From positions 16 through 64,015 of the forward strand of contig CBDCRA010000005.1 in the NCBI GenBank assembly GCA_965220845.1: 64,000 bases of DNA, given 5' to 3'. The stretch comes from Candidatus Multivorans sp. (lineage in GTDB: Bacteria; Acidobacteriota; Thermoanaerobaculia; Multivoradales; Multivoraceae). Of this stretch, positions 1-64,000 are shown piece after piece (positions within the stretch are counted from its first letter, which is position 1; the number at the start of each line of letters is the position of its first letter). A program made the position numbers and the translations under genes. Below the pieces are notes generated by a model, which was not told the DNA's origin, made no database searches, and saw only the letters and a list, made by a program, of their open reading frames with translations.

Positions 1-43
1 GAGACGACCGTCGAGTTGACCCTCTACGCAGGAGAGATCGTCC

Positions 44-1864
44 ATGAGAACTAGAGACCGGGTCGCCACTGGGTGCGCCGGCGCCCCCGCCGGCTGCCGC
101 CGCAGGCGGCCAGAGGAACGCGCCGGCCGCAAGGCCGGCATCCGCTTTGTCCTCCTCACCCTCGTCGCGATCGTCTCCCAGCCCGCCGTTGCCCAGTTCC
201 AGGCCGGCGAACCGGCGCCGTCGCGCAACGACCCGGCCGACACGATCCTCGACGGCGGCCAGGTCTACACGCCCGGCGGCTGGGCGGAGTCGATCGCGAT
301 TCGCGACGGCGTCATCGTCGCGGTCGGCGACAGCGCCTCCGTCGCCGCGTTCCGCACCGACTCGACGGACGTGATCGACCTGGCGGGCCGGACCGTCTTC
401 CCCGGCTTCCACGACGTCCACGTCCATCCGCTGATCGCCGGCATGCAGGAGTTCTCCTGCCGCCTGCCTCCGGGGGCGACGCCGGACATCATCGCGGAGT
501 CGGTCGGCGACTGCGCCTCCCGGGCCGAGCCGGGAGAGTGGATCAACGGCGGCAACTGGGTGGCGGCGGTGTTCGAGCCTGGCCAGCAGACCAGGCAGTT
601 CCTGGACGCGGTGGCGCCGGACAACCCGGTCTTCCTGTACGACGAGTCCCACCACAGCGTCTGGGTCAACACGAAGGCCCTGGAAGTCGCCGGCATCGAC
701 CGCGACACGCCGGATCCGGAGGGCGGCATCATCGAGCGCGGCCCGGACGGCAAGCCGAACGGCCTGCTGCGCGAGACGGCCAACGCCATGGTGGCGTCCG
801 TGATCCCTCCCGCCTCGGACGCGCGGAAGATGGAGGGCATGAAGATCGCGACCGACGAGATGCTGGCCCACGGCATTACCTCGTTCACGGTGGCCTACGC
901 GAACTCCTGGCAACTCGGCGCGCTGGCTCGACTGGCGCGCGAGGGCACGTTGAAGCAGCGGGTGCGGGCCTGCGTCGCCTGGGGGCACGACCCGGCCCAG
1001 GCCTATGCCGCCGAGTCCCAGCTCGCGATCCGGGCGACCTACGAGAGTGTGCGCCTGAAGGTCGACTGCGTGAAGATCATGCTGGACGGGGTGCCGACGG
1101 AGAGCCACACCGCGTCGATGCTCGCGCCCTACGAGGACACGACCGGTGCGGACGATCCGCGGCCGAAGCTCGGGCTGCTCCTGGTTCCGCAGGAAGCGCT
1201 GAACGATGCCGTGACGGCCTTCGACCGCCAGGGTCTGCACGTGAAGATGCACGCCGCCGGCGACGGCGCGGTGCGGGCCGCGATCGACGCGGTCGCGGCC
1301 GCCCGGGAACGGAACGGCTTCGGCGGCCCGATGCACGATGTCGCCCACAGCACCTTCGCCGACCCGGCCGACATTCCCAGGCCGCGCGAGCTCGGCATGG
1401 CGTGGGAGTTCTCGCCCTACATCTGGTTCCCCACGCCGATGGCCGCGATCGACATCCGCAAGGCCGTCGGCGACGAGCGGATGAAGCGCTGGGTGCCGAT
1501 CCGGGACGCCCTCGAAACCGGCGCCCTGGTCGCGGCCGGCTCGGACTGGCCGGTCGTGCCCCTGGTCGACCCGTGGCTCGCGGTTGAGACGATGGTGACC
1601 CGCCAGGTCCCCGGCGGCAGCGAGGAAACCCTCGGCCTCCAGGAGCAGGTGACGCTGGAGGACGCGCTGCGCATCCTGACCTGGAACGGTGCCCGCCTGA
1701 TGGGCCAGGGCGACAAGGTCGGCACGATCGAGGTCGGCAAGGAGGCGGACCTCGTCGTCACGTCGCAGAACCCGTTCGATGTCGAGCCGACGGCGGTCCA
1801 CCGGACGAAGGTGGAGATGACGTTCATCGCGGGTGAGAGGGTGTACGCGGCCGGTGCGAACTAG
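44..1864 (+). CDS. Amidohydrolase-family metal-dependent hydrolase (amidohydrolase_3-like), secreted
   Basis: 606-aa ORF. HxH metal-binding motif (HDVHVHPL) and GSDWPV near the C-terminus. The hydrophobic signal-like segment (FVLLTLVAIVSQPAVAQ) follows an Arg-rich leader that is encoded by a REP-like repeat at 66-145. Confidence 0.75.
   Translation: MRTRDRVATGCAGAPAGCRRRRPEERAGRKAGIRFVLLTLVAIVSQPAVAQFQAGEPAPSRNDPADTILDGGQVYTPGGWAESIAIRDGVIVAVGDSASVAAFRTDSTDVIDLAGRTVFPGFHDVHVHPLIAGMQEFSCRLPPGATPDIIAESVGDCASRAEPGEWINGGNWVAAVFEPGQQTRQFLDAVAPDNPVFLYDESHHSVWVNTKALEVAGIDRDTPDPEGGIIERGPDGKPNGLLRETANAMVASVIPPASDARKMEGMKIATDEMLAHGITSFTVAYANSWQLGALARLAREGTLKQRVRACVAWGHDPAQAYAAESQLAIRATYESVRLKVDCVKIMLDGVPTESHTASMLAPYEDTTGADDPRPKLGLLLVPQEALNDAVTAFDRQGLHVKMHAAGDGAVRAAIDAVAAARERNGFGGPMHDVAHSTFADPADIPRPRELGMAWEFSPYIWFPTPMAAIDIRKAVGDERMKRWVPIRDALETGALVAAGSDWPVVPLVDPWLAVETMVTRQVPGGSEETLGLQEQVTLEDALRILTWNGARLMGQGDKVGTIEVGKEADLVVTSQNPFDVEPTAVHRTKVEMTFIAGERVYAAGAN
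66..145 (+). repeat. REP-like repeat type A (about 80 nt; CACTGGGTGCGCCGGCGCCCCCGCCGGCTGCCGCC...CGCGCCGGCCGCAAGGC)
   Basis: Near-identical copy at 35789-35865. Related half-copies at 31181-31255. Contains a GCCGGC palindrome (hairpin potential). Confidence 0.8.
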
Positions 1865-1885
1865 GAGCAACGCCGGCGGCAGACG

Positions 1886-1911
1886 CTGGGTGCGCGGGTC
1901 TTCTGACCCGC
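1886..1911 (+). repeat. REP-like repeat type B (CTGGGTGCGCGGGTCTTCTGACCCGC) with hairpin GCGGGTC-TTCT-GACCCGC
   Basis: Same unit recurs at 1994-2019 (inverted), 27870-27911 (variant), and 30173-30198 / 30221-30246 (tandem). Shares the CTGGGTGCGC core with type A. Confidence 0.8.
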
Positions 1912-1973
1912 CCGCCGGTCCTGGCGCCGCGGAGCGGCGCAGGCCGGGGAGACTGTCGGCCTTCGGCCGGCGC

Positions 1974-3419
1974 TTGGTCCGCCTCCGGCGGAAGCGGGTC
2001 AGAAGACCCGCGCACCCAGTGGGAAGCGTCCTGCTTCTGTTCCTTGCCGCCCCCGTCGCGGCCGCCGAACCGGACGCGCGCGCCCTGTACCGCCTCCACT
2101 GCGGCGGCTGCCACGGGCAGGCGCTCGAGGGCGGACTCGCGGAGCCGCTGATCAAGTCGGACTGGCGCTTCGGCCGGGACGGCTTCTCGGTCGAGAGCAA
2201 CATCCGCCACGGCATCCCGGGCACGGACATGCCGGGCTACCTCGGCGAGCTCTCGGACGAGGAGATGTCGGCCCTGGTCGAGCTGATCTACAGCCTGCAG
2301 ACGGAGCCGATCTGGATCGCCAGGCCGCTGCCGTCCGCGGTGGAGACCGAGCACTACACCCTGCGGGTCGAGTACCTGGCCACCGACGAACTGGAGAACC
2401 CCTGGGGCATCGAGTTCACCGGGCCGTCGGAGGGGCTGATCTCGGAGGACGCGGGCTACCTGCTTCGGTACCGGGACGGCAGGGTCGACCCGGAGCGGAT
2501 CACCGGACTGCCGCCGGTCGACCTCGCGACCTCGACCGGCGGGCTGATGGACATCGCGCTCGACCCGGACCACGCGGAGAACGGCTGGGTCTACGCGGCG
2601 ATCAGCCACTCGGAAGACCCGAACGACCGCTACGCCCCGGGGCTGACCCGGATCATCCGCGGCCGCGTCGACGGCAACCGCTGGCTGGACACGGAGTACC
2701 TGTTCCGGCTCGATCCCGGGTACCACCTGCCCGACAGCAAGCACTGGGGCGGCCGCCTGCTCTTCGACCGCGAAGGCCTCCTGTACTTCTCGATCGGCGA
2801 CATGAGCGCGGCGATGAACTCGCAGGACGCCGCCATGCCCTCGGGCAAGGTCTTCCGCATCCGCCCGGACGGCGGCATCCCGGAGGACAACCCCTTCGCC
2901 GGCGAGGACGGAGCGCTCGGCGCGGTGTTCACGCTCGGCAACCGGAACGTCCAGGGCATGGCCCAGCACCCGGAGACCGGCGCGATCTGGGCCGCCGAGC
3001 ACGGCCCGCGCGGCGGCGACGAGCTGAACCTCCTCGCTCCGGGCGGGAACTACGGCTGGCCGGTCGTCACGTTCGGCGTCAACTACGACGGCTCGGTGAT
3101 CAGCGACCGGACGCACGCCGACGGCATCGTGCCGCCCGTCGTCGAGTGGACGCCGGGGCTCGCCGTCGGCCCGATCGAGTTCGTGTCGAGCCCCGGCTTC
3201 GAGCAGTGGCGAGGCGACCTGCTGGTCGGGTCGCTCTCCTTCGAGGAACTCCGCCGCCTGGAGATCGACGGCGGCCGCGTCACCCGCCAGGAGCTTCTGT
3301 TCAAGGGCCACGGCCGCATCCGCGACATCAAGACCGGCCCGGACGGCGCGCTCTACCTGCTGCTCAACAACCCCGGCGCCCTGGTACGGCTGACGACCGT
3401 AGGATCGGCGGCCAGATGA
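1974..3419 (+). CDS. Cytochrome c domain fused to a PQQ-dependent soluble sugar (glucose/sorbosone) dehydrogenase-like beta-propeller
   Basis: CGGCHG heme-binding motif (LYRLHCGGCHGQ) followed by SGDH/YliI-like propeller motifs (GLLYFSIGD, NYGWP). The ORF track starts at 1833. The probable start is TTG 1974 (MVRLRRKRVRRPAHPVGSVLLLFLAAPVAAA, a good signal peptide) or GTG 2019. Confidence 0.75.
   Translation: MVRLRRKRVRRPAHPVGSVLLLFLAAPVAAAEPDARALYRLHCGGCHGQALEGGLAEPLIKSDWRFGRDGFSVESNIRHGIPGTDMPGYLGELSDEEMSALVELIYSLQTEPIWIARPLPSAVETEHYTLRVEYLATDELENPWGIEFTGPSEGLISEDAGYLLRYRDGRVDPERITGLPPVDLATSTGGLMDIALDPDHAENGWVYAAISHSEDPNDRYAPGLTRIIRGRVDGNRWLDTEYLFRLDPGYHLPDSKHWGGRLLFDREGLLYFSIGDMSAAMNSQDAAMPSGKVFRIRPDGGIPEDNPFAGEDGALGAVFTLGNRNVQGMAQHPETGAIWAAEHGPRGGDELNLLAPGGNYGWPVVTFGVNYDGSVISDRTHADGIVPPVVEWTPGLAVGPIEFVSSPGFEQWRGDLLVGSLSFEELRRLEIDGGRVTRQELLFKGHGRIRDIKTGPDGALYLLLNNPGALVRLTTVGSAAR
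1994..2019 (-). repeat. REP-like repeat type B, inverted copy
   Basis: GCGGGTCAGAAGACCCGCGCACCCAG is the reverse complement of the 1886-1911 unit. The two copies are 80 nt apart and could form a long stem. Confidence 0.8.
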
Positions 3420-4858
3420 CCAACGATCAAGGAACACTCCGCTCAGGCGCGCTCGGCCTCTGGGGCATCGTGTTCCTGGTCGTCGGCTCGGCGGCGCCGC
3501 TGACCTCGATGATGGGCGCGGTGCCGCCGCCGCTGTCGATCGGCAACGGCATCGGCGCGCCCGGCGCCTGGGTGCTGACCGGTCTCGTGCTGACCCTGTT
3601 CGCGGTCGGCTACGCGACGATGAGCCGGTTCGTGACGAACGCCGGCGCCTTCTACGCCTACATCGCGCGCGGCCTGGGGCGGCCGGCGGGCCTGGGCGGC
3701 GCGCTGGTCGCGGTCCTCTCGTACAACACGATCCAGTGCGCGCTGTGGGGGCTGTTCGGCTTCTTCTCCGTGAACATCCTGAACCCCAAGCTGGGCGTCG
3801 ACATCTCCTGGTACTGGTGGTCCTTCGCGCTGATGGCGATCACCGCGGTGCTCGGCTACTTCGGGATCGAGCTCTCGGCCAGGGTTCTGGGCGTGCTGCT
3901 GATCCTCGAGGTCCTGGTCCTCGTCGTGCTCGACGTCGCCATCGTGTTCACCGGCGGCGCGAGCGGCCTCCAGCTCAACTCCTTCAACCCGGCCGAGATC
4001 TTCTCGGGAGCACCGGGGGTGACCTTCGTCTTTGCCTTCGCTACCTTCGTCGGCTTCGAGGCGACCGCGATCTACGGCGAGGAGACCCGGGATCCGAAGC
4101 GCACCGTGCCGCGGGCGACCTACGTCGCGGTGGCGATCATCACCGTGTTCTACGCGCTGACCTCCTGGTCGATCGTCCAGGCCTACGGCGAGGACGAGGT
4201 CGTCGCCGCGGCGACCGGGAACCCGGACGGGCTGTTCCTGGACGCGAGCGCGAGCTACGTCCACCCGCTGTCGGCGAGCGTGATGGAGTGGCTGATCCTC
4301 ACCTCGATCTTCGCCGCGCTGCTCGCCTTCCACAACGCGGCCGCGCGCTACTTCTTCGCGATGGCCCGGGAGGGACTGCTGCCGCGCGCGATCGCCCGCA
4401 CCCACCCGCGCTACGGTTCGCCGTACCTCGCCGGCATCCTGCAGGCCGGGGTCGCCTTCGTCATCACCCTGGTGTTCGTGCTTGCGGGCCTCGATCCGTA
4501 CGCCGGCCTGTTCGCCTGGCTGAGCGGCATCGCGGCGCTGGGGATCATCGGTCTGCAGTGCCTGACCTCGCTCTCCGTCATCGCGTTCTTCCGGCGGACG
4601 GGCCTGGACGCGCGGCCGTGGCAGACGAAGGTGGCGCCGGGCCTGGGCGCGCTCGGCCTGGCGGCGGCGATGGTCTTCGTCGTCGTCAACTGGGACGCGC
4701 TGACCGGGGCGAGCACCGGCCTGGTCGGCTCGCTGTGGGCCGCGGTGCCGTTGTTCTTCCTCGCCGGCATCGCCTGGGCCGCCGCCATCCGCCGGCGCGA
4801 CGCCGAGGCCTACGAACGCCTGGGCCACTTCATCGACGAATCAACGGACGCGGCCTAG
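3416..4858 (+). CDS. APC-family amino acid/amine permease
   Basis: 480 aa from ATG 3416 (MTNDQGTLRSGALGLWGIVFLVVGSAAPL). About 12 predicted TM segments, typical APC architecture. The 3146 start in the track is an out-of-frame overlap with the upstream gene. Confidence 0.8.
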   Translation: MTNDQGTLRSGALGLWGIVFLVVGSAAPLTSMMGAVPPPLSIGNGIGAPGAWVLTGLVLTLFAVGYATMSRFVTNAGAFYAYIARGLGRPAGLGGALVAVLSYNTIQCALWGLFGFFSVNILNPKLGVDISWYWWSFALMAITAVLGYFGIELSARVLGVLLILEVLVLVVLDVAIVFTGGASGLQLNSFNPAEIFSGAPGVTFVFAFATFVGFEATAIYGEETRDPKRTVPRATYVAVAIITVFYALTSWSIVQAYGEDEVVAAATGNPDGLFLDASASYVHPLSASVMEWLILTSIFAALLAFHNAAARYFFAMAREGLLPRAIARTHPRYGSPYLAGILQAGVAFVITLVFVLAGLDPYAGLFAWLSGIAALGIIGLQCLTSLSVIAFFRRTGLDARPWQTKVAPGLGALGLAAAMVFVVVNWDALTGASTGLVGSLWAAVPLFFLAGIAWAAAIRRRDAEAYERLGHFIDESTDAA

Positions 4859-4886
4859 GGAGCCGCGACGTCAACAGGGGTCGAAC

Positions 4887-6203
4887 ATGAGCGACATCGA
4901 ACGGCTGACGGAGCAGGGCGCCAGGACGCTGCGGGTGATGTATCCCGATCTCCACGGGATCGCCCGCGGCAAGGACCTGGTGCTTGCCGACGCCGGCCAC
5001 GAGATCGAGGACGGCGTCGCCTTCTGCTCGGCGATCATGACGACGGACCTCGCCCATACGCCGGTGATGGGCGGCGAGATCGGCTACCCGGACTTCTTCG
5101 CCCGGCCCGACCTCTCGACCGCCGCGGTGCTGCCCTGGGCGCCGGACATCGCGGCCTGCCTGGTCGACCTGGTCGACGAGGAGGGCAATCCCCATCCGTT
5201 CGACCCGCGCGGCGCGGTGCGCCGGGCCGCGGACGGTCTGGCCGAACTCGGCCTGGCGCCGATCGTGGGCCCGGAGCTCGAGTTCTTCCTGTTCAAACCG
5301 GACGACGGCGCGCCGGAAGGCGCCGTCCGCTACGTCGACACGCTGTCGCGGGTCTACACCGTCGGCGCCGAGAGCGACCCGGGCGGCATCTCCGGCCGGA
5401 TGCTCCACGCCTGCGCCGGAATGGGTCTGGGCGCCTACGCCGCGAACCACGAGTTCATGAACTCGCAGTACGAGATCAACCTGCGCCACGGCCCCGCCCT
5501 GGACGCCGCCGACCGCGGGTTCCGGCTCAAGGCGACGGTCAAGGAAATGGCGGTGCTGGAGGAGATGCGCGCCACCTTCATGGGCCGGCCCTTCAACGAC
5601 CAGGGCGGCTCGGGACTCCACCTCCACGTGTCGCTTCAGGACGGCGACGGCGCCAACCGGATCGGCGATCCGGCGGGACCGAACGGCCTGAGCGCCGCCG
5701 CGCTCTCCTTCATCGCCGGAGTGCTGGAGCACGCCGGGGCGCTGATGGCTTTTCTCAATCCGACGGTCAACGCGTTCAAGCGGATCGCCCCCGACTCGCT
5801 GGCGCCGATCAACGTGTCCTGGGGGCTCGACAACCGGACGACCTTCGTCCGCGTGCCGCCCGAGCGCGGCAAGGCCGCCCGCCTGGAGATCCGCGTCGGC
5901 GACGGGACGGCGAACTGCCACCTGGCGATCGCCGCCCTGCTTCAGGCCGGCCTCGACGGCGTGCGCCGGAAGCTCGAAGCGCCCGAGCCGACCGCGGGCG
6001 ACGCCTACCGGCGGGAGGATCTTCCGCCGCTGCCGGGTTCCCTCGATCAGGCCCTCGACGCGCTGGAGGCCGACGAAACGCTGTGCGACGGCGTGGGCCG
6101 CGAGATCGTCGACGCCTTCCTGACTCTCAAGCGCTTCGAGCTCGAGCGTTACCACGGTTGGGTGACCGACTGGGAGCGCAACGAGTACCGGATTCAGTTG
6201 TAG
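4887..6203 (+). CDS. Glutamine synthetase-like gamma-glutamyl-amine ligase (GlnA3/PuuA/IpuC-like)
   Basis: 438 aa. GS catalytic-domain motifs (GSGLHLHVSL, NAFKRIAPDS, VRVPPERG..RLEIRVGD). Lacks the GlnA adenylylation loop. Confidence 0.8.
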   Translation: MSDIERLTEQGARTLRVMYPDLHGIARGKDLVLADAGHEIEDGVAFCSAIMTTDLAHTPVMGGEIGYPDFFARPDLSTAAVLPWAPDIAACLVDLVDEEGNPHPFDPRGAVRRAADGLAELGLAPIVGPELEFFLFKPDDGAPEGAVRYVDTLSRVYTVGAESDPGGISGRMLHACAGMGLGAYAANHEFMNSQYEINLRHGPALDAADRGFRLKATVKEMAVLEEMRATFMGRPFNDQGGSGLHLHVSLQDGDGANRIGDPAGPNGLSAAALSFIAGVLEHAGALMAFLNPTVNAFKRIAPDSLAPINVSWGLDNRTTFVRVPPERGKAARLEIRVGDGTANCHLAIAALLQAGLDGVRRKLEAPEPTAGDAYRREDLPPLPGSLDQALDALEADETLCDGVGREIVDAFLTLKRFELERYHGWVTDWERNEYRIQL

Positions 6204-6217
6204 GAGTCGGCGGGCCC

Positions 6218-7468
6218 GTGGCGCACGCAGCCAACCTCCCTGCCGTGGCCGGGATCGACCTCTGCGATCACGACCGGTTCGCGCGGGGCGTGCCGCACGA
6301 GTGGTTCGCGCGGCTGCGGGCGGAGGCGCCGGTGTACTGGCAGCCGGAGCCGAAGGGCCCGGGCTTCTGGTCCATCACGCGGCACGAGGACGTCGTCCGC
6401 GTCTCGAAGGATCCCAAGCGGTTCTCGTCCGAAGTCGGCGGCACGTCGCTCGAGGACCTGGAGCCGGAGCACGTCGAGGCGCGCAAGTCGATGATCGACA
6501 TGGACCCGCCGCGCCACTACAAGCTGCGCGCCCTGATCAACAAGCGCTTCCTGCCGCGGGCGCTGAAGGCCTTCTCGGGCCACATTCGGCAACTGTTCCG
6601 GGGCATTCTCGAGTCGGCGATCGCCCGGGGCGACTTCGACTTCGTCGACGACGTGGCGGTCGAGCTGCCGATGCGGGTGTTCGCCGAGATGCTGGGCGCG
6701 CCCCAGGAGGACCGGCGGCTCATCGTCGACATCGGCAACCGGATCCTCGGCGCGACCGACCCGGAGTACGTCGACGACTACGAGACGGAGCGGGAGCGCT
6801 TCAAGCACCTGCCGTTCTCGAGCCCGGCCAGCCTGGAGATGTTCGAGTACGGGCGCAAGCTGGCGGCCGCGCGGCGCGCCGAACCGCGCGACGACATCGT
6901 GACCGACCTGGTGTTCGCGGAGGTCGACGGCGAGCCGCTGACGCCGCACGAGTTCGACCTGTACTTCCTGCTGCTGGCGGCGGCCGGCAACGAGACGACC
7001 CGCCACTCGCTGTCGGGCGGCATACACGAGCTGCTGCGCCACCCCGACCAGGCGGAGCGCGTCGTCGCCGGCGACGAGGATCTGGCGACCACGGCCGCCG
7101 ACGAGATCCTGCGGATGGTGACGGCGGTTCACCACTTCCGGCGCACGGCGACCGAGGACGTCGAGATGCGCGGCGAGGTCATCCGCGCCGGCGACAAGGT
7201 CGCGATGTGGTACACGAGCGCCAACCGGGACGAGGACGTGTTCGAGGATCCCCACCGTTTCGATGTCGGCCGCAGGCCGAATCGGCACCTGACCTTCGGC
7301 ATCGGGCCGCACTTCTGCCTCGGCGCGTACCTGGCGAGGCTTGAGATCAGGATCGCGCTGGAGGAGCTGCGGCCGCATCTCGGTCGGCTCGAACTGGTCT
7401 CGGAGCCGGAGCGTCTGCGCTCGAACTTCTTCAACGGCATCAAGCACATGGGGGTTCGCCACCGGTGA
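6218..7468 (+). CDS. Cytochrome P450 monooxygenase
   Basis: Heme-thiolate signature FGIGPHFCLGAYLA, EXXR (ELLRH) and I-helix AGNETT. Probable GTG start at 6218, just after the GS-like stop. The track start at 6083 overlaps the upstream gene. Confidence 0.85.
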   Translation: MAHAANLPAVAGIDLCDHDRFARGVPHEWFARLRAEAPVYWQPEPKGPGFWSITRHEDVVRVSKDPKRFSSEVGGTSLEDLEPEHVEARKSMIDMDPPRHYKLRALINKRFLPRALKAFSGHIRQLFRGILESAIARGDFDFVDDVAVELPMRVFAEMLGAPQEDRRLIVDIGNRILGATDPEYVDDYETERERFKHLPFSSPASLEMFEYGRKLAAARRAEPRDDIVTDLVFAEVDGEPLTPHEFDLYFLLLAAAGNETTRHSLSGGIHELLRHPDQAERVVAGDEDLATTAADEILRMVTAVHHFRRTATEDVEMRGEVIRAGDKVAMWYTSANRDEDVFEDPHRFDVGRRPNRHLTFGIGPHFCLGAYLARLEIRIALEELRPHLGRLELVSEPERLRSNFFNGIKHMGVRHR

Positions 7469-8250
7469 GCGGAGGCGTTGCGGACAACCTGGGGCGCGGG
7501 CACAGGCCGCGGATCGGCGTCGTCGGCGACGTCCGGGACGCGATCATCGGTCCGTGGGACGAGGTCGTCTCGATGGTCCCGCACGACTACGTGTCGGCCA
7601 TTGCCGCCGCAGGCGGCGCGCCGGTCATCATCCCGAGCGTCGAGCCGTACGACGAGGACCCGGAGGCGGCGCTCGCGGGCCTCGACGGCATCGTCTTCAT
7701 GGGCGGCAAGGACTTCGATGCGAAGATCTATGGCGCGGAGCCGCACCCGGAGAATGACGAGCACGACGAGATGCGCGACCAGGTCGAGCTGGCGATCGGC
7801 CGCGCCGCGCTCAGGCGCCGGATGCCGATTCTGGGAATCTGCCGGGGCTTCCAGCTCCTGAACCTCCTCTACGGCGGCGACCTGGAACAGCACCTCGGCG
7901 ACCGGCTCGACATGAAGCCGCACCGCGACGTGCTGGGCGAGTTCACGCGGCACATGGTGACGATCGAGCCGGGGACGCACCTGGCGGCCGCGATGGAGGC
8001 GGGCGGCTCGCGTCTGCAGGCGGGGGACGTCGAGATCGCATCGCACCACCACCAGGGCGCCGGCCGGCTGGGGGAGGGCCTGCGGGTGGCCGCCACCGCG
8101 CCGGACGGCGTGATCGAGGCGCTCGAGGATCCCCGGCTTCCGTTCTGTCTCGGCGTGCAGTGGCACCCCGAGGTCACCGCGCCGGAAGACGGCGGCCGCC
8201 TGTTCCGCGCCCTCGTCGACTTCTGCTCATCCCATCCATCAACGGCCTGA
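7465..8250 (+). CDS. Class I glutamine-amidotransferase-like gamma-glutamyl hydrolase (peptidase C26, PuuD/IpuF-like)
   Basis: GICRGFQLLN nucleophile-elbow Cys and HHHQG His. Overlaps the P450 stop by 4 nt (GTGA), indicating translational coupling. Confidence 0.8.
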   Translation: MSGGVADNLGRGHRPRIGVVGDVRDAIIGPWDEVVSMVPHDYVSAIAAAGGAPVIIPSVEPYDEDPEAALAGLDGIVFMGGKDFDAKIYGAEPHPENDEHDEMRDQVELAIGRAALRRRMPILGICRGFQLLNLLYGGDLEQHLGDRLDMKPHRDVLGEFTRHMVTIEPGTHLAAAMEAGGSRLQAGDVEIASHHHQGAGRLGEGLRVAATAPDGVIEALEDPRLPFCLGVQWHPEVTAPEDGGRLFRALVDFCSSHPSTA

Positions 8251-8263
8251 GGATTCAGCGCAC

Positions 8264-9067
8264 ATGCCACTCAAGGGCTACAGCGGCCCGCTCTCCGCCA
8301 GCGGACGCGGCGGTCTCGTGCCGGCGCCGCCCTGGCACTACTCCTGCGACTTCCTGATCGTCGAGTACAGCACCGATCCGGACGCCATCACGGCCCTGCT
8401 GCCGGCGGAGCTCGAACCGGCCGAGCGGCCGGACATGGCCTGCGTCATCTTCGCCGACTGGCAGTCCTGCTCCGACGACCTGCACGAGCTGGAGGACCCG
8501 ATCCAGTCCCAGTACAAGGAGTGCTTCATCGTCGTCGGCGCGACGTGGCGCGGCGAGCCGGTGTCGCGCTGCGTCTACATCTGGGTCGACAAGGACTTCG
8601 CGATGTTCCGCGGCTGGGTGCAGGGCTTCCCGAAGAAGCTCGGCTCGATCCACATGACCCGCAGCTTCGAGGTCGGCAAGGCGGCGTGCAGGCTCGCTCC
8701 CGGCACCCGCTTCGGAGCGACCTGCACCGCCAACGACCGGCAGATCGTCCGTGCCGTCGTCGAACTCGAGGGGATCAGCGAAACCGGACCGACGGTGAAC
8801 GCTCCGCCCATGTTCAACACGCGCCACTTCCCCGCCGCGGCCGGGCTCGAACCCACGGTGTTCGAGATGGTCCGGGCCGGCGGCTACGACCGGGACTCGA
8901 CCGAGATCTGGGAGGGGCCGGCCAGGCTCGCCTTCGGCGGCGACACGCTGGAGGACCTGCAGGCGATCGCGCCGCGCGAGGTGCACCGCGGTTTCCGGTT
9001 CTCCTTCGCCTATAGCGTCGACGGCGTGGAGGTCGTCGGCCCGCACGACCGGGAGCAACTGCGATGA
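8264..9067 (+). CDS. Acetoacetate-decarboxylase (ADC)-family protein
   Basis: 267 aa. The N-terminal PWHYSCDFL motif and overall pattern resemble ADC-superfamily enzymes. Confidence 0.5.
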   Translation: MPLKGYSGPLSASGRGGLVPAPPWHYSCDFLIVEYSTDPDAITALLPAELEPAERPDMACVIFADWQSCSDDLHELEDPIQSQYKECFIVVGATWRGEPVSRCVYIWVDKDFAMFRGWVQGFPKKLGSIHMTRSFEVGKAACRLAPGTRFGATCTANDRQIVRAVVELEGISETGPTVNAPPMFNTRHFPAAAGLEPTVFEMVRAGGYDRDSTEIWEGPARLAFGGDTLEDLQAIAPREVHRGFRFSFAYSVDGVEVVGPHDREQLR

Positions 9068-9855
9068 GACACGAGCGCCGCGCCGGCGACGGCGCCTGGC
9101 TGCCTCCGATCGATCCGCCGTCGAAGATCATCGGCGTCCACCTGAGCTACCGCTCGCGCTGCGTGGAGTACGAGATGGAGCGCATCCCGGAGGTGCCGTC
9201 CTACTTCATGAAGCCGACTTCCTCGCTGAGCGCCCACGAGGCGCCCGTGGCGCGGCCGCGCGGCTGCCGCTTCCTGAACTACGAGGGGGAGATCGCGGTC
9301 GTCATCGGCCGGCGGGCGACCGGCGTGCCGATCGACGAGGCGCTCGACTACGTGCGCGGCTACACGCTGGTCAACGACTTCGGCATCCACGACTTCCGGC
9401 ACGCCGACCGCGGCTCGATGCTGCGGGTCAAGGGCCAGGACGGCTTCGGGCCGATGGGGCCGGCCCTGGTCGATGCCGGCGATGTCGACCCGAACGACCT
9501 GACGCTGCGCACGCTGGTCAACGGCGAGGTGGTGCAGCAGGGGAACACCGGCGAGGACCTCCTGTTCTCGTTCGCCTACCAGATCGCCGACCTGAGCCGG
9601 CTGATCACGCTTGAACCCGGCGACGTCATCATGACCGGCACGCCGGCGAACTCGCGGCCGGTCGGGCCGGGCGACGTGGTCGAGGTGCATTGCGACGAGA
9701 TCGGCACGCTGCGCAACCCGATCGTCGAGCTGGACCGGGACCTGCAGCCGGTCGGCGAGCAGCCCGAGGTGACCGGCAACACGTTGCATGTCGCGCTCTG
9801 CGTGCCGGAGGACGAGGCCGAGGTGATGGCGGCGGCGGAGGCGGCGGGTTCGTGA
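9064..9855 (+). CDS. Fumarylacetoacetate hydrolase (FAH)-family hydratase/decarboxylase (HpaG/2-keto-4-pentenoate hydratase-like)
   Basis: 263 aa. YEGEIAVVIGR and MTGTPA motifs of the FAH fold. 4-nt overlap with the upstream gene. Confidence 0.75.
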   Translation: MRHERRAGDGAWLPPIDPPSKIIGVHLSYRSRCVEYEMERIPEVPSYFMKPTSSLSAHEAPVARPRGCRFLNYEGEIAVVIGRRATGVPIDEALDYVRGYTLVNDFGIHDFRHADRGSMLRVKGQDGFGPMGPALVDAGDVDPNDLTLRTLVNGEVVQQGNTGEDLLFSFAYQIADLSRLITLEPGDVIMTGTPANSRPVGPGDVVEVHCDEIGTLRNPIVELDRDLQPVGEQPEVTGNTLHVALCVPEDEAEVMAAAEAAGS

Positions 9856-11348
9856 CGGCGGGAGGTCGAGAGGCGCGCGTCAACGTCGAAGGCGTCGCCG
9901 TACCGACCGGCCACCTGATCGGCGGCCGCCGTGTCGGTGGAGGCGGCGGTTTCGAGGTCCGTTCGCCGATCGACTGGGACTGGAAGCTGGCCGAGTTGCC
10001 CGAGGCGGGGGCGTCGGAAGTCGACGCCGCCGTCGCGGCGGCGCGCGGCGCCTTCCCGGACTGGGCGGCGCTGGGACCGGAGGGCCGGGCGCCGTACCTG
10101 CTGCGCCTTGCCGCGGAGGTCGAACGGAGAGCCGCCGAGATCGCCCAGGTCGAGACGATCGACAACGGTTCCCTGCTGGAGGCGATGAGGGAGCGGGTGA
10201 TCCCGCGCGGCGGGATGAACTTCCGTTTCTTCGCCGAGTACGCGGTGTCGCGCCTGGCCGAGCCGGCCCGCACGCTGCACGGCGGCGAGCGGAACACGGT
10301 CCGGCACGATCCGGCCGGTGTCGTCGCCGTGTCGACGCCCTGGAACGCGCCCTTCATGCTGGCGACCTGGCGGGTCGGGCCGGCGCTCGCGGCCGGCGAC
10401 ACGGTCGTCCTCAAGCCGCCGGAGTGGGCGCCGCTGACCTGCTCGCTGCTCGGCGACCTGGCCGAGGAGGCCGGGTTGCCGCCGGGGGTGCTGAACATCG
10501 TCCACGGCGGGCCGGAGACGGGGGCTCTCCTGATCGGCCACGCCGGCGTCGACCGGATCGCCTTCACCGGCTCGCCGGCGACCGCGCGCACGGTGGGGGC
10601 CGCCGCGGCGGCGGAGCTCACTCCCGTCTCCTTCGAACTCGGCGGCAAGTCGCCGTTTCTCGTCTTCGCCGACGCCGACCTGGAGGCCGCCGCGCGCACC
10701 GCCGCGTACCAGTACGACAACTCGGGTCAGGTCTGTCTGGCCGGAACCAGGCTGCTGATCGAGCGGAGCTGCCTCGAGGCCTTCATGGAGCGGTTCCTGG
10801 CGGAAGTCGAGGCGATCCGCGTCGGCGACCCGCGGGAAGCCGCGACGACCTACGGCCCGCTGATCCATCCTCGCGCGCTGGCGCGCGTCGAAAGCCACGT
10901 CGAGAAGGCGCTCGCCCAGGGGGCGGCGCTCCGTTTCGGCGGCAAGAGCAGCGGCGGGCTCTACTACCCGCCGACCCTGTTCGCCGACGTGCCGCCCGGT
11001 GCCGACGTTCTCCGCGAGGAGGTGTTCGGGCCGGTGCTCACCCTTCAGACGTTCGATGGCGACGAAGAGGCGGTCGCCCTGTCCGAGTCGACCGACTACG
11101 GGCTCGCCGCGATGATCTTCACCGGCGACGAGGCTCGTGCCGACCGTCTCTCGCGGCGGATCAGCGCCGGCACGATCTGGGTCAACTGCTTCTACGTCCG
11201 CGACCTGGAGACCCCCTTCGGCGGCACGAAGCACTCCGGCATCGGCCGCGAGGGCGGCCGCCACTCGTTCGACTTCTACTGCGACGTGAAGACGGTCTGC
11301 CAACGGACCTCCGCGTTCGCGGCCACCGCAACAGGAGACAGCCCGTGA
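9852..11348 (+). CDS. NAD(P)-dependent aldehyde dehydrogenase (hydroxymuconic-semialdehyde-type)
   Basis: ALDH motifs: FTGSPATARTV, ELGGKSP, catalytic Cys in VCLAGTR. GTG start at 9852 overlaps the FAH stop. The track start at 9690 is an out-of-frame overlap. Confidence 0.85.
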   Translation: MTAGGREARVNVEGVAVPTGHLIGGRRVGGGGGFEVRSPIDWDWKLAELPEAGASEVDAAVAAARGAFPDWAALGPEGRAPYLLRLAAEVERRAAEIAQVETIDNGSLLEAMRERVIPRGGMNFRFFAEYAVSRLAEPARTLHGGERNTVRHDPAGVVAVSTPWNAPFMLATWRVGPALAAGDTVVLKPPEWAPLTCSLLGDLAEEAGLPPGVLNIVHGGPETGALLIGHAGVDRIAFTGSPATARTVGAAAAAELTPVSFELGGKSPFLVFADADLEAAARTAAYQYDNSGQVCLAGTRLLIERSCLEAFMERFLAEVEAIRVGDPREAATTYGPLIHPRALARVESHVEKALAQGAALRFGGKSSGGLYYPPTLFADVPPGADVLREEVFGPVLTLQTFDGDEEAVALSESTDYGLAAMIFTGDEARADRLSRRISAGTIWVNCFYVRDLETPFGGTKHSGIGREGGRHSFDFYCDVKTVCQRTSAFAATATGDSP

Positions 11349-12256
11349 TCGGCGGCATCCACCACGCAGGCCTCACCGTCACCGACTTCGCCGAGGCCTC
11401 GGCCCGCTGGCAGCGCCTGCTCGGCCTCAGCCTGGCCACGGATGACGGCGCGCTGCTCCGCTGCGCCTACGAGGACTTCTGCGTCCGCCTCTCCGCCGGC
11501 GACCGCGGTTGCGTCGACTACATCGCCTACGAACTCGAACCCGGCGTGACCCTGGCCCAGGCCGGCGACCGGCTGTCCGACGCCGGAACGCTCGCCGTAC
11601 CGATCGAACTCCCGTCCGGCCGTTTCGGGCTGCGCACCGCCGACCCGGACGGCAACGGCGTGGTCGTCGTCGAGCACACAGCACCGGACGACCCGCGGCC
11701 CGACGTCTGCAAACAGTCGGACACCCTGCCCGGCTTCCATCCGCGGCGGCTCCAGCACGTGAACTACCTCACCGCCGACACGCCGCGCGCCGTCAAGTGG
11801 TACGTCGAGGCGCTCGGCCTCAAGATCACCGACTGGATCGGCGACGACGCCTGCTGGCTCCACGCCGACCGCGACCATCACGTGCTCGCCTTCCTCGACA
11901 AGGGCTACGCCCACATCCACCACGTCGCCTTCGAGCTGGCCGACTGGGGCGAGATGCGGGTCGGCCTCGACCACCTCGCGGCCCACCGGCGGCCGATCGT
12001 CTGGGGTCCGGGCCGCCACGGCATGGCCCAGAACCTGTTCGCCTACTGGCGGATGCCCGAGGAGGGCACCTTCATCGAGTTCTTCGCCGACATGGAAGTC
12101 CTCGGCCCGAACCACCAGGTCCGCCACTTCCCCGACGACGCCTTCGCCTCGAACACCTGGGGCCAACTGCCCCCGCGGTCCTACTTCCGCTTCGACGAAG
12201 AAGCGATCCGCGCCGAGTGGGACCAGTCCCAGCAACTGGGCGCCCAACTCTCCTGA
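11345..12256 (+). CDS. Type I extradiol ring-cleavage dioxygenase (VOC superfamily; catechol/homoprotocatechuate 2,3-dioxygenase-like)
   Basis: 303 aa from GTG 11345 (MIGGIHHAGLTV...). Two VOC modules. Metal-ligand His in HHVAFEL. Overlaps the ALDH stop. The track start at 10424 is an artefact. Confidence 0.8.
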   Translation: MIGGIHHAGLTVTDFAEASARWQRLLGLSLATDDGALLRCAYEDFCVRLSAGDRGCVDYIAYELEPGVTLAQAGDRLSDAGTLAVPIELPSGRFGLRTADPDGNGVVVVEHTAPDDPRPDVCKQSDTLPGFHPRRLQHVNYLTADTPRAVKWYVEALGLKITDWIGDDACWLHADRDHHVLAFLDKGYAHIHHVAFELADWGEMRVGLDHLAAHRRPIVWGPGRHGMAQNLFAYWRMPEEGTFIEFFADMEVLGPNHQVRHFPDDAFASNTWGQLPPRSYFRFDEEAIRAEWDQSQQLGAQLS

Positions 12257-12504
12257 CAGCTCCCGGACGACTGGTAGCGGCCGTGGTCAGGCGGTGGCCT
12301 GAGATGTGCCGAAGATGGCCTTCGGCGGGATGTGCGAAAGATCGGCAGGTAAGCAACGATTTACGCCAAGATCGTCACTTCACATGGAGATTTACGCCCT
12401 GGCCCCAGGAGTGCTGGCCGTGCCGGCCGGCTGGTTGTTCTCCCCTCCGGGATGAGCCGCCGTTGCGGCCGCCGCGACGCTGAGCGCGAGGCGGGTGCGC
12501 GGGC

Positions 12505-13185
12505 TCATCGAGACTGCCTCGAAAGTTCGCGTTCGGTAGCGCGGGAAACCGGTCCTTCGAGCATGGCCGCCATCGCGTCGAGCAGCGTCTCGAAGAACAG
12601 CTCGGCGTCGGCGCCGTCGAAGGCGCCGCCTGAGAGCGCCCGTTGGGCGAGGGCCAGCGCCGCCATCCGGTGCATCAGGTCGAAGCGCCGGTCCGCCAGC
12701 GCCTTGGGGATGCCAAGCTGCGCGCGGATGCGCTTCGCCACCTCGCCCACTCCGGCGCCCGTGTAGCGGGTCGCGCCCTCGCGGAGCTCCTCGCCGGGCA
12801 GGAAGACGAGCTGCCCGACCACCTTGAGGAAAAGCGCGAACTCCGGATCCCGCCGGGCGATCCGCACGGGAGGCATGACCGCCACCTCGCAGAGGCGGCG
12901 CACGTCCTGCACTTCGCCGGCGTCATCCAGCTCGTGGAGCATGCGCTCCCGCTCTTCCCCGATCTGTGCGCCGCGCTTGACGTACATGGCGTCGATGAGC
13001 CCCTCGCGGCCGCCGAAGTGGTACTGGAGGGCGGACTCGTTGCGCTGGCCCGCTTCGCGCAGGATGGCGCGAGTGGAGGTCGGGCCGACGCCCTGCTCGG
13101 CGAAGAGTCTCTCGGCGGCTCGAAGCAGCTTCTCCCGCGTTGTCTCGCCGGCCGTCACCGTCGCCGCGCGTGCACCGCCGCTCAT
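12505..13185 (-). CDS. TetR-family transcriptional regulator
   Basis: N-terminal HTH (TREKLLRAAERLFAEQGVGPTSTRAILREAG). 226 aa. Convergent with the catabolic block and divergent from the sulfatase gene. Confidence 0.85.
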   Translation of the reverse strand: MSGGARAATVTAGETTREKLLRAAERLFAEQGVGPTSTRAILREAGQRNESALQYHFGGREGLIDAMYVKRGAQIGEERERMLHELDDAGEVQDVRRLCEVAVMPPVRIARRDPEFALFLKVVGQLVFLPGEELREGATRYTGAGVGEVAKRIRAQLGIPKALADRRFDLMHRMAALALAQRALSGGAFDGADAELFFETLLDAMAAMLEGPVSRATERELSRQSR

Positions 13186-13226
13186 CGCAACCCGGGGACC
13201 TGCTTCGCCGCCGTGCGGAGAGGAGG

Positions 13227-13265
13227 ACTAATGACATTCATCAGCACTAATGATAGACATTAGCA
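13227..13265. promoter_or_regulatory. AT-rich partially palindromic element (CTAATGACATTCATCAGCACTAATGATAGACATTAG) in the TetR/sulfatase divergent region; candidate operator
   Basis: Outer arms CTAATG...CATTAG are exact reverse complements. It is a rare AT-rich patch in a 70% GC genome, directly upstream of the tetR start. Confidence 0.3.
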
Positions 13266-13280
13266 GATCGGTCCCAAGGC

Positions 13281-15863
13281 ATGACTCACGGGTTCATCTC
13301 CAGACGACGAAGGAAGCGCCGGGGCGGCGTGCGAGTGCTGGCGTCGGCGCTCATGGCGGCCGCGGCCCTGCAGGCGTCCGCGTCGACGGCGGCGGAGTCC
13401 GTGGCTCCTGCCGTCCCGCCGAACGTCGTCGTCGTGCTCGCGGACGACGTAGGCTTCACGGACCTGGGCGCGTACGGCAGCGAGATTCGCACGCCCCACA
13501 TCGACGCGGTCGCCGAGCGCGGCGTGCGCTTCTCGAACTTCCATGCTTCGCCGATGTGCTCTCCGTCGCGGGCGATGCTGCTCACCGGTGTGGACTCGCA
13601 CCTGACCGATGTCGCCAGCCTGCATGTGGCCACGCCGCTTCGTCATCGCGGTCGACCGGGCTACCGCGGCGAGTTGAGCACCGACGTGGTCACGATCGGC
13701 AGCCGGCTGCGGGCCGCCGGCTACCGCACTTACCTGAGCGGCAAGTGGAACCTCGGCCACGGCCCCACCTCGCTGCCCAGCGCGCGCGGATTCGATCGCA
13801 CGTTCGCGCTTGACGCCACCGGCGCCGACAACTTCGAGAAGAAGCCCTACCTGCCCATCTACGGCGAGCCTCCCTGGTTCGCCGACGGCGAGCCGACCGA
13901 TCTGCCGGACGATTTCTATTCGTCGGAGCACCTCGTGGACAAGCTCGTCGAGTTCATCCACATGGACCGGGCCGCGGGTGGGGTGCCACAGCCCTTCTTC
14001 GCCTACCTCGCCTTCCAGGCGGTCCACCTGCCGGTTCAGGCGCCGCGGGAGTTCATCGAGGGATACGAGGGCGTCTACGACGAAGGATGGGACGCGCTGA
14101 GGCGAGAGCGTCATCGCCGCGCCGTCGAAGCCGGTGTCTTTCCCCCCGGAGCCGCGCCGTCGACCATCCCCGAACAGGCGGACTGGGATGCTCTCTCGCC
14201 GGAGGAGAAGGCGTTCGCCGCGAAGAACATGGCGGTCAACGCGGCGATGCTCGAAGCGATGGACCACCACTTCGGTCGACTCGTCGAGTACCTCGGGGAG
14301 GAAGGGCTCCTGGAGAACACCGTTTTCGTCGTGCTGTCCGACAACGGTCCGGAGGCCGGCGACCCGGCCCAGAGCGGTCAGTTCGCGCGCTGGGCGGAGC
14401 GTGTCGGCTACCGCCGCGATCTCGAGACGCTCGGCGAGAAGGGGAGCTACGCGATCATCGGCCCGCACTTCGCGCGGGCTGCGGCCGCTCCGCTCGCGTA
14501 CTACAAGTTCCACGGCGGCGAGGGCGGGATTCGCGTCCCGTTGATCCTCGCCGGGCCTGGCATCGAGGCGCGAGGAGTCGCCCCGGCTTTCTCCTTCGTG
14601 ACGGATCTCGTCCCCACGATCCTCGAACTCACCGGAACGGGGGACGACACTCCGTCCGGCGCGCATCCCATCGATGGCCGCAGCCTTGCTCCGGCGCTGC
14701 GCGATCCGTCAGCCCGGATCCATCCGCCGCCCGACGCCGTCGGCTTCGAGACCGCGGGCCACAAGGGCGTCTTCAAGGGCGACCACAAGCTCGTCCGCGT
14801 CGGCGCTCCGGTCGGCGACGGCCATTGGCGCCTCTTCAACCTCGCGGAGGACCCGGGCGAGACCCGCGACCTGGCCGCCGAACAGCCGGAGCGGTTCGCC
14901 GGGATGCTGGCGGACTACGAGGCCTACGCGGAGCGCGTGGGCGTGCTCGAAGTCCCGGCCTTCTATTCACCGGCCCGACAGCTTGCGATCAACTACTTCA
15001 CCGACCGCGCAAAGGAGACCTTCATGAAGACCAGGCTATGGACCGGACTCGGGCTGGCCGTCGTCGTTCTGGCGGCCGCCGTCTGGCTGGGACTGCCGAG
15101 AGTGCTCGTCGGCCTCGGCCTTCACGCCCACTACGAGATTCCGGCGATCGATCTCGCCGGCAAACGCGCTCTCATCGTGACGACCAGCCACGACACGCTG
15201 GGCGACTCGGGCAAGGCGACCGGTGTCTGGGCCTCGGAGATGACGGTGCCCTACTACGCGTTCACGGAGGCCGGAATGGCGGTCGACGTGGCGAGTATCC
15301 AGGGCGGCGCGATCCCGGTCGAGCGCCAGTCCGTTCGGTGGCCGGTCGCCACCGCGGCGGACAAACGCTACCTCCGTGACACCGAGTTTCGATCCAAGGT
15401 CGAGGACTCGCTGGCGATCGACGACGTCGACGCGAGCGCCTACGACATCGTCTTTCTCGCCGGCGGTTGGGGCGCGGCGTACGACTTCGGCCAGTCGGAT
15501 GACCTGGGCAGGAAGGTCAGCAAGGCGTACGCCCGTGAAGCCGTGGTCGGCGGCGTGTGCCACGGTCCCCTGGGACTGCTCCAGGCGATGACTCCGGCCG
15601 GAGAACCACTGGTGCGGGGGCGTCGCGTCTCGGCCGTTTCGGACAAGCAGATCGAGGAGCTCGGCATCACCTTCACGCCGATGCACCCGGAGCGTGACCT
15701 GCGGGCCGCCGGAGCCCTGTTCGAGAGCGAGACCAGGTTTCGCGACATGCTCGCGAGCCGCGTCGTCGTCGACGGCCGTCTGGTGACGGGCCAGAACCAG
15801 AACAGCGGTGCCGAAACGGCGCACCGGATGATGGAGACCCTGCTGGACTCGAGGCGCTACTAG
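13281..15863 (+). CDS. Formylglycine-type sulfatase (13281-~15020) fused in frame, with no stop, to a TM helix and a DJ-1/PfpI domain (~15024-15863)
   Basis: Sulfatase signature CSPSRAMLLTG (C-x-P-x-R) with a signal peptide. From 15024, MKTRLWTGLGLAVVVLAAAVWL (TM) is followed by a DJ-1/PfpI fold (VGGVCHGPLGLL). A single 860-aa ORF with no internal stop. Confidence 0.6.
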   Translation: MTHGFISRRRRKRRGGVRVLASALMAAAALQASASTAAESVAPAVPPNVVVVLADDVGFTDLGAYGSEIRTPHIDAVAERGVRFSNFHASPMCSPSRAMLLTGVDSHLTDVASLHVATPLRHRGRPGYRGELSTDVVTIGSRLRAAGYRTYLSGKWNLGHGPTSLPSARGFDRTFALDATGADNFEKKPYLPIYGEPPWFADGEPTDLPDDFYSSEHLVDKLVEFIHMDRAAGGVPQPFFAYLAFQAVHLPVQAPREFIEGYEGVYDEGWDALRRERHRRAVEAGVFPPGAAPSTIPEQADWDALSPEEKAFAAKNMAVNAAMLEAMDHHFGRLVEYLGEEGLLENTVFVVLSDNGPEAGDPAQSGQFARWAERVGYRRDLETLGEKGSYAIIGPHFARAAAAPLAYYKFHGGEGGIRVPLILAGPGIEARGVAPAFSFVTDLVPTILELTGTGDDTPSGAHPIDGRSLAPALRDPSARIHPPPDAVGFETAGHKGVFKGDHKLVRVGAPVGDGHWRLFNLAEDPGETRDLAAEQPERFAGMLADYEAYAERVGVLEVPAFYSPARQLAINYFTDRAKETFMKTRLWTGLGLAVVVLAAAVWLGLPRVLVGLGLHAHYEIPAIDLAGKRALIVTTSHDTLGDSGKATGVWASEMTVPYYAFTEAGMAVDVASIQGGAIPVERQSVRWPVATAADKRYLRDTEFRSKVEDSLAIDDVDASAYDIVFLAGGWGAAYDFGQSDDLGRKVSKAYAREAVVGGVCHGPLGLLQAMTPAGEPLVRGRRVSAVSDKQIEELGITFTPMHPERDLRAAGALFESETRFRDMLASRVVVDGRLVTGQNQNSGAETAHRMMETLLDSRRY

Positions 15864-17491
15864 CCCGAGAAGTAGACCATCACGGCGGCGACGATCAGCA
15901 CCAGGACGACCGACAGCGTCCGGTCCAGCCGGCGCTTCGCCGGGTCGGATTCGGCCAGGAGGTCGGCGTTGCCGGCCCGGCTCCAGGTCAGGCCGGCGAC
16001 GCGCTGCTCGGAGGGCGGCGGGAACCAGAGGCTGACGGCCACCAGCACGGCGGCGCAGATCAGGAACAGGAAGATCGCGACGTGCATGAAGTTGATGTCG
16101 GCGAAGGTGTAGAGGAAGCCGCTCAGGCTCTCCTTGTTCAGCTCCGCGACGAGCCGGCCCATTCCCAGGACGAAGCCGACGGCGAGTGACGCGATCGCGC
16201 CCTGGGCGTTGAGGCGCTTCCAGAACAGCCCCAGCAGGAACACCGCGGTGACCGGCGGGGAAATGTACCCCTGGACGCTCTGGAGGTACTGGTAGAGCGT
16301 GCCGGAGATGTTCTGCATCAGCGGGATCCAGAGCAGGCCCAGGCCCACCAGGCCGATCGTCGCCGTCTGCCCGACGAGGACCAGGCGTCGCTCCGAGACG
16401 CCGGGGTGGAGCTTCTTGTAGATGTCGATCGTGATCAGCGTCGAGCAGGAGTTGAAGACGGAGGAGAGGCTGCTCATCAGCGCCGCCAGCAGTCCCGCGA
16501 CGACGAGTCCGCGGAAGCCCGCCGGCAGAAGCGCCACGACGAGGGCCGGCAGCGCCTGGTCGGAGGAGGCGAGTTCGAGCTTCCCGGACTCGGCCAGGCA
16601 GTAGGCGATCACGCCGGGCACGACGAACAGGAAGAGCGGCAACTGCTTGAGGAAGCCGGCGAAGATCGTGCCGCGCCGGGCGTCGTCGATGCCTCGGGCT
16701 GACAGAGCTCGCTGGACGATGAATTGGTCGGTGCACCAGTACCAGACCGCGATGATCGGCGCGCCGAAGGCGATGCCGGTCCACGGGAAGTCCGGGTCGG
16801 ACATCGGCTTCCACATGTCGAAGAAGCCTGGACCGGCGGTTTCGACCATGACCCGCCAGCCGCCGAGTTCGGCGAGGCCGAGGATCGTCACCGTGGAAGC
16901 GCCGACGATCAGGACGATGGCCTGCAGCAGGTCGGTGTAGACGACGGCGCGGAGACCGCCGAGCACTGTGTAGACGCCCGTGATCACGACGACCACCAGG
17001 GCGCCCGTCCAGAAGTTGATGCCCATCAGGGTCTCGAAGACGACGCCGCCGGCGTAGATCGTCACCGAGATCTTGGTCAGGACGTAGCCGATGACCGAGA
17101 TCACCGAGAGGTACCAGCGGGCCGCGGGCGAGTAGCGCCGCTCGAGGAACTCGGGCATCGTGAAGATGCCGCTCTTGACGTAGAACGGCACGAACAGCCA
17201 GCCGAGGATGAGCAGGATCAGCGAGGCCTGGAGCTCGAACTGGCCGAGAACGAGGCCGCTCTGGGCGCCGGTGCCGGCCAGGCCGACGAGGTGCTCCGAG
17301 CCGATGTTCGAGGCGAAGAGGGAAGCGCCGACGACGAACCAGCCGACGTTGCGGCCGGCGAGGAAGTAGCTCGACGAGGTGCGTTCGCCGTGCCGGACCC
17401 GCCGGATGGCCCAGAGCGCGATGGCGAAGACGCCGGCGAAGTAGAGGGCGACGACGGTCCAGTCGAGGGTCGTGATCTTCGCCGTCAGCAT
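15860..17491 (-). CDS. Sodium:solute symporter (SSS family)
   Basis: 543 aa, about 13-14 TM segments. N-terminal SSF signature (YFLAGR..G, GASLFASNIGSEHLVGLAG). Confidence 0.85.
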   Translation of the reverse strand: MLTAKITTLDWTVVALYFAGVFAIALWAIRRVRHGERTSSSYFLAGRNVGWFVVGASLFASNIGSEHLVGLAGTGAQSGLVLGQFELQASLILLILGWLFVPFYVKSGIFTMPEFLERRYSPAARWYLSVISVIGYVLTKISVTIYAGGVVFETLMGINFWTGALVVVVITGVYTVLGGLRAVVYTDLLQAIVLIVGASTVTILGLAELGGWRVMVETAGPGFFDMWKPMSDPDFPWTGIAFGAPIIAVWYWCTDQFIVQRALSARGIDDARRGTIFAGFLKQLPLFLFVVPGVIAYCLAESGKLELASSDQALPALVVALLPAGFRGLVVAGLLAALMSSLSSVFNSCSTLITIDIYKKLHPGVSERRLVLVGQTATIGLVGLGLLWIPLMQNISGTLYQYLQSVQGYISPPVTAVFLLGLFWKRLNAQGAIASLAVGFVLGMGRLVAELNKESLSGFLYTFADINFMHVAIFLFLICAAVLVAVSLWFPPPSEQRVAGLTWSRAGNADLLAESDPAKRRLDRTLSVVLVLIVAAVMVYFSG

Positions 17492-17507
17492 GGCGTGTCC
17501 TCCTCGC

Positions 17508-20069
17508 TCAGCAACCCGCCGTCAGCGCGGCGGGATCGGCGGGCGCGATCGCGATGCGTGAGAAACGAAGGGTGAACGGCCCGTCCGTCGTGATCAGGAA
17601 GGGCGTGTCGATGCGGTCCATTTCGGCGCCGGAAGCCTCGAAGCAGCGGAGGGGAATCTGCAGAGTGTCCCATGTTCCTTCGGGAACGCCCGAGAAGATG
17701 GGCGTGACGAGGAGACCGCCGGTACAGGGGAAGCCGCAGTCCATCCGCATCTGGACTCTGCCGGCGGGCGCCTGCTCCACCAGGAAGTCGATCTCGAGAG
17801 TCATGCCGGCAGCCGTTTCGGCGCGCAGGTCGATGGGACTCGACTGGAGGTAGATCTGGGCCTCGTTGCGGCCCCGCCACTGTGCTCTCCTCGCATCTTC
17901 CTGGACGTTGCGGTCGACGGCCGAGAGGACGACGCCGGACACGCGGCGGCGGGTCTGGCCGCGGCCGTCGGGGGCGGAGACCCGCCAGTCCGCCTCGTCG
18001 CCCAGGTAGAACTGCCACCCTTCCGCCGTCCGTCCTTCGAAGAGAACGCGGTCGGCCGACCCGCCGGCGTCCGTCGTACGAACCGGCGTCGGTCCGGCCG
18101 GCCGCGTCTCGTCCAGCTCGGGGAGGTCGCCCTCGTCGGCGTAGGTCAGGCCGTAGCCGTAGGGGAAGAGCGGGTCGTAGTCCGGATCGCCGACGTTGAG
18201 GACCGTCTGGTCCAGCGAACGCGGCCAGGAGAAGGAGAGCTTGCCCTTGAAGTCGTGGGCCGTTCCGCCGCCGGCCGCGCCGAAGATGACGTCGGCCACG
18301 CCGCCGCCCTCGGAGCCCGGCAGCCAGGCGGCGACGAAGGCGTCCGATGCGTTGATCTCCGGGTTCGTCCACAGCGCACGCCCGGACAGGAAGATCGTGA
18401 CGACCGGAATGCCGGCGGCCCGGAGCCGGCCCATCAGTTCGACGTCCGACTTGTCGCCCGGGCTGAACTCGAGGCTCGACACGTCGCCCTGGCTCTCGGC
18501 GTAGGGCGTCTCGCCGGTCACGTAGATGGCCGCGTCCGGCAGTTCGCCGCTGTACGCGCATCCCTGGCAGAGGACGGCCCTGCCGCCCGCCGCCTCGACG
18601 GCCCGCTCGATGCCGGTCCAGATGGACGTGGCGCCGGGGAAGTCGTCGTTCGTGTTCTCCGTGCCCTGCCAGGTCAGCGTCCAGCCGCCGCTCTGCCGGC
18701 CGATGTCGTCGGCCGCGGGTCCGGCGACCAGCACGAGCGAGGTCGGAGCGAGGGGCAGGAGGCCGTCGTTGTTCTTCAGCAGGACGAGGGACTCCCGCAC
18801 CGCCTGCCGGGCCACCTCGCGATGCGAGGCTTCGCCCAGCAGCTCGAAGCGTCCGCCGAGGGCCCGTTCCGAGGGCGGGCCGCTGTCGAACAGGCCGGCG
18901 CGGATCTTCACTCTCAGGATGCGCCGCACCGCGTCGTCGAGCCTTGCCTCGGAAATCGCGCCGGAACGCACTTGCCGGAGCGTGTTCCGGTGGAGCGCCC
19001 TCCAGTCTTCCGGGACCATGAACAGATCGAGGCCGGCCCGAATCGTGTCGGCGCAGTCGTCGTTGCTGCAGCCGGGCAACTGGCCGTGGCCGTTCCAGTC
19101 GCCGACGACGAGGCCGTCGAACGCCATCCGGCCCTTCAGCACGTCCGTGAGCAGCCCGGCGTGGCCGTGCATCTTCCGGCCGTGCCAACTGCTGAACGAG
19201 GCCATGACCGCCTGGGCGCCGGCGTCGAGCGCGGCGACGTAGGGCGGGTTGTGGATGTCGCGGAGTTCCTCCTCGCTCGCCCGCGTGTCTCCCTGGTCAA
19301 CGCCCTCGAAGGTGCCGCCGTCGCCCAGGAAGTGCTTCGCAGTGGCGATCACCCGCTCCTCGCCCAGGAAGTCCGGGCTGCCGACGGCGCCCTGGAGGCC
19401 TTCGACCAGGGCGCGCGCATACTCGACGACGATCTCGGGGTCTTCCGAGTAGCTCTCGTACGTACGGCCCCAGCGATCGTCCCGGGCCACGGCGACGGTC
19501 GGCCCGAAGTTCCAGTCGAGGCCGGTGGCGCGGACCTCGCGGGCCGTGATCTCGCCGATGCGGCGGATCAGCTCCGGATTCCGGGCCGCGCCGAGCCCGA
19601 TGTTGTGCGGGAAGATCGTCGCGCCGATCACGTTGTTGTGGCCGTGCACCGCGTCCACGCCCCAGATCACCGGAATGCCGATGCCGCCGTCCGAGGTGTC
19701 GGTGGAGGCTTCGTGGAACGCGTCGGCCAGCGCCAGCCAGTCCTCCGGCGCGGCGTGCTTGTCGTTGCCGGGGAACGAGCCGCCGCCGTTCAGGACCGAG
19801 CCGAGGTCGAACCTCCGCACGTCCCGCGGCGTGACCGAGCGGATTTCCGCCTGGATGATCTGGCCGACCTTCTCGCGGATGGTCATCCGCTCGAGCAGAT
19901 CGTCGACTCGCGCTCCGAGCTCCGGATCGGCCGGAAGCGGCGGAGTCAGCTCGGGCCAGAAGTCGGCGCGGACATCAGGGACCTGCTGCGCCGATCCGGG
20001 TACGGCGCAGCAGGCCGCCAGAGAGACCGCGAGCAGAGCAGCCGGCGCGGCGCGTAGGCGTCGGACCAC
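17508..20069 (-). CDS. Glycoside hydrolase family 3 beta-glucosidase (BglX-like) with C-terminal accessory domain, secreted
   Basis: 853 aa. Signal peptide. GH3 N-terminal (KHFLGDGG, GDWNGHG) and C-terminal domains, plus an extra domain of about 230 aa. Confidence 0.85.
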   Translation of the reverse strand: MVRRLRAAPAALLAVSLAACCAVPGSAQQVPDVRADFWPELTPPLPADPELGARVDDLLERMTIREKVGQIIQAEIRSVTPRDVRRFDLGSVLNGGGSFPGNDKHAAPEDWLALADAFHEASTDTSDGGIGIPVIWGVDAVHGHNNVIGATIFPHNIGLGAARNPELIRRIGEITAREVRATGLDWNFGPTVAVARDDRWGRTYESYSEDPEIVVEYARALVEGLQGAVGSPDFLGEERVIATAKHFLGDGGTFEGVDQGDTRASEEELRDIHNPPYVAALDAGAQAVMASFSSWHGRKMHGHAGLLTDVLKGRMAFDGLVVGDWNGHGQLPGCSNDDCADTIRAGLDLFMVPEDWRALHRNTLRQVRSGAISEARLDDAVRRILRVKIRAGLFDSGPPSERALGGRFELLGEASHREVARQAVRESLVLLKNNDGLLPLAPTSLVLVAGPAADDIGRQSGGWTLTWQGTENTNDDFPGATSIWTGIERAVEAAGGRAVLCQGCAYSGELPDAAIYVTGETPYAESQGDVSSLEFSPGDKSDVELMGRLRAAGIPVVTIFLSGRALWTNPEINASDAFVAAWLPGSEGGGVADVIFGAAGGGTAHDFKGKLSFSWPRSLDQTVLNVGDPDYDPLFPYGYGLTYADEGDLPELDETRPAGPTPVRTTDAGGSADRVLFEGRTAEGWQFYLGDEADWRVSAPDGRGQTRRRVSGVVLSAVDRNVQEDARRAQWRGRNEAQIYLQSSPIDLRAETAAGMTLEIDFLVEQAPAGRVQMRMDCGFPCTGGLLVTPIFSGVPEGTWDTLQIPLRCFEASGAEMDRIDTPFLITTDGPFTLRFSRIAIAPADPAALTAGC

Positions 20070-20103
20070 GTTCGGCTGCTCTGCGTTGGGGGTGAAGTTG
20101 TTC

Positions 20104-23100
20104 CTAGAACAACAGCTTGAAGCCGAGCTGAATCTGCCTCGGATCGCGAGCGGCCTGGGCCTGGCCGAAGTTGTTCGGCAGGGTGTAGCCGGTGATCGCG
20201 CGCCGCTCAGTGGCCACGTCGCTGTCGTAGGTGACGCTGCTCGGGTTCATCACCGTGTTGATGCCGACGAAGTTGTCGCGGTTCGTCACGTTGAAGACCT
20301 CGAAGCGGAACTGGCCCGTCATGCGGTCGGTGATGCGGATGTTCTTGGTCAGCGAGAAGTCGACCTGGAAGAAATCCGCCCCTTCGCATACGCCGGGCCG
20401 GGTAGCGCTCAGCGTGCCGAGCTGCCAGCCGACCAGCGTGAAGGCGTCGGGGTTGATCACCTGCAGGCCGCTGCCGCCGCAGGAGGCGCCCGTGAGGAGC
20501 GGCCGCATGTTCTCGGTGTAGCCGGTGCCGCCGGCGCCGTTGACACCCGTCAAGCTGCCGGTCCGCACCGTCAGGGCCTGCCCGGACGAGTACTGGACGA
20601 TGCCGCCGAACTGCCAGGCCCCGAACAGGGCACGAACGAAGCCGCCCTGGTTCTCGAGCGTCGGCAGGTTGTGGAGCACGTTCGCGTTGAACACGTGATC
20701 CCGGTGCAGGCCCGCGTAGCCGAAATCGAGATCGGGGTTCTCGCGGTCCGTGATCTGACCGGCGAAGGCGCCGGCGCCCGCGTCGTTCAGCGGATCGTTG
20801 GCCTTGAAGCTCGAGAGCGTGTAGGAGGCCTGGAACTGCGAGCCCGTACCGTAACGGTGCACGTACTGCATCTGCAGACCGTCGTACTCGGAGATGCCGT
20901 TCGACTCCCAGAACAGGATGTTGCCGTCGCCGAAGACCGAGTACGGTCGCAGGGCGCCACGAACGCCGGCGCCGCCGTCACCCTCCGGGGCGGTGACGTA
21001 CTCGAGCCGGTCCGGGATGCCGTTGCCGTTGTTGTCGCCCGAGGCCACCTGGTTGATGTCGGAGCGCCGCGTGATGTGGCGTCCGCGGGTGCCGACGTAG
21101 GCGATCTCGATCGTGCTGCTCCGGCCGAGCCGCTGCTCCCAGGCCACGTTGAACTGCAGGTTGTACGGCGTCTGGAAGTTCGGGTCGATGCCCGTCTGCG
21201 GTCTTCCGAGGCCGCATTCGAGGCACGGCTCCGGCGCTTCGTCCAGCTTGCGGATGCCGTTCAGGCTGGAGCGGAAGGGCGGATTGCCCGCGAACTCGAG
21301 CTGGATGTTCACGCGGTCACGCTGGAAGAACTGGCCGAAGCCGGCGCGGACCACGCTCCGGCCGTTACCGAACAGGTCGTAGGCCAGGCCGAGGCGCGGC
21401 GCGAAGTTGTCCGTGTCGCTGTCCACCAGCCCGCGGCCCGGCCCGGTAGAGCCGCCCAGCAGGCCCGCGTCGCCGCAGGGGTCCGTTCCCGGCACCTGGA
21501 GCAGACCGTTGCACGGGTCGCCGCCCAGGGCGGGATCGAACGCTCGCGGATCGAATGTCGTGAGCAGGTCGTCGCTGGCGTAGGGCCACTTGTAGTTCGA
21601 GTAGCGGATCCCGTAGTCGATGTTGAGGCGGGGGTTCGCCTGCCAGGAGTCGGCGACGTAGAACTCGATGTCCTCCCAGTTCAGTTCCGGCGTCGGCTGG
21701 TGCGAGTTTTCCGCGTAGCCGAAGGTCATGTCCTGGAGCAGGAAGTCGGCCAGGATGTTGCCGGTGTTGGCGCCCCAGCCGTTGTGGCCGGTGCTCGGAC
21801 CCCAGAACTGAGGCGTCTCGGACGCCGAACTGCCGCCGATGTACTCCTTCTTCTTGTTCTCGCTGTAGAGGGCGCCCACCTTGAGCCAGTGCTTGCCGAA
21901 GACTTGCGAGTAGTCGTCCTTGAGCACCATCAGGTCCTGCTTGTTCTCCCAGGGCGCGATGTTCCACAGCGCTCCGTAGCCGGCGGCGCCCCAGAACACC
22001 GGGTGGCTACGGTCCGCGCCGCCCGTCTTGCCGTCGAAGATCGCGGGGATCGCCGCGTTGATCTGGCTGTTCAGCCCGGGGTTCGTGCCGCCCCGGTTGA
22101 GGCTGATCTCGTTGCCCGAGTAGGAGAAGGTGACCGTGTTGACGCTGTCGTCGCCGATCGTCTGGCTGAGCTGCGCCACCAGGGAGTGGCCGGGCTGATC
22201 CCAGTTCGTGTCGACGGCGGGGTAGGGGTCGTCGCCCCACAGGCCGTTCGCTTCACCGGCGTTCGGAGCGCCGTTCACCCAGTTGTCCCGGGTGTAGCGG
22301 AGCATCAGCCGGGTGCGGTCGGTGGCGTCGTAGTCGAGCCGCAGGTTCGCCTGGTCCCAGTCGATCGGCGTGACCACCGCCTCGACCCAGTTGTTGCAAC
22401 TGCCGCCCGTGGGCGTCACGTTGGGAAGGGGGTAGAGATTCAGCATGCCCTGGCCGCCGGCGTTGATCCGGTCCGAGGGAATCACGTTGCCCGGGAAGGG
22501 CTGGCCGGTGGTCGGGTCGGTCGGGATCGCCGGGGTGCACCCTGGAATCGACGGACCGCTGAAGTCGCCCGCCCGCTCAGCCGCGGTGGGGACGAAGCCC
22601 GTGCGGGCAATGCCGCGCTCTTCCTGGTTCCACTCGCCGGAAAGGAAGAAGTGCAGCTTGTCCTGCTGAATCGGGCCGCCGAGGGTGAAGCCGTAGTCCT
22701 GGCGGTCGAGCGGCTCGGTGTCCAGCCCGGCCTGCTCCAGGAAGTAGTTCGTCTCGTTCCAGGAGTCGTCCCGCATGAACGTGTAGGCGCTGCCCCGGAA
22801 CTCGTTCGTGCCGCCGCGCGTCACGATGTTGATCTGGCCGCCGGCCGCGCCGCCGAACTCGGGGCTGTAGCTGTTCCGGTGGATCTTGAACTCCTCGATG
22901 GCGTCGACCGAGGGGTAGATCAGGATCGTGCGGTTCGAGCCGACGTCGTTGTTGTTCGCGCCGTCGATCGTCCAGAGGTTGCCGGTCGTGCCACTGCCGC
23001 TGATCGACAGGTCGACGCCGGCCAGCAGGCCCTTATTCTTCGTGTCGAAGCCTTCGGGCGAGCTCACGCCCGGCTGCAGGAGAGTCAACTGGACGAAGTT

Positions 23101-23544
23101 GCGGCCGTTGAGCGGCAACTCGCGAATCTGCTCGCCGGTCATCAGACCGGAGACCTCGCCGCTCATCGTCTCGACCGGGATGGCCTCGGCTTCGACCGTG
23201 ATCGTGTCCGAGACGTCGCCCAGTTCAAGCGCCGCGTTCACCTCGCGGACGTCGGCGACGTTCAATTCGAGGGCGCTGACCACGGAGGACTTGAAGCCGT
23301 CGAGCGTGAACGTGACTTCGTAGGCGCCGACCGGCAGGTCGCCGAAGGTGTAGATGCCGGCCGCGTTCGTGAACGTCGTCCGGTTCAGACCGGTTTCGGT
23401 CCCCTCCAGGTTCACCGTGGCGCCGGGCAGGGCGTCGCCGTTCGGGTCGGTGACGGTGCCGCGGATGCTGGCCGTGAAGCGCTGCGCCGCGAGGGGCGCC
23501 GCGAGCAGCGCGAGGATGAGGATGAGAGCGAGTCTTCGTGCCAT
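20104..23544 (-). CDS. TonB-dependent outer-membrane receptor with N-terminal carboxypeptidase-regulatory-like domain (Oar-like)
   Basis: 1146 aa. Signal peptide. The N-terminus (RGTVTDPNGDALPGATVNLEGTETGLNRTTFTNAAGIYTFGDLPVGAYEV) is typical of the acidobacterial/Gemmatimonadota CarbopepD_reg + plug + barrel class. C-terminal aromatic residue. Confidence 0.85.
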   Translation of the reverse strand: MARRLALILILALLAAPLAAQRFTASIRGTVTDPNGDALPGATVNLEGTETGLNRTTFTNAAGIYTFGDLPVGAYEVTFTLDGFKSSVVSALELNVADVREVNAALELGDVSDTITVEAEAIPVETMSGEVSGLMTGEQIRELPLNGRNFVQLTLLQPGVSSPEGFDTKNKGLLAGVDLSISGSGTTGNLWTIDGANNNDVGSNRTILIYPSVDAIEEFKIHRNSYSPEFGGAAGGQINIVTRGGTNEFRGSAYTFMRDDSWNETNYFLEQAGLDTEPLDRQDYGFTLGGPIQQDKLHFFLSGEWNQEERGIARTGFVPTAAERAGDFSGPSIPGCTPAIPTDPTTGQPFPGNVIPSDRINAGGQGMLNLYPLPNVTPTGGSCNNWVEAVVTPIDWDQANLRLDYDATDRTRLMLRYTRDNWVNGAPNAGEANGLWGDDPYPAVDTNWDQPGHSLVAQLSQTIGDDSVNTVTFSYSGNEISLNRGGTNPGLNSQINAAIPAIFDGKTGGADRSHPVFWGAAGYGALWNIAPWENKQDLMVLKDDYSQVFGKHWLKVGALYSENKKKEYIGGSSASETPQFWGPSTGHNGWGANTGNILADFLLQDMTFGYAENSHQPTPELNWEDIEFYVADSWQANPRLNIDYGIRYSNYKWPYASDDLLTTFDPRAFDPALGGDPCNGLLQVPGTDPCGDAGLLGGSTGPGRGLVDSDTDNFAPRLGLAYDLFGNGRSVVRAGFGQFFQRDRVNIQLEFAGNPPFRSSLNGIRKLDEAPEPCLECGLGRPQTGIDPNFQTPYNLQFNVAWEQRLGRSSTIEIAYVGTRGRHITRRSDINQVASGDNNGNGIPDRLEYVTAPEGDGGAGVRGALRPYSVFGDGNILFWESNGISEYDGLQMQYVHRYGTGSQFQASYTLSSFKANDPLNDAGAGAFAGQITDRENPDLDFGYAGLHRDHVFNANVLHNLPTLENQGGFVRALFGAWQFGGIVQYSSGQALTVRTGSLTGVNGAGGTGYTENMRPLLTGASCGGSGLQVINPDAFTLVGWQLGTLSATRPGVCEGADFFQVDFSLTKNIRITDRMTGQFRFEVFNVTNRDNFVGINTVMNPSSVTYDSDVATERRAITGYTLPNNFGQAQAARDPRQIQLGFKLLF

Positions 23545-23566
23545 GGCTTCGTACCTCCTTGACGGG

Positions 23567-23578
23567 TAAACCGATTTA
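23567..23578. promoter_or_regulatory. LacI-family operator-like site 1 (TAAACCGATTTA, AANCGNTT core)
   Basis: Imperfect palindrome with a central CG, in the divergent region between the TBDR and lacI-family genes. Confidence 0.4.
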
Positions 23579-23634
23579 GCCGGTAGCCGTGAAAAGGGCC
23601 CGGCTTCCTGCCGCTGCAGACGGAAGGGTCGGGC

Positions 23635-23646
23635 TAAATCGTTTTA
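23635..23646. promoter_or_regulatory. LacI-family operator-like site 2 (TAAATCGTTTTA)
   Basis: Second near-palindromic AANCGNTT-type site, 68 nt from site 1. Confidence 0.4.
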
Positions 23647-23734
23647 GCATGCTAGCCTGAGTCTGCACACGCCGCGTAGGGTTGTCAAGATCCTGTGAAG
23701 TTCACCCACTTTTTTGGATCCGGCCGTGAGGAAG

Positions 23735-24823
23735 ATGAGCGCCACCAGAGGAACCAGCCCCCCTCGGGGCGAGCCGAACACCGGAAAACCGGTCCGGCTC
23801 AAGGACGTGGCGGCCCATCTCGGCCTGTCGCCGACCACGGTTTCCCTGGTGATGAACCGCTCGCCGGCCGCCAAGGGGATCCCGCCGGAAACCCAGGAGA
23901 GAGTCCGCGCGGCTGCGGAAGAGCTCGGCTACCGCCCGAACTTCATCGCCCGGTCGCTTCGCCGCCAGCGCACCTTTGCGGTCGGCGTCCTCCTGCCGGA
24001 GATCAGCGAGGGCTACGCGGCCGGCATCCTCGGCGGCATCGAGGACCAGCTCCTGCAGGAGGGCTACTTCTACCTGGTCGCCGGCCACCACTCGAAGCCC
24101 GACCTCTTCGACGATTACTTGCAGCTCCTCACGGAGCGCTCGGTCGAGGGGCTGATCCTGGTCAACACGCCGATCGAGAACGCTCTGGCCCTGCCGGCGG
24201 TCGCGGTGGCGGGCCACCGCGAGATCGAGGGCGTGACCAACGTAGTGATCGACCACGGGATGGCGGCTCGGCTGGCGCTGGCCCACCTCGCCGAACTCGG
24301 CCACCGCCGCATCGCCTTCTTCAAGGGCCACGTGCACTCGGCGGACACCGAATCGCGGTGGCAGGCGATTGTCAGGGCCTCGGCCGATCTGGGTCTTGAG
24401 ATCGACCCGCGGCTGACCCTCCAGCTCTCCGGAGAACCGGCCGGCGGAGAGTTCTCACCCGAAGAGGGCTATCGCGAGGGCGACGTCTTCGGCCGGAAGC
24501 TGCTCGAGACGGGGGCGCCGTTCACGGCGTTGTTCGCGTTCAACGACATCTCGGCGATCGGCGCGATGCGCGCGCTCAGCGAGAGCGGCCTGCGCATTCC
24601 CGACGAGGTCTCGGTCGTCGGCTTCGACGACATCCTGAGCGCGGCCTTTCAGAACCCGAGCCTGACCACCGTACGTCAGCCTCTGCACGAGATGGGCCGG
24701 CGGGCGGCCGCCGAGTTGCTGCGCAAGCTGGCCGCTCCGGGCGATGAGTCGCCCCCCGCGATCACGATCGAACCGGAACTGGTCGTTCGGGATTCGACCG
24801 GTCCGGCACGGGGCGGTGGCTGA
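23735..24823 (+). CDS. LacI-family transcriptional regulator
   Basis: N-terminal HTH ([22 protein letters not shown]) plus a periplasmic-binding-like sugar domain. ATG 23735 is preceded by GAGGAAG. The track start is TTG 23714. Confidence 0.85.
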
Positions 24824-26030
24824 AGTCAGGGCCGGGTCGACCCCCCCGGGGGTGGCTGCCGGGCGCACCGTGCCGCTCTACGTGGGCTTCTTCGCCACCG
24901 GAGTGGCCACGGTGCTGCTGGGCCCGCTGCTGCCCGAACTGGCCGGAGAGTGGCGCCTGCCGGTCGAGGAGCTCAGGTCCCTCTTCGTAGCCCAGTTCCT
25001 GGCCAGCGCCGTTGGCTCGCTCGTCTCGAGTTATCGACTCGGCCTCAGCCTGTTGGTCGGCTACCTGTTGATCGCTCTCGGGCTGGCGCTGCTGGCGATT
25101 GCCGACTGGCCGGTCGCCCTGGTCCCGGTGGCCGCGATGGGCCTGGGCCTGGGGCTGGCGATTCCGTCTACCAACCTGTGGGTGGCCCACGCCCAGCCGG
25201 CCCGGCGCGGTGCGGCGCTGTCGTCGCTCAACCTGGTCTGGGGCGTCGGCGCGGTCACGTGCCCCCTGCTCTTCGCCGCGCGGCCGCGGGGAATGTCCAG
25301 CGACGCGGTGCTGGTTGTCCTGGCGGTGTTCGGCGGAGTGATCCTGCTCTCCCTCGTGGCCATGCGGGGCGAGGCACCGGGCAGGGACATCCCTGCCGAG
25401 GCCCCCGAGTCCCGGCGGTCGGCAGGCCGGCGACGGCTGGCCGCCCTCCTCGCGATCGCCGGGATCATGTTCCTCTACGTCGGCATCGAGACCTCGGTCG
25501 GCGGCTGGCTGGTCAGCCTGGCCGATCAGATCCAGACCTCGCCCGCCGCCTCGTCCCTCCTGGTCGGATCGGGGTTCTGGGCGGCGCTGCTGGCGAGCCG
25601 GGCACTGGCGCCGCTCCTGCTTCGCCGGATGACCGAACCCACCCTGTTCGCGGCCGGCATTCTCCTGGCGGCCGCCGGGCTGATCGGACTCATGGTGGCC
25701 CGGACGGCTGCCGGGATCGCGGTTTCCGCCGCCGCAACCGGCGCAGGGCTGGCGCCTCTCTTTCCCCTGGCCCTGTCGTTCCTCGCCGATCTCACCGCCG
25801 CGACCCGCTCTCGCGGCACCGGCTGGGTGTTCGCCGTCGCCGGCACCGGCGGCGCGGTGCTGCCCTGGCTGACGGCGCAGCTCGCCGGAGGGCCTGACCG
25901 GCTGGCGGCCGGCTTCGTCGCTCCGGTCGGCGGCCTCGTTCTCCTGGCTCTCTGCTTCGGCGTGCTCCGCCGCTTCGAAGACACGCAGCCGGACCACTAC
26001 TCACCTGACAGCGAAAGTAGACTGACGTGA
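24816..26030 (+). CDS. MFS transporter
   Basis: 12 predicted TM segments, 2 x 6 helices with a central loop. The exact start is uncertain (GTG 24816/24852/24870). Confidence 0.7.
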
Positions 26031-27838
26031 TGATGTTGAGAAGTTCAGGCCGCGCTCCTGCCGGCCCCCCGCGCGCCTGCGCAGCGCGGCCGCGGCGCCG
26101 ACCCCCGGGTTGCTGGTCCGCGTTGCCGGCGATGGCGTTCTCGGTGCTGGGGCCAGCCTTCGCCCAGGCGCAGGACGCCGAGCCGCCGTCTTTCAGCGAA
26201 GTCGTCGACGTTCAGCTCGTCAACGTCGAAGTGTGGGTCAGCGACAGGCGCGGCCGTCCGGTGACCGGCCTGGGTCCGGACGACTTCGAGGTGCGGGAGG
26301 ACGGCGAACCGGTGACGATCGACTTCTTCAGCGAGGTCACGGATGCCGTCGCCGCCGGTCCGGTCGGAGAGCCCGGTGAGCCGGCGTCCGCGGCGGAACC
26401 GGCATCGACGGGCGGGACGGCCGAACCCGCGCATCTCGTCCTCTACTTCGACGAGCTCCATCTCGGTCCGGCCAGCCGCAAGCAGGCGATCGAGGACCTG
26501 AGAGCGTTCCTCGACGAGGAGACGTTCCCGGCCGAACGTGTTCTCATCTTCCGCCAGGACCGCGACCTCGTCACCGAGGCCTACTTCGGCTCCAGCCGCG
26601 AGGACCTGGACGCGGCGCTCGAGCGCATCGCGGCCTCGCCGGGAATGGGCGGCCAGTCGCAGCAGGCGAAGCGGCTCGCGATACGGCGGTTGAACCAGCT
26701 CTGGCAGGACGCGAGGACGCTCGCTTCCGCGGGCAGCAGCCGCCGGAACTCGGCGCCGGCGCCCTGCGGAACGTTCGTGCGCCAGGCGCTGCCCGAGGTC
26801 GAGAACGCCGCCCACATCGGCCGCGACCGGATCGGCGCCACGCTCGATCACCTGACGACGACCGTCCGCTTCCTGGCCGCGCTGCCCGGCGTCAAGACGC
26901 TGCTCTACATCAGCGACTCCCTCGAACGGACTCCCGGCAGCGACCTGCGGGACTTCATCACCGGCCTGTGTCCCGCCGGCGACCGGTTCCGCTCGCAGTC
27001 GCCGGTGGCGGAGCTGTCCACCGGTTTTCACGAGCTCACCCGTCACGCCAACGCGAACCGCGTCACGGTCTACTCGCTCCAGACCAGCGGCCTCCGCCCG
27101 GCGTTCCTGAGCGCGGCGGAGCAGTCCTCGATCGACTTCCAGGGGGCGAACCCCTTCAACAGTTCGGTTCGCGAGGCCGAACGCGACGGCATGGCCGTGC
27201 TCGCCGACGAGACCGGCGGCCGCGCCATCTTCAACCGCAACCAGTTCGGCGACGAACTCGAGCAGATCGCCAGCGAGATGGCGAGCTACTACTCCCTCGC
27301 CTACCGCCCGCCCCACGGCGGCGACCGCGGCGAGCATCAGATCCGCGTACGGGTCCGCGGCCGGAACGTACAGGTCCGTCATCGTCGCGGCTACCGAGAC
27401 AAGAGTTCCGACCAGCGGATGAGCGAGCAGCTCGACGGCGCGCTTTATCTCGGCCTGGTCGAGAACCCGCTCGGCGTGCGGCTGGGCGCGGGCCGCGTTC
27501 GCGCGGCCGGCGGCGGCAAGCGACGACTGCCGCTCCACGTCATGGTGCCGGCCGCGGGAGTCGCCTTCCTGCCGTTCGAGGGCAAGGAGATGGCGCAGAT
27601 CAGGGTGGAGGTCGCCAGCCGCCACGCCCAGACCTCGAAGGTAGTGAGAGAAGACAAGACCTTCCTGGTGGAAGCGCCCCCGGATCGCGACACGCGTCTT
27701 CTGGACCTGGTCTTCAACATCGACATTCCGGACGGCCTGAACCTGGTCGCGGTCGGCGTGCGGGACGACGCTACGCGCGAGACCGCGTTCGTCTCGACCA
27801 CCCTGGCCGTGGGCGAAGGGGCCGGGAACGGACGTTGA
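26027..27838 (+). CDS. VWFA-related acidobacterial domain protein (TIGR03436-like), secreted
   Basis: The N-terminal motif FSEVVDVQLVNVEVWVSDRRGRPVTGLGPDDFEVREDGEPVTIDFF is the hallmark of the acidobacterial VWFA-related family. Alternative start at 26132 (MAFSVLGPAFAQA). Confidence 0.75.
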   Translation: MMMLRSSGRAPAGPPRACAARPRRRPPGCWSALPAMAFSVLGPAFAQAQDAEPPSFSEVVDVQLVNVEVWVSDRRGRPVTGLGPDDFEVREDGEPVTIDFFSEVTDAVAAGPVGEPGEPASAAEPASTGGTAEPAHLVLYFDELHLGPASRKQAIEDLRAFLDEETFPAERVLIFRQDRDLVTEAYFGSSREDLDAALERIAASPGMGGQSQQAKRLAIRRLNQLWQDARTLASAGSSRRNSAPAPCGTFVRQALPEVENAAHIGRDRIGATLDHLTTTVRFLAALPGVKTLLYISDSLERTPGSDLRDFITGLCPAGDRFRSQSPVAELSTGFHELTRHANANRVTVYSLQTSGLRPAFLSAAEQSSIDFQGANPFNSSVREAERDGMAVLADETGGRAIFNRNQFGDELEQIASEMASYYSLAYRPPHGGDRGEHQIRVRVRGRNVQVRHRRGYRDKSSDQRMSEQLDGALYLGLVENPLGVRLGAGRVRAAGGGKRRLPLHVMVPAAGVAFLPFEGKEMAQIRVEVASRHAQTSKVVREDKTFLVEAPPDRDTRLLDLVFNIDIPDGLNLVAVGVRDDATRETAFVSTTLAVGEGAGNGR

Positions 27839-27869
27839 GTTCGGTGCACCGCCGAACTGGCTGCGTCTG

Positions 27870-27911
27870 CTGGGTGCGCGGGTCCGTAGCCGGGGGTTTT
27901 CTGACCCCCGG
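27870..27911 (+). repeat. REP-like repeat type B variant (CTGGGTGCGCGGGTCCGTAGCCGGGGGTTTTCTGACCCCCGG)
   Basis: CTGGGTGCGCGGGTC core plus a GGGGGT-TTTCTG-ACCCCC hairpin. Lies between the VWFA and TPR genes. Confidence 0.7.
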
Positions 27912-27939
27912 TGAACTTGCGCCGGAGGCGGCGGGAAAG

Positions 27940-30165
27940 ATGCGCCGGCCGTTAGGCCAGCTCCTCTTTGGCGGCCTGGCCCTGGTCCTTGCCGTTACGA
28001 CGCCGGCGTCGACGCCGGCCCAGGAAGAGCCGCCCGAGGCCGCCATGCAGCGCGCCCTGTCGGAGGCCGAGACCTCGCTCCGCCGCGACGAACCGCAGGC
28101 GGCCGAGAGCTGGTACCGGGAAGCGCTGCTCGAAGGCTGGCTGCTGCTCGGTGACCTGCACCGCGCCAACGGCGCCCCGGCCGAGGCGGAGACCGCCTAC
28201 GAACGGGCCCTCGTCTCCGCCCTCGAAGCGCGCCGCCCGCTGCTCGCCCTCGCCGAACTCGCGCTCGAGCGCGGCGATCCCGACGGCGCGGCGGACCACC
28301 TCCGGCGTCTGCTGGCGCGCAGTTCGGGAGACGGTCGCGCCGTGCGGCTCCTCGCCCGGGCCTTCAACGCGAGCGGACAGCCGGAGATGGCGGTGCAGCA
28401 GTTGGAGCGGGCCGTCGAGTCCACGCCGGAAGACGTGGAGACCCGCTTCGCGCTCGCCAGCGGCTACCTCCGCCTGGAGCGTCCGGAGGCCGCCGAGAAG
28501 CTCTTCCGGGACGTGGCCGCGGAGCGTCCGATTCCGCAGACCTGGATTCTGATCGGCCGGACCTACCGCGACTACGGGGAGTACGGGAAGGCCCGCGAGG
28601 CGCTCGAGCGGGCCATCGAGGACGACCCGCGGGTGCCGCGGGCCCGCTTCTACCTGGGGACCGTGGAGCTCCTCGACCGGGGCCGGGGCGCCGTCGAGGA
28701 GGCCATCGACCAGTTCAAGGAGGAACGCCGCATCTCGCCCGAGGATCCGGTGAACCACCTCTACCTGGGAATGGTGCTGGTCGATGCCCGGCGCTTCGAG
28801 GAGGCGCTGGCCTCGCTGGAGATCGCGGTGGAGTCTCAGTCCACCCGACCCAACGCCCTGCATCATCTGGGCCGCGCTCTGCTCGGACTCGATCGGCCGG
28901 CGGAAGCAGCGACCGCGCTCGAGCGCGCCATCGATCTGGCGGAAGGCGGGTACGGGAGCTCGTTCAACGCCAACCAGATGGAGAGCCTCCACTACCAGCT
29001 CGCCCTAGCGCTCCGCCGCACCGGCGACGAGGCGCGGGCGCTGCCTCACTTCGAGGGCGCCGAGCGCTTCTCGGTGGCCCTGGCCCAGACCTCGCGCGAC
29101 CGCATGTCGAACTACCTGGACGGCCACGGCAAGGAACCGTCGGCCGGGGTCGTCGGCTTGTCCGTCTTCAGCGAGACGCCGGTTTCCGGCCTGTCGCCGG
29201 AGGTTCGGGCACAACTCGTGCGAACGGCGCGAACGACTCTCGCCCGCGCCTCGTTCAATCTCGGCGTGATGGCGACCCAGGCCCGGCGCTTCACCCGGGC
29301 CGCGGGTCATTTCGAGCAGGCCGCCTCGGTCGATCCGGCCTTCCCGAGGGTCCAGTACTCGCTGGGCGTCGCCCGCTTCAACGCCGGGCAGTTCGAGCAG
29401 GCGACCTCGCCGCTGTCTGCGGCGCTGGAGCTCCAGCCAGACGACCCCGCGCTGCGACGGATGCTCGCGCTGGCTTGGCTCAATGCCGAGGCCTACGATC
29501 GCGCGGCGGAGCTCCTGGCTACCGATCCGGCCCGCGCGGCCGACCGTTCGCTTCAGTACGCCTACGGCCTGGCCCTTGTCCGGAGCGGCCGGAGCGTCGA
29601 GGCGCAACCGATTTTCGACCGCCTGCTCGACGAGCACGCCGACTGGCCCGAACTCAACGTGCTGCTCGGCCAGGCGGCGGCCCAGGAAGGCGACTTCGAC
29701 GCGGCGGTGGAGCACCTGGAGCGCGCCATCGAACTTCGGCCCGGCGTCGCCGAGGCGCAGGCCACGCTCGGCAACATCTATCTCCGCCAGGGCCGCCTCG
29801 AGGAAGCCGGCGCCGCGCTGCGCGCCGAACTGGCCTCCCATCCCGCCGACCACCAGTCGCGCTACGTGCTGGCCACCGTGCTGGAGCTCGACAACCAGCC
29901 CCAGGCCGCGTTGCGCGAAGTGGAACTCGTCCTCGACGCCGAACCCGACTTCGCCGACGCCCGCTACCTCCGCGGCAAGATCCTGCTCGAGGACGGCCGG
30001 GTCGACGAGGCCGCCGCGCAGTTGCTCGCGGCCGCGGAACTGGCGCCGGAAGATCCCAACATCCGCAACCAGCTCGGCCTGGCCTACCAGAAGCTCGGAG
30101 ACCGCGAGAAGGCCCGAGAGCAATTCGAGATCTTCCAGCGACTCAAGGGAAGGTCCGACCAGTGA
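27940..30165 (+). CDS. Tetratricopeptide-repeat protein, secreted
   Basis: 741 aa from ATG 27940 (MRRPLGQLLFGGLALVLAVTTPASTPAQ). Many 34-residue A/L/E/R-rich TPR units. The track ORF at 26968 is an out-of-frame overlap. Confidence 0.8.
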   Translation: MRRPLGQLLFGGLALVLAVTTPASTPAQEEPPEAAMQRALSEAETSLRRDEPQAAESWYREALLEGWLLLGDLHRANGAPAEAETAYERALVSALEARRPLLALAELALERGDPDGAADHLRRLLARSSGDGRAVRLLARAFNASGQPEMAVQQLERAVESTPEDVETRFALASGYLRLERPEAAEKLFRDVAAERPIPQTWILIGRTYRDYGEYGKAREALERAIEDDPRVPRARFYLGTVELLDRGRGAVEEAIDQFKEERRISPEDPVNHLYLGMVLVDARRFEEALASLEIAVESQSTRPNALHHLGRALLGLDRPAEAATALERAIDLAEGGYGSSFNANQMESLHYQLALALRRTGDEARALPHFEGAERFSVALAQTSRDRMSNYLDGHGKEPSAGVVGLSVFSETPVSGLSPEVRAQLVRTARTTLARASFNLGVMATQARRFTRAAGHFEQAASVDPAFPRVQYSLGVARFNAGQFEQATSPLSAALELQPDDPALRRMLALAWLNAEAYDRAAELLATDPARAADRSLQYAYGLALVRSGRSVEAQPIFDRLLDEHADWPELNVLLGQAAAQEGDFDAAVEHLERAIELRPGVAEAQATLGNIYLRQGRLEEAGAALRAELASHPADHQSRYVLATVLELDNQPQAALREVELVLDAEPDFADARYLRGKILLEDGRVDEAAAQLLAAAELAPEDPNIRNQLGLAYQKLGDREKAREQFEIFQRLKGRSDQ

Positions 30166-30172
30166 ACTTCCG

Positions 30173-30246
30173 CTGGGTGCGCGGGTCCTCTGACCCGCCG
30201 GGTGCACGCGTCTTCGTCCGCTGGGTGCGCGGGTCTTCTGACCCGC
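30173..30246 (+). repeat. REP-like repeat type B, two tandem units
   Basis: CTGGGTGCGCGGGTCCTCTGACCCGCC ... CTGGGTGCGCGGGTCTTCTGACCCGC. Each unit encodes W-V-R-G-S-S-D-P in the reading frame of the downstream TPR gene. Confidence 0.8.
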
Positions 30247-31148
30247 TGCCGCCGAAGGCGGCCAGAAAGCGCGCCGGCCGAAGGCCGCCTCCTCTCTTCT
30301 GCTCGGCGCTCTTCCTGCTCCTCGTTGCGACAACAGCTCTCACAGCCCAGCCCGAAGCCGCCGCGACCGAGTCCGTCCGCCACCTCCTCGACCAGGCCCG
30401 CACCCTCGCCGGCCGCAACCAAGCCGAAGCCGCCGCCGAAGCACTCGGCCGGGCCATCTCCCTGGCCCCCAACTCCGAGGACGTCCTCAACGCCTACGCT
30501 CGCTTCTCCCTCGCCCGGAGCAACCCGATCCAGGCGATCCTGGCGCTCGAGCCGCTGGCTCGCATGCACCCCGGAGAGGCGGAGTACGCCTACCTGCTCG
30601 GCGTGGCCCGCATGCAGGTAGGCGAGATGGCGCAAGCGGCCGAGGTACTCCACGAGGCGGCAGACCTGGATCCGCGTCGAGCCCTGACCCACATCGGCCT
30701 CGGGCTGGCCCTCAACCGCGTGGACCGCTTCGACGAGGCCCGGGAAGCCCTGGCCGCGGCGCTGCGGCTGGAGCCCGGCAACGTCGAGGCGCTGGCCGCC
30801 CTGTCCGAGGCCGTCGAGGGACTCGGCGACCTGGAAGAAGCGACCGGACTCGCGGAACGGGCGCTGGCGGTCAATCCCGATCACCCGACAGCGCTGGTGA
30901 CGATCGGAACCGCGCGCGTGAAGGAAGGTCGCTTCGAGGAGGCCCGGGACGCGCTCACTCGAGCGGTCGCCGTCGAGACCCAGTCGATCAAGGGGCACTA
31001 CCAGCTCAGCCTCGCGCTTGCCCGCCTCGGCGACCGCGAGGGGGCGGAGCGCCACTTGCAGTTCTCCCGCGAGGCCCAGGCCGCGATCGAACAGCACATC
31101 GAGCGTCTGCGCGCCCAGCCGCCGCTCGGCTCAAGGACCGAACCTTGA
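30225..31148 (+). CDS. Tetratricopeptide-repeat protein (short), secreted
   Basis: GTG start inside the repeat (VRGSSDPLPPKAARKRAGRRPPPLFCSALFLLLVATTALTAQ is a signal peptide), then TPR units. The start could also be GTG 30179. The track ORF at 29475 overlaps the upstream gene. Confidence 0.65.
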   Translation: MRGSSDPLPPKAARKRAGRRPPPLFCSALFLLLVATTALTAQPEAAATESVRHLLDQARTLAGRNQAEAAAEALGRAISLAPNSEDVLNAYARFSLARSNPIQAILALEPLARMHPGEAEYAYLLGVARMQVGEMAQAAEVLHEAADLDPRRALTHIGLGLALNRVDRFDEAREALAAALRLEPGNVEALAALSEAVEGLGDLEEATGLAERALAVNPDHPTALVTIGTARVKEGRFEEARDALTRAVAVETQSIKGHYQLSLALARLGDREGAERHLQFSREAQAAIEQHIERLRAQPPLGSRTEP

Positions 31149-32941
31149 ACGGAGCCCGCGTACAAGGAACTCGACCGGTAGCCACTGGGTGCGCCGACGC
31201 CCCAGGAACTCGGCCGGCAGCCACTGGGTGCGCCGGCGCCCCCGCCGGCATCCGGCGCGTCAGCGCCGGCCTCCGGAATCCCGCCGCGGCAGCCACGATC
31301 GTGCTCCTCGTCTGGCCCATGTCGGCGCGCGCCCAGCCCACCGGCGACGCGCCCCTCTTCCGCGACGTCACCGAGTCCACCGGCATCACCTTCCGCCACA
31401 ACTCCGCGCCCGAGAAGAAGTACATCGTCGAGTCGATGAGCGGCGGCGTCGGGCTCTTCGACTTCGACCGCGACGGCCTGCTCGACATCTACTTCGTCAA
31501 CTCCCTCACGGTCGACACCGCGAACGACCCGGAGTCGTCGGACAGCGCGCTCTACCGCAACCTCGGCGACGGCACGTTCAGGGACGTGGCCCCCGAGGCC
31601 GGCGTCGCCCACCCCGGCTGGGGAATGGGCCTGTGCATCGCCGACGTCGACGGCGACGGCTGGCAGGACCTCTACGTGACCGGCATCGGCCGGAACCGGC
31701 TCTACCGCAACTCGGGCGAGGGCACGTTCACCGACGTGGCGACGGAACTCGGCGTCGCGGCCTCGGGCTGGTCGGCGGGCTGCGGCTTCGCCGACTACGA
31801 CCGCGACGGCGATCTCGACCTGTTCGTGAGCCGCTACGTGGAGTTCGATCTCGACAACCTGCCGGAGTTCGGCAGCGGCAAGACCTGCGAGTACCGCGGC
31901 GTCGCCGTCCAGTGCGGACCGCGCGGCCTGCCGGGCACCTCCGACCTCCTGTTCCGCCAGGAAGAGGACGGCGCCTTCACCGAGGTCGGCGAGGAGGCCG
32001 GGGTTCGCGATCCGGACGGCTACTTCGGCCTCGGCATCGCCTGGGTCGATGTGGACGGCGACGGCTGGCTCGACCTCTACGTCGCTAACGACTCGACCCC
32101 CAACTACCTCTACATGAACCGCAAGGACGGCACCTTCGAGGAGTCGGGCTTCTTCATGGGCGTCGCGGTGAGCGAGGACGGCGGCGAGCAGGGAGGCATG
32201 GGCGTCGCGGTCGGCGACTACGACGGCAGCGGCCGGCTGAGCCTGTTCGTCAGCAACTTCGCCGAGGAGTACAACGCGCTTTACCGCAACGAAGGCGAAT
32301 ACTCGAGCGACGCCTCCTTCCGCTCGAGGACGGGCGCGTCGAGCCTGCCCTACGTCGGCTGGGGGACCGCGTTCTTCGACTACGACAACGACGGCTGGGA
32401 GGACCTGGTCGTGGTGAACGGCCATGTGTACCCCCAGCTCGACGGTGCCCGGCTCGGCGCTTCGGCGGGGTACCGCCAGCGCAAGCTGCTCTACCGCAAC
32501 CTGGGCGACGGCACCTTCGAAGAGGTGGCGGAGCGCGGCGGTCCGGCCTTCCTCGAACAGCGGGTCAGCCGCGGCCTGGCGATCGGCGACCTCGACAACG
32601 ACGGCCGGGTGGACCTGGTGATCAACGACCTCGACGGTTCACCGACGGTGCTGCGCAACGAGGCCGGCGGCGGCCACTGGCTGCAGGTCAGGCTGGAGGG
32701 CGCCGGCAGGAACACGGACGCGATCGGCGCGGTGATCCGGGTGACGGCTGGCGAGCGAAGCCAGATCCGCAACATCCGCAGCGGCACCAGCTACCTGTCC
32801 CAGGACGACTTCCGGCAGCACTTTGGTCTCGGCGACGCCGCCACCGTCGAGTCGGTCGTCGTGACCTGGCCCGACGGCTCGACGACGGAGCGGGAAGACG
32901 TCGCGGTCGACCAGCTACTGGTCATCGAGCAATCTCAGTAG
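31145..32941 (+). CDS. CRTAC1-family protein (FG-GAP/VCBS repeats + ASPIC/UnbV C-terminal domain), secreted
   Basis: Repeated DxDGDGxxDL(Y/F)V FG-GAP-like motifs (DFDRDGLLDIYFVN, DVDGDGWQDLYVTG, DYDRDGDLDLFVS, DVDGDGWLDLYVAND). C-terminal UnbV_ASPIC-like tail (VTWPDGSTTERE). Confidence 0.8.
   Translation: MNGARVQGTRPVATGCADAPGTRPAATGCAGAPAGIRRVSAGLRNPAAAATIVLLVWPMSARAQPTGDAPLFRDVTESTGITFRHNSAPEKKYIVESMSGGVGLFDFDRDGLLDIYFVNSLTVDTANDPESSDSALYRNLGDGTFRDVAPEAGVAHPGWGMGLCIADVDGDGWQDLYVTGIGRNRLYRNSGEGTFTDVATELGVAASGWSAGCGFADYDRDGDLDLFVSRYVEFDLDNLPEFGSGKTCEYRGVAVQCGPRGLPGTSDLLFRQEEDGAFTEVGEEAGVRDPDGYFGLGIAWVDVDGDGWLDLYVANDSTPNYLYMNRKDGTFEESGFFMGVAVSEDGGEQGGMGVAVGDYDGSGRLSLFVSNFAEEYNALYRNEGEYSSDASFRSRTGASSLPYVGWGTAFFDYDNDGWEDLVVVNGHVYPQLDGARLGASAGYRQRKLLYRNLGDGTFEEVAERGGPAFLEQRVSRGLAIGDLDNDGRVDLVINDLDGSPTVLRNEAGGGHWLQVRLEGAGRNTDAIGAVIRVTAGERSQIRNIRSGTSYLSQDDFRQHFGLGDAATVESVVVTWPDGSTTEREDVAVDQLLVIEQSQ
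31181..31255 (+). repeat. REP-like repeat type A-related, two half-units (GCCACTGGGTGCGCCG[A/G]CGCCCC ...)
   Basis: Shares the CCACTGGGTGCGCCGGCGCCCCCGCCGGC motif with 66-145 and 35789-35865. Confidence 0.7.
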
Positions 32942-33020
32942 AGAGTTCCGCCGCGACGACGCCTCCGCGGCCGCATGTCCGAGGATTGACGAGGTCTGCC
33001 ACCTGAAATACCATCTCGCC

Positions 33021-33287
33021 ATGCTCATTACCATCGACGGCGCGGGAAGGCTGGTCGTGCCGAAAGCCCTCAGAGAGCAGTTCAACCTGACTCCCGGGTG
33101 TGAGCTCACGATCGAAGCCGGTCCGAACGGGATCATCCTCCGCCGAACCGAAGTCGAGCCGGCCCTGGTTCGCAAGCAGGGGATTCTGATCCATCACGGG
33201 TCCCCGCGCGCGTCGGTGGACATCGGCGAGTTCGTCCGCGCCGAACGCAAGGCACGAAGCGCTCGCATCGCCCGCGACATCGGCTGA
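33021..33287 (+). CDS. vapB: AbrB/MazE-type (SpoVT_AbrB) antitoxin, VapB-like
   Basis: 88 aa. The swapped-hairpin motif (DGAGRLVVPKALREQFNL) is characteristic. Confidence 0.75.
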   Translation: MLITIDGAGRLVVPKALREQFNLTPGCELTIEAGPNGIILRRTEVEPALVRKQGILIHHGSPRASVDIGEFVRAERKARSARIARDIG

Positions 33288-33719
33288 GTGCGCACGCTGT
33301 TCGACACATCGGTGGTCGTCGCGGCCCTGGTGGATCAACTCGGTGCCCACGAAGCGGCCTTCCGCGAGTTCCGGCGCTGTTCGCATGGCGAGAACACGGG
33401 CTATTGCTCGACGCACGCGGTGGCGGAAACCTACGCGACGCTGACGGCCCTGCCGCTGCAACGGAGGATCTCGCCGGACGAGGCGCGACGGCTCATCGAA
33501 GGCACCGTGCTCGGCCGCCTGGCCGTGATTCCGCTCGACTCCGCCGACTACCGCGCGGCTCTACGCCAGGTCGCGAATCAGGGGCTGAGCAGCGGGGCAA
33601 TCTACGATGCTCTCCATGCCCAGTGTGCGCGCAAGGAAGGTGTCGACCAGATTCTCACGTACAACCTGTCCGATTTCGACCGGTTCGACCTCGACGGCAT
33701 CCTGGTCGCGTCGCCGTGA
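33288..33719 (+). CDS. vapC: PIN-domain ribonuclease toxin, VapC-like
   Basis: GTG start abuts the vapB stop. The N-terminal LFDTSVVVAAL with conserved acidic residues suits the PIN fold. Confidence 0.75.
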   Translation: MRTLFDTSVVVAALVDQLGAHEAAFREFRRCSHGENTGYCSTHAVAETYATLTALPLQRRISPDEARRLIEGTVLGRLAVIPLDSADYRAALRQVANQGLSSGAIYDALHAQCARKEGVDQILTYNLSDFDRFDLDGILVASP

Positions 33720-33738
33720 GGCACGCGGTGTACGACAA

Positions 33739-34791
33739 TCACCGGTCCCGCGACATCCATCGCTTGCCTGAGCTGTGCGGCGCGCTCTCAAGGCCGCGGT
33801 TGAAGCCCTTCGCCGCGTGCGGATAGTCCGGCCCCACGACACCCCCGGCGCATTCGCCGGCCGGCGGGATCACCCAGTCGCAGCCGGGCGTGTTCTCCGG
33901 ACCGTCCTCCCAGCACTGCCGTAGCGCCTCGAGGTCCGCCGCGAGTGAGCCCGGGTCGTGCGGCGGCATGTGCTCGTTCGGATCCCAGAAGTCGCCGGTG
34001 AACTCCTCCAGCGTCTCCATGGCCATCCGGTGGCAGCCGAGGCAGCCGTTGCCCTCGATGTGGATCGTCCGCATGTCCCAGTCCGGCGCGCCCACGACGT
34101 AGTAGGGCGGGTTTGGGCCCGGCAGGACGGGGACCACGGGCCGTCGCGGGTTCTCGGGAAGCCGCGCGGACTTGATCCACGGGTTGTGGATGAACGGGTC
34201 CGCCTGGTGGCAGCGTACGCACTGGATGTCTCCGGCCGGCATGTACGCGTCGTCGAACTCCGGATCGTCCGGGCCCGGCAGCACGCCGAGCAGCCGGTTG
34301 TTCTCGCCGACGGAGGTCCAGGGGCTGTTGTCGCCGGACTCGAAGAAGCAGGTGGCGCCCGTCTCATAGTTGTAGCCGATCATCTGGACCGAGTCGCCGA
34401 TGTCCACGTTGAAGACGTCGTCACGGCCGTCGTGGCGGCAGAAGCTCACCCAGACGACCTCGGAACGCGGCGAGCCGTCCGCGTTCCTGCCCGCGTGGCG
34501 TTGCAGGCTCGAGCCGGGCATGCAGTCGCCGATCTGGAGACTTCCGTCGTCGCATTGGTGCAGCCCCGGGTCCTCGAAGATCTCCTCGCCGTCCTGCCGG
34601 ATGCGGATGCGCGCCCCCTGGCTGCAGTCGACCGTCGGCGCCACGCCGAGGTGCGGCTCGCACATCGCCGCGTAGGCGCGGGCGCTCTTCGGCATCGGTG
34701 GGTTCGCGCCCTCGGGGACGCACTGTTCCGCGGACTGGCCCTGCGCAAGGCCCGGGCCGACGATGAGAAGCAGGGCGGTGAGTGCTCGCAC
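33739..34791 (-). CDS. Secreted Cys-rich protein with two CxxCH haem c-binding motifs (putative dihaem c-type cytochrome)
   Basis: Signal peptide MRALTALLLIVGPGLAQG. CVRCH and CLGCH motifs. No confident family assignment. Confidence 0.5.
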   Translation of the reverse strand: MRALTALLLIVGPGLAQGQSAEQCVPEGANPPMPKSARAYAAMCEPHLGVAPTVDCSQGARIRIRQDGEEIFEDPGLHQCDDGSLQIGDCMPGSSLQRHAGRNADGSPRSEVVWVSFCRHDGRDDVFNVDIGDSVQMIGYNYETGATCFFESGDNSPWTSVGENNRLLGVLPGPDDPEFDDAYMPAGDIQCVRCHQADPFIHNPWIKSARLPENPRRPVVPVLPGPNPPYYVVGAPDWDMRTIHIEGNGCLGCHRMAMETLEEFTGDFWDPNEHMPPHDPGSLAADLEALRQCWEDGPENTPGCDWVIPPAGECAGGVVGPDYPHAAKGFNRGLESAPHSSGKRWMSRDR

Positions 34792-34794
34792 GCC

Positions 34795-35709
34795 CTACAT
34801 CTCCAGCGCGACTTCCTTCTTCGCGTTCGACTCCAGCGACTGGACCTTGCGCTTCAGGTACTTGTTGAGCTGCCGGTCGTAGCGGCTCGTCGCGCCGGCG
34901 TGGCGGGCTCGCACGTAGGGCTCCCAGCGGGCTTCGCCGGCCGCCTCGACCTGGTCGCCCATCACGGTGACGCGCTGGATGATGCGCTCCTCGTTGAAGT
35001 CATTCAGCACGAAGTGCTGCGTGCAGCGGTTGTCCCACATGGCGAGCGTGCCCTGCCGCCAGCGGTAACGAACGGTGAAGCGCGTGTTCGTCGCCCAGCG
35101 GGTCAGGTAGCCGAGCAGGTGGTCGCTCTCCTCGTGGCTGAGCTCGACGATGCGGCGGGTGAAGTGCTCGTTGACGAACAGCGACTTGCGGCCGGTATCC
35201 GGATGGACGCGGACGACCGGGTGGATCGTCATCTTCTCCGGCTTGCCGTGCGGCGTCGCGTCGTGCAGCGCGGTCAGCCCCTCGCAGAGCTCCTGCAGCG
35301 GCGCCGACAGCTCCTCGTAGGCCCTGTACATGTTGGCCCACATCGTGTCGCCGCCGACCTCCGGGCACTTCACCATGTTGAGGATCGCCATGACCGAGGG
35401 GCTTTCCTGGAAGCTGATGTCGCTGTGCCACTCGTCGGCGACGCCGCCGCGGGTCGCGACCAGCTCGAACACCTCCGGATGGTCCAGGAACGGGTTGTTC
35501 AGGTGCGGGTGCCCCTCCAGCTCGCCGAAGTGCCGTCCGAAGGCGACGTGCTCCGCCACGTCCAGATGCTGGTCGGGAAAGAAGAGGACCTGATGGTCCA
35601 GCAACAGGCCGCGGATCGTTGCGGCCTCCTCGGGGCCGGCCTCCGCCAGCGGCAGATCGTGGACCTCGGCGCCGAGGGACCCGGAGAGACGGACGACTCG
35701 ATGGCTCAT
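34795..35709 (-). CDS. TauD/TfdA-family Fe(II)/2-oxoglutarate-dependent dioxygenase
   Basis: 305 aa from ATG 35709 (MSHRVVRLSGSLGAEVHDL...). HxD (WHSDISF) and TauD-like layout. The track start at 35910 is probably an over-extension. Confidence 0.8.
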   Translation of the reverse strand: MSHRVVRLSGSLGAEVHDLPLAEAGPEEAATIRGLLLDHQVLFFPDQHLDVAEHVAFGRHFGELEGHPHLNNPFLDHPEVFELVATRGGVADEWHSDISFQESPSVMAILNMVKCPEVGGDTMWANMYRAYEELSAPLQELCEGLTALHDATPHGKPEKMTIHPVVRVHPDTGRKSLFVNEHFTRRIVELSHEESDHLLGYLTRWATNTRFTVRYRWRQGTLAMWDNRCTQHFVLNDFNEERIIQRVTVMGDQVEAAGEARWEPYVRARHAGATSRYDRQLNKYLKRKVQSLESNAKKEVALEM

Positions 35710-35788
35710 GGGAGTTCTCCTGCGGTTTGGAGTAACGAGGCTATCTCTAACGAGCGGCTGTTGTGCCTCCGACAACGTCGACGGACCA

Positions 35789-35865
35789 CACTGGGTGCGC
35801 CGGCGTCCCCGCCGGCTGCCGCCGTAGGCGGCTTCAACACGCGCCGGCCGCAAGGCTGGCTCCGC
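35789..35865 (+). repeat. REP-like repeat type A, second full copy
   Basis: About 90% identical over about 77 nt to 66-145. Lies between the divergent tauD-like and ATPase genes. Confidence 0.8.
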
Positions 35866-35956
35866 TGCTTCGATGCCGTGCGTCGCTAGAATGTCATTTC
35901 GATGATCCAATCACCGATTTGACACAAGTGGCCCGGCGAAGCAGACTTCTCCTGCC

Positions 35957-37192
35957 ATGATCTCCCGCCACATCACCCCCGCGTTGAAGCGCGCCGCGGA
36001 GGACTATCCCGTCGTGACGCTGACCGGGCCGCGACAGTCGGGGAAGACGACCCTGGTGCGAGCCGTCTTCCCCGAGCACCGGTATCTGTCGCTTGAATCG
36101 CCGGACGTGCGCGCGCGGGCCCTCGCGGATCCGCGCGCCTTCCTGGCTCAGGCGGACCGCATGATCCTCGATGAGATCCAGCGAGCGCCCGAGCTGCTCT
36201 CGTACATACAGGGGCTCGTCGACGAGGACCTTCGCGGCGGCCGGTTCATCGTGACCGGGTCGCAGAACATCCTCCTTCTCAGGTCGGTTTCGCAGACGCT
36301 CGCGGGCCGGACGGCGTTGCTCGTCCTGCACCCGTTCTCGCTGGCGGAGCTGCGCGGCCTGCCGTCGCTTGAGCCGTTGAGCCTGGATCAGCCGGCGGCC
36401 GCGGACGGCCCCGGCGGGAGGAAGCCAGCCGGGGCCGGGCCGCTGACCGCCGATGCGCTCTGGGACACTCTGGTCACGGGCTTCTTTCCGCCGATCCATG
36501 ACCGCGGTGTCCCGGCCGGCGAGTGGTTGGCCGATTACTTCCGCACCTACGTCGAGCGCGATCTGCGTGAAGTGACGCAGGTGCTGGACCTGCGGCAGTT
36601 CGAGACGTTCATGCGGCTGGCGGCCGCGCGGACGGCATCCGAGCTCAACCTGAGCGGCCTGGCTGGCGACGTCGGCGTGACGCAGCAGACCGCTCGCCGC
36701 TGGTTCACCGCGCTCGAGATCGGTTACCTGGCGACCGCGCTTCCCCCGCATCACGCCAACTACCGGAAACGCCTGCGCAAACGCCCACGGCTGCACTTCC
36801 TCGATACGGGTCTGATCTGCTACCTGCTTGGCATTCGGGACGGCGTGACGCTGGAGAGCCACCCCCTGCGAGGCGCGATCTTCGAGTCCTTCGTCGTGGC
36901 GGAGCTCATCAAGGCCTTCTCGGCGACGCGCCGCGATTCGCCGCTGTTCTTCTGGCGAGATGCCGCCGGCCATGAGATCGATGTTCTTCTCGATGCCGGC
37001 GATCGCCTGATCCCGATCGAGGTCAAGTCGGGCCGCACCGTGGCCGCGGACGCTGTTGCAACCCTCGAATGGTGGACTTCGATTCCCGCCAATCCCAACC
37101 GGGGCGGCGTTTTGGTTCACGGTGGCGCCGACGGCTTCGACCTGAAGGGCTTCAGGGTTCTGCCGTGGTTTCTGACTACTGCAGGAGAGTGA
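35957..37192 (+). CDS. AAA+ ATPase with DUF4143-type C-terminal domain
   Basis: Walker A GPRQSGKTTL. 411 aa. Confidence 0.75.
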   Translation: MISRHITPALKRAAEDYPVVTLTGPRQSGKTTLVRAVFPEHRYLSLESPDVRARALADPRAFLAQADRMILDEIQRAPELLSYIQGLVDEDLRGGRFIVTGSQNILLLRSVSQTLAGRTALLVLHPFSLAELRGLPSLEPLSLDQPAAADGPGGRKPAGAGPLTADALWDTLVTGFFPPIHDRGVPAGEWLADYFRTYVERDLREVTQVLDLRQFETFMRLAAARTASELNLSGLAGDVGVTQQTARRWFTALEIGYLATALPPHHANYRKRLRKRPRLHFLDTGLICYLLGIRDGVTLESHPLRGAIFESFVVAELIKAFSATRRDSPLFFWRDAAGHEIDVLLDAGDRLIPIEVKSGRTVAADAVATLEWWTSIPANPNRGGVLVHGGADGFDLKGFRVLPWFLTTAGE

Positions 37193-37490
37193 ACCGCGCC
37201 ATCATGGCGACCAGCAGGGCCATGGCGGCCATCATCGAGCGGATGCACCACATCATCGCCGAGTACTCGGCGGCTTCGGCCCTTCGCTGTTCCTCCAATC
37301 GGCTGAGCACCAGCTCCTTGAGGCTCGCGATCTCGGCTAGAACCTCCCGGGTCGGATCGTCGATCTTCTGTGCCAGCAGATCCCTGGTCCTGCAGGTTCT
37401 CCGTCCGTTCATCGTCGCTGGATTCTACTTGCTCCATGGCCTCTGCCGTCCCCCGGCGCTCCTGTGCGCCCTGCGCCTAGACTGTCCGTC

Positions 37491-38648
37491 ATGCGCAACC
37501 AACTCGGCCTTGTCGCCGCCGCCCTTGCCGTGGGCGTCCTGTCCTGCTCGGAGCCCGCGGAGCAGGACCAACCTCCCCGTGTGGAGGCCGACGGCACCGT
37601 TCACGTCCCGGCGTTCGACCTGCCGGAGACCTCCTACCTCAGTGACGAGTCGCGGGCGGCGATGAAGCACTTCCGCGAGGTGTACGGGCCGGAGTTCGGC
37701 ACTTTCTCCGAGGGCTGCGCGAGCCTGAACGACGTCGCCGATGACCTGGACGCGGTGCGCGCGGCGCGCCAGTGCGTCGCCGAGGGCTACTACGAGACCG
37801 CCATCTACCGGTACACCGTCGCCAAGCACCCCGTGGAGATCTCCGCGGAGACGATCGCGGGCGTCTACACCGAGGTGTTCGTTCCGAAGCGGGGCGTCGC
37901 CGAGGAGAACGGGAACCGGCTGCTGATCAGCATTCACGGCGGCGGCTTCCGGGTCGGCGCCCGCTACTTCAGCCATACCGAGGCGATGCAGGTCGCCGAC
38001 ATGGGCGGCTACAGGGTGATCAGCCCCGACTACCGGATGGCGCCGGAGTACACCCACCCGGCCGGCGTCGAGGACGTCATCGCCGTCTACAGGGCGATGC
38101 TAGAGGACTATGACGCCGCGGCCATTGGCCTCTACGGCTGCTCGGCCGGCGCCATGCTGACGGCGCAGACGGTCGCCTACATGCTTGAGAACGACCTGCC
38201 GCTGCCGGGCGCCATCGGCTTGTTCTGCGCCGGCATACCGACGACCGACGGTGACACGCCGGGCGTGTTCAAGATGGGCCGCAGCGAGAGCGCTTTCCTG
38301 GTGTCAGCCATCAACGGCTTTCCGCGCCCGGTCGAACCGGAAGAGCCGCCCCAGCCGAGCGGCTACTTCCGCGGCGTGGAAGCCGGCGACCCCGTGGTCG
38401 CTCCCGGCGACCACGACGACCTGCTGGCCCGCTTCCCGCCGGCGCTACTGATCAGCGGCACCCGCGACTTCGCCCTGGGCGGCGTGCTGGCGAGCCACAA
38501 CAAGCTGGTCAGCCTCGGCGTCGAGGCCGACCTGCACGTCTGGGAGGGTCTCGGCCACGCGACCTTCGCGTTCAACCCCCGCCTGCCCGAGTCGGACGAA
38601 GTGCACCGCGTGATCGTGCGGTTCTTCGACCGGCACCTGTCGCGCTGA
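37491..38648 (+). CDS. Alpha/beta-hydrolase esterase/lipase (HGGG-type), lipoprotein
   Basis: Lipobox (VGVLSC). Oxyanion HGGGF and nucleophile GCSAGA (GxSxG). Alternative GTG start at 37464. Confidence 0.8.
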   Translation: MRNQLGLVAAALAVGVLSCSEPAEQDQPPRVEADGTVHVPAFDLPETSYLSDESRAAMKHFREVYGPEFGTFSEGCASLNDVADDLDAVRAARQCVAEGYYETAIYRYTVAKHPVEISAETIAGVYTEVFVPKRGVAEENGNRLLISIHGGGFRVGARYFSHTEAMQVADMGGYRVISPDYRMAPEYTHPAGVEDVIAVYRAMLEDYDAAAIGLYGCSAGAMLTAQTVAYMLENDLPLPGAIGLFCAGIPTTDGDTPGVFKMGRSESAFLVSAINGFPRPVEPEEPPQPSGYFRGVEAGDPVVAPGDHDDLLARFPPALLISGTRDFALGGVLASHNKLVSLGVEADLHVWEGLGHATFAFNPRLPESDEVHRVIVRFFDRHLSR

Positions 38649-38871
38649 GACGTGCGTTCTGCTCGGGACTAGGCCGATGATGAAGTAGAGCACAGGCTCT
38701 CTCGCGACCCGCACAGTGCGCTCGAGGCTTTGTAAGTCTTCGTGAATCAACTAGGGGACTAGATGCGGTGCTAGTCGCCCGTTCGACGCCCAGCGTGACG
38801 GCCGGAGTGTAGATCACGAGTGAAGTAGACTCCGGCTAGCAAGAAACACCCCCGGTCCGAGGACGCCAGTT

Positions 38872-39399
38872 GTGACAAGGAAGAACAACGTCAGTTGGAA
38901 GCCCGACTACTACCTCTACAGCGTCCTCCTGCCCAAGCGGGCGGGTCTGATCAGGGACATAGAGGACTCAGGCAAGAGAAACCGAGAACGACGGAGCGAT
39001 GACTACCACGGAGTACAGACGCGGGCTGCCTACTACTGTGAGGTCGCGCTGAAGTGTCTCATCTCGGCACTCGGTGCACAGCCTCAATGGACACATGACC
39101 TGCACGTTCTGTACAAGAAGGCTGACCAGCTATATCCAGGAGACCTTGATCGGGAGATTCAGGCCCGAATAGAGAGGCTGGCTGAGTCTGCTCCCGTGCT
39201 GGAGGCCTTTCACTTCGCCGAGCCTTCTGGTGTCACCAAGACCGCGAGGAACTACTATAAGAAGTCTCGCTATCCCAAAGCCGTGCCCCCAGGACAGTGG
39301 AGCGATCCTCAGCTTGCTCCTCACCACCTGTTCGCTGTTGGCGACGGAGCAGCAGCGCTAACAGAAGAGCTCCTGAGGTCCTCATCGAGGGCAGTCTGA
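38872..39399 (+). CDS. Hypothetical protein, possible HEPN-like domain
   Basis: 175 aa, in the lower-GC islet. The segment CEVALKCLISALGAQPQWTHDLHVLYKKA resembles the HEPN core helix pair, which is weak evidence. Confidence 0.4.
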   Translation: MTRKNNVSWKPDYYLYSVLLPKRAGLIRDIEDSGKRNRERRSDDYHGVQTRAAYYCEVALKCLISALGAQPQWTHDLHVLYKKADQLYPGDLDREIQARIERLAESAPVLEAFHFAEPSGVTKTARNYYKKSRYPKAVPPGQWSDPQLAPHHLFAVGDGAAALTEELLRSSSRAV

Positions 39400-39424
39400 G
39401 GATCGGCTAGAGGCCCCTGTCTAC

Positions 39425-39885
39425 AGCCCTTCGTAGGCTCGCGCCTCGCCGGTGTAGGTCCCGACACTAGGCTTCACGTTCTTCTCGATGAAGCCGTGTA
39501 CCGTATGGGCGTCGGTGTTCCTGACCACCTTCGCCTTGATCTTTCTGGTCCTGCGGTCCTTGATCCCGACGACGGCAGTCTTACTGGCCTTTCACCGACG
39601 CCCAAGTTCCCGGCGCTTCGAGGCAGGCGTGTTCTTTCACCTTTCGCCGATGAACGTCTCGTCGGCTTCTAAAGGACCCGCGAACAGCTCGATCTGGTCG
39701 GGCCAGTTCTCGCGAATGCGGTGGGCCGAGTCCACGCCGAGCGTGATCCGCAGGTCACGGTGGACCTTCATGGACGACTGACCCTTGAGACCTGTGATGA
39801 GCAGGTAGATCGTCAGCGCCCATTCCTGAGGATGCCACGGCGGAAGGCAGTCCAACTGCCGCGCCGGCCGAAGCGTCGTCAGCAC
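39425..39885 (-). pseudogene. IS1595-family (ISXO2-like) transposase remnant, truncated with in-frame stops
   Basis: ALTIYLLITGLKGQSSMKVHRDLRITLGVDSAHRIRENW ... EADETFIGER*KN..KRRELGRR*KASKTAVVGIKDRRTRKIKAKVVRNTDAHTVHGFIEKNVKP matches the IS1595 HTH + DDE-N region. Two in-frame TGA codons. Both ends are missing. Confidence 0.7.
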
Positions 39886-39888
39886 CCG

Positions 39889-41046
39889 TTAGTAGTCCAT
39901 GTTCGCGTGCCTGTCGTAGAGAGCTGCCTGTTCGGCGAGAAACGTGCCCATTTCCTCTTCGGACTGCATCGCGCGCGCGTATTTTCCGTCCTTGGCGAAA
40001 CTCAGGTTCAAAGGAAGTCCGCTCTCTTGGATGTAGAGCTTGGCCGGTGATCGGGATCCGGACCAGAGATGCTCTATGAATCGTTCGATCAACTCAACGG
40101 TCTCGTGTTCGACAAAGTCGATACCTCGTCCGAATCGGGGTGTGCCGCTCTGTCCTTCGTCCGGCAGCGTTAGTGGAACAGCTCCCACGCTAGAGTGAAA
40201 CAGCAATGTCTCCCGGCTTCTTCCGAATGAACCATGCGCGTCGAAGTTCCTGATCTGCTGGCGGATCGCCATGAGGTCTTTGAAGTACTCCAGCGTGACT
40301 GCATCGGCACAGTCCATTGCCAACTTGAACTTCTTGGGCCAGTTCTTGTCGGCGGCTCTGCGCACGTCCGCACCAGTCACCAGGTCGCCTTGTAGGATAG
40401 CGATGTGAACGAAGACGTGATCAGTCCAGCTAAAGAAGGTGTCGATCGCCGTGAGCGCGAGCCACTTCGCTTTTCGGTTTAGCTCCAGTGCAGGAGTGAA
40501 GTAGAGGCTTACGCCGGGCGGCAGCTCACGGTGCAGGGTTTCGTCGTTCCCGAGGGCGGTCGCCTCTGCCCGCGTTTCGATGTACTGGTCGCGGTAGAAG
40601 CGGTAGCGATCATAGAGTTCGGTCGAGCGGTTGAGTACGGTAAGAGCGGAGCCATTGGCGGCTTGATCGGCTAGCGACTTGAAGTAGGGCTCGGCGATCG
40701 CTACGGCAGCTGTTAGGCGCGTTACGATGGTCTGAGCGGGCTCCTCGTCGAGTACCTTGTGTTGCGCGAAGATACCGAAACCACTCTTTCGGTGCTCGAG
40801 GAGGAAGGCTCGGCCGTTGAAGTCAAGGAGTACGCCCCACGCGATTTTCTCGGCGCGGCCAAGATTCTTGTAGCCAAGAAGGTCAACGAGTAGGAAGTAG
40901 ACCAGATAGTAGGGCGGTAGGGAGTCGCTGGCGCGGGTCCACTTGGCGGAGAGTAGGAAGTCCCGAGGGGCGCGAGTGGTGGAGTCCACTGGTTTGATCG
41001 GGTGGAGGATTGTGCGGGCGGCGTTCTGGATTTCGGAGGTGTCCAC
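39889..41046 (-). CDS. Hypothetical protein (385 aa), no recognisable domain
   Basis: Long ORF with clearly lower GC than the surrounding genome. Divergent from the RtcR-like regulator gene and adjacent to the IS remnant. Confidence 0.5.
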   Translation of the reverse strand: MDTSEIQNAARTILHPIKPVDSTTRAPRDFLLSAKWTRASDSLPPYYLVYFLLVDLLGYKNLGRAEKIAWGVLLDFNGRAFLLEHRKSGFGIFAQHKVLDEEPAQTIVTRLTAAVAIAEPYFKSLADQAANGSALTVLNRSTELYDRYRFYRDQYIETRAEATALGNDETLHRELPPGVSLYFTPALELNRKAKWLALTAIDTFFSWTDHVFVHIAILQGDLVTGADVRRAADKNWPKKFKLAMDCADAVTLEYFKDLMAIRQQIRNFDAHGSFGRSRETLLFHSSVGAVPLTLPDEGQSGTPRFGRGIDFVEHETVELIERFIEHLWSGSRSPAKLYIQESGLPLNLSFAKDGKYARAMQSEEEMGTFLAEQAALYDRHANMDY

Positions 41047-41213
41047 GATTTGGCGGCTTTCACGGAGTAGAGCTTGGGGAAGCAGGTTCTAGGTGGTAGG
41101 GACTCGGCAGGGTTGGCGAGCTGTGGGATTCTAGGCCGTCTTCGCCTCGTACGTGGGGACCTTTAGAGCAAGAGATCTTGCGTGGTCAACAACTATCCTT
41201 GTACCCTCGACGG

Positions 41214-42725
41214 ATGCACAAGGTCCTCATCTCATGGATCGGCACCACGGATCTTCGCGCACCCGAGGAGGGCGCGGAGGTCGGCAGGGGGCCCGTCGCA
41301 CAGGCCCTCGAAGAGCTCCGCTTCGACGAGGCTCGCCTGCTGACGAACCATGAGCCGGAGACGGTCGAGCCGTACCGCTCGTGGCTTCGGGCCCGAGCCC
41401 CGGAAGTCCAGATTCAGGTAGCGCAGGAGGCCCTGAGCAGCCCGACGGACTTCGGAGAGATCTACGCTGCCGCTGTTGGCGCTTGCGGCGCCGTGGTGGA
41501 GAAGGCGCCGGTCGCCAGCTCGCTCACGTTCCACTTGAGCCCCGGTACACCCGCGATGGCGGCGATCTGGGTCATTCTGGCCAAGACCCGTTTCCCCGCG
41601 GAGCTCATCGAATCCTCCCGCCAGCACGGGGTCCGCGTCGCGTCCGTACCGTTCGACATCAGCGCGGACTTCCTTCCCGATCTCCTCCGCCGGCCCGACC
41701 GGGAACTAGAGCGTCTATCCGCCGGCCTGGCGTCCGAAGCGCCGGAGTTCGATGAGATCCTGCACCGGAGTGCGGCGATGAGACGGGTCATCCTGCGCGC
41801 TCGGCGGGTCGCCCCCCGCTCCGTACCCGTCCTGATCGAGGGAGAAACCGGCACGGGCAAGGAACTGGTGGCGAGAGCGATCCACCGCGCCAGTCCCCGT
41901 CGCGACCGGCCTTTCGTGGCGGTGAACTGCGGCGCCCTCTCGCCCGAACTCGTTGAGTCCGAGCTCTTCGGGCACGAGCGGGGCGCCTTCACCGGCGCCT
42001 CGGCGCGCCGCGACGGCCACTTCGTCGCTGCCGATGGTGGCACGCTCTTTCTCGACGAGATAGGCGAGCTTCCTCTATCCGCCCAGGTGAAGCTCCTCCG
42101 CGCCTTGCAGGAAGGGGAGGTCCTGCCCGTTGGAAGTTCTCGGCCGCGCTCCGTGAACGTCAGGCCGATCGCCGCGACCAACCGTTCCCTCCCGTCGGAA
42201 GTAGGAGCCGGTCGTTTCCGCGAAGATCTCTTCTACCGTCTGGCCGTCGCAGTTCTTCGACTGCCGTCACTCCGCGAACGGGCCGAGGACCTGGCGCTCC
42301 TGATCGACCGGCTCCTGGAACGGGTCAATCGTGAGAGCGAACAACAACCGGGTCAGGTGCACAAGAAGCTGTCTGCTGGCGCAAGGAACCTCCTGCTCTC
42401 GCACCCGTGGCCGGGAAACGTGCGGGAGCTTCAGAACACCTTGAGCCGAGCTGCCTTGTGGTCCTCGGAGGAGACTCTGACGGTGGACGATGTGCGCGAG
42501 GCGCTGCTGCCCGTCGCAGCGAGCGACCGGGCCGAGACTGTGCTGAATCGCCCTCTGGGCAACGGCCTCGACGTTCGGGCTGTCCTGGCGGGCGTGGCCC
42601 GTCACTATCTGGAGCGCGCCCTGGACGAAGCCGGAGGCAACAAGACGGAGGCCGCCCGACTCGTGGGGCTTCCCAGCTACCAGACGCTCACCAACTGGAT
42701 GAAGCGTTATGGTCTGACCCCGTGA
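41214..42725 (+). CDS. RtcR-like sigma-54-dependent transcriptional activator: N-terminal CARF-like domain + AAA+ sigma-54 interaction domain + C-terminal HTH
   Basis: N-terminus ([14 protein letters not shown] ... [32 protein letters not shown]) aligns by eye with the E. coli RtcR CARF region (...HITTGTHVAQICWFLLAEARYLPARLIQSS). Central [21 protein letters not shown] and ESELFGHE motifs. Fis-type HTH at the C-terminus. ATG 41214 (the track gives 41178). Confidence 0.8.
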
Positions 42726-42741
42726 TGGCACGCCGTTTGCT
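42726..42741 (+). promoter_or_regulatory. Sigma-54 (-24/-12) promoter TGGCACGCCGTTTGCT
   Basis: Exact match to the TGGCACG-N4-TTGCW consensus, with GG and GC separated by 10 nt. It begins one nucleotide after the regulator stop and ends about 34 nt before the hsdR-like start. Confidence 0.8.
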
Positions 42742-42774
42742 CTCCAGTCTCCTCGCATGTTCGAGGAAGCCCCG

Positions 42775-45516
42775 ATGACGCCGCGCGAGACCGAGGCGGA
42801 TGCCCGGATCGTGATCGACGACCTGCTGAAGCAGGCCGGCTGGAATCCGAGCGACAAGTCCATGGTCGCGACGGAAGCGCCGGCGGTCATGCCTGACCGG
42901 CCCGGCCCGCTGGTGGACCGCTACGGCGCCCGTCCGTTCGAGACGCACGCCCCCGCCTACGACCTCGTCGCCTCCGCCGGCGACTTCGGCCCGGACCGGC
43001 TCGTCGGCAAGGCCGGCGACGAGATCGGCTGGGCGCCCGTGCCAAGCTCGGTACATCTGACGCGCGACCACTTCGTAGCTCGCGTCGAGGGGCGTTCGAT
43101 GGAACCGGCGATCCCGGACGGGTCCTGGTGCCTGTTCCGGGCCGACCGGGGAGGAAGCCGCGAAGGCAAGCGGGTTCTCGTCTGGCACCGGGGCTGCACC
43201 GACCCGGCACTCGGTGGAGAGTTCTCGATCAAGCGCTACACGAGCAGGAAGGCCGGCAACGGCGACGGGACGTGGCGACACCGCGAGATCCGCCTGGAAC
43301 CGCTCAACCCGGATCCCGAGTTCCGCCCCCTCGTCTTCTCCCCGGAGGCCGAGGACGATCTGCGCGTGGTGGGTGAGCTCGTGGAAGTCCTCGACCTGGA
43401 GGAAGCCGGCGACGGCGCCGCGGCCGGTGGCGGACGGGCCGACTACGTCCTCTACGACGGCCGCGGCCGACCGCTGGCCGTGATCGAGGCCAAGCGGAAC
43501 GCGATCCACCCCTACGTGGCCAAGCAGCAGGCTCTCCCCTACGCGAAAGCGCTCGACGCGCCCTTCATCTTCCTCGCCAACGGCGAACAGACCTACTTCT
43601 GGGACTGGAAGAACGACGATGCCCGCGAGGTCGCCAGCTTCTTCTCGCAGCGCGACCTGGAACGGCTGGTCGAAGCCCAGGAGAACCGCAAGCCGCTCGC
43701 CACCATCGAGATTCCCGAGCACTACAGTCGCCAGGGCGAGATCCGCACCCTCCGCCCGTACCAGACGGACGCCATGCGGGCGCTCGACCACGCGCTGGAG
43801 CTCGGCAAGCGGCGCTTTCTCATCGAGCTGCCGACCGGCACGGGCAAGACGGATCTCACCTGTCTCTACCTGAAGCGGCTCTTCGAGGCAGGCTGGGTCG
43901 AACGGGTGCTCGTCCTGGTCGACCGGGAGCAGTTGGCCAAGCAGTTCCTGGAGGCGGTGCAGGACCTGCTCCCACAGCACTCCAGCTACTGGATGCGGTC
44001 GGGCATGGCGCGTCAGGAGCAGCAGATCACGGTTGCCTTGCTTCAGACGATGATCGGCCGGATCGAGGAATACACGGCCGGCTACTTCGACGTCGTGGTC
44101 ACCGACGAGTGCCACCGCTCGATCTACGACGGCTGGAAGCCCGCGCTGACCCGCTTCGAGGCGGTGCACGTCGGCCTGACCGCCACGCCGGCCAACTACA
44201 TCGAGCGCAACACCTACGACTTCTACCACTGCAAGCCGGGCAAGCCCGACTTCAGCTTTCCGATCCAGGACGCCTTCCGCGAGGGCTACCTGGCGCCGTA
44301 CTGCTTCGCGACCGGCATCACCGAACTGGTGGCCGAGGGCGCCGAAGTGGACGACGAGCACTACGACCCGGCCGCGTTCGAGAAGAAGTGGACCAACGAA
44401 GCCAGCAATCGCCTGATGATGAAGGAGTTCGACGAACTTGCCTGGGCGACGTTCGAGGAGTTGGCCCCGCAGCAGAACCCCGGCCCGGGCAAGTCGATCG
44501 TCTTTGCGATCAGCAAGCACCACGCCGCGCGTCTGGCCGAGTACCTCAACGAACTCCACCCGGAACACAAGGGACGCTACGCAAAGGTCATCACGTCCGA
44601 CGTACCGGATCCAGGTGCTCTGATCCGCCGGTTCAAGCACGAGCCCTACCCGCAAGTGGCCGTGAGCGTCGGCATGCTCGACACCGGCTTCGACTGCCGC
44701 GAAGTGCTCCACCTGGTGCTCTGCCGGCGGGTGCGCAGCCCCATCCTGTACCAGCAGATGCGTGGTCGCGGCACCCGCATGGCGCCCCACATCGACAAGC
44801 GGAAGTTCGTGATCTACGACTTTTTCCGCAACCACCAGTACTTCAACGACAGCGACACGGACGCATTCACGGGTGCCGCCGGGGGACATGCGCCCGCGAC
44901 TCCCGATAGTCCTTCGACGTACCGCGGCGACCTGGTGGAACTCGGTCTCGAGGACGAGTGGCTCGAAGCGGTCGGATACGTCGAGGTCGGTCCGGAAGGC
45001 GAACGGGTCGACAAGGAGAAGTACAAGAGCGATTGGCAGGAAGCGGTCCAGGCCCGAGTGGCCGACGACCCGCTGCTCCGCAAGGTGCGGGACGAAGAGG
45101 CGCTCGAGGCCGGCGAGGAAGAGGAACTCGCCCGGCGCCTGAACCGGCCGGAGCGCTACTTCAACGAGGACAACCTCCGCCGCGCCTACCGTGATCCGAG
45201 CGGAACGCTCGTTGATTTCATCCGCGCCGCTCTCGGCACGCTGCGCATCAAGAGCCGCGAGGAGAAGCTCGAAGAAGCGTTCCGCGCTTGGCTCGTGTCG
45301 CGTACGTTCACCCCGCGTCAGGCCGAGTACCTGAGTCTGCTGAAGAACCGGGGCATCGCCACCGGGCTCGTGCGCATCGAAGACCTGTTCGAGCCGCCGC
45401 TTTCGATTCTCGACGTCGCCGGCAAGGGAGTGGCTCTCTTCGGCGAGCAGGGTCTGAGTGATGTCGTGGACGACCTGAACGAAGGTGTCTTCCTGCCTGC
45501 GAAGCGGGCGAGCTGA
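42775..45516 (+). CDS. hsdR: Type I restriction enzyme R subunit (HsdR-like) with a LexA-like S24 peptidase domain inserted into the N-terminal PD-(D/E)xK nuclease region
   Basis: HsdR_N start motif (ARIVIDDLLKQAGWNP). Then about 190 aa of S24 fold (GRSMEPAIPDG Ser, FSIKRY Lys, a candidate A-G cleavage site in LVASAGDFG), then the rest of HsdR_N (ADYVLYDGRGRPLAVIEAKR). SF2 helicase motifs I (LPTGTGKT) and II (DECH) and a C-terminal domain. Probable start at ATG 42775 (SD GAGGAAG); the track gives 42757. Confidence 0.8.
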   Translation: MTPRETEADARIVIDDLLKQAGWNPSDKSMVATEAPAVMPDRPGPLVDRYGARPFETHAPAYDLVASAGDFGPDRLVGKAGDEIGWAPVPSSVHLTRDHFVARVEGRSMEPAIPDGSWCLFRADRGGSREGKRVLVWHRGCTDPALGGEFSIKRYTSRKAGNGDGTWRHREIRLEPLNPDPEFRPLVFSPEAEDDLRVVGELVEVLDLEEAGDGAAAGGGRADYVLYDGRGRPLAVIEAKRNAIHPYVAKQQALPYAKALDAPFIFLANGEQTYFWDWKNDDAREVASFFSQRDLERLVEAQENRKPLATIEIPEHYSRQGEIRTLRPYQTDAMRALDHALELGKRRFLIELPTGTGKTDLTCLYLKRLFEAGWVERVLVLVDREQLAKQFLEAVQDLLPQHSSYWMRSGMARQEQQITVALLQTMIGRIEEYTAGYFDVVVTDECHRSIYDGWKPALTRFEAVHVGLTATPANYIERNTYDFYHCKPGKPDFSFPIQDAFREGYLAPYCFATGITELVAEGAEVDDEHYDPAAFEKKWTNEASNRLMMKEFDELAWATFEELAPQQNPGPGKSIVFAISKHHAARLAEYLNELHPEHKGRYAKVITSDVPDPGALIRRFKHEPYPQVAVSVGMLDTGFDCREVLHLVLCRRVRSPILYQQMRGRGTRMAPHIDKRKFVIYDFFRNHQYFNDSDTDAFTGAAGGHAPATPDSPSTYRGDLVELGLEDEWLEAVGYVEVGPEGERVDKEKYKSDWQEAVQARVADDPLLRKVRDEEALEAGEEEELARRLNRPERYFNEDNLRRAYRDPSGTLVDFIRAALGTLRIKSREEKLEEAFRAWLVSRTFTPRQAEYLSLLKNRGIATGLVRIEDLFEPPLSILDVAGKGVALFGEQGLSDVVDDLNEGVFLPAKRAS

Positions 45517-45536
45517 GAAAGGGACGCTCGAGAACC

Positions 45537-47186
45537 ATGGACCACAGCCTGCGGCGCAAGCTCGACCGGATCACCGACATCCTCTGGGCGGGGGGCGTCA
45601 CGAACCCCGTCACCTACATCGAGCAGATCTCCTATCTCATCTACCTCAAGCTGCTCGACGAAGAAGAGGCCAACCGCGAACTGCGGGCGCGACTCGCCGG
45701 CGGCAACGGCGCGCGCCTCTTCCCCCTCCAGGCGGAGCGATACCGCTGGAGCAAGTGGCGGTTCAAGAGCGGGAACGACCTGCGCGACTTCGTGCGGGAC
45801 GAGGTCTTCCCCTACATGGCCTCGCTCGTGAAGGACGAGCCGCAGGTAGCCGGCTATTTCCGCGATGCCGTGCTGGAGATCACCGATCCCAACGTGCTCA
45901 AGCAGGTGATCGACGAACTCGACGGCATCGAGTTTCAGAAGCTCGGGCCGGACGTCAAGGGCGATGTCTTCGAGTACCTCCTGACGCATTTGGGCCAGTC
46001 GGCCTTGAACGGCCAGTTCCGCACGCCGCGCCAGATTCGGGCGTTCATGGTGCAGATGACGGACCCGGATCTCGGAGACACGATCTACGACCCCGCTTGC
46101 GGCACGGCCGGCTTCCTGATCGACGCCGTGGACCACATCCTCGCTCGCTACAGCGAGAACCCCGAGGAGGTCCCCATCTACGGTGAGGACTGGCTGGAGA
46201 AACGCGGGCAGACTCCGGAGGAAGCCAAGGCCGAGATCCCGAATCTCCAGACGTACCGCAAGGGAGCCGGTGACCTACTGCCGGATTGGAAACGGCTCGA
46301 AGCATCCATCCACGGCACCGACGTTTCCCGCCAGATGATGCGCGTCGCCGTGATGAACCTGGTGCTGCACGGCATCCGCGGTGCTCGCGTCAAGCGCGCC
46401 AACGTGCTCTCCGAGATGAGCGGGCTTACCGAGGACGACCTGCATCGGCAGTACAAGGTGATTCTCTCGAACCCGCCGTTTGCGGGCCAGATCCCAAGCG
46501 AGTCGGTCCGAGCCGATCTCCCGACCAGGTCGAAGAAGAGCGAACTCTTGTTCCTGTCCCTGATGATGCGCTCGCTCGCCCCCGGCGGACGCTGCGCCGT
46601 GGTGGTGCCGGAGGGCCTGCTCTTCGGCTCCACGAGGGCCCATCGGGAACTGCGCGAGAGGCTGTTGCACGAGTTCGAAGTGCTGGCGGTCGTCTCGCTG
46701 CCAGCGGGAGTGTTCAAGCCCTACGCGGGCGTCAAGACATCGGTGCTCGTCTTCCGGCGCCCCAGGACCGAGCTTGAAGACGGCGACGGCGCGACGCGAC
46801 AGGTCTGGTTCTACGAGATCCGGAACGACGGATACGACCCGGACAAGATCCAGCAAGGCGGGCGTCCCGAGACGCCGTTCGAGAACGACATCCCTGCTCT
46901 ACTGGCAGCTTGGGCCGCGTACAGCGGTGCGCGCTTCGAGGAGCCGCCTGGCGTCCATGTGGGGAGTGTTCTTCCCCCTGGGAGTGAAGAGCCTCGGTCG
47001 TGGTTCGCTCCTCTCGATCGCATCGCCGACAACGACTTCAGCTTGGCCGCTTCTCGCTACAAGCCCATCGTTGCCGAGGAGGTTCCACGAGAGGATCCGG
47101 CTCAGTTGATCCGAGAGGTTATGGCGATTGAAGAGAGGATCGCCTCGGGACTCGAAGGCCTTCTGGAAGAGGTCGAAGGATCGTGA
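45537..47186 (+). CDS. hsdM: Type I R-M N6-adenine DNA methyltransferase subunit (HsdM)
   Basis: HsdM_N region and NPPF catalytic motif (ILSNPPFAG). 549 aa. Confidence 0.9.
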   Translation: MDHSLRRKLDRITDILWAGGVTNPVTYIEQISYLIYLKLLDEEEANRELRARLAGGNGARLFPLQAERYRWSKWRFKSGNDLRDFVRDEVFPYMASLVKDEPQVAGYFRDAVLEITDPNVLKQVIDELDGIEFQKLGPDVKGDVFEYLLTHLGQSALNGQFRTPRQIRAFMVQMTDPDLGDTIYDPACGTAGFLIDAVDHILARYSENPEEVPIYGEDWLEKRGQTPEEAKAEIPNLQTYRKGAGDLLPDWKRLEASIHGTDVSRQMMRVAVMNLVLHGIRGARVKRANVLSEMSGLTEDDLHRQYKVILSNPPFAGQIPSESVRADLPTRSKKSELLFLSLMMRSLAPGGRCAVVVPEGLLFGSTRAHRELRERLLHEFEVLAVVSLPAGVFKPYAGVKTSVLVFRRPRTELEDGDGATRQVWFYEIRNDGYDPDKIQQGGRPETPFENDIPALLAAWAAYSGARFEEPPGVHVGSVLPPGSEEPRSWFAPLDRIADNDFSLAASRYKPIVAEEVPREDPAQLIREVMAIEERIASGLEGLLEEVEGS

Positions 47187-48454
47187 TGATGTGGCCGGAA
47201 CAGCCTCTAGGTGCTCTATGCGTCCCTACGGACCAACGTGACCCTCGACGAGCCCCCACGGACACGTTTCGCTACGTAGACATCGCCGGAATCGACCGGG
47301 CGTCCAAGACGATCAAGCCACCCCCGATACTCCAAGGCGCGAAAGCTCCAAGCCGGGCTCGGAAGGTCATTCGTGGGGACGACGTGCTCGTCTCCACCGT
47401 GCGGCCCAACCTAAACGCGGTCGCGCTAGTCCCAAAGGAACTCGACGGCGAGATCGCGTCCACGGGATTCTGCGTCCTTCGGGCGAATCGGCAGGTTCTT
47501 GAACCTCGATACCTCTACTACCGGGTCGCGGCTCCCGACTTCGTCGCTGAGTTGAGCTCGAAGGTCCGTGGTGCCAGCTACCCGGCGGTGTCAGACCGCG
47601 ACGTCAAGAACCTGAAGATCGGACTTCCCAGCGTTTCCGAGCAGCGCCGGATTGTCACTCTGCTCGATCAGGCCAACCGCCTCCGACAACTCCGGTCCGA
47701 AGCCGACGAGAGAGCAGAGCGAGTTCTGCCGGTTCTCCTGACGCGCATCCTGGGTCGTCCTGAGACGTGGCCAGGTGACTCGGGCTGCAAGCCCCTGGGC
47801 TCACTGGCGTCTTTCGTCAGTGGAGCGACCCCGCCCAAGTCAGTCGAGGGTTTCTGGCAGGGCGGCGTGCCCTGGGTGTCGCCCAAGGACATGAAGACGG
47901 ACTTCCTCTCGGACAGCCAGGACCATGTCTCAGAGGCTGCAGTCCAGGAAACCAACTTGAGGTTGATCGAGCGAGGTAGCACGCTTGTCGTCGTGCGGGG
48001 GATGATCCTCGCCCGCACTGTTCCACTGGCGATCAACTTGACTGCCGTGACAATCAACCAGGACATTAAGGCGCTCCTTCCGAAGAGGGGACCGATCAAT
48101 GGCACCTACCTCTGGGCGGCACTCACCGTGGCGAAGCATCAGTTGAGAGGTCTCGTCCGGACTGCGGGACATGGCACGCGGAAGCTCGACACACCCGACC
48201 TCATGCAGTTCTGGATTCCTCTTCCAACGCTCGATCAGATCCGACAGGTGAGTTCCGCTGTTGAAACTCATCGGCATCTCGGCGAGAGCCGGCAGAAGGG
48301 CGCGCTGGCGATCAACCGCCTTTTCCGGCTGCTCTTGAGCCGGGCCTTCAGCGGTTCTCTGACGTCCGTCTGGCGCGAAGGCCAAGCTGTGGAGCTACTC
48401 GAGGAGAGTTCGCGCGACCACTCTGGCTCCGGCCACATGGAGGGTCTGGCGTGA
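47183..48454 (+). CDS. hsdS: Type I R-M specificity subunit (HsdS), two target-recognition domains
   Basis: Two TRDs separated and followed by conserved coiled regions (RLRQLRSEADERAER ... NRLFRLLLSRAFSG). 4-nt overlap with hsdM. Confidence 0.85.
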   Translation: MMMWPEQPLGALCVPTDQRDPRRAPTDTFRYVDIAGIDRASKTIKPPPILQGAKAPSRARKVIRGDDVLVSTVRPNLNAVALVPKELDGEIASTGFCVLRANRQVLEPRYLYYRVAAPDFVAELSSKVRGASYPAVSDRDVKNLKIGLPSVSEQRRIVTLLDQANRLRQLRSEADERAERVLPVLLTRILGRPETWPGDSGCKPLGSLASFVSGATPPKSVEGFWQGGVPWVSPKDMKTDFLSDSQDHVSEAAVQETNLRLIERGSTLVVVRGMILARTVPLAINLTAVTINQDIKALLPKRGPINGTYLWAALTVAKHQLRGLVRTAGHGTRKLDTPDLMQFWIPLPTLDQIRQVSSAVETHRHLGESRQKGALAINRLFRLLLSRAFSGSLTSVWREGQAVELLEESSRDHSGSGHMEGLA

Positions 48455-50235
48455 GCCTTGCCGCCCTTCGGCTCGCCAACTTCAAGGCGTTCGGGCCATC
48501 TCAGCGGGTTCCGTTGCGGCCGATCACGCTCGTGTTCGGAGCCAACAGTTCTGGAAAGTCCTCGATACTGCATGCGATGGCACTCGCGCACCATGCGGTT
48601 GAGACAGGCGACCTCGATACACAAAGGACACGTGTGGGCGGCGAGTCCGTGGATCTGGGCGGCTTCCGCCAGTACGTGCATCGGGGACAACTCGACAGTC
48701 AAGTGGAGATGGCGTTCGAGCTGGATCCAGGGAAGCTCTCGGGGAAGCTGGCGAGTTTACTGGGAGCGGCCCGTGTGCCGCTCGTTGAGCTTGCGATCGG
48801 GGGCCGCTTCGCCTACTTGAGGGAAACGGTTTACGGGAGACGAGACCTCGACTGGGAAAGGGCCTTTGGCGGCGTCGGTGTCGAACGCTTCACGCTGGAA
48901 GTTGACGGCGCTTCGATGCTCTCGATGAGTACGCGCGTCGACGGTGACCTCAGGCTCGATCGGCTGGACCACGCGCATCCGGTGTTCCGTGAGATCTTCC
49001 GCGGGATTCTGGCCCTCGCCACGACGGCGCGTACGGTGCGGGAGGACGACTTCACCGAGCTGGCTCCCGTGCTGGACGCGCTGGCTCCGGACACGACAGC
49101 TCGTAGGGAGGGCCTGTTCCCTCGAATCGAGAATCCGAACGCCGAGAAGGTCGGGAGAAGCAACAGCCTCCTACCTGTCAGCAGCGGGCGCCGCCGGGAA
49201 GATCTGGCAGGGGCGGCGCGGCTCCTCTTGCCTGCCGTCCTGCACGATCTGGTAGGCGGCCTTTCGACCGCGCTAGAGGACGAGATTCGCCGGCTTCGCT
49301 ACTTGGGACCGCTGAGGTCCTATCCCCCGCGGCACCTGGCCTTCTCGCAGCACCATGACGCGAACTGGTTGGCGGGAGGCGGCTACGCCTGGGATGTTGT
49401 GCGCACGCGCAAGGACATCAGGGATCGCGTGAACCAATGGCTCGGGGACGCGGACCATATGAAGACGCCCTATGAACTGAAGGTTCGCGAACTGCTGCCT
49501 GCAGATACGCTCGCCCCCCAACTTGCAACTGGCCTTGCGGATTCGCTGAAGGACCTGACGCGAAGACTACTGGTGGAGTTGGAGGGTGACGGTCGGTCTG
49601 AGGCACTCTCGCTGGCGCTTGAGTCGGTCCGTCAGGAGATCGAGTGGGGATCTGTCGACGTCGGCGACTTGAGTGACATCGATGTCGGAGAGCTGGTTGG
49701 ATCGCTTCTCGACGCGGAGCCGACGAGCGAAGAGTGGGTTCAGAGAATCGTCGAAGCCCGCCGTGAGATCATCCAGGATCTGGTTCTGGTCGACAAGCGC
49801 TCCAACACTCCTGTGAGCCACCGCGACGTAGGAATCGGCGTGAGCCAGGTCCTGCCGGTGCTGGTCTCCGCCTACGCCTCTGCGGCGAAGCTCATCGCCA
49901 TCGAGCAACCCGAAATTCACCTGCATCCGGCCCTCCAAGCGGAACTTGGCGACGTGTTCCTTGAGTCGGCACTGGGCGAGTCCGCCAACCGGTTCCTCAT
50001 CGAGACGCACAGCGAGCACCTCATCCTGAGAATTCTGCGCCGCATCCGCGAAACGTCGGAGGGCGACCTACGGCCGGACGCGAGGCCGGTCAGACCCGAG
50101 GACGTAGCGGTCCTCTACGTTCAGCCAGGGCCGGAGGGCGCCGAGATCATCGAACTGCCGATCACGCCAGACGGCGAGTTCGAGCGTCGGTGGCCTGACG
50201 GGTTCTTCGCCGAGCGGGCGAAAGAGCTCTTCTGA
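48451..50235 (+). CDS. ABC/OLD-type AAA_21 ATPase with large insertion (DUF3696-like C-terminus); candidate abortive-infection ATPase (AbiLi/RloA-like)
   Basis: Walker A GANSSGKSS at the N-terminus. Walker B/D-loop/H-loop at the C-terminus (LIAIEQPEIHLHP ... IETHSEH). No TOPRIM domain. Start overlaps the hsdS stop. Confidence 0.7.
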   Translation: MSLAALRLANFKAFGPSQRVPLRPITLVFGANSSGKSSILHAMALAHHAVETGDLDTQRTRVGGESVDLGGFRQYVHRGQLDSQVEMAFELDPGKLSGKLASLLGAARVPLVELAIGGRFAYLRETVYGRRDLDWERAFGGVGVERFTLEVDGASMLSMSTRVDGDLRLDRLDHAHPVFREIFRGILALATTARTVREDDFTELAPVLDALAPDTTARREGLFPRIENPNAEKVGRSNSLLPVSSGRRREDLAGAARLLLPAVLHDLVGGLSTALEDEIRRLRYLGPLRSYPPRHLAFSQHHDANWLAGGGYAWDVVRTRKDIRDRVNQWLGDADHMKTPYELKVRELLPADTLAPQLATGLADSLKDLTRRLLVELEGDGRSEALSLALESVRQEIEWGSVDVGDLSDIDVGELVGSLLDAEPTSEEWVQRIVEARREIIQDLVLVDKRSNTPVSHRDVGIGVSQVLPVLVSAYASAAKLIAIEQPEIHLHPALQAELGDVFLESALGESANRFLIETHSEHLILRILRRIRETSEGDLRPDARPVRPEDVAVLYVQPGPEGAEIIELPITPDGEFERRWPDGFFAERAKELF

Positions 50236-50237
50236 CG

Positions 50238-51173
50238 GTGATTCGGGAGTACGCACTCGAACCCGAGATGGTAGCCAAGGCGGACCGAATCCTCGGTGGC
50301 CGCCTGCGCTCGGGTTTCAAGATGGGCAAGGGGAGGATCCTCGCGCGCTACCCGAAGAAGTGGAAGCGGCAAGTGTGGGATGCCTTCAACGACACCGGCG
50401 ACATCGACCGGACACGACTGGAAGTGCTTGTCAACGAACTCTTCGAGTTCGCCGCTGCCCGAGGCGAGGTCCACTGGGATCCGGATGCAACCTGCTGGCT
50501 CGACAACGCCGTGGTCGAGCATCAGCGTTTGCCGTTTCACGCGATCATCGCCCGATCGAACCCGGGGCGGCACTCGTACGTCGTCACCGCCCGGGCGGTT
50601 CTGGAGGGAACGGCGCCGCTATGGGCGGCGGTCGGCAGTTGCGTCGTCGAAAGGAAGGCCGATCTCATGGCCGACATGATCGCGCCGGTCCTCAAGAGAG
50701 GCTCGGTCCTCATGTTCGTGGACCCTCACTTCGGCCCCGAGAGGCCAAGGTACCGTCGCGCGCTCGAGTCCTTCCTCAAGCACGTGAAGGAGCGCACGGG
50801 AGCCCCGCCGAAGCGCGTCGAGGTCCTGACCAGCGCCGACAAGACAGGCTGCAGGTCGTTCTTCGAGACGGAATGCCAGGAGAGACTCCGCCAGTGCGTC
50901 CCGGTAGGAATGCGCGTCGCTATTCGCAGGCTCCGGGAGAAGCCGGGAGGCGAGGCGCTCCACAACCGCTATGTCCTGACTGAACTCGGAGGGGTACGCT
51001 TCGACTATGGCCTGGACGAGGGGAAACCGGGAACCACGGACGACCTCTCGTTGCTTGAGTACCACGTCTACGAGAAACGCTGGCGGCAGTACGTGGGAAA
51101 CGACGGAGCGCCTCCTCCGGCTTTCGACCAGGAGGGCGACCTGATCCAAGTAGTCGGGAGCCGCCTACTGTGA
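50238..51173 (+). CDS. Hypothetical protein, partner of the AAA_21 ATPase (possible RloB/AbiLii-like)
   Basis: 311 aa. Starts 2 nt after the ATPase stop. No confident motif. Family assignment is speculative. Confidence 0.5.
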   Translation: MIREYALEPEMVAKADRILGGRLRSGFKMGKGRILARYPKKWKRQVWDAFNDTGDIDRTRLEVLVNELFEFAAARGEVHWDPDATCWLDNAVVEHQRLPFHAIIARSNPGRHSYVVTARAVLEGTAPLWAAVGSCVVERKADLMADMIAPVLKRGSVLMFVDPHFGPERPRYRRALESFLKHVKERTGAPPKRVEVLTSADKTGCRSFFETECQERLRQCVPVGMRVAIRRLREKPGGEALHNRYVLTELGGVRFDYGLDEGKPGTTDDLSLLEYHVYEKRWRQYVGNDGAPPPAFDQEGDLIQVVGSRLL

Positions 51174-51595
51174 CTGCGACACCTTCAGGCCAGCGGACGT
51201 TGACGCGGGTAACCAACGAACTCCTCGGCCGCATGGTCCGCGCAATCGTCGACGAAGTGGACCCCGAGCAGGTCATCCTCTTCGGCTCGCGCGGCCGCGG
51301 CGACGCTTGCGTGAGCTCGGATGTCGACCTTCTGGTCATCGAGGCCGAACCCTTCGGACCCGGGCGCGGCAAGCACGAGGAGATGAACCGGCTGTATCGC
51401 GCACTCAGGGGCTTCCGCGTGCCGAAGGACATCCTCGTGTTCTCGAACGAGGAAGTGGAGTATTGGCGGGACTCCCTGAACCACGTCCTGGCGCGGGCGC
51501 TCCGGGAGGGAAGGGTGCTCTACGAGCGACCCGCAGGCGACAGTGACCGGCCAGCCAGACGAGGTTCCCGGGCGGCTCCCGAGGGAAACGCATGA
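51170..51595 (+). CDS. Minimal nucleotidyltransferase (MNT) antitoxin of a HEPN/MNT pair
   Basis: GS-x9-13-DxD motif (ILFGSRGRGDACVSSDVDLLVI). Confidence 0.85.
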   Translation: MTATPSGQRTLTRVTNELLGRMVRAIVDEVDPEQVILFGSRGRGDACVSSDVDLLVIEAEPFGPGRGKHEEMNRLYRALRGFRVPKDILVFSNEEVEYWRDSLNHVLARALREGRVLYERPAGDSDRPARRGSRAAPEGNA

Positions 51596-51993
51596 CCGCC
51601 GACCCGAAGTGCGCTCGAATGATGCTCGACTCCGCCGAAAGGGACTTGCGGTCCATGCGGCTTCTGGAAGAGGAGGGGCCGGAGGAGTCGTTCGGCTTTC
51701 ACCTCCAGCAGGCGGGGGAGAAGGCGCTCAAGGCATGGATCGCGGTCCTGGGCGGACTGTACGAACTCACCCACAGTCTTGAAACGCTGCTGGAACAGCT
51801 CGACGAGTGCGGCGCGGATGAAGTCGACGTCGATCATTTCCGCGGCCTCGCCGGTTACACGCCCTATGCGGTCGAGTTCCGCTATCGGGGGATCGACGAC
51901 GATACGGAACCGATCGACCGGGAGGCCGCCATCGCCCTGGTCGGCGATCTGCTGAAACACGTCGGCGCCGAGCTCGAGAAGGTAGAGGAGTAG
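51592..51993 (+). CDS. HEPN-domain protein (toxin of a HEPN/MNT pair)
   Basis: 133 aa. HEPN-like helices (GEKALKAWIAVLG ... THSLETL). 4-nt overlap with the MNT gene. Confidence 0.75.
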   Translation: MTADPKCARMMLDSAERDLRSMRLLEEEGPEESFGFHLQQAGEKALKAWIAVLGGLYELTHSLETLLEQLDECGADEVDVDHFRGLAGYTPYAVEFRYRGIDDDTEPIDREAAIALVGDLLKHVGAELEKVEE

Positions 51994-52038
51994 CGTCGCT
52001 CTCCGGGATGCCCGCGCTCACGCCCCGCGTTCGGCGGC

Positions 52039-54125
52039 TCATCCCGCGGCCGTTCCCGTCTCCACCGCTCTCGCCAGGCGATCCACCGTCGCCGCGGAAG
52101 CGGCGGCGCCCTTCATCCGAGGCGCGCAGTCGCGCAGCGAGTCCATCCACTCGACGTCCTCCGCATACTCGCGGAGCCGGCGCCGGTGGCCGGCGCGGGT
52201 CTTCGTGCAGACCAGGGTGTAGGGGCTGCCTTTCCTCTCGGTCTCGTGATCCAGGTCGAGGCGGTAGCCGTCGATCGTCCGATGGATGTGCTTGCGCCGA
52301 TCCTTCCGCACGCTGAAGCGGCCGACCCGCTTGTCGGGGTCCCGGCAGAACGCGAGCAGGGCGACGCAGTCCTCGCAGTCGCAGCGCACTTCGGCGGGCA
52401 TGGCCCAGTCGGTCGGCTCGGCGGGAACCTCGGAGCTGCGTTCCAGCAGAAAGTCGGCGGCCTGGCGCCAAAGTAGGGCGTAGGCCGAAGATCGGGCAAG
52501 CTCCTCGTCCTCGTGCATTCCCTCGAGCGCCGCCGGGAGCATTCGGCCGCGGGTCACGATGCGCGGATGGTCCTCCGCCAGACCAAGGAGGAAGTCGCCC
52601 GCCTCCTCCGCCCCGATCAGCGGCATGACGGCCGCCAGAGCCTCGTTCTCGGTGCCGTCGTACTTCGTCTTCACCGCGCGATGCAGGAAGTCCACGGTCT
52701 GCTCGGCGGCGCCGGCGGAGGCCAGCAGGCGGAGCATCGCGCCGCGATCCTGTTGCCGATAGTCGCGTTCGCCGAGCGGCCAGAGTTCGATCAGCCGCTC
52801 GATGACCTCCACGTCGCGTTCGCTGTCCGCGTCGCCCCGGCCCGTGATTCGCGATGCCGCCCAAACCACGGCCCCGTCGATGCCGCCGCGAACGAGCACG
52901 TCCACGGTCTTCTCGCGTGGCCAGACCACGAGCGCCGCTCTCCGATACATGTGTTCCAGGGTCGGGCCCTCGTTGCCGGTCGAACCCTCGAGTCGTCGAT
53001 CGTCCGGCTCGGCGTCGTCGAGGGCGCCCTCGGGAAGAAGTTCACCCTCGTTCAGGGGAATTTCGCCCAGATTCGGCCTGCTGCCATCCGTGGCCGCCCA
53101 CGAGTCCAGGACCTCCCAGCGATCGTGAACGTCGACCATCGTGGACTCGTCTTCCTCCACATTGTCCCAGTAGTCCATGACGAGGTCCGGCGTGCCGTAC
53201 TCGTGTATCCGAAGCACCGCGGCAAGGAACTCGCAGCCGGCACGCTCCGCCGCTTCCTGAAGCACTTCCGCCACGGTGGCGTCCGTGTTCTTGAGCGTCG
53301 CGAAGGACAGTCCGTCCTCGCTGTACTCGTGTTCGAGGAGCCAGACGATCTTGTCCGCGACTTCTTCGGAATCCTGCTCGACGCTCTCCGCTCGCCATTC
53401 CGCGAGGCACTCCGCCACGGGCGCCAGGAGGTCCGAGTAATCCGGCGCGGCCGGCCCGCGGCCGGCGGAGTCCAGGAACAGGTTGAAGACGAGCGAACCC
53501 GGTGGCCTTCGGTGACCGGCAGCACTTCGTGCGGACAGTCCGCGTAGAAGGCGGCGAACGCCAGTTCGGAGGGCTCGTCCGCGGTCATGTCGTGCGTGGT
53601 CTCGTCGTCGCCGTGGCGAACGACGATCTCGCCGCCGGCGCCCGTCGCCGGCAGCGACAGCGAGAGAGTCGCCACCATGCCGGGAACCTTCTCCGTGTCC
53701 CGATGCTCGGCAAAGAAGCCGCCGCGCCGGTAGACGAGCAGCTTGTAGAGCTCCGCGCCGAGCCGCTCGGCGGGCAGACCGAGGCCCTCCGCCACGAGTT
53801 CCATGATCTTCGCGAGCGAACCGGGCCAGGCTCGGCCCGAGAGGCTTACGTTTCGGGCATCGATCTGCCAGCAGTCGCGGACCGACGGGTCCACCAGTGT
53901 CCGCGTGCCCTTGCCGTAGGGCGCCCGCTCGGCCGCATCGGCCAAGGCCTCGATCTGGACCGGAGGAACAGGGAACGACAACTCGCCCACGCCTTTCACG
54001 ACGACGCGCGGCACGGGCAGAAACTCCCGCCCGCTTACGCAGTAGTTACCAGGGCGGTCGATGGACAGGAGCAGTTTCTCCAGCCGCTCGTGCCCTCGTC
54101 CGTACTCGATGCCTTGAACGCCCAC
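52039..54125 (-). pseudogene. 2OG-Fe(II) oxygenase N-terminal domain joined by an apparent 1-nt frameshift (~53493-53497) to a ~460-aa acidic Cys-motif C-terminal region
   Basis: Frame A (54125 -> ~53497) encodes a 2OG oxygenase (FFAEHRDTEK HxD; VVRHGDD; AFYADCPHEVLPVTEGHR). After the shift, frame B reads in-frame ...SLVFNLFLDSAGRGPAAPDYSDLLAPVAECLAEW... through to 52039. There is no stop codon in frame A near the expected domain end. Confidence 0.55.
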
Positions 54126-54153
54126 TCGTCTACGGAACTGTCGAGTCGTCCGC

Positions 54154-55818
54154 TCAGTTGTACCAGTAGATGTACTCGTCGTCCGGCGCGTCCGGATAGA
54201 GCAGCGTCTTGTCGATGTTGATCGGGGTCCGGGTGGCCCACGGCCAGATCGGCGTCGCCTGTTCCTTGTTGTATTCGGCGAGGAGCTTCTTGAGCGCCGC
54301 GACCCGCTCCGGCTCGGTGTCGGCGAGGTTGTGCTGCTCGGTCGGGTCCTTCGCCATGTTGAAGAGCCATACCTTCCCGGGCGGATCGCTGACCTGGAGT
54401 TTCCAGCCGTCGGCGAGGACGACCTCGTAGCCGCCGGTGCGCCAGAAGAGACGGTCGTGCGGCGCGCCTTCGGCCTTGCCCAGAACGTGCGGCACCAAGT
54501 CGACGCCGTCGATCGTCCGGTCGCCGGGCAGGTCGACTCCCGCCGCGGCCGCCGCGGTCGAGAAGATGTCGAAGCCGTGGACCGGAGCTTCGTAGACCTG
54601 GCCGCCGTCGAGGCGGGCCGGCCACTTCAGGAGGTAGGGCACATGGATACCGCCCTCGAAGAAGCTGATCTTCCAGCCCCGGAAGGGCTCGTTGACGCGC
54701 GGCAGGCCGATGTAGGCCGGCGCCCCGTTGTCGGAGGTGAAGAAGACGAGCGTGTTTTCTTCGAGGCCGTTCTCGCGCAGCGCCTCGAGCACCCGGCCGA
54801 CGCTGCGGTCGAGCGAGCGCACCATCGCGGCGTAGACCCGCAGGCGATGCTCCTCGATATGGGACAGCGCCTCGTAGTCGGCGCGCAGCGCCTGGAGCGG
54901 CGTGTGCACCGCCCAGTGCGCCAGGTAGAGAAGGAAGGGCCGGTCCTTGTTCGCCTCGATGACCTGGACCGCCTGGTCGGTGTAGTAGTCGGTCAGGTAC
55001 CCGCCGGGCTCGAAGGCGGGACTGTCGTTGAACGAAGCCTCGAAGCGCGAGAAACGCCACAGGAAGCGGTCGATCCCGTCGAACTCCTGCTTCGAGTTGA
55101 CGACGTTCGGGTCGTCCTCGGGCAGGTACAGACCGCTCCTCATGAGCAGGCTCTCGTCGAAGCCCTGCTCGTGGGCTCGCATGCCGTTGCCCGTGCCGAG
55201 GTGCCACTTGCCGATGTGCACGGTGTGGTAGCCGGCCGGCTTCAGCAGCTCGGCGAGCGTGATCTCGGAGGGCGGCATCCCCTTCTCCGCGAACGGAACC
55301 GAAGACGCTTCCTCGTTGGCGCTCGTCTGCCGGAGCCTGCCTTCCCGGTTCGAGAGCTGGGGCACCATCGTGGCGAATCCCGGCGGCGTCGGCGTGAACT
55401 CGAAGCCGAAGCGGGTGCCGTAGCGGCCCGTCATCAGCGCGGCCCGCGATGGAGCGCAGGTGCCGTTGGCCGAGTAGCCGTTGGCGAAGTGAACGCCGTC
55501 CCGTGCCAGCGAGTCGATGTTCGGGGTCGGCACCGTGCCGCCAGCGACTCCGCCGCCGAGCCAGCTCAGGTCGTTCCAGCCCAGGTCGTCGGCGAGGATG
55601 ACGACGATGTTGGGCGGCCTCTCCGCGGCGGGTCGGCCCATGGGGTCGGCGCCCGACTGCCAGTCGATCGTCTGAGTCGGACCGATGGCGGGCTGCTGCT
55701 GCGCGAGTTGGGTCGTGCCTTGCCGGTAGGCAGCCGCGCCCGCGGCGCCTCCTGCGAGGACAATCGCGAGACCGAGGCCGACCAGACCGCGTCGAGTCAC
55801 TCCGGAGCGTCGTCTCAT
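54154..55818 (-). CDS. Formylglycine-type sulfatase, Tat/Sec-exported
   Basis: C-x-P-x-R motif (CAPSRAALMTGRY). RR-containing signal (MRRRSGVTRRGLVGLGLAIVLAGGAAGAAA). ATG 55818; the track start at 55935 is probably over-extended. Confidence 0.85.
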   Translation of the reverse strand: MRRRSGVTRRGLVGLGLAIVLAGGAAGAAAYRQGTTQLAQQQPAIGPTQTIDWQSGADPMGRPAAERPPNIVVILADDLGWNDLSWLGGGVAGGTVPTPNIDSLARDGVHFANGYSANGTCAPSRAALMTGRYGTRFGFEFTPTPPGFATMVPQLSNREGRLRQTSANEEASSVPFAEKGMPPSEITLAELLKPAGYHTVHIGKWHLGTGNGMRAHEQGFDESLLMRSGLYLPEDDPNVVNSKQEFDGIDRFLWRFSRFEASFNDSPAFEPGGYLTDYYTDQAVQVIEANKDRPFLLYLAHWAVHTPLQALRADYEALSHIEEHRLRVYAAMVRSLDRSVGRVLEALRENGLEENTLVFFTSDNGAPAYIGLPRVNEPFRGWKISFFEGGIHVPYLLKWPARLDGGQVYEAPVHGFDIFSTAAAAAGVDLPGDRTIDGVDLVPHVLGKAEGAPHDRLFWRTGGYEVVLADGWKLQVSDPPGKVWLFNMAKDPTEQHNLADTEPERVAALKKLLAEYNKEQATPIWPWATRTPINIDKTLLYPDAPDDEYIYWYN

Positions 55819-55961
55819 GATCTCTTTATCCCTCCGGTGGATTGAAGGGCGTATCCTACGCGTTGCAGCAGGCTGCCGGTTGAGCCTCCACGGCATGGCT
55901 GGTACCGTCGCTGACCCCGAACCCGTACAGCGCAACCACCGTCAGAGGGAGCGTTCGACCC

Positions 55962-57167
55962 ATGAAGACAGGCCGATTCGCCTTGCTCGCCCTTGTCCCG
56001 CTGCTCTTCGCCGTTCCGGCCTTCGCCCAGGACGGCGCCGGGAACGAGAATGAGAGAGTGAAGGGCGCTCACGAGAACCAGTCGCCGGAGGCACGGCAGG
56101 ACGACCTCGGCATCACGGTGCCCATTCCGACGAGCCACCCGGGACGGCGCTATCCGGCGGACCACGAGTTCCCGACCGGTCCCGCGATCGGCGAGCGCCT
56201 GCCCGAGTTCGAGCTGCCGAACCAGAACGGCGAACTCGTCGACTTCCACGCGGACCGGGGCGACTCGAAGGCCATCGTCGTCTTCTACCGCTCCTCCGTC
56301 TGGTGACCGTACTGCCGCACGCAGCTGGTCGAGCTGCAAGAGAACATCGCGCTCTTCGACGCCGAGGGCATCAAGGTTTACGGCGTCAGCTACGACTCGG
56401 AGCAGCACCTGAAGGCCTTCGCCGACAGCAAGGACATCTCGTATGACCTGCTCTCCGACTACGACTCGGAAGTCATCAAGCGTTTCGGCATCCTGAACAC
56501 GACGATCGACCCCGACTCGGATGTGTTCAACCGCGCCACCGAGCGGGGGTTCTACGGCATTCCCTTCCCGGGCGTCTACGTCACCGACCGTGAGGGCCGG
56601 GTCACGGAGAAGTTCTTCCACCGGCACTACGCGACGCGCACTTCGGCCGGGACGATTCGAGACAGCGCGATCGGCCGCATCCTCGCCAAGCACGAGGCGC
56701 CGACCGCCGAACTGGGCGACGAGCACGTCGAGGTGTCCGTCTTCCTCGCCGACGAGGCGCTCAGGTTCGAGTACGCGAGCACCCTCCACGTGCGCTTCGA
56801 CGTCGCCGAGGGGTACCACATCTACGCCGACCCCCTGCCCGACGGCTTCATCGCATCGACGGCGACCGTCGTGCCGACCAAGGGCGTGCGGCTGGGCGAG
56901 CCGGTCTACCCGGCGACCCGTAAGCGTGAGTTCCCCCAGCTCGACGTGACGCTCAACGTCTACGAGGAAGGCGTGACCGACATCGCCATCCCGATCGCGC
57001 TGAACGCCGAGATTCTCAACTGGCCGATTCAGGACAAGCCGACCTCGATCGAGATTCCGGTCGACGTCGTCTACCAGGCCTGCAGCGAGACGGTCTGCTA
57101 CGTGCCGAAGGAAGAGACGGTCACGATCGAGGTGCCGATCGAACCACTGGTGATGCCGGGTCGGTAG
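55962..57167 (+). CDS. Candidate selenoprotein: periplasmic TlpA/ResA-like thiol-disulfide oxidoreductase with in-frame TGA (Sec) at 56304-56306 giving a U-P-Y-C redox motif, plus a ~190-aa C-terminal domain
   Basis: Track ORFs 55962-56306 and 56523-57167 are in the same frame and separated only by the TGA. Context VVFYRSSVW-[TGA]-PYCRTQLVEL matches redoxin WCxxC. Hairpin GCAGCT-GGTCG-AGCTGC at 56321-56337 (15 nt downstream). Signal peptide present. Confidence 0.65.
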
Positions 57168-57272
57168 CCAGTTCAGTCGCTTCATGGGCAAAGAGCCCGT
57201 CGATCTGACGGCGGCTTGATCGGCGACTAGAATCCCCTTAGCCGAAGCACGGCTAGAGGGAGCGTTCGACCC

Positions 57273-58619
57273 ATGACGGAACGCCGGATCGTCCAGGCCG
57301 AAACCCCCTGCGGGACAACGCCCGGGTACATGCCCGGATTCGGCAACGACTTCGAGACGGAGGCGCTGCCGGGGGCGTTGCCGCAGGGCCAGAACAGTCC
57401 GCAGCGCTGCGCCTATGGCCTGTATGCGGAACAGCTCTCGGGCACACCCTTCACCGCGCCGCAGGGCGAGAACGAACGCACCTGGTGCTACCGCATCCGT
57501 CCGTCGGTCAGGCACACGTCGCGCTTCCGGAGCATCGACCTGCCCTACTGGCGTACGGCTCCGCACATCGTCGACGACGTCATCTCGCTCGGGCAGTACC
57601 GCTGGGATCCGGCGCCCCACACGACCGAGGCGCTGACCTTCCTGACCGGTATGCGCACGATGACGACCGCCGGCGACGTCAACACCCAGGTGGGCATGGC
57701 CGCGCACGTCTACCTCGCCACCGAGAGCATGGTCGACGAGTACTTCTACTCGGCGGACTCGGAACTGCTCGTCGTGCCCCAGGACGGCCGGCTCGTGTTC
57801 TGGACGGAACTCGGGCGGATCGACCTCGAGCCGCGCGAGATCGCGATCCTGCCGCGCGGCATGGTCTTTCGCGTCGAGGTCACAGACGGCCCGGCACGGG
57901 GCTTCGTGTGCGAGAACTACGGCGCGAAGTTCGGCCTGCCCAACCGCGGGCCGATCGGCGCCAACTGCCTCGCCAACCCGCGCGACTTCAAGACCCCCGT
58001 GGCGGCGTTCGAGGACCGCGAGGTCCCGTCACGGCTGGTGGTGAAGTGGTGCGGCCGCTTCCACGCGACGGACATCGACCAGTCTCCGCTCGACATCGTC
58101 GCCTGGCACGGCAACTACGCGCCCTCGAAGTACGACCTGGAGGCGTTCGCGCCGGTCGGCGCCGTTCTCTTCGACCACCCCGACCCTTCGATCTTCACGG
58201 TCCTGACCGCGCCGTCGGGCGTGCCGGGTACCGCCAACATCGACTTCGTGCTCTTTCGCGATCGCTGGAGCGTCGCCGAGCACACCTTCCGGCCGCCGTG
58301 GTACCACAAGAACATCATGTCCGAGCTGATGGGCAACATCCACGGCATCTACGACGCCAAGCCCGAGGGCTTCGCGCCGGGGGGTCTGTCGCTGCACAAC
58401 ATGATGCTGCCCCACGGCCCGGACGCCGACGCCTTCGAGGCCGCGACGTCCGCTGAACTGGCTCCGAAGAAGCTGGAGAACACGATGAGCTTCATGTTCG
58501 AGACCCGCTTCCCGCAGCACCTGACCGAGTTCGCGGCGCGGGAGGCGCCGCTCCAGGACGACTACACGGACTGCTGGACGGGGCTCGAGAAGCGCTTCGA
58601 CCCGGGCGACGGCGGGTGA
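57273..58619 (+). CDS. hmgA: Homogentisate 1,2-dioxygenase
   Basis: 448 aa. Characteristic HGD N-terminus ([42 protein letters not shown]) and cupin core. Confidence 0.9.
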
Positions 58620-58631
58620 CGGGCTGACGGG

Positions 58632-59606
58632 CTACGTCTTCGCCACCTGCTCGAACAGCCACGGGCAATCGATGAAGGGCGGAGACTGGACGCCGCGCGA
58701 GGCGAGATCGATCCGGAAGTTGCGCGCCATGGTCCGGGCGTCGTCCGGCAGGTCGACCCAGTCGTGGCCCCAGAGGCTCGGGCCGTCGAACAGTTCGACG
58801 GGCTGCCAGGTCTCCGGGTCGATGATCCGGCCGCCCCAGCCATTCTCGACGAAGAAGCCGGAGGGCGTCCGGGCGTAGAAGGACGTCATGAAATCATTGG
58901 TGTGCCGGCCGAGGGTGAAGCCCACCCGGTCTTCCGTCGCCCCGGCCAGGTCGTAGCCCTGGCCGACGTCGTCGAGGGACTGGAACTCGACCATGAAGTG
59001 GTGGAAGCCCTTCTGCCCGGAGGCGATCATCGCCAGGCTGTGGTGGCGACCGTTGACGTGCAGGAAATGGATGGGGACGACCGGCATGTTGCCGAAGTCG
59101 CTGAGCTCGAAGCCCAGGAGGTCGCGGTAGAAGGCCAGTTGCTTCTCGATGTCGGTGACGTGCAGCACCGCGTGCCCCATGCCCAGCGGGCCGGTCTTGA
59201 AGCCCGAAATCGTCCTGCCCGGCACGAACGGGTCGCTCGTGCGCATGGGCTTCCAGACCAGCTCGACGCGGTTCCCGTCCGGGTCGTGGCAGACGAGAAG
59301 ACGCTCGACGAAGCGCCGGTCGGCGAGCTCGGAGCTGCCCCATTCCACCTCGACGCCCGCCGCGTCGAGCTTCGTGGCGAAGCCCTCGAGATCGTCCTCG
59401 CCGGCGACCTCCCAGCCCATGAAGGAGAGCGTGTCGCCCGGTTCGTCGGAGACCAGCAGGCGCTGCTCGAAGTTGTCCATCCGGTAGGAGAGGGACTTGC
59501 CCCCGCGGTCGACCTGCTGCATGCCGAGCAGGTTGCAGGCGAAGTCGTTCCAGTCTTCCAGCTTGTCCGAGCGGACACCGAGGTAGGCGAGGGCGGCTGT
59601 GCTCAT
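58632..59606 (-). CDS. Type I extradiol dioxygenase (VOC; dihydroxybiphenyl/catechol 2,3-dioxygenase-like)
   Basis: 324 aa from ATG 59606 (MSTAALAYLGVRS). Two VOC modules. HAVLHV and HHSLAMI motifs. Confidence 0.8.
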   Translation of the reverse strand: MSTAALAYLGVRSDKLEDWNDFACNLLGMQQVDRGGKSLSYRMDNFEQRLLVSDEPGDTLSFMGWEVAGEDDLEGFATKLDAAGVEVEWGSSELADRRFVERLLVCHDPDGNRVELVWKPMRTSDPFVPGRTISGFKTGPLGMGHAVLHVTDIEKQLAFYRDLLGFELSDFGNMPVVPIHFLHVNGRHHSLAMIASGQKGFHHFMVEFQSLDDVGQGYDLAGATEDRVGFTLGRHTNDFMTSFYARTPSGFFVENGWGGRIIDPETWQPVELFDGPSLWGHDWVDLPDDARTMARNFRIDLASRGVQSPPFIDCPWLFEQVAKT

Positions 59607-59692
59607 CGTCGGCTCTCCTTGTGGAAGGGGATTCTGCATTCTTGTAGCGTGGGTGCGTCTTCGCAAGCGAAAGCAGGAGGGAACGGACTTAG

Positions 59693-61222
59693 GTGATGAG
59701 GACGGAACACGGGATCGTGCTCGCGACGGTCATCCTCCTGCTCGGCTGTACGCCGGCCGAGGAGGCCGGGGAAGCGGGAGCGCAACGGCCGCCCAACGTC
59801 GTGCTCATCGTCGCCGACGACCTCGGCTGGCGCGACGTCAGCTTCAACGGCGGCGACATCGCCACCCCCCACATCGACCGCATCGCCGCGGAGGGCGTCA
59901 GGCTCGATCGCTTCTACGTGGCGCCGATCTGCTCGCCGACTCGCGCCGGCCTGATGACCGGCCGGCATCCGATCCGTTACGGGATGATGCGCGGCGTCGT
60001 CATGGGGTACCACGACTACGGTCTCGATCCCGAGGCGACTCTCATCCCTGAGGTGCTCGCCGATGCCGGCTACGAGCAGCGCGGCCTCGTCGGCAAGTGG
60101 CATCTGGGTCTGTCGCGCAGCGAGTACCACCCCCTCGAGCGCGGCTTCACGCGTTTCGTCGGCCACCTCGGCTGGGGCTTCGACTACTTCACGCACGAGC
60201 GCTACGGCGAGGTCGACTGGTTCCACGACGAGGAGTCGGTCGACGAGCCGGGCTACAGCACGGATCTGATCTCCGAGCACGCGGTGCGCTTCGTTCGCGA
60301 GCACGCCGACGGTGACGCGCCCTTCTTCCTGTTCGTGCCCTACAACGCGCCGCACTCGCCGTTCCAGGCGAAGGAAGAGGATCTGCCGCGGTATGCCGAC
60401 CTCGAGCCGGTGCCGATCGAGGCGGTCGTCGGCGCGGGGGTACCGCCCGAGAAGTACGAGTGGTTCGGCGGTCACGCGATGAGCCGGGCGCGCCTCGAGG
60501 ACGTGGAAGGCCGTCTCCGGAACCGCAGGATCACCGGCGCGATGGTCCACTCGATGGATGTCGGCATCGGCCGCATCCTCGATGCCCTGGACGAGGCCGG
60601 CGTGGCGGACGACACTCTGGTGTGGTTCTTCTCGGACAACGGCGGCGACACCGGCATCGGCGAGAACCGCCCGTTTCGCGGCTCCAAGGGCAACGTCTTC
60701 GAAGGCGGCATCCGGGTCGCGGCGGCGGCTCGCTGGCCCGCCGGCGGGGTGAGCGGCGGCGGCTCGATCGACGCGCCGCTCAACTATCTCGACGTGTTGC
60801 CGACGCTGATGGAGGCCGCGGCCCTTTCGGACCGTCCCGACCTCGAGCTGGACGGCCGCGATGCCCTGCCGGCGCTTCGGGGCGGCGATGTCGCCGGCGA
60901 CCGCGACTTCTACTCCTGGTGCGCCCAGTTGAGCAACGAGCGCGAGCAGCTCATGGCGATGGAAGGGGATTGGAAGCTGATCGTGATCGGCCCCGAGCCG
61001 CTCGACCGCGCGGCGCTCGCCGAATCGCAGACCATGCTCTTTCACCTCGGAGACGATCCCGGCGAGCAGAACGACCTGTCGGCCGAGCACCCGGAGATCG
61101 TCGCGCGCCTGACCGGGAAGGCGCTTGCGTTTCGCGCCCTGCAGCCGGAGGAGCATGTGCCGATCTTCTGGGAAGGTCGTGACGGGTTCGTGGCGCCGCC
61201 GAGGTGGCGGCTCGCGGAGTGA
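59693..61222 (+). CDS. Formylglycine-type arylsulfatase, secreted
   Basis: C-x-P-x-R motif (CSPTRAGLMTGRHP). 509 aa. Signal peptide. Confidence 0.9.
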   Translation: MMRTEHGIVLATVILLLGCTPAEEAGEAGAQRPPNVVLIVADDLGWRDVSFNGGDIATPHIDRIAAEGVRLDRFYVAPICSPTRAGLMTGRHPIRYGMMRGVVMGYHDYGLDPEATLIPEVLADAGYEQRGLVGKWHLGLSRSEYHPLERGFTRFVGHLGWGFDYFTHERYGEVDWFHDEESVDEPGYSTDLISEHAVRFVREHADGDAPFFLFVPYNAPHSPFQAKEEDLPRYADLEPVPIEAVVGAGVPPEKYEWFGGHAMSRARLEDVEGRLRNRRITGAMVHSMDVGIGRILDALDEAGVADDTLVWFFSDNGGDTGIGENRPFRGSKGNVFEGGIRVAAAARWPAGGVSGGGSIDAPLNYLDVLPTLMEAAALSDRPDLELDGRDALPALRGGDVAGDRDFYSWCAQLSNEREQLMAMEGDWKLIVIGPEPLDRAALAESQTMLFHLGDDPGEQNDLSAEHPEIVARLTGKALAFRALQPEEHVPIFWEGRDGFVAPPRWRLAE

Positions 61223-61261
61223 CGATCACGCCTCGCCGGAACATCCAAAGGAGAAGCCGAA

Positions 61262-62125
61262 GTGAATGACCGGTCTTGGTTGATGGCTGCGATAACCGCA
61301 GGAGTGCTCGCTGCGGCAGTCGCCGGAGGCGGTGCCGCGGCGCAGGACGCGAACGGCGAGACGGCGCGCCCGGTGTCGGCCTTCTTCGGGTTGGACAACG
61401 CCCTGCCGGCCGGGGCGAATCTCCTCTGCCAGGGCGCGGCCGGGCAGGACGGCATGCCGGTCGTGCTGTCCCATACCGTGGACGCGGAGACCTTGCAGCC
61501 CGGGGACTTCCGGATCGTCACGCAGTCGGGGTCTGAACGCACTCCCCACTGCCTGACCCTCAGGCCGGCCGGCGATCCAGGCGAACTCAGGACCGTGCTC
61601 CTCATCGGCGAGTTCGGCAACGCGGACGACGACCCACCGGTGAAGGTGCTCGTTGTCGACGATCTGCTTTCGGATGGAGTAACTGGCGAGCCGGTGAACT
61701 TCCGCGGCACGGAGACTGATGTCACGCCGCTCGATGCCGGGCCCTCTCTCGTGCTGGCGGAGGTCGTACCCGAGGACCGATGGTCAACGGAGAGCCGGGG
61801 GACCGCCTGCCCGGAAGGCACCCAGCAGGTGGTTCGGGCGACCTGGGCCGGAGGCGTACGACTGCCGAATGGCGACGAACTTGGCGACGCCGAGCGCGCC
61901 CTGTATCGCGTGACGGTGGGGCGGCCGGACGGTTCGAGTGACGAGATCGCTCCGGCGGCGCTCGCGGATCTGGGGGACCGGGACAACAACCACCTTCTGT
62001 GCCTCGATACGTCCGCCCCGGCGGTCTCGGTCAGCTTCCCGGGCGGCCATCTGGTCGACCCCAATCAGGACCTGAATCCCGACACGCGGGTCGACGTCAA
62101 GAGTGCTTCGTCGGAGGCGCCCTGA
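61262..62125 (+). CDS. Hypothetical secreted protein
   Basis: 287 aa. N-terminal signal (MNDRSWLMAAITAGVLAAAVAGGGAAAQ). No recognised domain. Confidence 0.5.
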   Translation: MNDRSWLMAAITAGVLAAAVAGGGAAAQDANGETARPVSAFFGLDNALPAGANLLCQGAAGQDGMPVVLSHTVDAETLQPGDFRIVTQSGSERTPHCLTLRPAGDPGELRTVLLIGEFGNADDDPPVKVLVVDDLLSDGVTGEPVNFRGTETDVTPLDAGPSLVLAEVVPEDRWSTESRGTACPEGTQQVVRATWAGGVRLPNGDELGDAERALYRVTVGRPDGSSDEIAPAALADLGDRDNNHLLCLDTSAPAVSVSFPGGHLVDPNQDLNPDTRVDVKSASSEAP

Positions 62126-62168
62126 CCGCGGGCAGGCTGTGCTAGATTGCGCGGCCCTGCGCACGCGT

Positions 62169-62244
62169 GGCCCGTTCGTCTAGGGGTCTAGGACGCTGGC
62201 CTCTCACGCCAGTAACACGGGTTCGAATCCCGTACGGGCTACCA
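62169..62244 (+). tRNA. tRNA-Glu (anticodon CUC)
   Basis: 76 nt. Acceptor stem GGCCCGU/ACGGGCU. Anticodon loop C-U-CUC-A-C. T-arm GGGTTCGAATCCC. 3' CCA encoded. Confidence 0.85.
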
Positions 62245-62315
62245 GCGCGCGTGTGGGTGGTTCGCCCCGGCGGGCTCGGAATCAGGCCTTGCCGCGGTGG
62301 TGTTAGGTTGCCGTA

Positions 62316-64000
62316 GTGTCTCTCCGACGCGGCATCATCTGGTGTGCCTCCGGACTGCTGGCAGCGGCCCTGGGGCTTTCGCTGCTCGCGCCGGCGTCGG
62401 CGCAGAGGGACGACGAGCCGGAAACGGTCATCCTCTCCCACGAGGCGGGGACGATCGTCGTCGGCCGTGACTCCGAGCCACTACCCTGGGCCCGCTCTTC
62501 CTCCGGGCCGCTGGTCGCGCTGGGTTCCGTCGTCGATGTGCTGGGAGGGGACCTCGAGATCGGTCCGCTCGGCGAGGCGCACACGGTTCGCGTAGCGGGG
62601 CGGGAGGTCGTGCTCGGACCCCTGAGCAGGACGGTCATGGTCGACGGCGAGGTCCACCACCTGTCGATCCGGCCGTGGATCGAGCCGGAACCGGTGTACC
62701 CGGACGAAGAGGACGAGGACGACGGGGAAGCGTCGGAGCCGGAAGAGGATGGCGAGGAGGAAGAGCCCGAGCTGCCCCCTGAGCCAATCGAGCCGCGCAA
62801 GCTGTTCGTGCCGGTCGACGCGTTGGCACGGGCGTATCCGGAGACGCTCGGCTACCGCTTCGACTTCGACCGGCGGCGGGGCCTGCTTCGCGTCGACAGG
62901 ACGGGCGAACGCCGTCTCGACGTGGAGGTGGACCGCGTTCACGACCTCGGCGCCACGACGCTCGTCGTGACCTTCTCCGGCCGGCCTCGCTTCCAGGTCG
63001 ATCGTTACCGCGCCGGCGTGCGGCTGCGGCTGCTGAGCGGGGTCATGGAGCCGCGCCGCCGGGTGCGGTTGAACGATCCCCTCGTGCGCTGGATCGAAGT
63101 GCGGGAGCGTTCGGTCGACATCGGCCTGGCGCCTCGCGCCGAGGCGTCCGAGCCGTACCTCCTGGGCCGTCCGCCGCGGGTCCAGCTCGTCCTCGACATC
63201 ACGCGGGGCCGGCCGGGACTTCAGCCGCGCGCGACGTCGCGGCCGGAGGAGGAACGGCGCGAGTTCCGGATCGTCCTCGATCCGGGTCATGGCGGGACGG
63301 ACAACGGCGTTCGGGCGCCGTTCGGCCAGAGCGAGAAGAACCTCGCGCTCAGGATCGCCGAGGCGCTCAGGTCGCACCTGGAATCCGAGCTGGGGGCGCG
63401 CGTCGTGCTGACCCGCAACGGCGACAGCACGGTCACGCTCGAGAATCGCACCTCCCTGGCCAACCAGTACGAGGCCGACCTCTTCGTGTCGCTGCACGTG
63501 AGCGGCGACGCGGCGCTCCTGCCGGGAAGCGCGTTCCAGACGTGGGTTCTCGATCCGCCTCCGGCGACGCTCGTGCCCGAGGAGGCTGAATCGGCAGCGG
63601 ACCTGGAAGTGGACCCGGAGGCAGACCCGGCTCTCGAAGCCGCCGAGGACGCGGCGGAACCGGACGCCCTTGAAGGCGAGGTGTTCGACGACCTGGAGTC
63701 CGAACCGGAGGAGGAAGAGCCTCCGGTCGTGATCCCGCCGCTCGAGCCCTGGGACCGGGTGCAGGACGGCCAGCTCGAGCGCAGCGCGCTGCTGGCCCGG
63801 CTGATCCAGACCCAGGTCGGCGACGCGCTCGGACTGCCGAACCGGGGCTTCCAGCGCGCGCCCCTGCGGGTGTTGACCGGGGCGTCGATGCCGGCGGTCC
63901 TGATCGAGTTCGGGTACGACGAGGTCGAGGACGGCGAGGGCGAGAAGACCCCGGTCTTCGACGGTCCGCGCGGCCGCGAGGTGTTCGAGGCGATCGGCCG
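62316..64000 (+). CDS. N-acetylmuramoyl-L-alanine amidase (Amidase_3, AmiC-like) with N-terminal AMIN-like region; 3' end beyond the window
   Basis: GTG 62316 (VSLRRGIIWCASGLLAAALGLSLLAPASAQ signal). Amidase_3 motifs (IVLDPGHGGTDNG, EADLFVSLHVSG, RAPLRVLTGASMPAVLIEFGY). Not in the ORF track because it is truncated. Confidence 0.75.
   Translation, partial: MSLRRGIIWCASGLLAAALGLSLLAPASAQRDDEPETVILSHEAGTIVVGRDSEPLPWARSSSGPLVALGSVVDVLGGDLEIGPLGEAHTVRVAGREVVLGPLSRTVMVDGEVHHLSIRPWIEPEPVYPDEEDEDDGEASEPEEDGEEEEPELPPEPIEPRKLFVPVDALARAYPETLGYRFDFDRRRGLLRVDRTGERRLDVEVDRVHDLGATTLVVTFSGRPRFQVDRYRAGVRLRLLSGVMEPRRRVRLNDPLVRWIEVRERSVDIGLAPRAEASEPYLLGRPPRVQLVLDITRGRPGLQPRATSRPEEERREFRIVLDPGHGGTDNGVRAPFGQSEKNLALRIAEALRSHLESELGARVVLTRNGDSTVTLENRTSLANQYEADLFVSLHVSGDAALLPGSAFQTWVLDPPPATLVPEEAESAADLEVDPEADPALEAAEDAAEPDALEGEVFDDLESEPEEEEPPVVIPPLEPWDRVQDGQLERSALLARLIQTQVGDALGLPNRGFQRAPLRVLTGASMPAVLIEFGYDEVEDGEGEKTPVFDGPRGREVFEAIG

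What the first reader, a model, noticed from the sequence alone, without database searches (positions are those of the whole stretch)
48451..51173. AAA_21 ABC/OLD-type ATPase plus unknown partner embedded between hsdS and a HEPN/MNT pair (RloAB/AbiL-like restriction-linked module)
A 594-aa ATPase lies immediately after hsdS. Its Walker A is at the N-terminus and its Walker B/H-loop at the extreme C-terminus, with an insert of about 440 aa and no TOPRIM domain. A coupled 311-aa protein of unknown fold follows. The position resembles the 'restriction-linked ORFs' (rloA/rloB, prrC) and AbiL (AAA_21 + RloB-like), but the partner is longer than typical RloB and I cannot place it.
Basis: inference. 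Interest (0 to 1): 0.65.

Follow-up and report, generated by a model that had tools for sequence, protein, structure and literature searches.

The report
ATPase–nuclease defence pair in restriction operon
Two tightly linked genes at the end of a restriction-enzyme operon encode an ATP-binding switch and a predicted nuclease that resemble two of the three parts of the 'Menshen' anti-virus system, and the operon lies behind a sigma-54 promoter and an RtcR-like activator, so it is probably an inducible anti-virus module that nobody has tested.

Summary
A 594-aa ABC ATPase (48451-50235) and a 311-aa protein (50238-51173) lie between hsdS and an MNT/HEPN pair, joined by overlapping or near-abutting start and stop codons.

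The RloAB/AbiL reading is only partly right. The ATPase belongs to the NsnB (Menshen) / HEC-03 / PDC-M55 group: it has a DUF3696 tail, an EQ Walker B and a GxG signature. The partner matches no Pfam, PADLOC or NCBIfam model. Its model (pLDDT 93) shows an N-terminal PIN-like domain with no invariant Asp and a C-terminal PLD-like domain with invariant D162 and H242-x-R244. That is the architecture described for NsnC with a PB-PLD1 effector. It is not a Toprim/RloB protein.

The ATPase abuts the partner in 77 of 80 loci from many phyla. A type I R-M system lies upstream in 31 of 68. No NsnA (DUF262) gene is present.

The main new point is that an RtcR-like CARF-AAA+-HTH sigma-54 activator (41178-42725) and a perfect sigma-54 promoter (42726-42741) head the operon. 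This activator recurs in 46 of 80 loci, and 39 of those 46 have a promoter site just past it, whether or not R-M genes intervene.

Verdict: a new variant of a known kind. Function is inferred, not tested.

The parts
41178..42725 (+). RtcR-like bacterial enhancer-binding protein: CARF-like N-domain, sigma-54 AAA+ domain with GAFTGA, and Fis-type HTH (515 aa)
   Evidence: Pfam Sigma54_activat 3e-68, AAA_lid_14, HTH_8, and a weak RtcR N-domain hit. PADLOC RtcR_PspF2--CARF_AAA_HTH E 1.4e-197 over the full length. NCBIfam RtcR 1.4e-109, below the equivalog cut-off. GAFTGA and Walker A are visible in the translation.
42726..42741 (+). Sigma-54 (-24/-12) promoter TGGCACGCCGTTTGCT, starting one base after the activator's stop codon and ending 15 nt before the hsdR ATG
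   Evidence: It is the only zero-mismatch match to TGGCAC-N5-TTGCW in the 64 kb window. An equivalent site follows the activator in 39/46 related loci, against a background of 0.028 sites per kb.
42757..45516 (+). hsdR, EcoAI-like type I restriction subunit, with a LexA/S24-like domain inserted near the N-terminus. The true start may be ATG 42775, which is preceded by GAGGAAG.
   Evidence: Pfam ResIII, EcoEI_R_C, HSDR_N and Peptidase_S24. NCBIfam restrict_EcoAI 6e-73. Sequence.
45537..47186 (+). hsdM, type I methyltransferase
   Evidence: Pfam N6_Mtase 2.8e-48 and HsdM_N; PADLOC MTase_I 7e-137.
47183..48454 (+). hsdS, specificity subunit; its start overlaps the hsdM stop
   Evidence: Pfam Methylase_S; PADLOC Specificity_I 4e-56.
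48451..50235 (+). NsnB-like ABC ATPase (594 aa): Walker A aa 30-37, large variable inserts, GxG signature, Walker B with EQ in place of DE (aa 481-487), H-loop, and DUF3696 tail (aa 549-593)
   Evidence: Pfam AAA_15, AAA_21 and DUF3696. PADLOC PDC-M55A 9e-43, NsnB 1e-41, HEC-03B 3e-35. EQ is present in 73/74 partner-adjacent ATPases. Variable segments are mapped.
50238..51173 (+). Partner (311 aa): N-terminal inactive-PIN-like domain (aa 1 to about 130) plus C-terminal PLD-like domain (aa about 131-311) with invariant D162/P163/F165 and H242-x-R244-Y245
   Evidence: No Pfam, PADLOC or NCBIfam hit. Alignment A1. AF2 pLDDT 93.2. PLD-family top hits: SauUSI, TrmBL2, NucT-like, PPK C-domain. PIN-domain top hits for aa 1-130.
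51170..51595 (+). MNT-type nucleotidyltransferase (antitoxin-like); its start overlaps the partner stop
   Evidence: Pfam Polbeta and NTP_transf_2. NCBIfam MntA 7e-6, below cut-off.
51592..51993 (+). HEPN-domain protein (toxin-like); its start overlaps the MNT stop. It is the last gene of the co-directional block.
   Evidence: Pfam HEPN 1.2e-14. The genes downstream are housekeeping and lie on the other strand.

Best explanation
The two genes form a Menshen-like NsnB/NsnC effector module that lacks the NsnA sensor. They are the conserved 3' cargo of an operon driven by an RtcR-like, sigma-54-dependent activator.

Proposed mechanism (the functional steps are inferred):
1. The RtcR-like activator uses its CARF-like N-domain to sense an infection or RNA-damage signal. 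[quoted passage not shown] It then opens the sigma-54 promoter at 42726-42741.
2. This raises transcription of hsdR-hsdM-hsdS, the ATPase, the partner and MNT/HEPN.
3. The ABC ATPase binds ATP but probably hydrolyses it slowly, because Walker B reads EQ. It oligomerises, and its DUF3696 tails clamp the partner's inactive PIN-like domain and hold the partner in check.
4. The hypervariable inserts of the ATPase detect a phage component.
5. The partner's PLD-like HxR domain is then released or activated and degrades nucleic acid, which stops the infection.

The type I R-M genes are an optional module inserted between the regulator and the effector pair.

Shown: the gene order, the coupling of the genes, the motifs, the predicted folds, conservation of the pair, and conservation of the activator and promoter.
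For: Pair conservation: the ATPase C-terminus abuts the partner in 77/80 loci from Acidobacteriota, Latescibacterota, Binatia, Gemmatimonadota, Planctomycetota, several proteobacterial classes and others.

ATPase: it carries DUF3696, and its best PADLOC hits are PDC-M55A, NsnB and HEC-03B. The partner-adjacent ATPases tested from other loci give the same three top hits. It shows EQ in Walker B in 73/74 family members and a GIG signature. Published NsnB has EN and GxG (PMC12065111).

Partner: pLDDT is 93. The C-domain top hits are PLD-fold proteins in two libraries: SauUSI prob 0.99, TrmBL2 0.93, NucT-like nuclease 0.96, PPK C-domain 0.82. D162 follows a beta strand and H242-N243-R244 precede a beta strand. 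This matches the published description of PB-PLD1, which has D/E after beta2 and HDR before beta5. The N-domain top hits are PIN domains, including PAE2754, the same structure cited for NsnC-N. There is no invariant Asp in aa 1-130.

Experimental precedent: HEC-03, a two-gene system of a related ABC ATPase plus a PIN protein embedded in another defence system, defends against phage and needs both genes.

Regulator: it carries the GAFTGA motif and matches PADLOC RtcR_PspF2 at 1.4e-197. The perfect sigma-54 site is unique in the 64 kb window. The activator is present in 46/80 loci, and 39/46 have a site with at most 1 mismatch within 500 nt of its end, 23 of them perfect. The background is 0.028 sites per kb, or about 0.015 expected per search window. 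In loci without R-M the promoter sits directly before the ATPase.

Sensor-like variability: ATPase segments aa 101-150, 201-250 and 351-450 are 28-40% identical to the L002 copy, while the L002 partner (91%), hsdR (96%), hsdM (93%) and hsdS (84%) stay close.

Defence context: other loci carry NACHT, SIR2 and kinase genes in the same slot. A plasmid copy has a WYL-domain gene in the activator's position and SIR2 plus DUF87 genes downstream. The published layout of RtcR homologue, then R-M, then terminal effector is described in PMC11090510. RtcR-like proteins linked to R-M were noted in PMC4012209.
Against: There is no experiment on this family.

The PLD motif is HxR rather than the canonical HxK. 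The nearest described relative, MIT_C of MITD1, has no established catalytic activity; this point rests on my own knowledge. The partner may therefore not be a nuclease.

The partner matches no NsnC, HEC-03 or PDC-M55 partner model, even at E=10.

NsnA, which defines Menshen, is absent.

The activator homologue was not found in 34/80 loci, although in some of these the 10 kb flank ends before its expected position.

A type I R-M placed wholly behind an inducible promoter is hard to reconcile with the need for constant self-methylation. Internal promoters were not detected, but the sigma-70 scan is uninformative in this GC-rich genome.

The ATPase-partner contact is borrowed from AlphaFold 3 models of other proteins.
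Confidence: 0.55

Rival explanations
1. One reading: an RloAB/AbiL-type restriction-linked module, that is an AAA_21 ATPase working with an RloB-like Toprim nuclease.
For: The position after hsdS and the pairing of an ABC ATPase with a partner resemble rloAB and AbiL. PADLOC AbiLi hits the ATPase N-terminus at 5e-9.
Against: The partner has no RloB, DUF4276 or Toprim signal in Pfam, PADLOC or NCBIfam, tested on it and on 50 homologues. Its fold hits are PIN-like and PLD-like, not Toprim. The AbiLi match covers only the P-loop region (aa 3-73), whereas NsnB, PDC-M55A and HEC-03B score 1e-41 to 1e-35.
Confidence: 0.04
2. A canonical three-gene Menshen system whose NsnA (ParB-DUF262) sensor is encoded elsewhere, or was missed.
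For: The ATPase is NsnB-like and the partner has NsnC-like architecture. About 28% of published Menshen operons sit beside BREX, R-M systems or methylase genes.
Against: In the window the co-directional block from 41178 to 51993 contains no DUF262 gene. In a census of the gene immediately upstream of the pair, of 77 neighbours from the 80 loci, 20 are HsdS, 17 are sigma-54 activators and 3 are other ATPases. DUF262 is not among the 25 listed families. Published Menshen is defined by NsnA directly preceding NsnB.
Confidence: 0.06
3. The partner is not a nuclease. Its HxR PLD-like domain is a non-catalytic binding module, comparable to MIT_C of MITD1 or the PLD-like domain of TrmB-family regulators. 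The pair would then act by binding or sequestering, on membrane, nucleotide or DNA, or by regulating the adjacent R-M or HEPN toxin, rather than by cutting nucleic acid.
For: The canonical Lys of the HKD motif is replaced by Arg in every member. One of the two best PDB matches (TrmBL2) is a DNA-binding protein, not an enzyme. No Foldseek match reaches E<1e-3.
Against: D162, H242, R244 and D260 are strictly invariant across 51 sequences that share only 41-50% overall identity, which is typical of an active site. The other top matches are true nucleases, SauUSI and a NucT-like protein. The authors of the Menshen study predict PB-PLD1 with the same motif pattern to be an effector nuclease.
Confidence: 0.2
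4. The pair is a PrrC-like guard of the type I R-M system. It would be kept silent by the Hsd complex and fire when a phage anti-restriction protein inactivates Hsd.
For: The ATPase gene is translationally coupled to hsdS. R-M lies upstream in 31/68 loci. Two distinct type I families occupy the slot: about 65-96% identity to the window's HsdR/HsdM in one group of loci and about 30-36% in the other. Precedents among ABC-ATPase systems (PrrC, PARIS) are summarised in the text read.
Against: In 29 loci with the activator homologue no hsdM homologue lies upstream of the pair, and 20 further loci have neither. The pair therefore cannot depend on Hsd in general. There is no PrrC-like anticodon-nuclease signal.
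Confidence: 0.12

Closest known systems
Menshen (NsnABC), specifically NsnB plus the NsnC variants that carry the PB-PLD1 effector domain (Li et al., NAR 2025, PMC12065111)
   Same: The ATPase is an ABC ATPase with a DUF3696 helical tail, a Walker B in which DE is replaced by E plus an amide residue, and a GxG signature. The partner lies immediately downstream and has an N-terminal PIN-like domain lacking catalytic acids plus a C-terminal PLD-like domain, with an acidic residue after one strand and H-x-R before another. Both are often found beside R-M systems.
   Different: There is no NsnA (ParB-DUF262 plus ParBDB) gene. An RtcR-like sigma-54 activator and promoter occupy the 5' position instead. 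The ATPase is much longer (594 aa against a 345-position NsnB model) because of large variable inserts. Walker B reads EQ, not EN, and the motif is HNR, not HDR. The partner is not detected by any PADLOC Nsn model.
HEC-03 (Payne et al., bioRxiv 10.1101/2024.01.29.577857), a validated two-gene system embedded in Hma
   Same: It is a two-gene module of a related ABC ATPase (the PADLOC model scores 3e-35) plus a protein with a PIN-fold domain. It is nested inside another defence system, and it needs no DUF262 sensor.
   Different: The HEC-03 partner is described as a VapC-like PIN protein. Here the PIN-like domain lacks an invariant Asp and is fused to a PLD-like domain. The host system is type I R-M, not Hma. 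The partner does not match the HEC-03 partner model.
RtcR-headed defence superoperons that end in CoCoNuT systems (Bell et al., eLife 2024, PMC11090510), and the RtcR-like regulators linked to R-M (Makarova et al. 2014, PMC4012209)
   Same: A CARF-AAA+-HTH RtcR homologue sits at the 5' end. Co-directional defence genes, including type I R-M, lie in the middle. A dedicated effector system sits at the 3' end.
   Different: The terminal effector here is an NsnB/NsnC-like pair, not a McrBC-derived CoCoNuT. Those papers do not mention ABC, DUF3696 or Menshen components. Here the sigma-54 promoter itself is identified and shown to be conserved.
RloAB / AbiL and PrrC (restriction-linked ABC-ATPase modules)
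   Same: An ABC-type ATPase gene is embedded in or appended to a type I R-M operon, with a presumed back-up defence role.
   Different: The partner is not a Toprim (RloB) protein and the ATPase carries no anticodon-nuclease domain. The pair also occurs without any R-M.

Membership tests
Menshen (NsnABC) | An NsnA gene (ParB-DUF262 plus ParBDB) immediately upstream of the ATPase | tested here: not met
   The gene upstream of the ATPase is hsdS, and there is no DUF262 in the block 41178-51993. Across 77 upstream neighbours, 20 are HsdS and 17 are sigma-54 activators; DUF262 is not among the listed families.
Menshen (NsnABC) | NsnB: an ABC (AAA_15/AAA_21) ATPase with a C-terminal DUF3696 tail | tested here: met
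   Pfam AAA_15 1.2e-18, AAA_21 1.5e-17, DUF3696 25.9 bits against a cut-off of 22. PADLOC NsnB 1.3e-41.
Menshen (NsnABC) | NsnB motif variants: Walker B DE replaced (EN), SGG replaced by GxG, Q motif replaced by Arg | tested here: inconclusive
   Walker B is EQ in 73/74 family members. The signature reads VGIGVSQ, which is GxG. The Q-loop position was not located.
Menshen (NsnABC) | NsnC N-terminal inactive PIN-like domain | tested here: inconclusive
   The aa 1-130 model (pLDDT 91) gives PIN domains as the recurring best hits: 3ix7 prob 0.85, PAE2754 TM 0.52-0.57, Chp1, SMG6. All have E>=0.099. There is no invariant Asp in aa 1-130.
Menshen (NsnABC) | NsnC C-terminal effector domain of a described class (here PB-PLD1: D/E after beta2, HDR before beta5) | tested here: inconclusive
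   PLD-fold top hits appear in two libraries, with prob 0.82-0.99 and E 5e-3 to 2e-2. The motif positions agree (D162; H242-N243-R244). A direct comparison with PB-PLD1 or MIT_C sequences was not possible.
Menshen (NsnABC) | Partner recognised by NsnC or NsnA profile models | tested here: not met
   No PADLOC hit at E<=10. The two paralogous partners tested gave no PADLOC hit at E<=0.001.
RloAB / AbiL | Partner is an RloB-type (PF13707/DUF4435-like) Toprim protein | tested here: not met
   No Pfam or PADLOC hit for the partner or for 50 homologues. The fold hits are PIN-like and PLD-like.
RloAB / AbiL | ATPase best matched by AbiLi/RloA-type models | tested here: not met
   AbiLi scores 5e-9 over aa 3-73 only, against NsnB, PDC-M55A and HEC-03B at 1e-41 to 1e-35.
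HEC-03 | ABC ATPase of the HEC-03 type | tested here: met
   PADLOC HEC-03B 3.1e-35, three stretches.
HEC-03 | Partner is the HEC-03 PIN-domain protein | tested here: not met
   No PADLOC hit for the partner. There is only a remote PIN-like fold.
Phospholipase D (HKD) superfamily | HxK(x)4D catalytic motif | tested here: not met
   The invariant motif is H242-N-R244-Y-[IV]-L-T-[DE], that is HxR(x)4[DE], so Lys is replaced by Arg in all 51 sequences. Pfam PLDc_2 matches only 1/51 members, at E 0.16.
Phospholipase D (HKD) superfamily | PLD fold | tested here: inconclusive
   The top Foldseek hits are PLD-fold proteins (SauUSI 0.99, TrmBL2 0.93, NucT-like 0.96, PPK C-domain 0.82), but none reaches E<1e-3. 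That these hit domains have the PLD fold rests on my own knowledge.
RtcR-like CARF-AAA+-HTH activators (PADLOC RtcR_PspF2) | CARF-like N-domain, sigma-54 AAA+ domain with GAFTGA, and C-terminal HTH | tested here: met
   PADLOC 1.4e-197 over the full length. Pfam Sigma54_activat, AAA_lid_14, HTH_8 and a weak RtcR hit. GAFTGA is present.
RtcR proper (regulator of rtcBA) | Reaches the NCBIfam equivalog cut-off and lies next to rtcA/rtcB | tested here: not met
   367 bits against a cut-off of 650. The neighbours are hsdR and an unassigned ORF, with no RtcA or RtcB hit.
Sigma-54-dependent promoter | -24 GG and -12 GC elements matching TGGCAC-N5-TTGCW at correct spacing, upstream of the regulated gene | tested here: met
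   A zero-mismatch site at 42726-42741, unique in 64 kb, and conserved in 39/46 loci.
Sigma-54-dependent promoter | rpoN- and activator-dependent transcription start | not testable with these tools
   This needs 5' end mapping in wild type against rpoN and activator mutants.
HEPN/MNT type VII toxin-antitoxin | Adjacent MNT nucleotidyltransferase and HEPN genes | tested here: met
   Pfam NTP_transf_2/Polbeta and HEPN, with a 4-nt overlap. NCBIfam MntA scores below cut-off.

The most novel reading that the evidence does not exclude
The RtcR-like activator, the sigma-54 promoter and the NsnB/NsnC-like pair form a distinct, widespread three-component defence system. In it a transcriptional CARF sensor takes the place of the DNA-sensing NsnA of Menshen. 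Whole R-M systems, STAND NTPases or SIR2 genes can be inserted between regulator and effector, so that restriction itself becomes inducible by an RNA-damage or infection signal. Because the host genome might be under-methylated when induction occurs, the operon could act as an echeloned immune response with suicide potential.
Probability: 0.25. Interest if true: 0.75.

Novelty: new variant of a known kind. Interest (0 to 1): 0.55.

Why it matters
The partner family is large (about 2,900 clusters at 50% identity) and has no model in Pfam, PADLOC or NCBIfam, so current defence-finding tools would report only the R-M genes here. Recognising the partner as an NsnC-like PIN-plus-PLD effector tied to an NsnB-like ATPase would extend the Menshen/HEC-03 group to a two-gene form.

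The regulation is explicit and testable. A perfect sigma-54 promoter, conserved across phyla, directly follows an RtcR-like CARF activator. This gives a concrete handle on two open questions: what RtcR-like regulators sense outside RNA repair, and whether some R-M systems are induced rather than constitutive.

The localised hypervariability of the ATPase inserts also points to where phage recognition may occur.

Tried and rejected
Searches that gave nothing useful:
- A profile search of the partner family against PDB sequences found nothing meaningful (best E 1.1).
- Pfam on all 51 aligned members at E<=10 gave only scattered noise, with one PLDc_2 hit at 0.16.
- The exhaustive representative search returned only full-length family members among the 150 listed. 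It did not reach MIT_C, BrxL or other PLD relatives.
- The Menshen paper has no supplementary text held, so no direct comparison with PB-PLD1 sequences was possible.
- A search for an upstream activator-binding repeat in the last 300 nt of the activator gene found nothing convincing.
- The sigma-70 and terminator scan of 40900-52300 found no promoter-like site and fewer terminator-like sites than shuffles. It says nothing about internal promoters.
- There is no tRNA gene next to the island.
- There is no homologue of the partner in the phage collection.

Readings rejected:
- MADS: NCBIfam MAD3 scores 21 bits against a cut-off of 420.
- Gabija, OLD and PARIS: only P-loop-level hits and no Toprim domain.
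- PrrC: no anticodon-nuclease signal.

Full report
**1. Observation.**
The + strand carries a tightly packed, co-directional block:
- a 515-aa ORF at 41178-42725
- hsdR at 42757-45516
- hsdM at 45537-47186
- hsdS at 47183-48454
- the 594-aa ATPase at 48451-50235
- the 311-aa partner at 50238-51173
- an MNT nucleotidyltransferase at 51170-51595
- a HEPN protein at 51592-51993

Pfam and PADLOC confirm the R-M subunits, the MNT and the HEPN. The ATPase GTG overlaps the hsdS stop (GTGA). The partner GTG lies 2 nt after the ATPase stop. The partner stop overlaps the MNT start. Downstream of the HEPN gene the genes are housekeeping (sulfatase, 2OG oxygenase, homogentisate dioxygenase) and mostly on the other strand.

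**2. The ATPase.**
Walker A (GANSSGKS) is at aa 30-37 and Walker B (IAIEQPE) at aa 481-487, followed by an H-loop (THSEH, read from the translation). There is no Toprim domain.

The best PADLOC matches are PDC-M55A (9e-43), NsnB of Menshen (1e-41) and HEC-03B (3e-35). AbiLi, OLD, GajA and AriA match only the P-loop or Walker B regions. The partner-adjacent ATPases tested from other loci give the same three top hits.

In 73 of 74 family members Walker B reads E-Q where ABC ATPases have D-E. The signature motif is G-I-G. The published description of NsnB reports DE replaced by EN and SGG replaced by GxG (PMC12065111). A Gln at the catalytic-Glu position is the classic substitution that allows ATP binding but slows hydrolysis. 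That is established knowledge about ABC ATPases; its application here is inference.

Compared with the closest relative, L002, the R-M genes are 84-96% identical and the partner 91%. Three segments of the ATPase (aa 101-150, 201-250, 351-450) drop to 28-40% identity, while the ABC core stays at 82-100%. Such localised hypervariability is what one expects of a surface that recognises a changing target.

**3. The partner.**
It has no hit in Pfam, PADLOC or NCBIfam, even at E=10. Pfam scans of 50 homologues give nothing either. It is nevertheless a large family: 296 clusters at 90% identity and 2,875 clusters at 50% identity with E<=1e-3, almost all about 300 aa.

The alignment shows invariant D162-P163-x-F165 (FVDPHF), H242-x-R244-Y245 (LHNRY[IV]LT[DE]) and G258-L259-D260.

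The AlphaFold2 model is confident (pLDDT 93.2) and has two alpha/beta domains.
- *Whole model.* It finds PLD-fold proteins as its best matches. In the PDB these are the SauUSI restriction endonuclease (prob 0.99, 165 columns) and TrmBL2 (0.93). In BFVD they are a NucT-like nuclease (0.96) and a polyphosphate-kinase C-domain (0.82). That the matched parts of these proteins have the PLD fold rests on my own knowledge.
- *N-domain alone.* The model of aa 1-130 (pLDDT 91) repeatedly finds PIN domains: 3ix7, PAE2754 (1v8o/1v8p, TM 0.52-0.57), Chp1 and SMG6.

None of these matches reaches E<1e-3, so the fold assignments are remote. No Asp is invariant in aa 1-130, so the canonical PIN acidic tetrad is not conserved.

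**4. Conservation and context.**
A scan of one genome per species returned 80 loci from Acidobacteriota, Latescibacterota, Binatia, Gemmatimonadota, Planctomycetota, several proteobacterial classes and others. The window is closest to Candidatus Multivorans and Thermoanaerobaculia genomes.

| Feature | Count |
|---|---|
| ATPase homologue ends directly before the partner | 77 of 80 loci |
| hsdM homologue upstream, among loci with at least 8 kb of upstream sequence | 31 of 68 loci |

Two different type I families occupy that position: about 65-96% identity to the window's HsdR/HsdM in one group of loci, and about 30-36% in the other.

Elsewhere the slot between hsdS and the ATPase holds a 1,506-aa NACHT-type NTPase, a SIR2-like protein, a further AAA_21 ATPase or a protein kinase. 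Several loci carry two ATPase-partner pairs in tandem. On a Methylocella plasmid the pair follows hsdRMS and precedes SIR2 and DUF87 genes. On a Deinococcus plasmid it lies beside McrBC-like genes. RefSeq names the pair only 'AAA family ATPase' and 'hypothetical protein'.

No NsnA is present. In a census of the gene immediately upstream of the pair, 20 of 77 are HsdS, 17 are sigma-54 activators and 3 are other ATPases. DUF262 is not among the 25 listed families.

**5.
The 515-aa ORF upstream of hsdR is a bacterial enhancer-binding protein.
- Pfam: Sigma54_activat 3e-68, AAA_lid_14, HTH_8, and a weak RtcR N-domain hit.
- PDB: strong matches to ZraR, NifA, FleQ, NtrC1 and PspF.
- Sequence: the GAFTGA motif is present.
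- PADLOC: RtcR_PspF2--CARF_AAA_HTH at E 1.4e-197 over its full length.
- NCBIfam: RtcR is the best family, but below the equivalog cut-off.

No rtcA or rtcB gene is adjacent.

Directly after its stop codon lies TGGCACGCCGTTTGCT (42726-42741). This is a zero-mismatch sigma-54 -24/-12 consensus and the only one in 64 kb. With a start site expected about 10 nt downstream of the -12 element, the hsdR ATG at 42757 leaves almost no leader. ATG 42775, preceded by GAGGAAG, may be the real start. That is inference.

| Finding across the 80 loci | Count |
|---|---|
| Homologue of this activator (E<1e-60) present | 46 |
| ...co-directional upstream | 39 |
| ...divergent | 6 |
| ...downstream | 1 |
| Of the 46, a sigma-54 site with at most 1 mismatch within 500 nt of the activator's end | 39 |
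| ...of which perfect | 23 |

Many of these sites lie within 3-25 nt of the activator's end. The background is 84 sites in 3.0 Mb of both strands, or 0.028 per kb, which gives about 0.015 expected per search window.

In loci without R-M the promoter sits immediately before the ATPase. In four tandem loci (L017, L023, L024, L027) a second sigma-54-like site precedes the second ATPase. The conserved unit is therefore activator, promoter and ATPase-partner pair, with R-M and other defence genes as optional inserts.

**6. Relation to the literature.**
- Makarova et al. [quoted passage not shown]
- Bell et al. (2024) described superoperons in which an RtcR homologue heads co-directional defence genes, including type I R-M, that end in a CoCoNuT system. 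They proposed sensing of RNA fragments with cyclic-phosphate ends (PMC11090510). They do not mention ABC, DUF3696 or Menshen components.
- Payne et al. (2024) showed that HEC-03, a related ABC ATPase plus a PIN protein embedded in Hma, protects against phage and needs both genes.
- Li et al. (2025) predicted that paired DUF3696 tails of an NsnB dimer clamp the PIN-like domain of NsnC.

I found no paper that describes this partner family or its link to an RtcR-like activator. The library searched is incomplete.

**7. Most likely mechanism.**
- *Shown:* gene order and coupling, motifs, predicted folds, conservation of the pair, and conservation of the activator and promoter.
- *Inferred:* the CARF-like domain senses an infection or RNA-damage signal and switches on sigma-54 transcription. 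The ATPase, as an ATP-bound oligomer, holds the partner through contact between the DUF3696 tails and the PIN-like domain. The variable inserts detect a phage component. The PLD-like HxR domain then degrades nucleic acid.

The main uncertainties are four. HxR PLD-like domains may not be catalytic. Nothing shows what the CARF domain binds. It is unclear how a type I R-M behind an inducible promoter keeps the host methylated. All fold matches are remote.

**8. Verdict.**
The finding is real. Its general flavour, a restriction-linked ATPase module, is right, but the specific RloAB/AbiL assignment is wrong. The pair is best described as an NsnB/NsnC-like (Menshen- and HEC-03-related) module without NsnA, under RtcR-like sigma-54 control. 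That makes it a new variant of a known kind, widespread, unannotated and experimentally tractable.

Noticed in passing
window 43051-43383 (HsdR aa 99-209): HsdR carries a LexA/UmuD-type Peptidase_S24 domain (27.2 bits against a cut-off of 23.3). The Ser and Lys motifs are intact (GRSMEP, FSIKRY), and an Ala-Gly (SAGD) lies upstream. The domain sits between the first conserved HSDR_N element (aa about 7-35) and the rest of that domain (aa 226-288). Some homologues lack it: the tblastn alignment starts at about aa 215-226 in L005, L028, L029, L034, L048 and L049. A self-cleaving domain inside a restriction subunit could tie restriction to RecA or SOS status.
   Followed up: partly
window 43183-43198; same relative position in L002, L004, L011, L012, L014: A second sigma-54-like site with one mismatch (TGGCACCGGGGCTGCA) lies 457 nt downstream of the first, inside hsdR. 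It is conserved in several relatives. It falls in the S24 coding region (VWHRGC), so the conservation may simply reflect the protein sequence.
   Followed up: no
window 51170-51993; L011 5708-6422, L028 4802-5498, L054 5542-6256; L006, L012, L015, L018 at about 14.7-17.9 kb: The MNT/HEPN cassette changes position between loci. It follows the partner in the window, L002 and L014. It lies between hsdM and hsdS in L011, L028 and L054. It lies 5-7 kb downstream in four other loci. It behaves as an independent mobile toxin-antitoxin cassette rather than part of the pair.
   Followed up: partly
L017, L021, L023, L024, L027, L031, L032, L035, L056, L065: These loci carry tandem duplications: one activator followed by two ATPase-partner pairs. 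The second ATPase is often much longer (656-830 aa). In L017, L023, L024 and L027 the second pair has its own sigma-54-like site 18-30 nt upstream.
   Followed up: partly
L082 (Methylocella tundrae plasmid NZ_LR536452.1) 298-13334: In this locus a WYL-domain protein occupies the 5' position that the RtcR-like activator has elsewhere. It is followed by hsdR-hsdM-hsdS, the ATPase and the partner, and then SIR2 and DUF87 genes. Two different ligand-binding regulator families appear to have been recruited to the same operon type.
   Followed up: no
L006 3522-8042, L010 3534-8048, L018 3611-8131; L015 2201-6019; L034 5597-6481: Large extra genes are embedded between hsdS and the ATPase: a 1,506-aa protein with weak NACHT, AAA_16 and HEAT hits, a 1,272-aa SIR2-like protein, and a Ser/Thr protein kinase. 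This suggests the slot accepts varied defence cargo.
   Followed up: partly
L040 8164, L044 8170 (Binatia): A sigma-54 site faces the ATPase as in sister loci (L025, L042, L055, L057), but the divergent activator gene is replaced by a sodium:solute symporter gene. The activator may act in trans or may have been lost.
   Followed up: no
window 39000-41050: GC content falls to 0.58-0.60, against 0.65-0.70 around it, just upstream of the activator gene. The 385-aa minus-strand ORF there (39889-41046) has no Pfam or NCBIfam hit. This may be the edge of the acquired island. No tRNA gene is nearby.
   Followed up: partly
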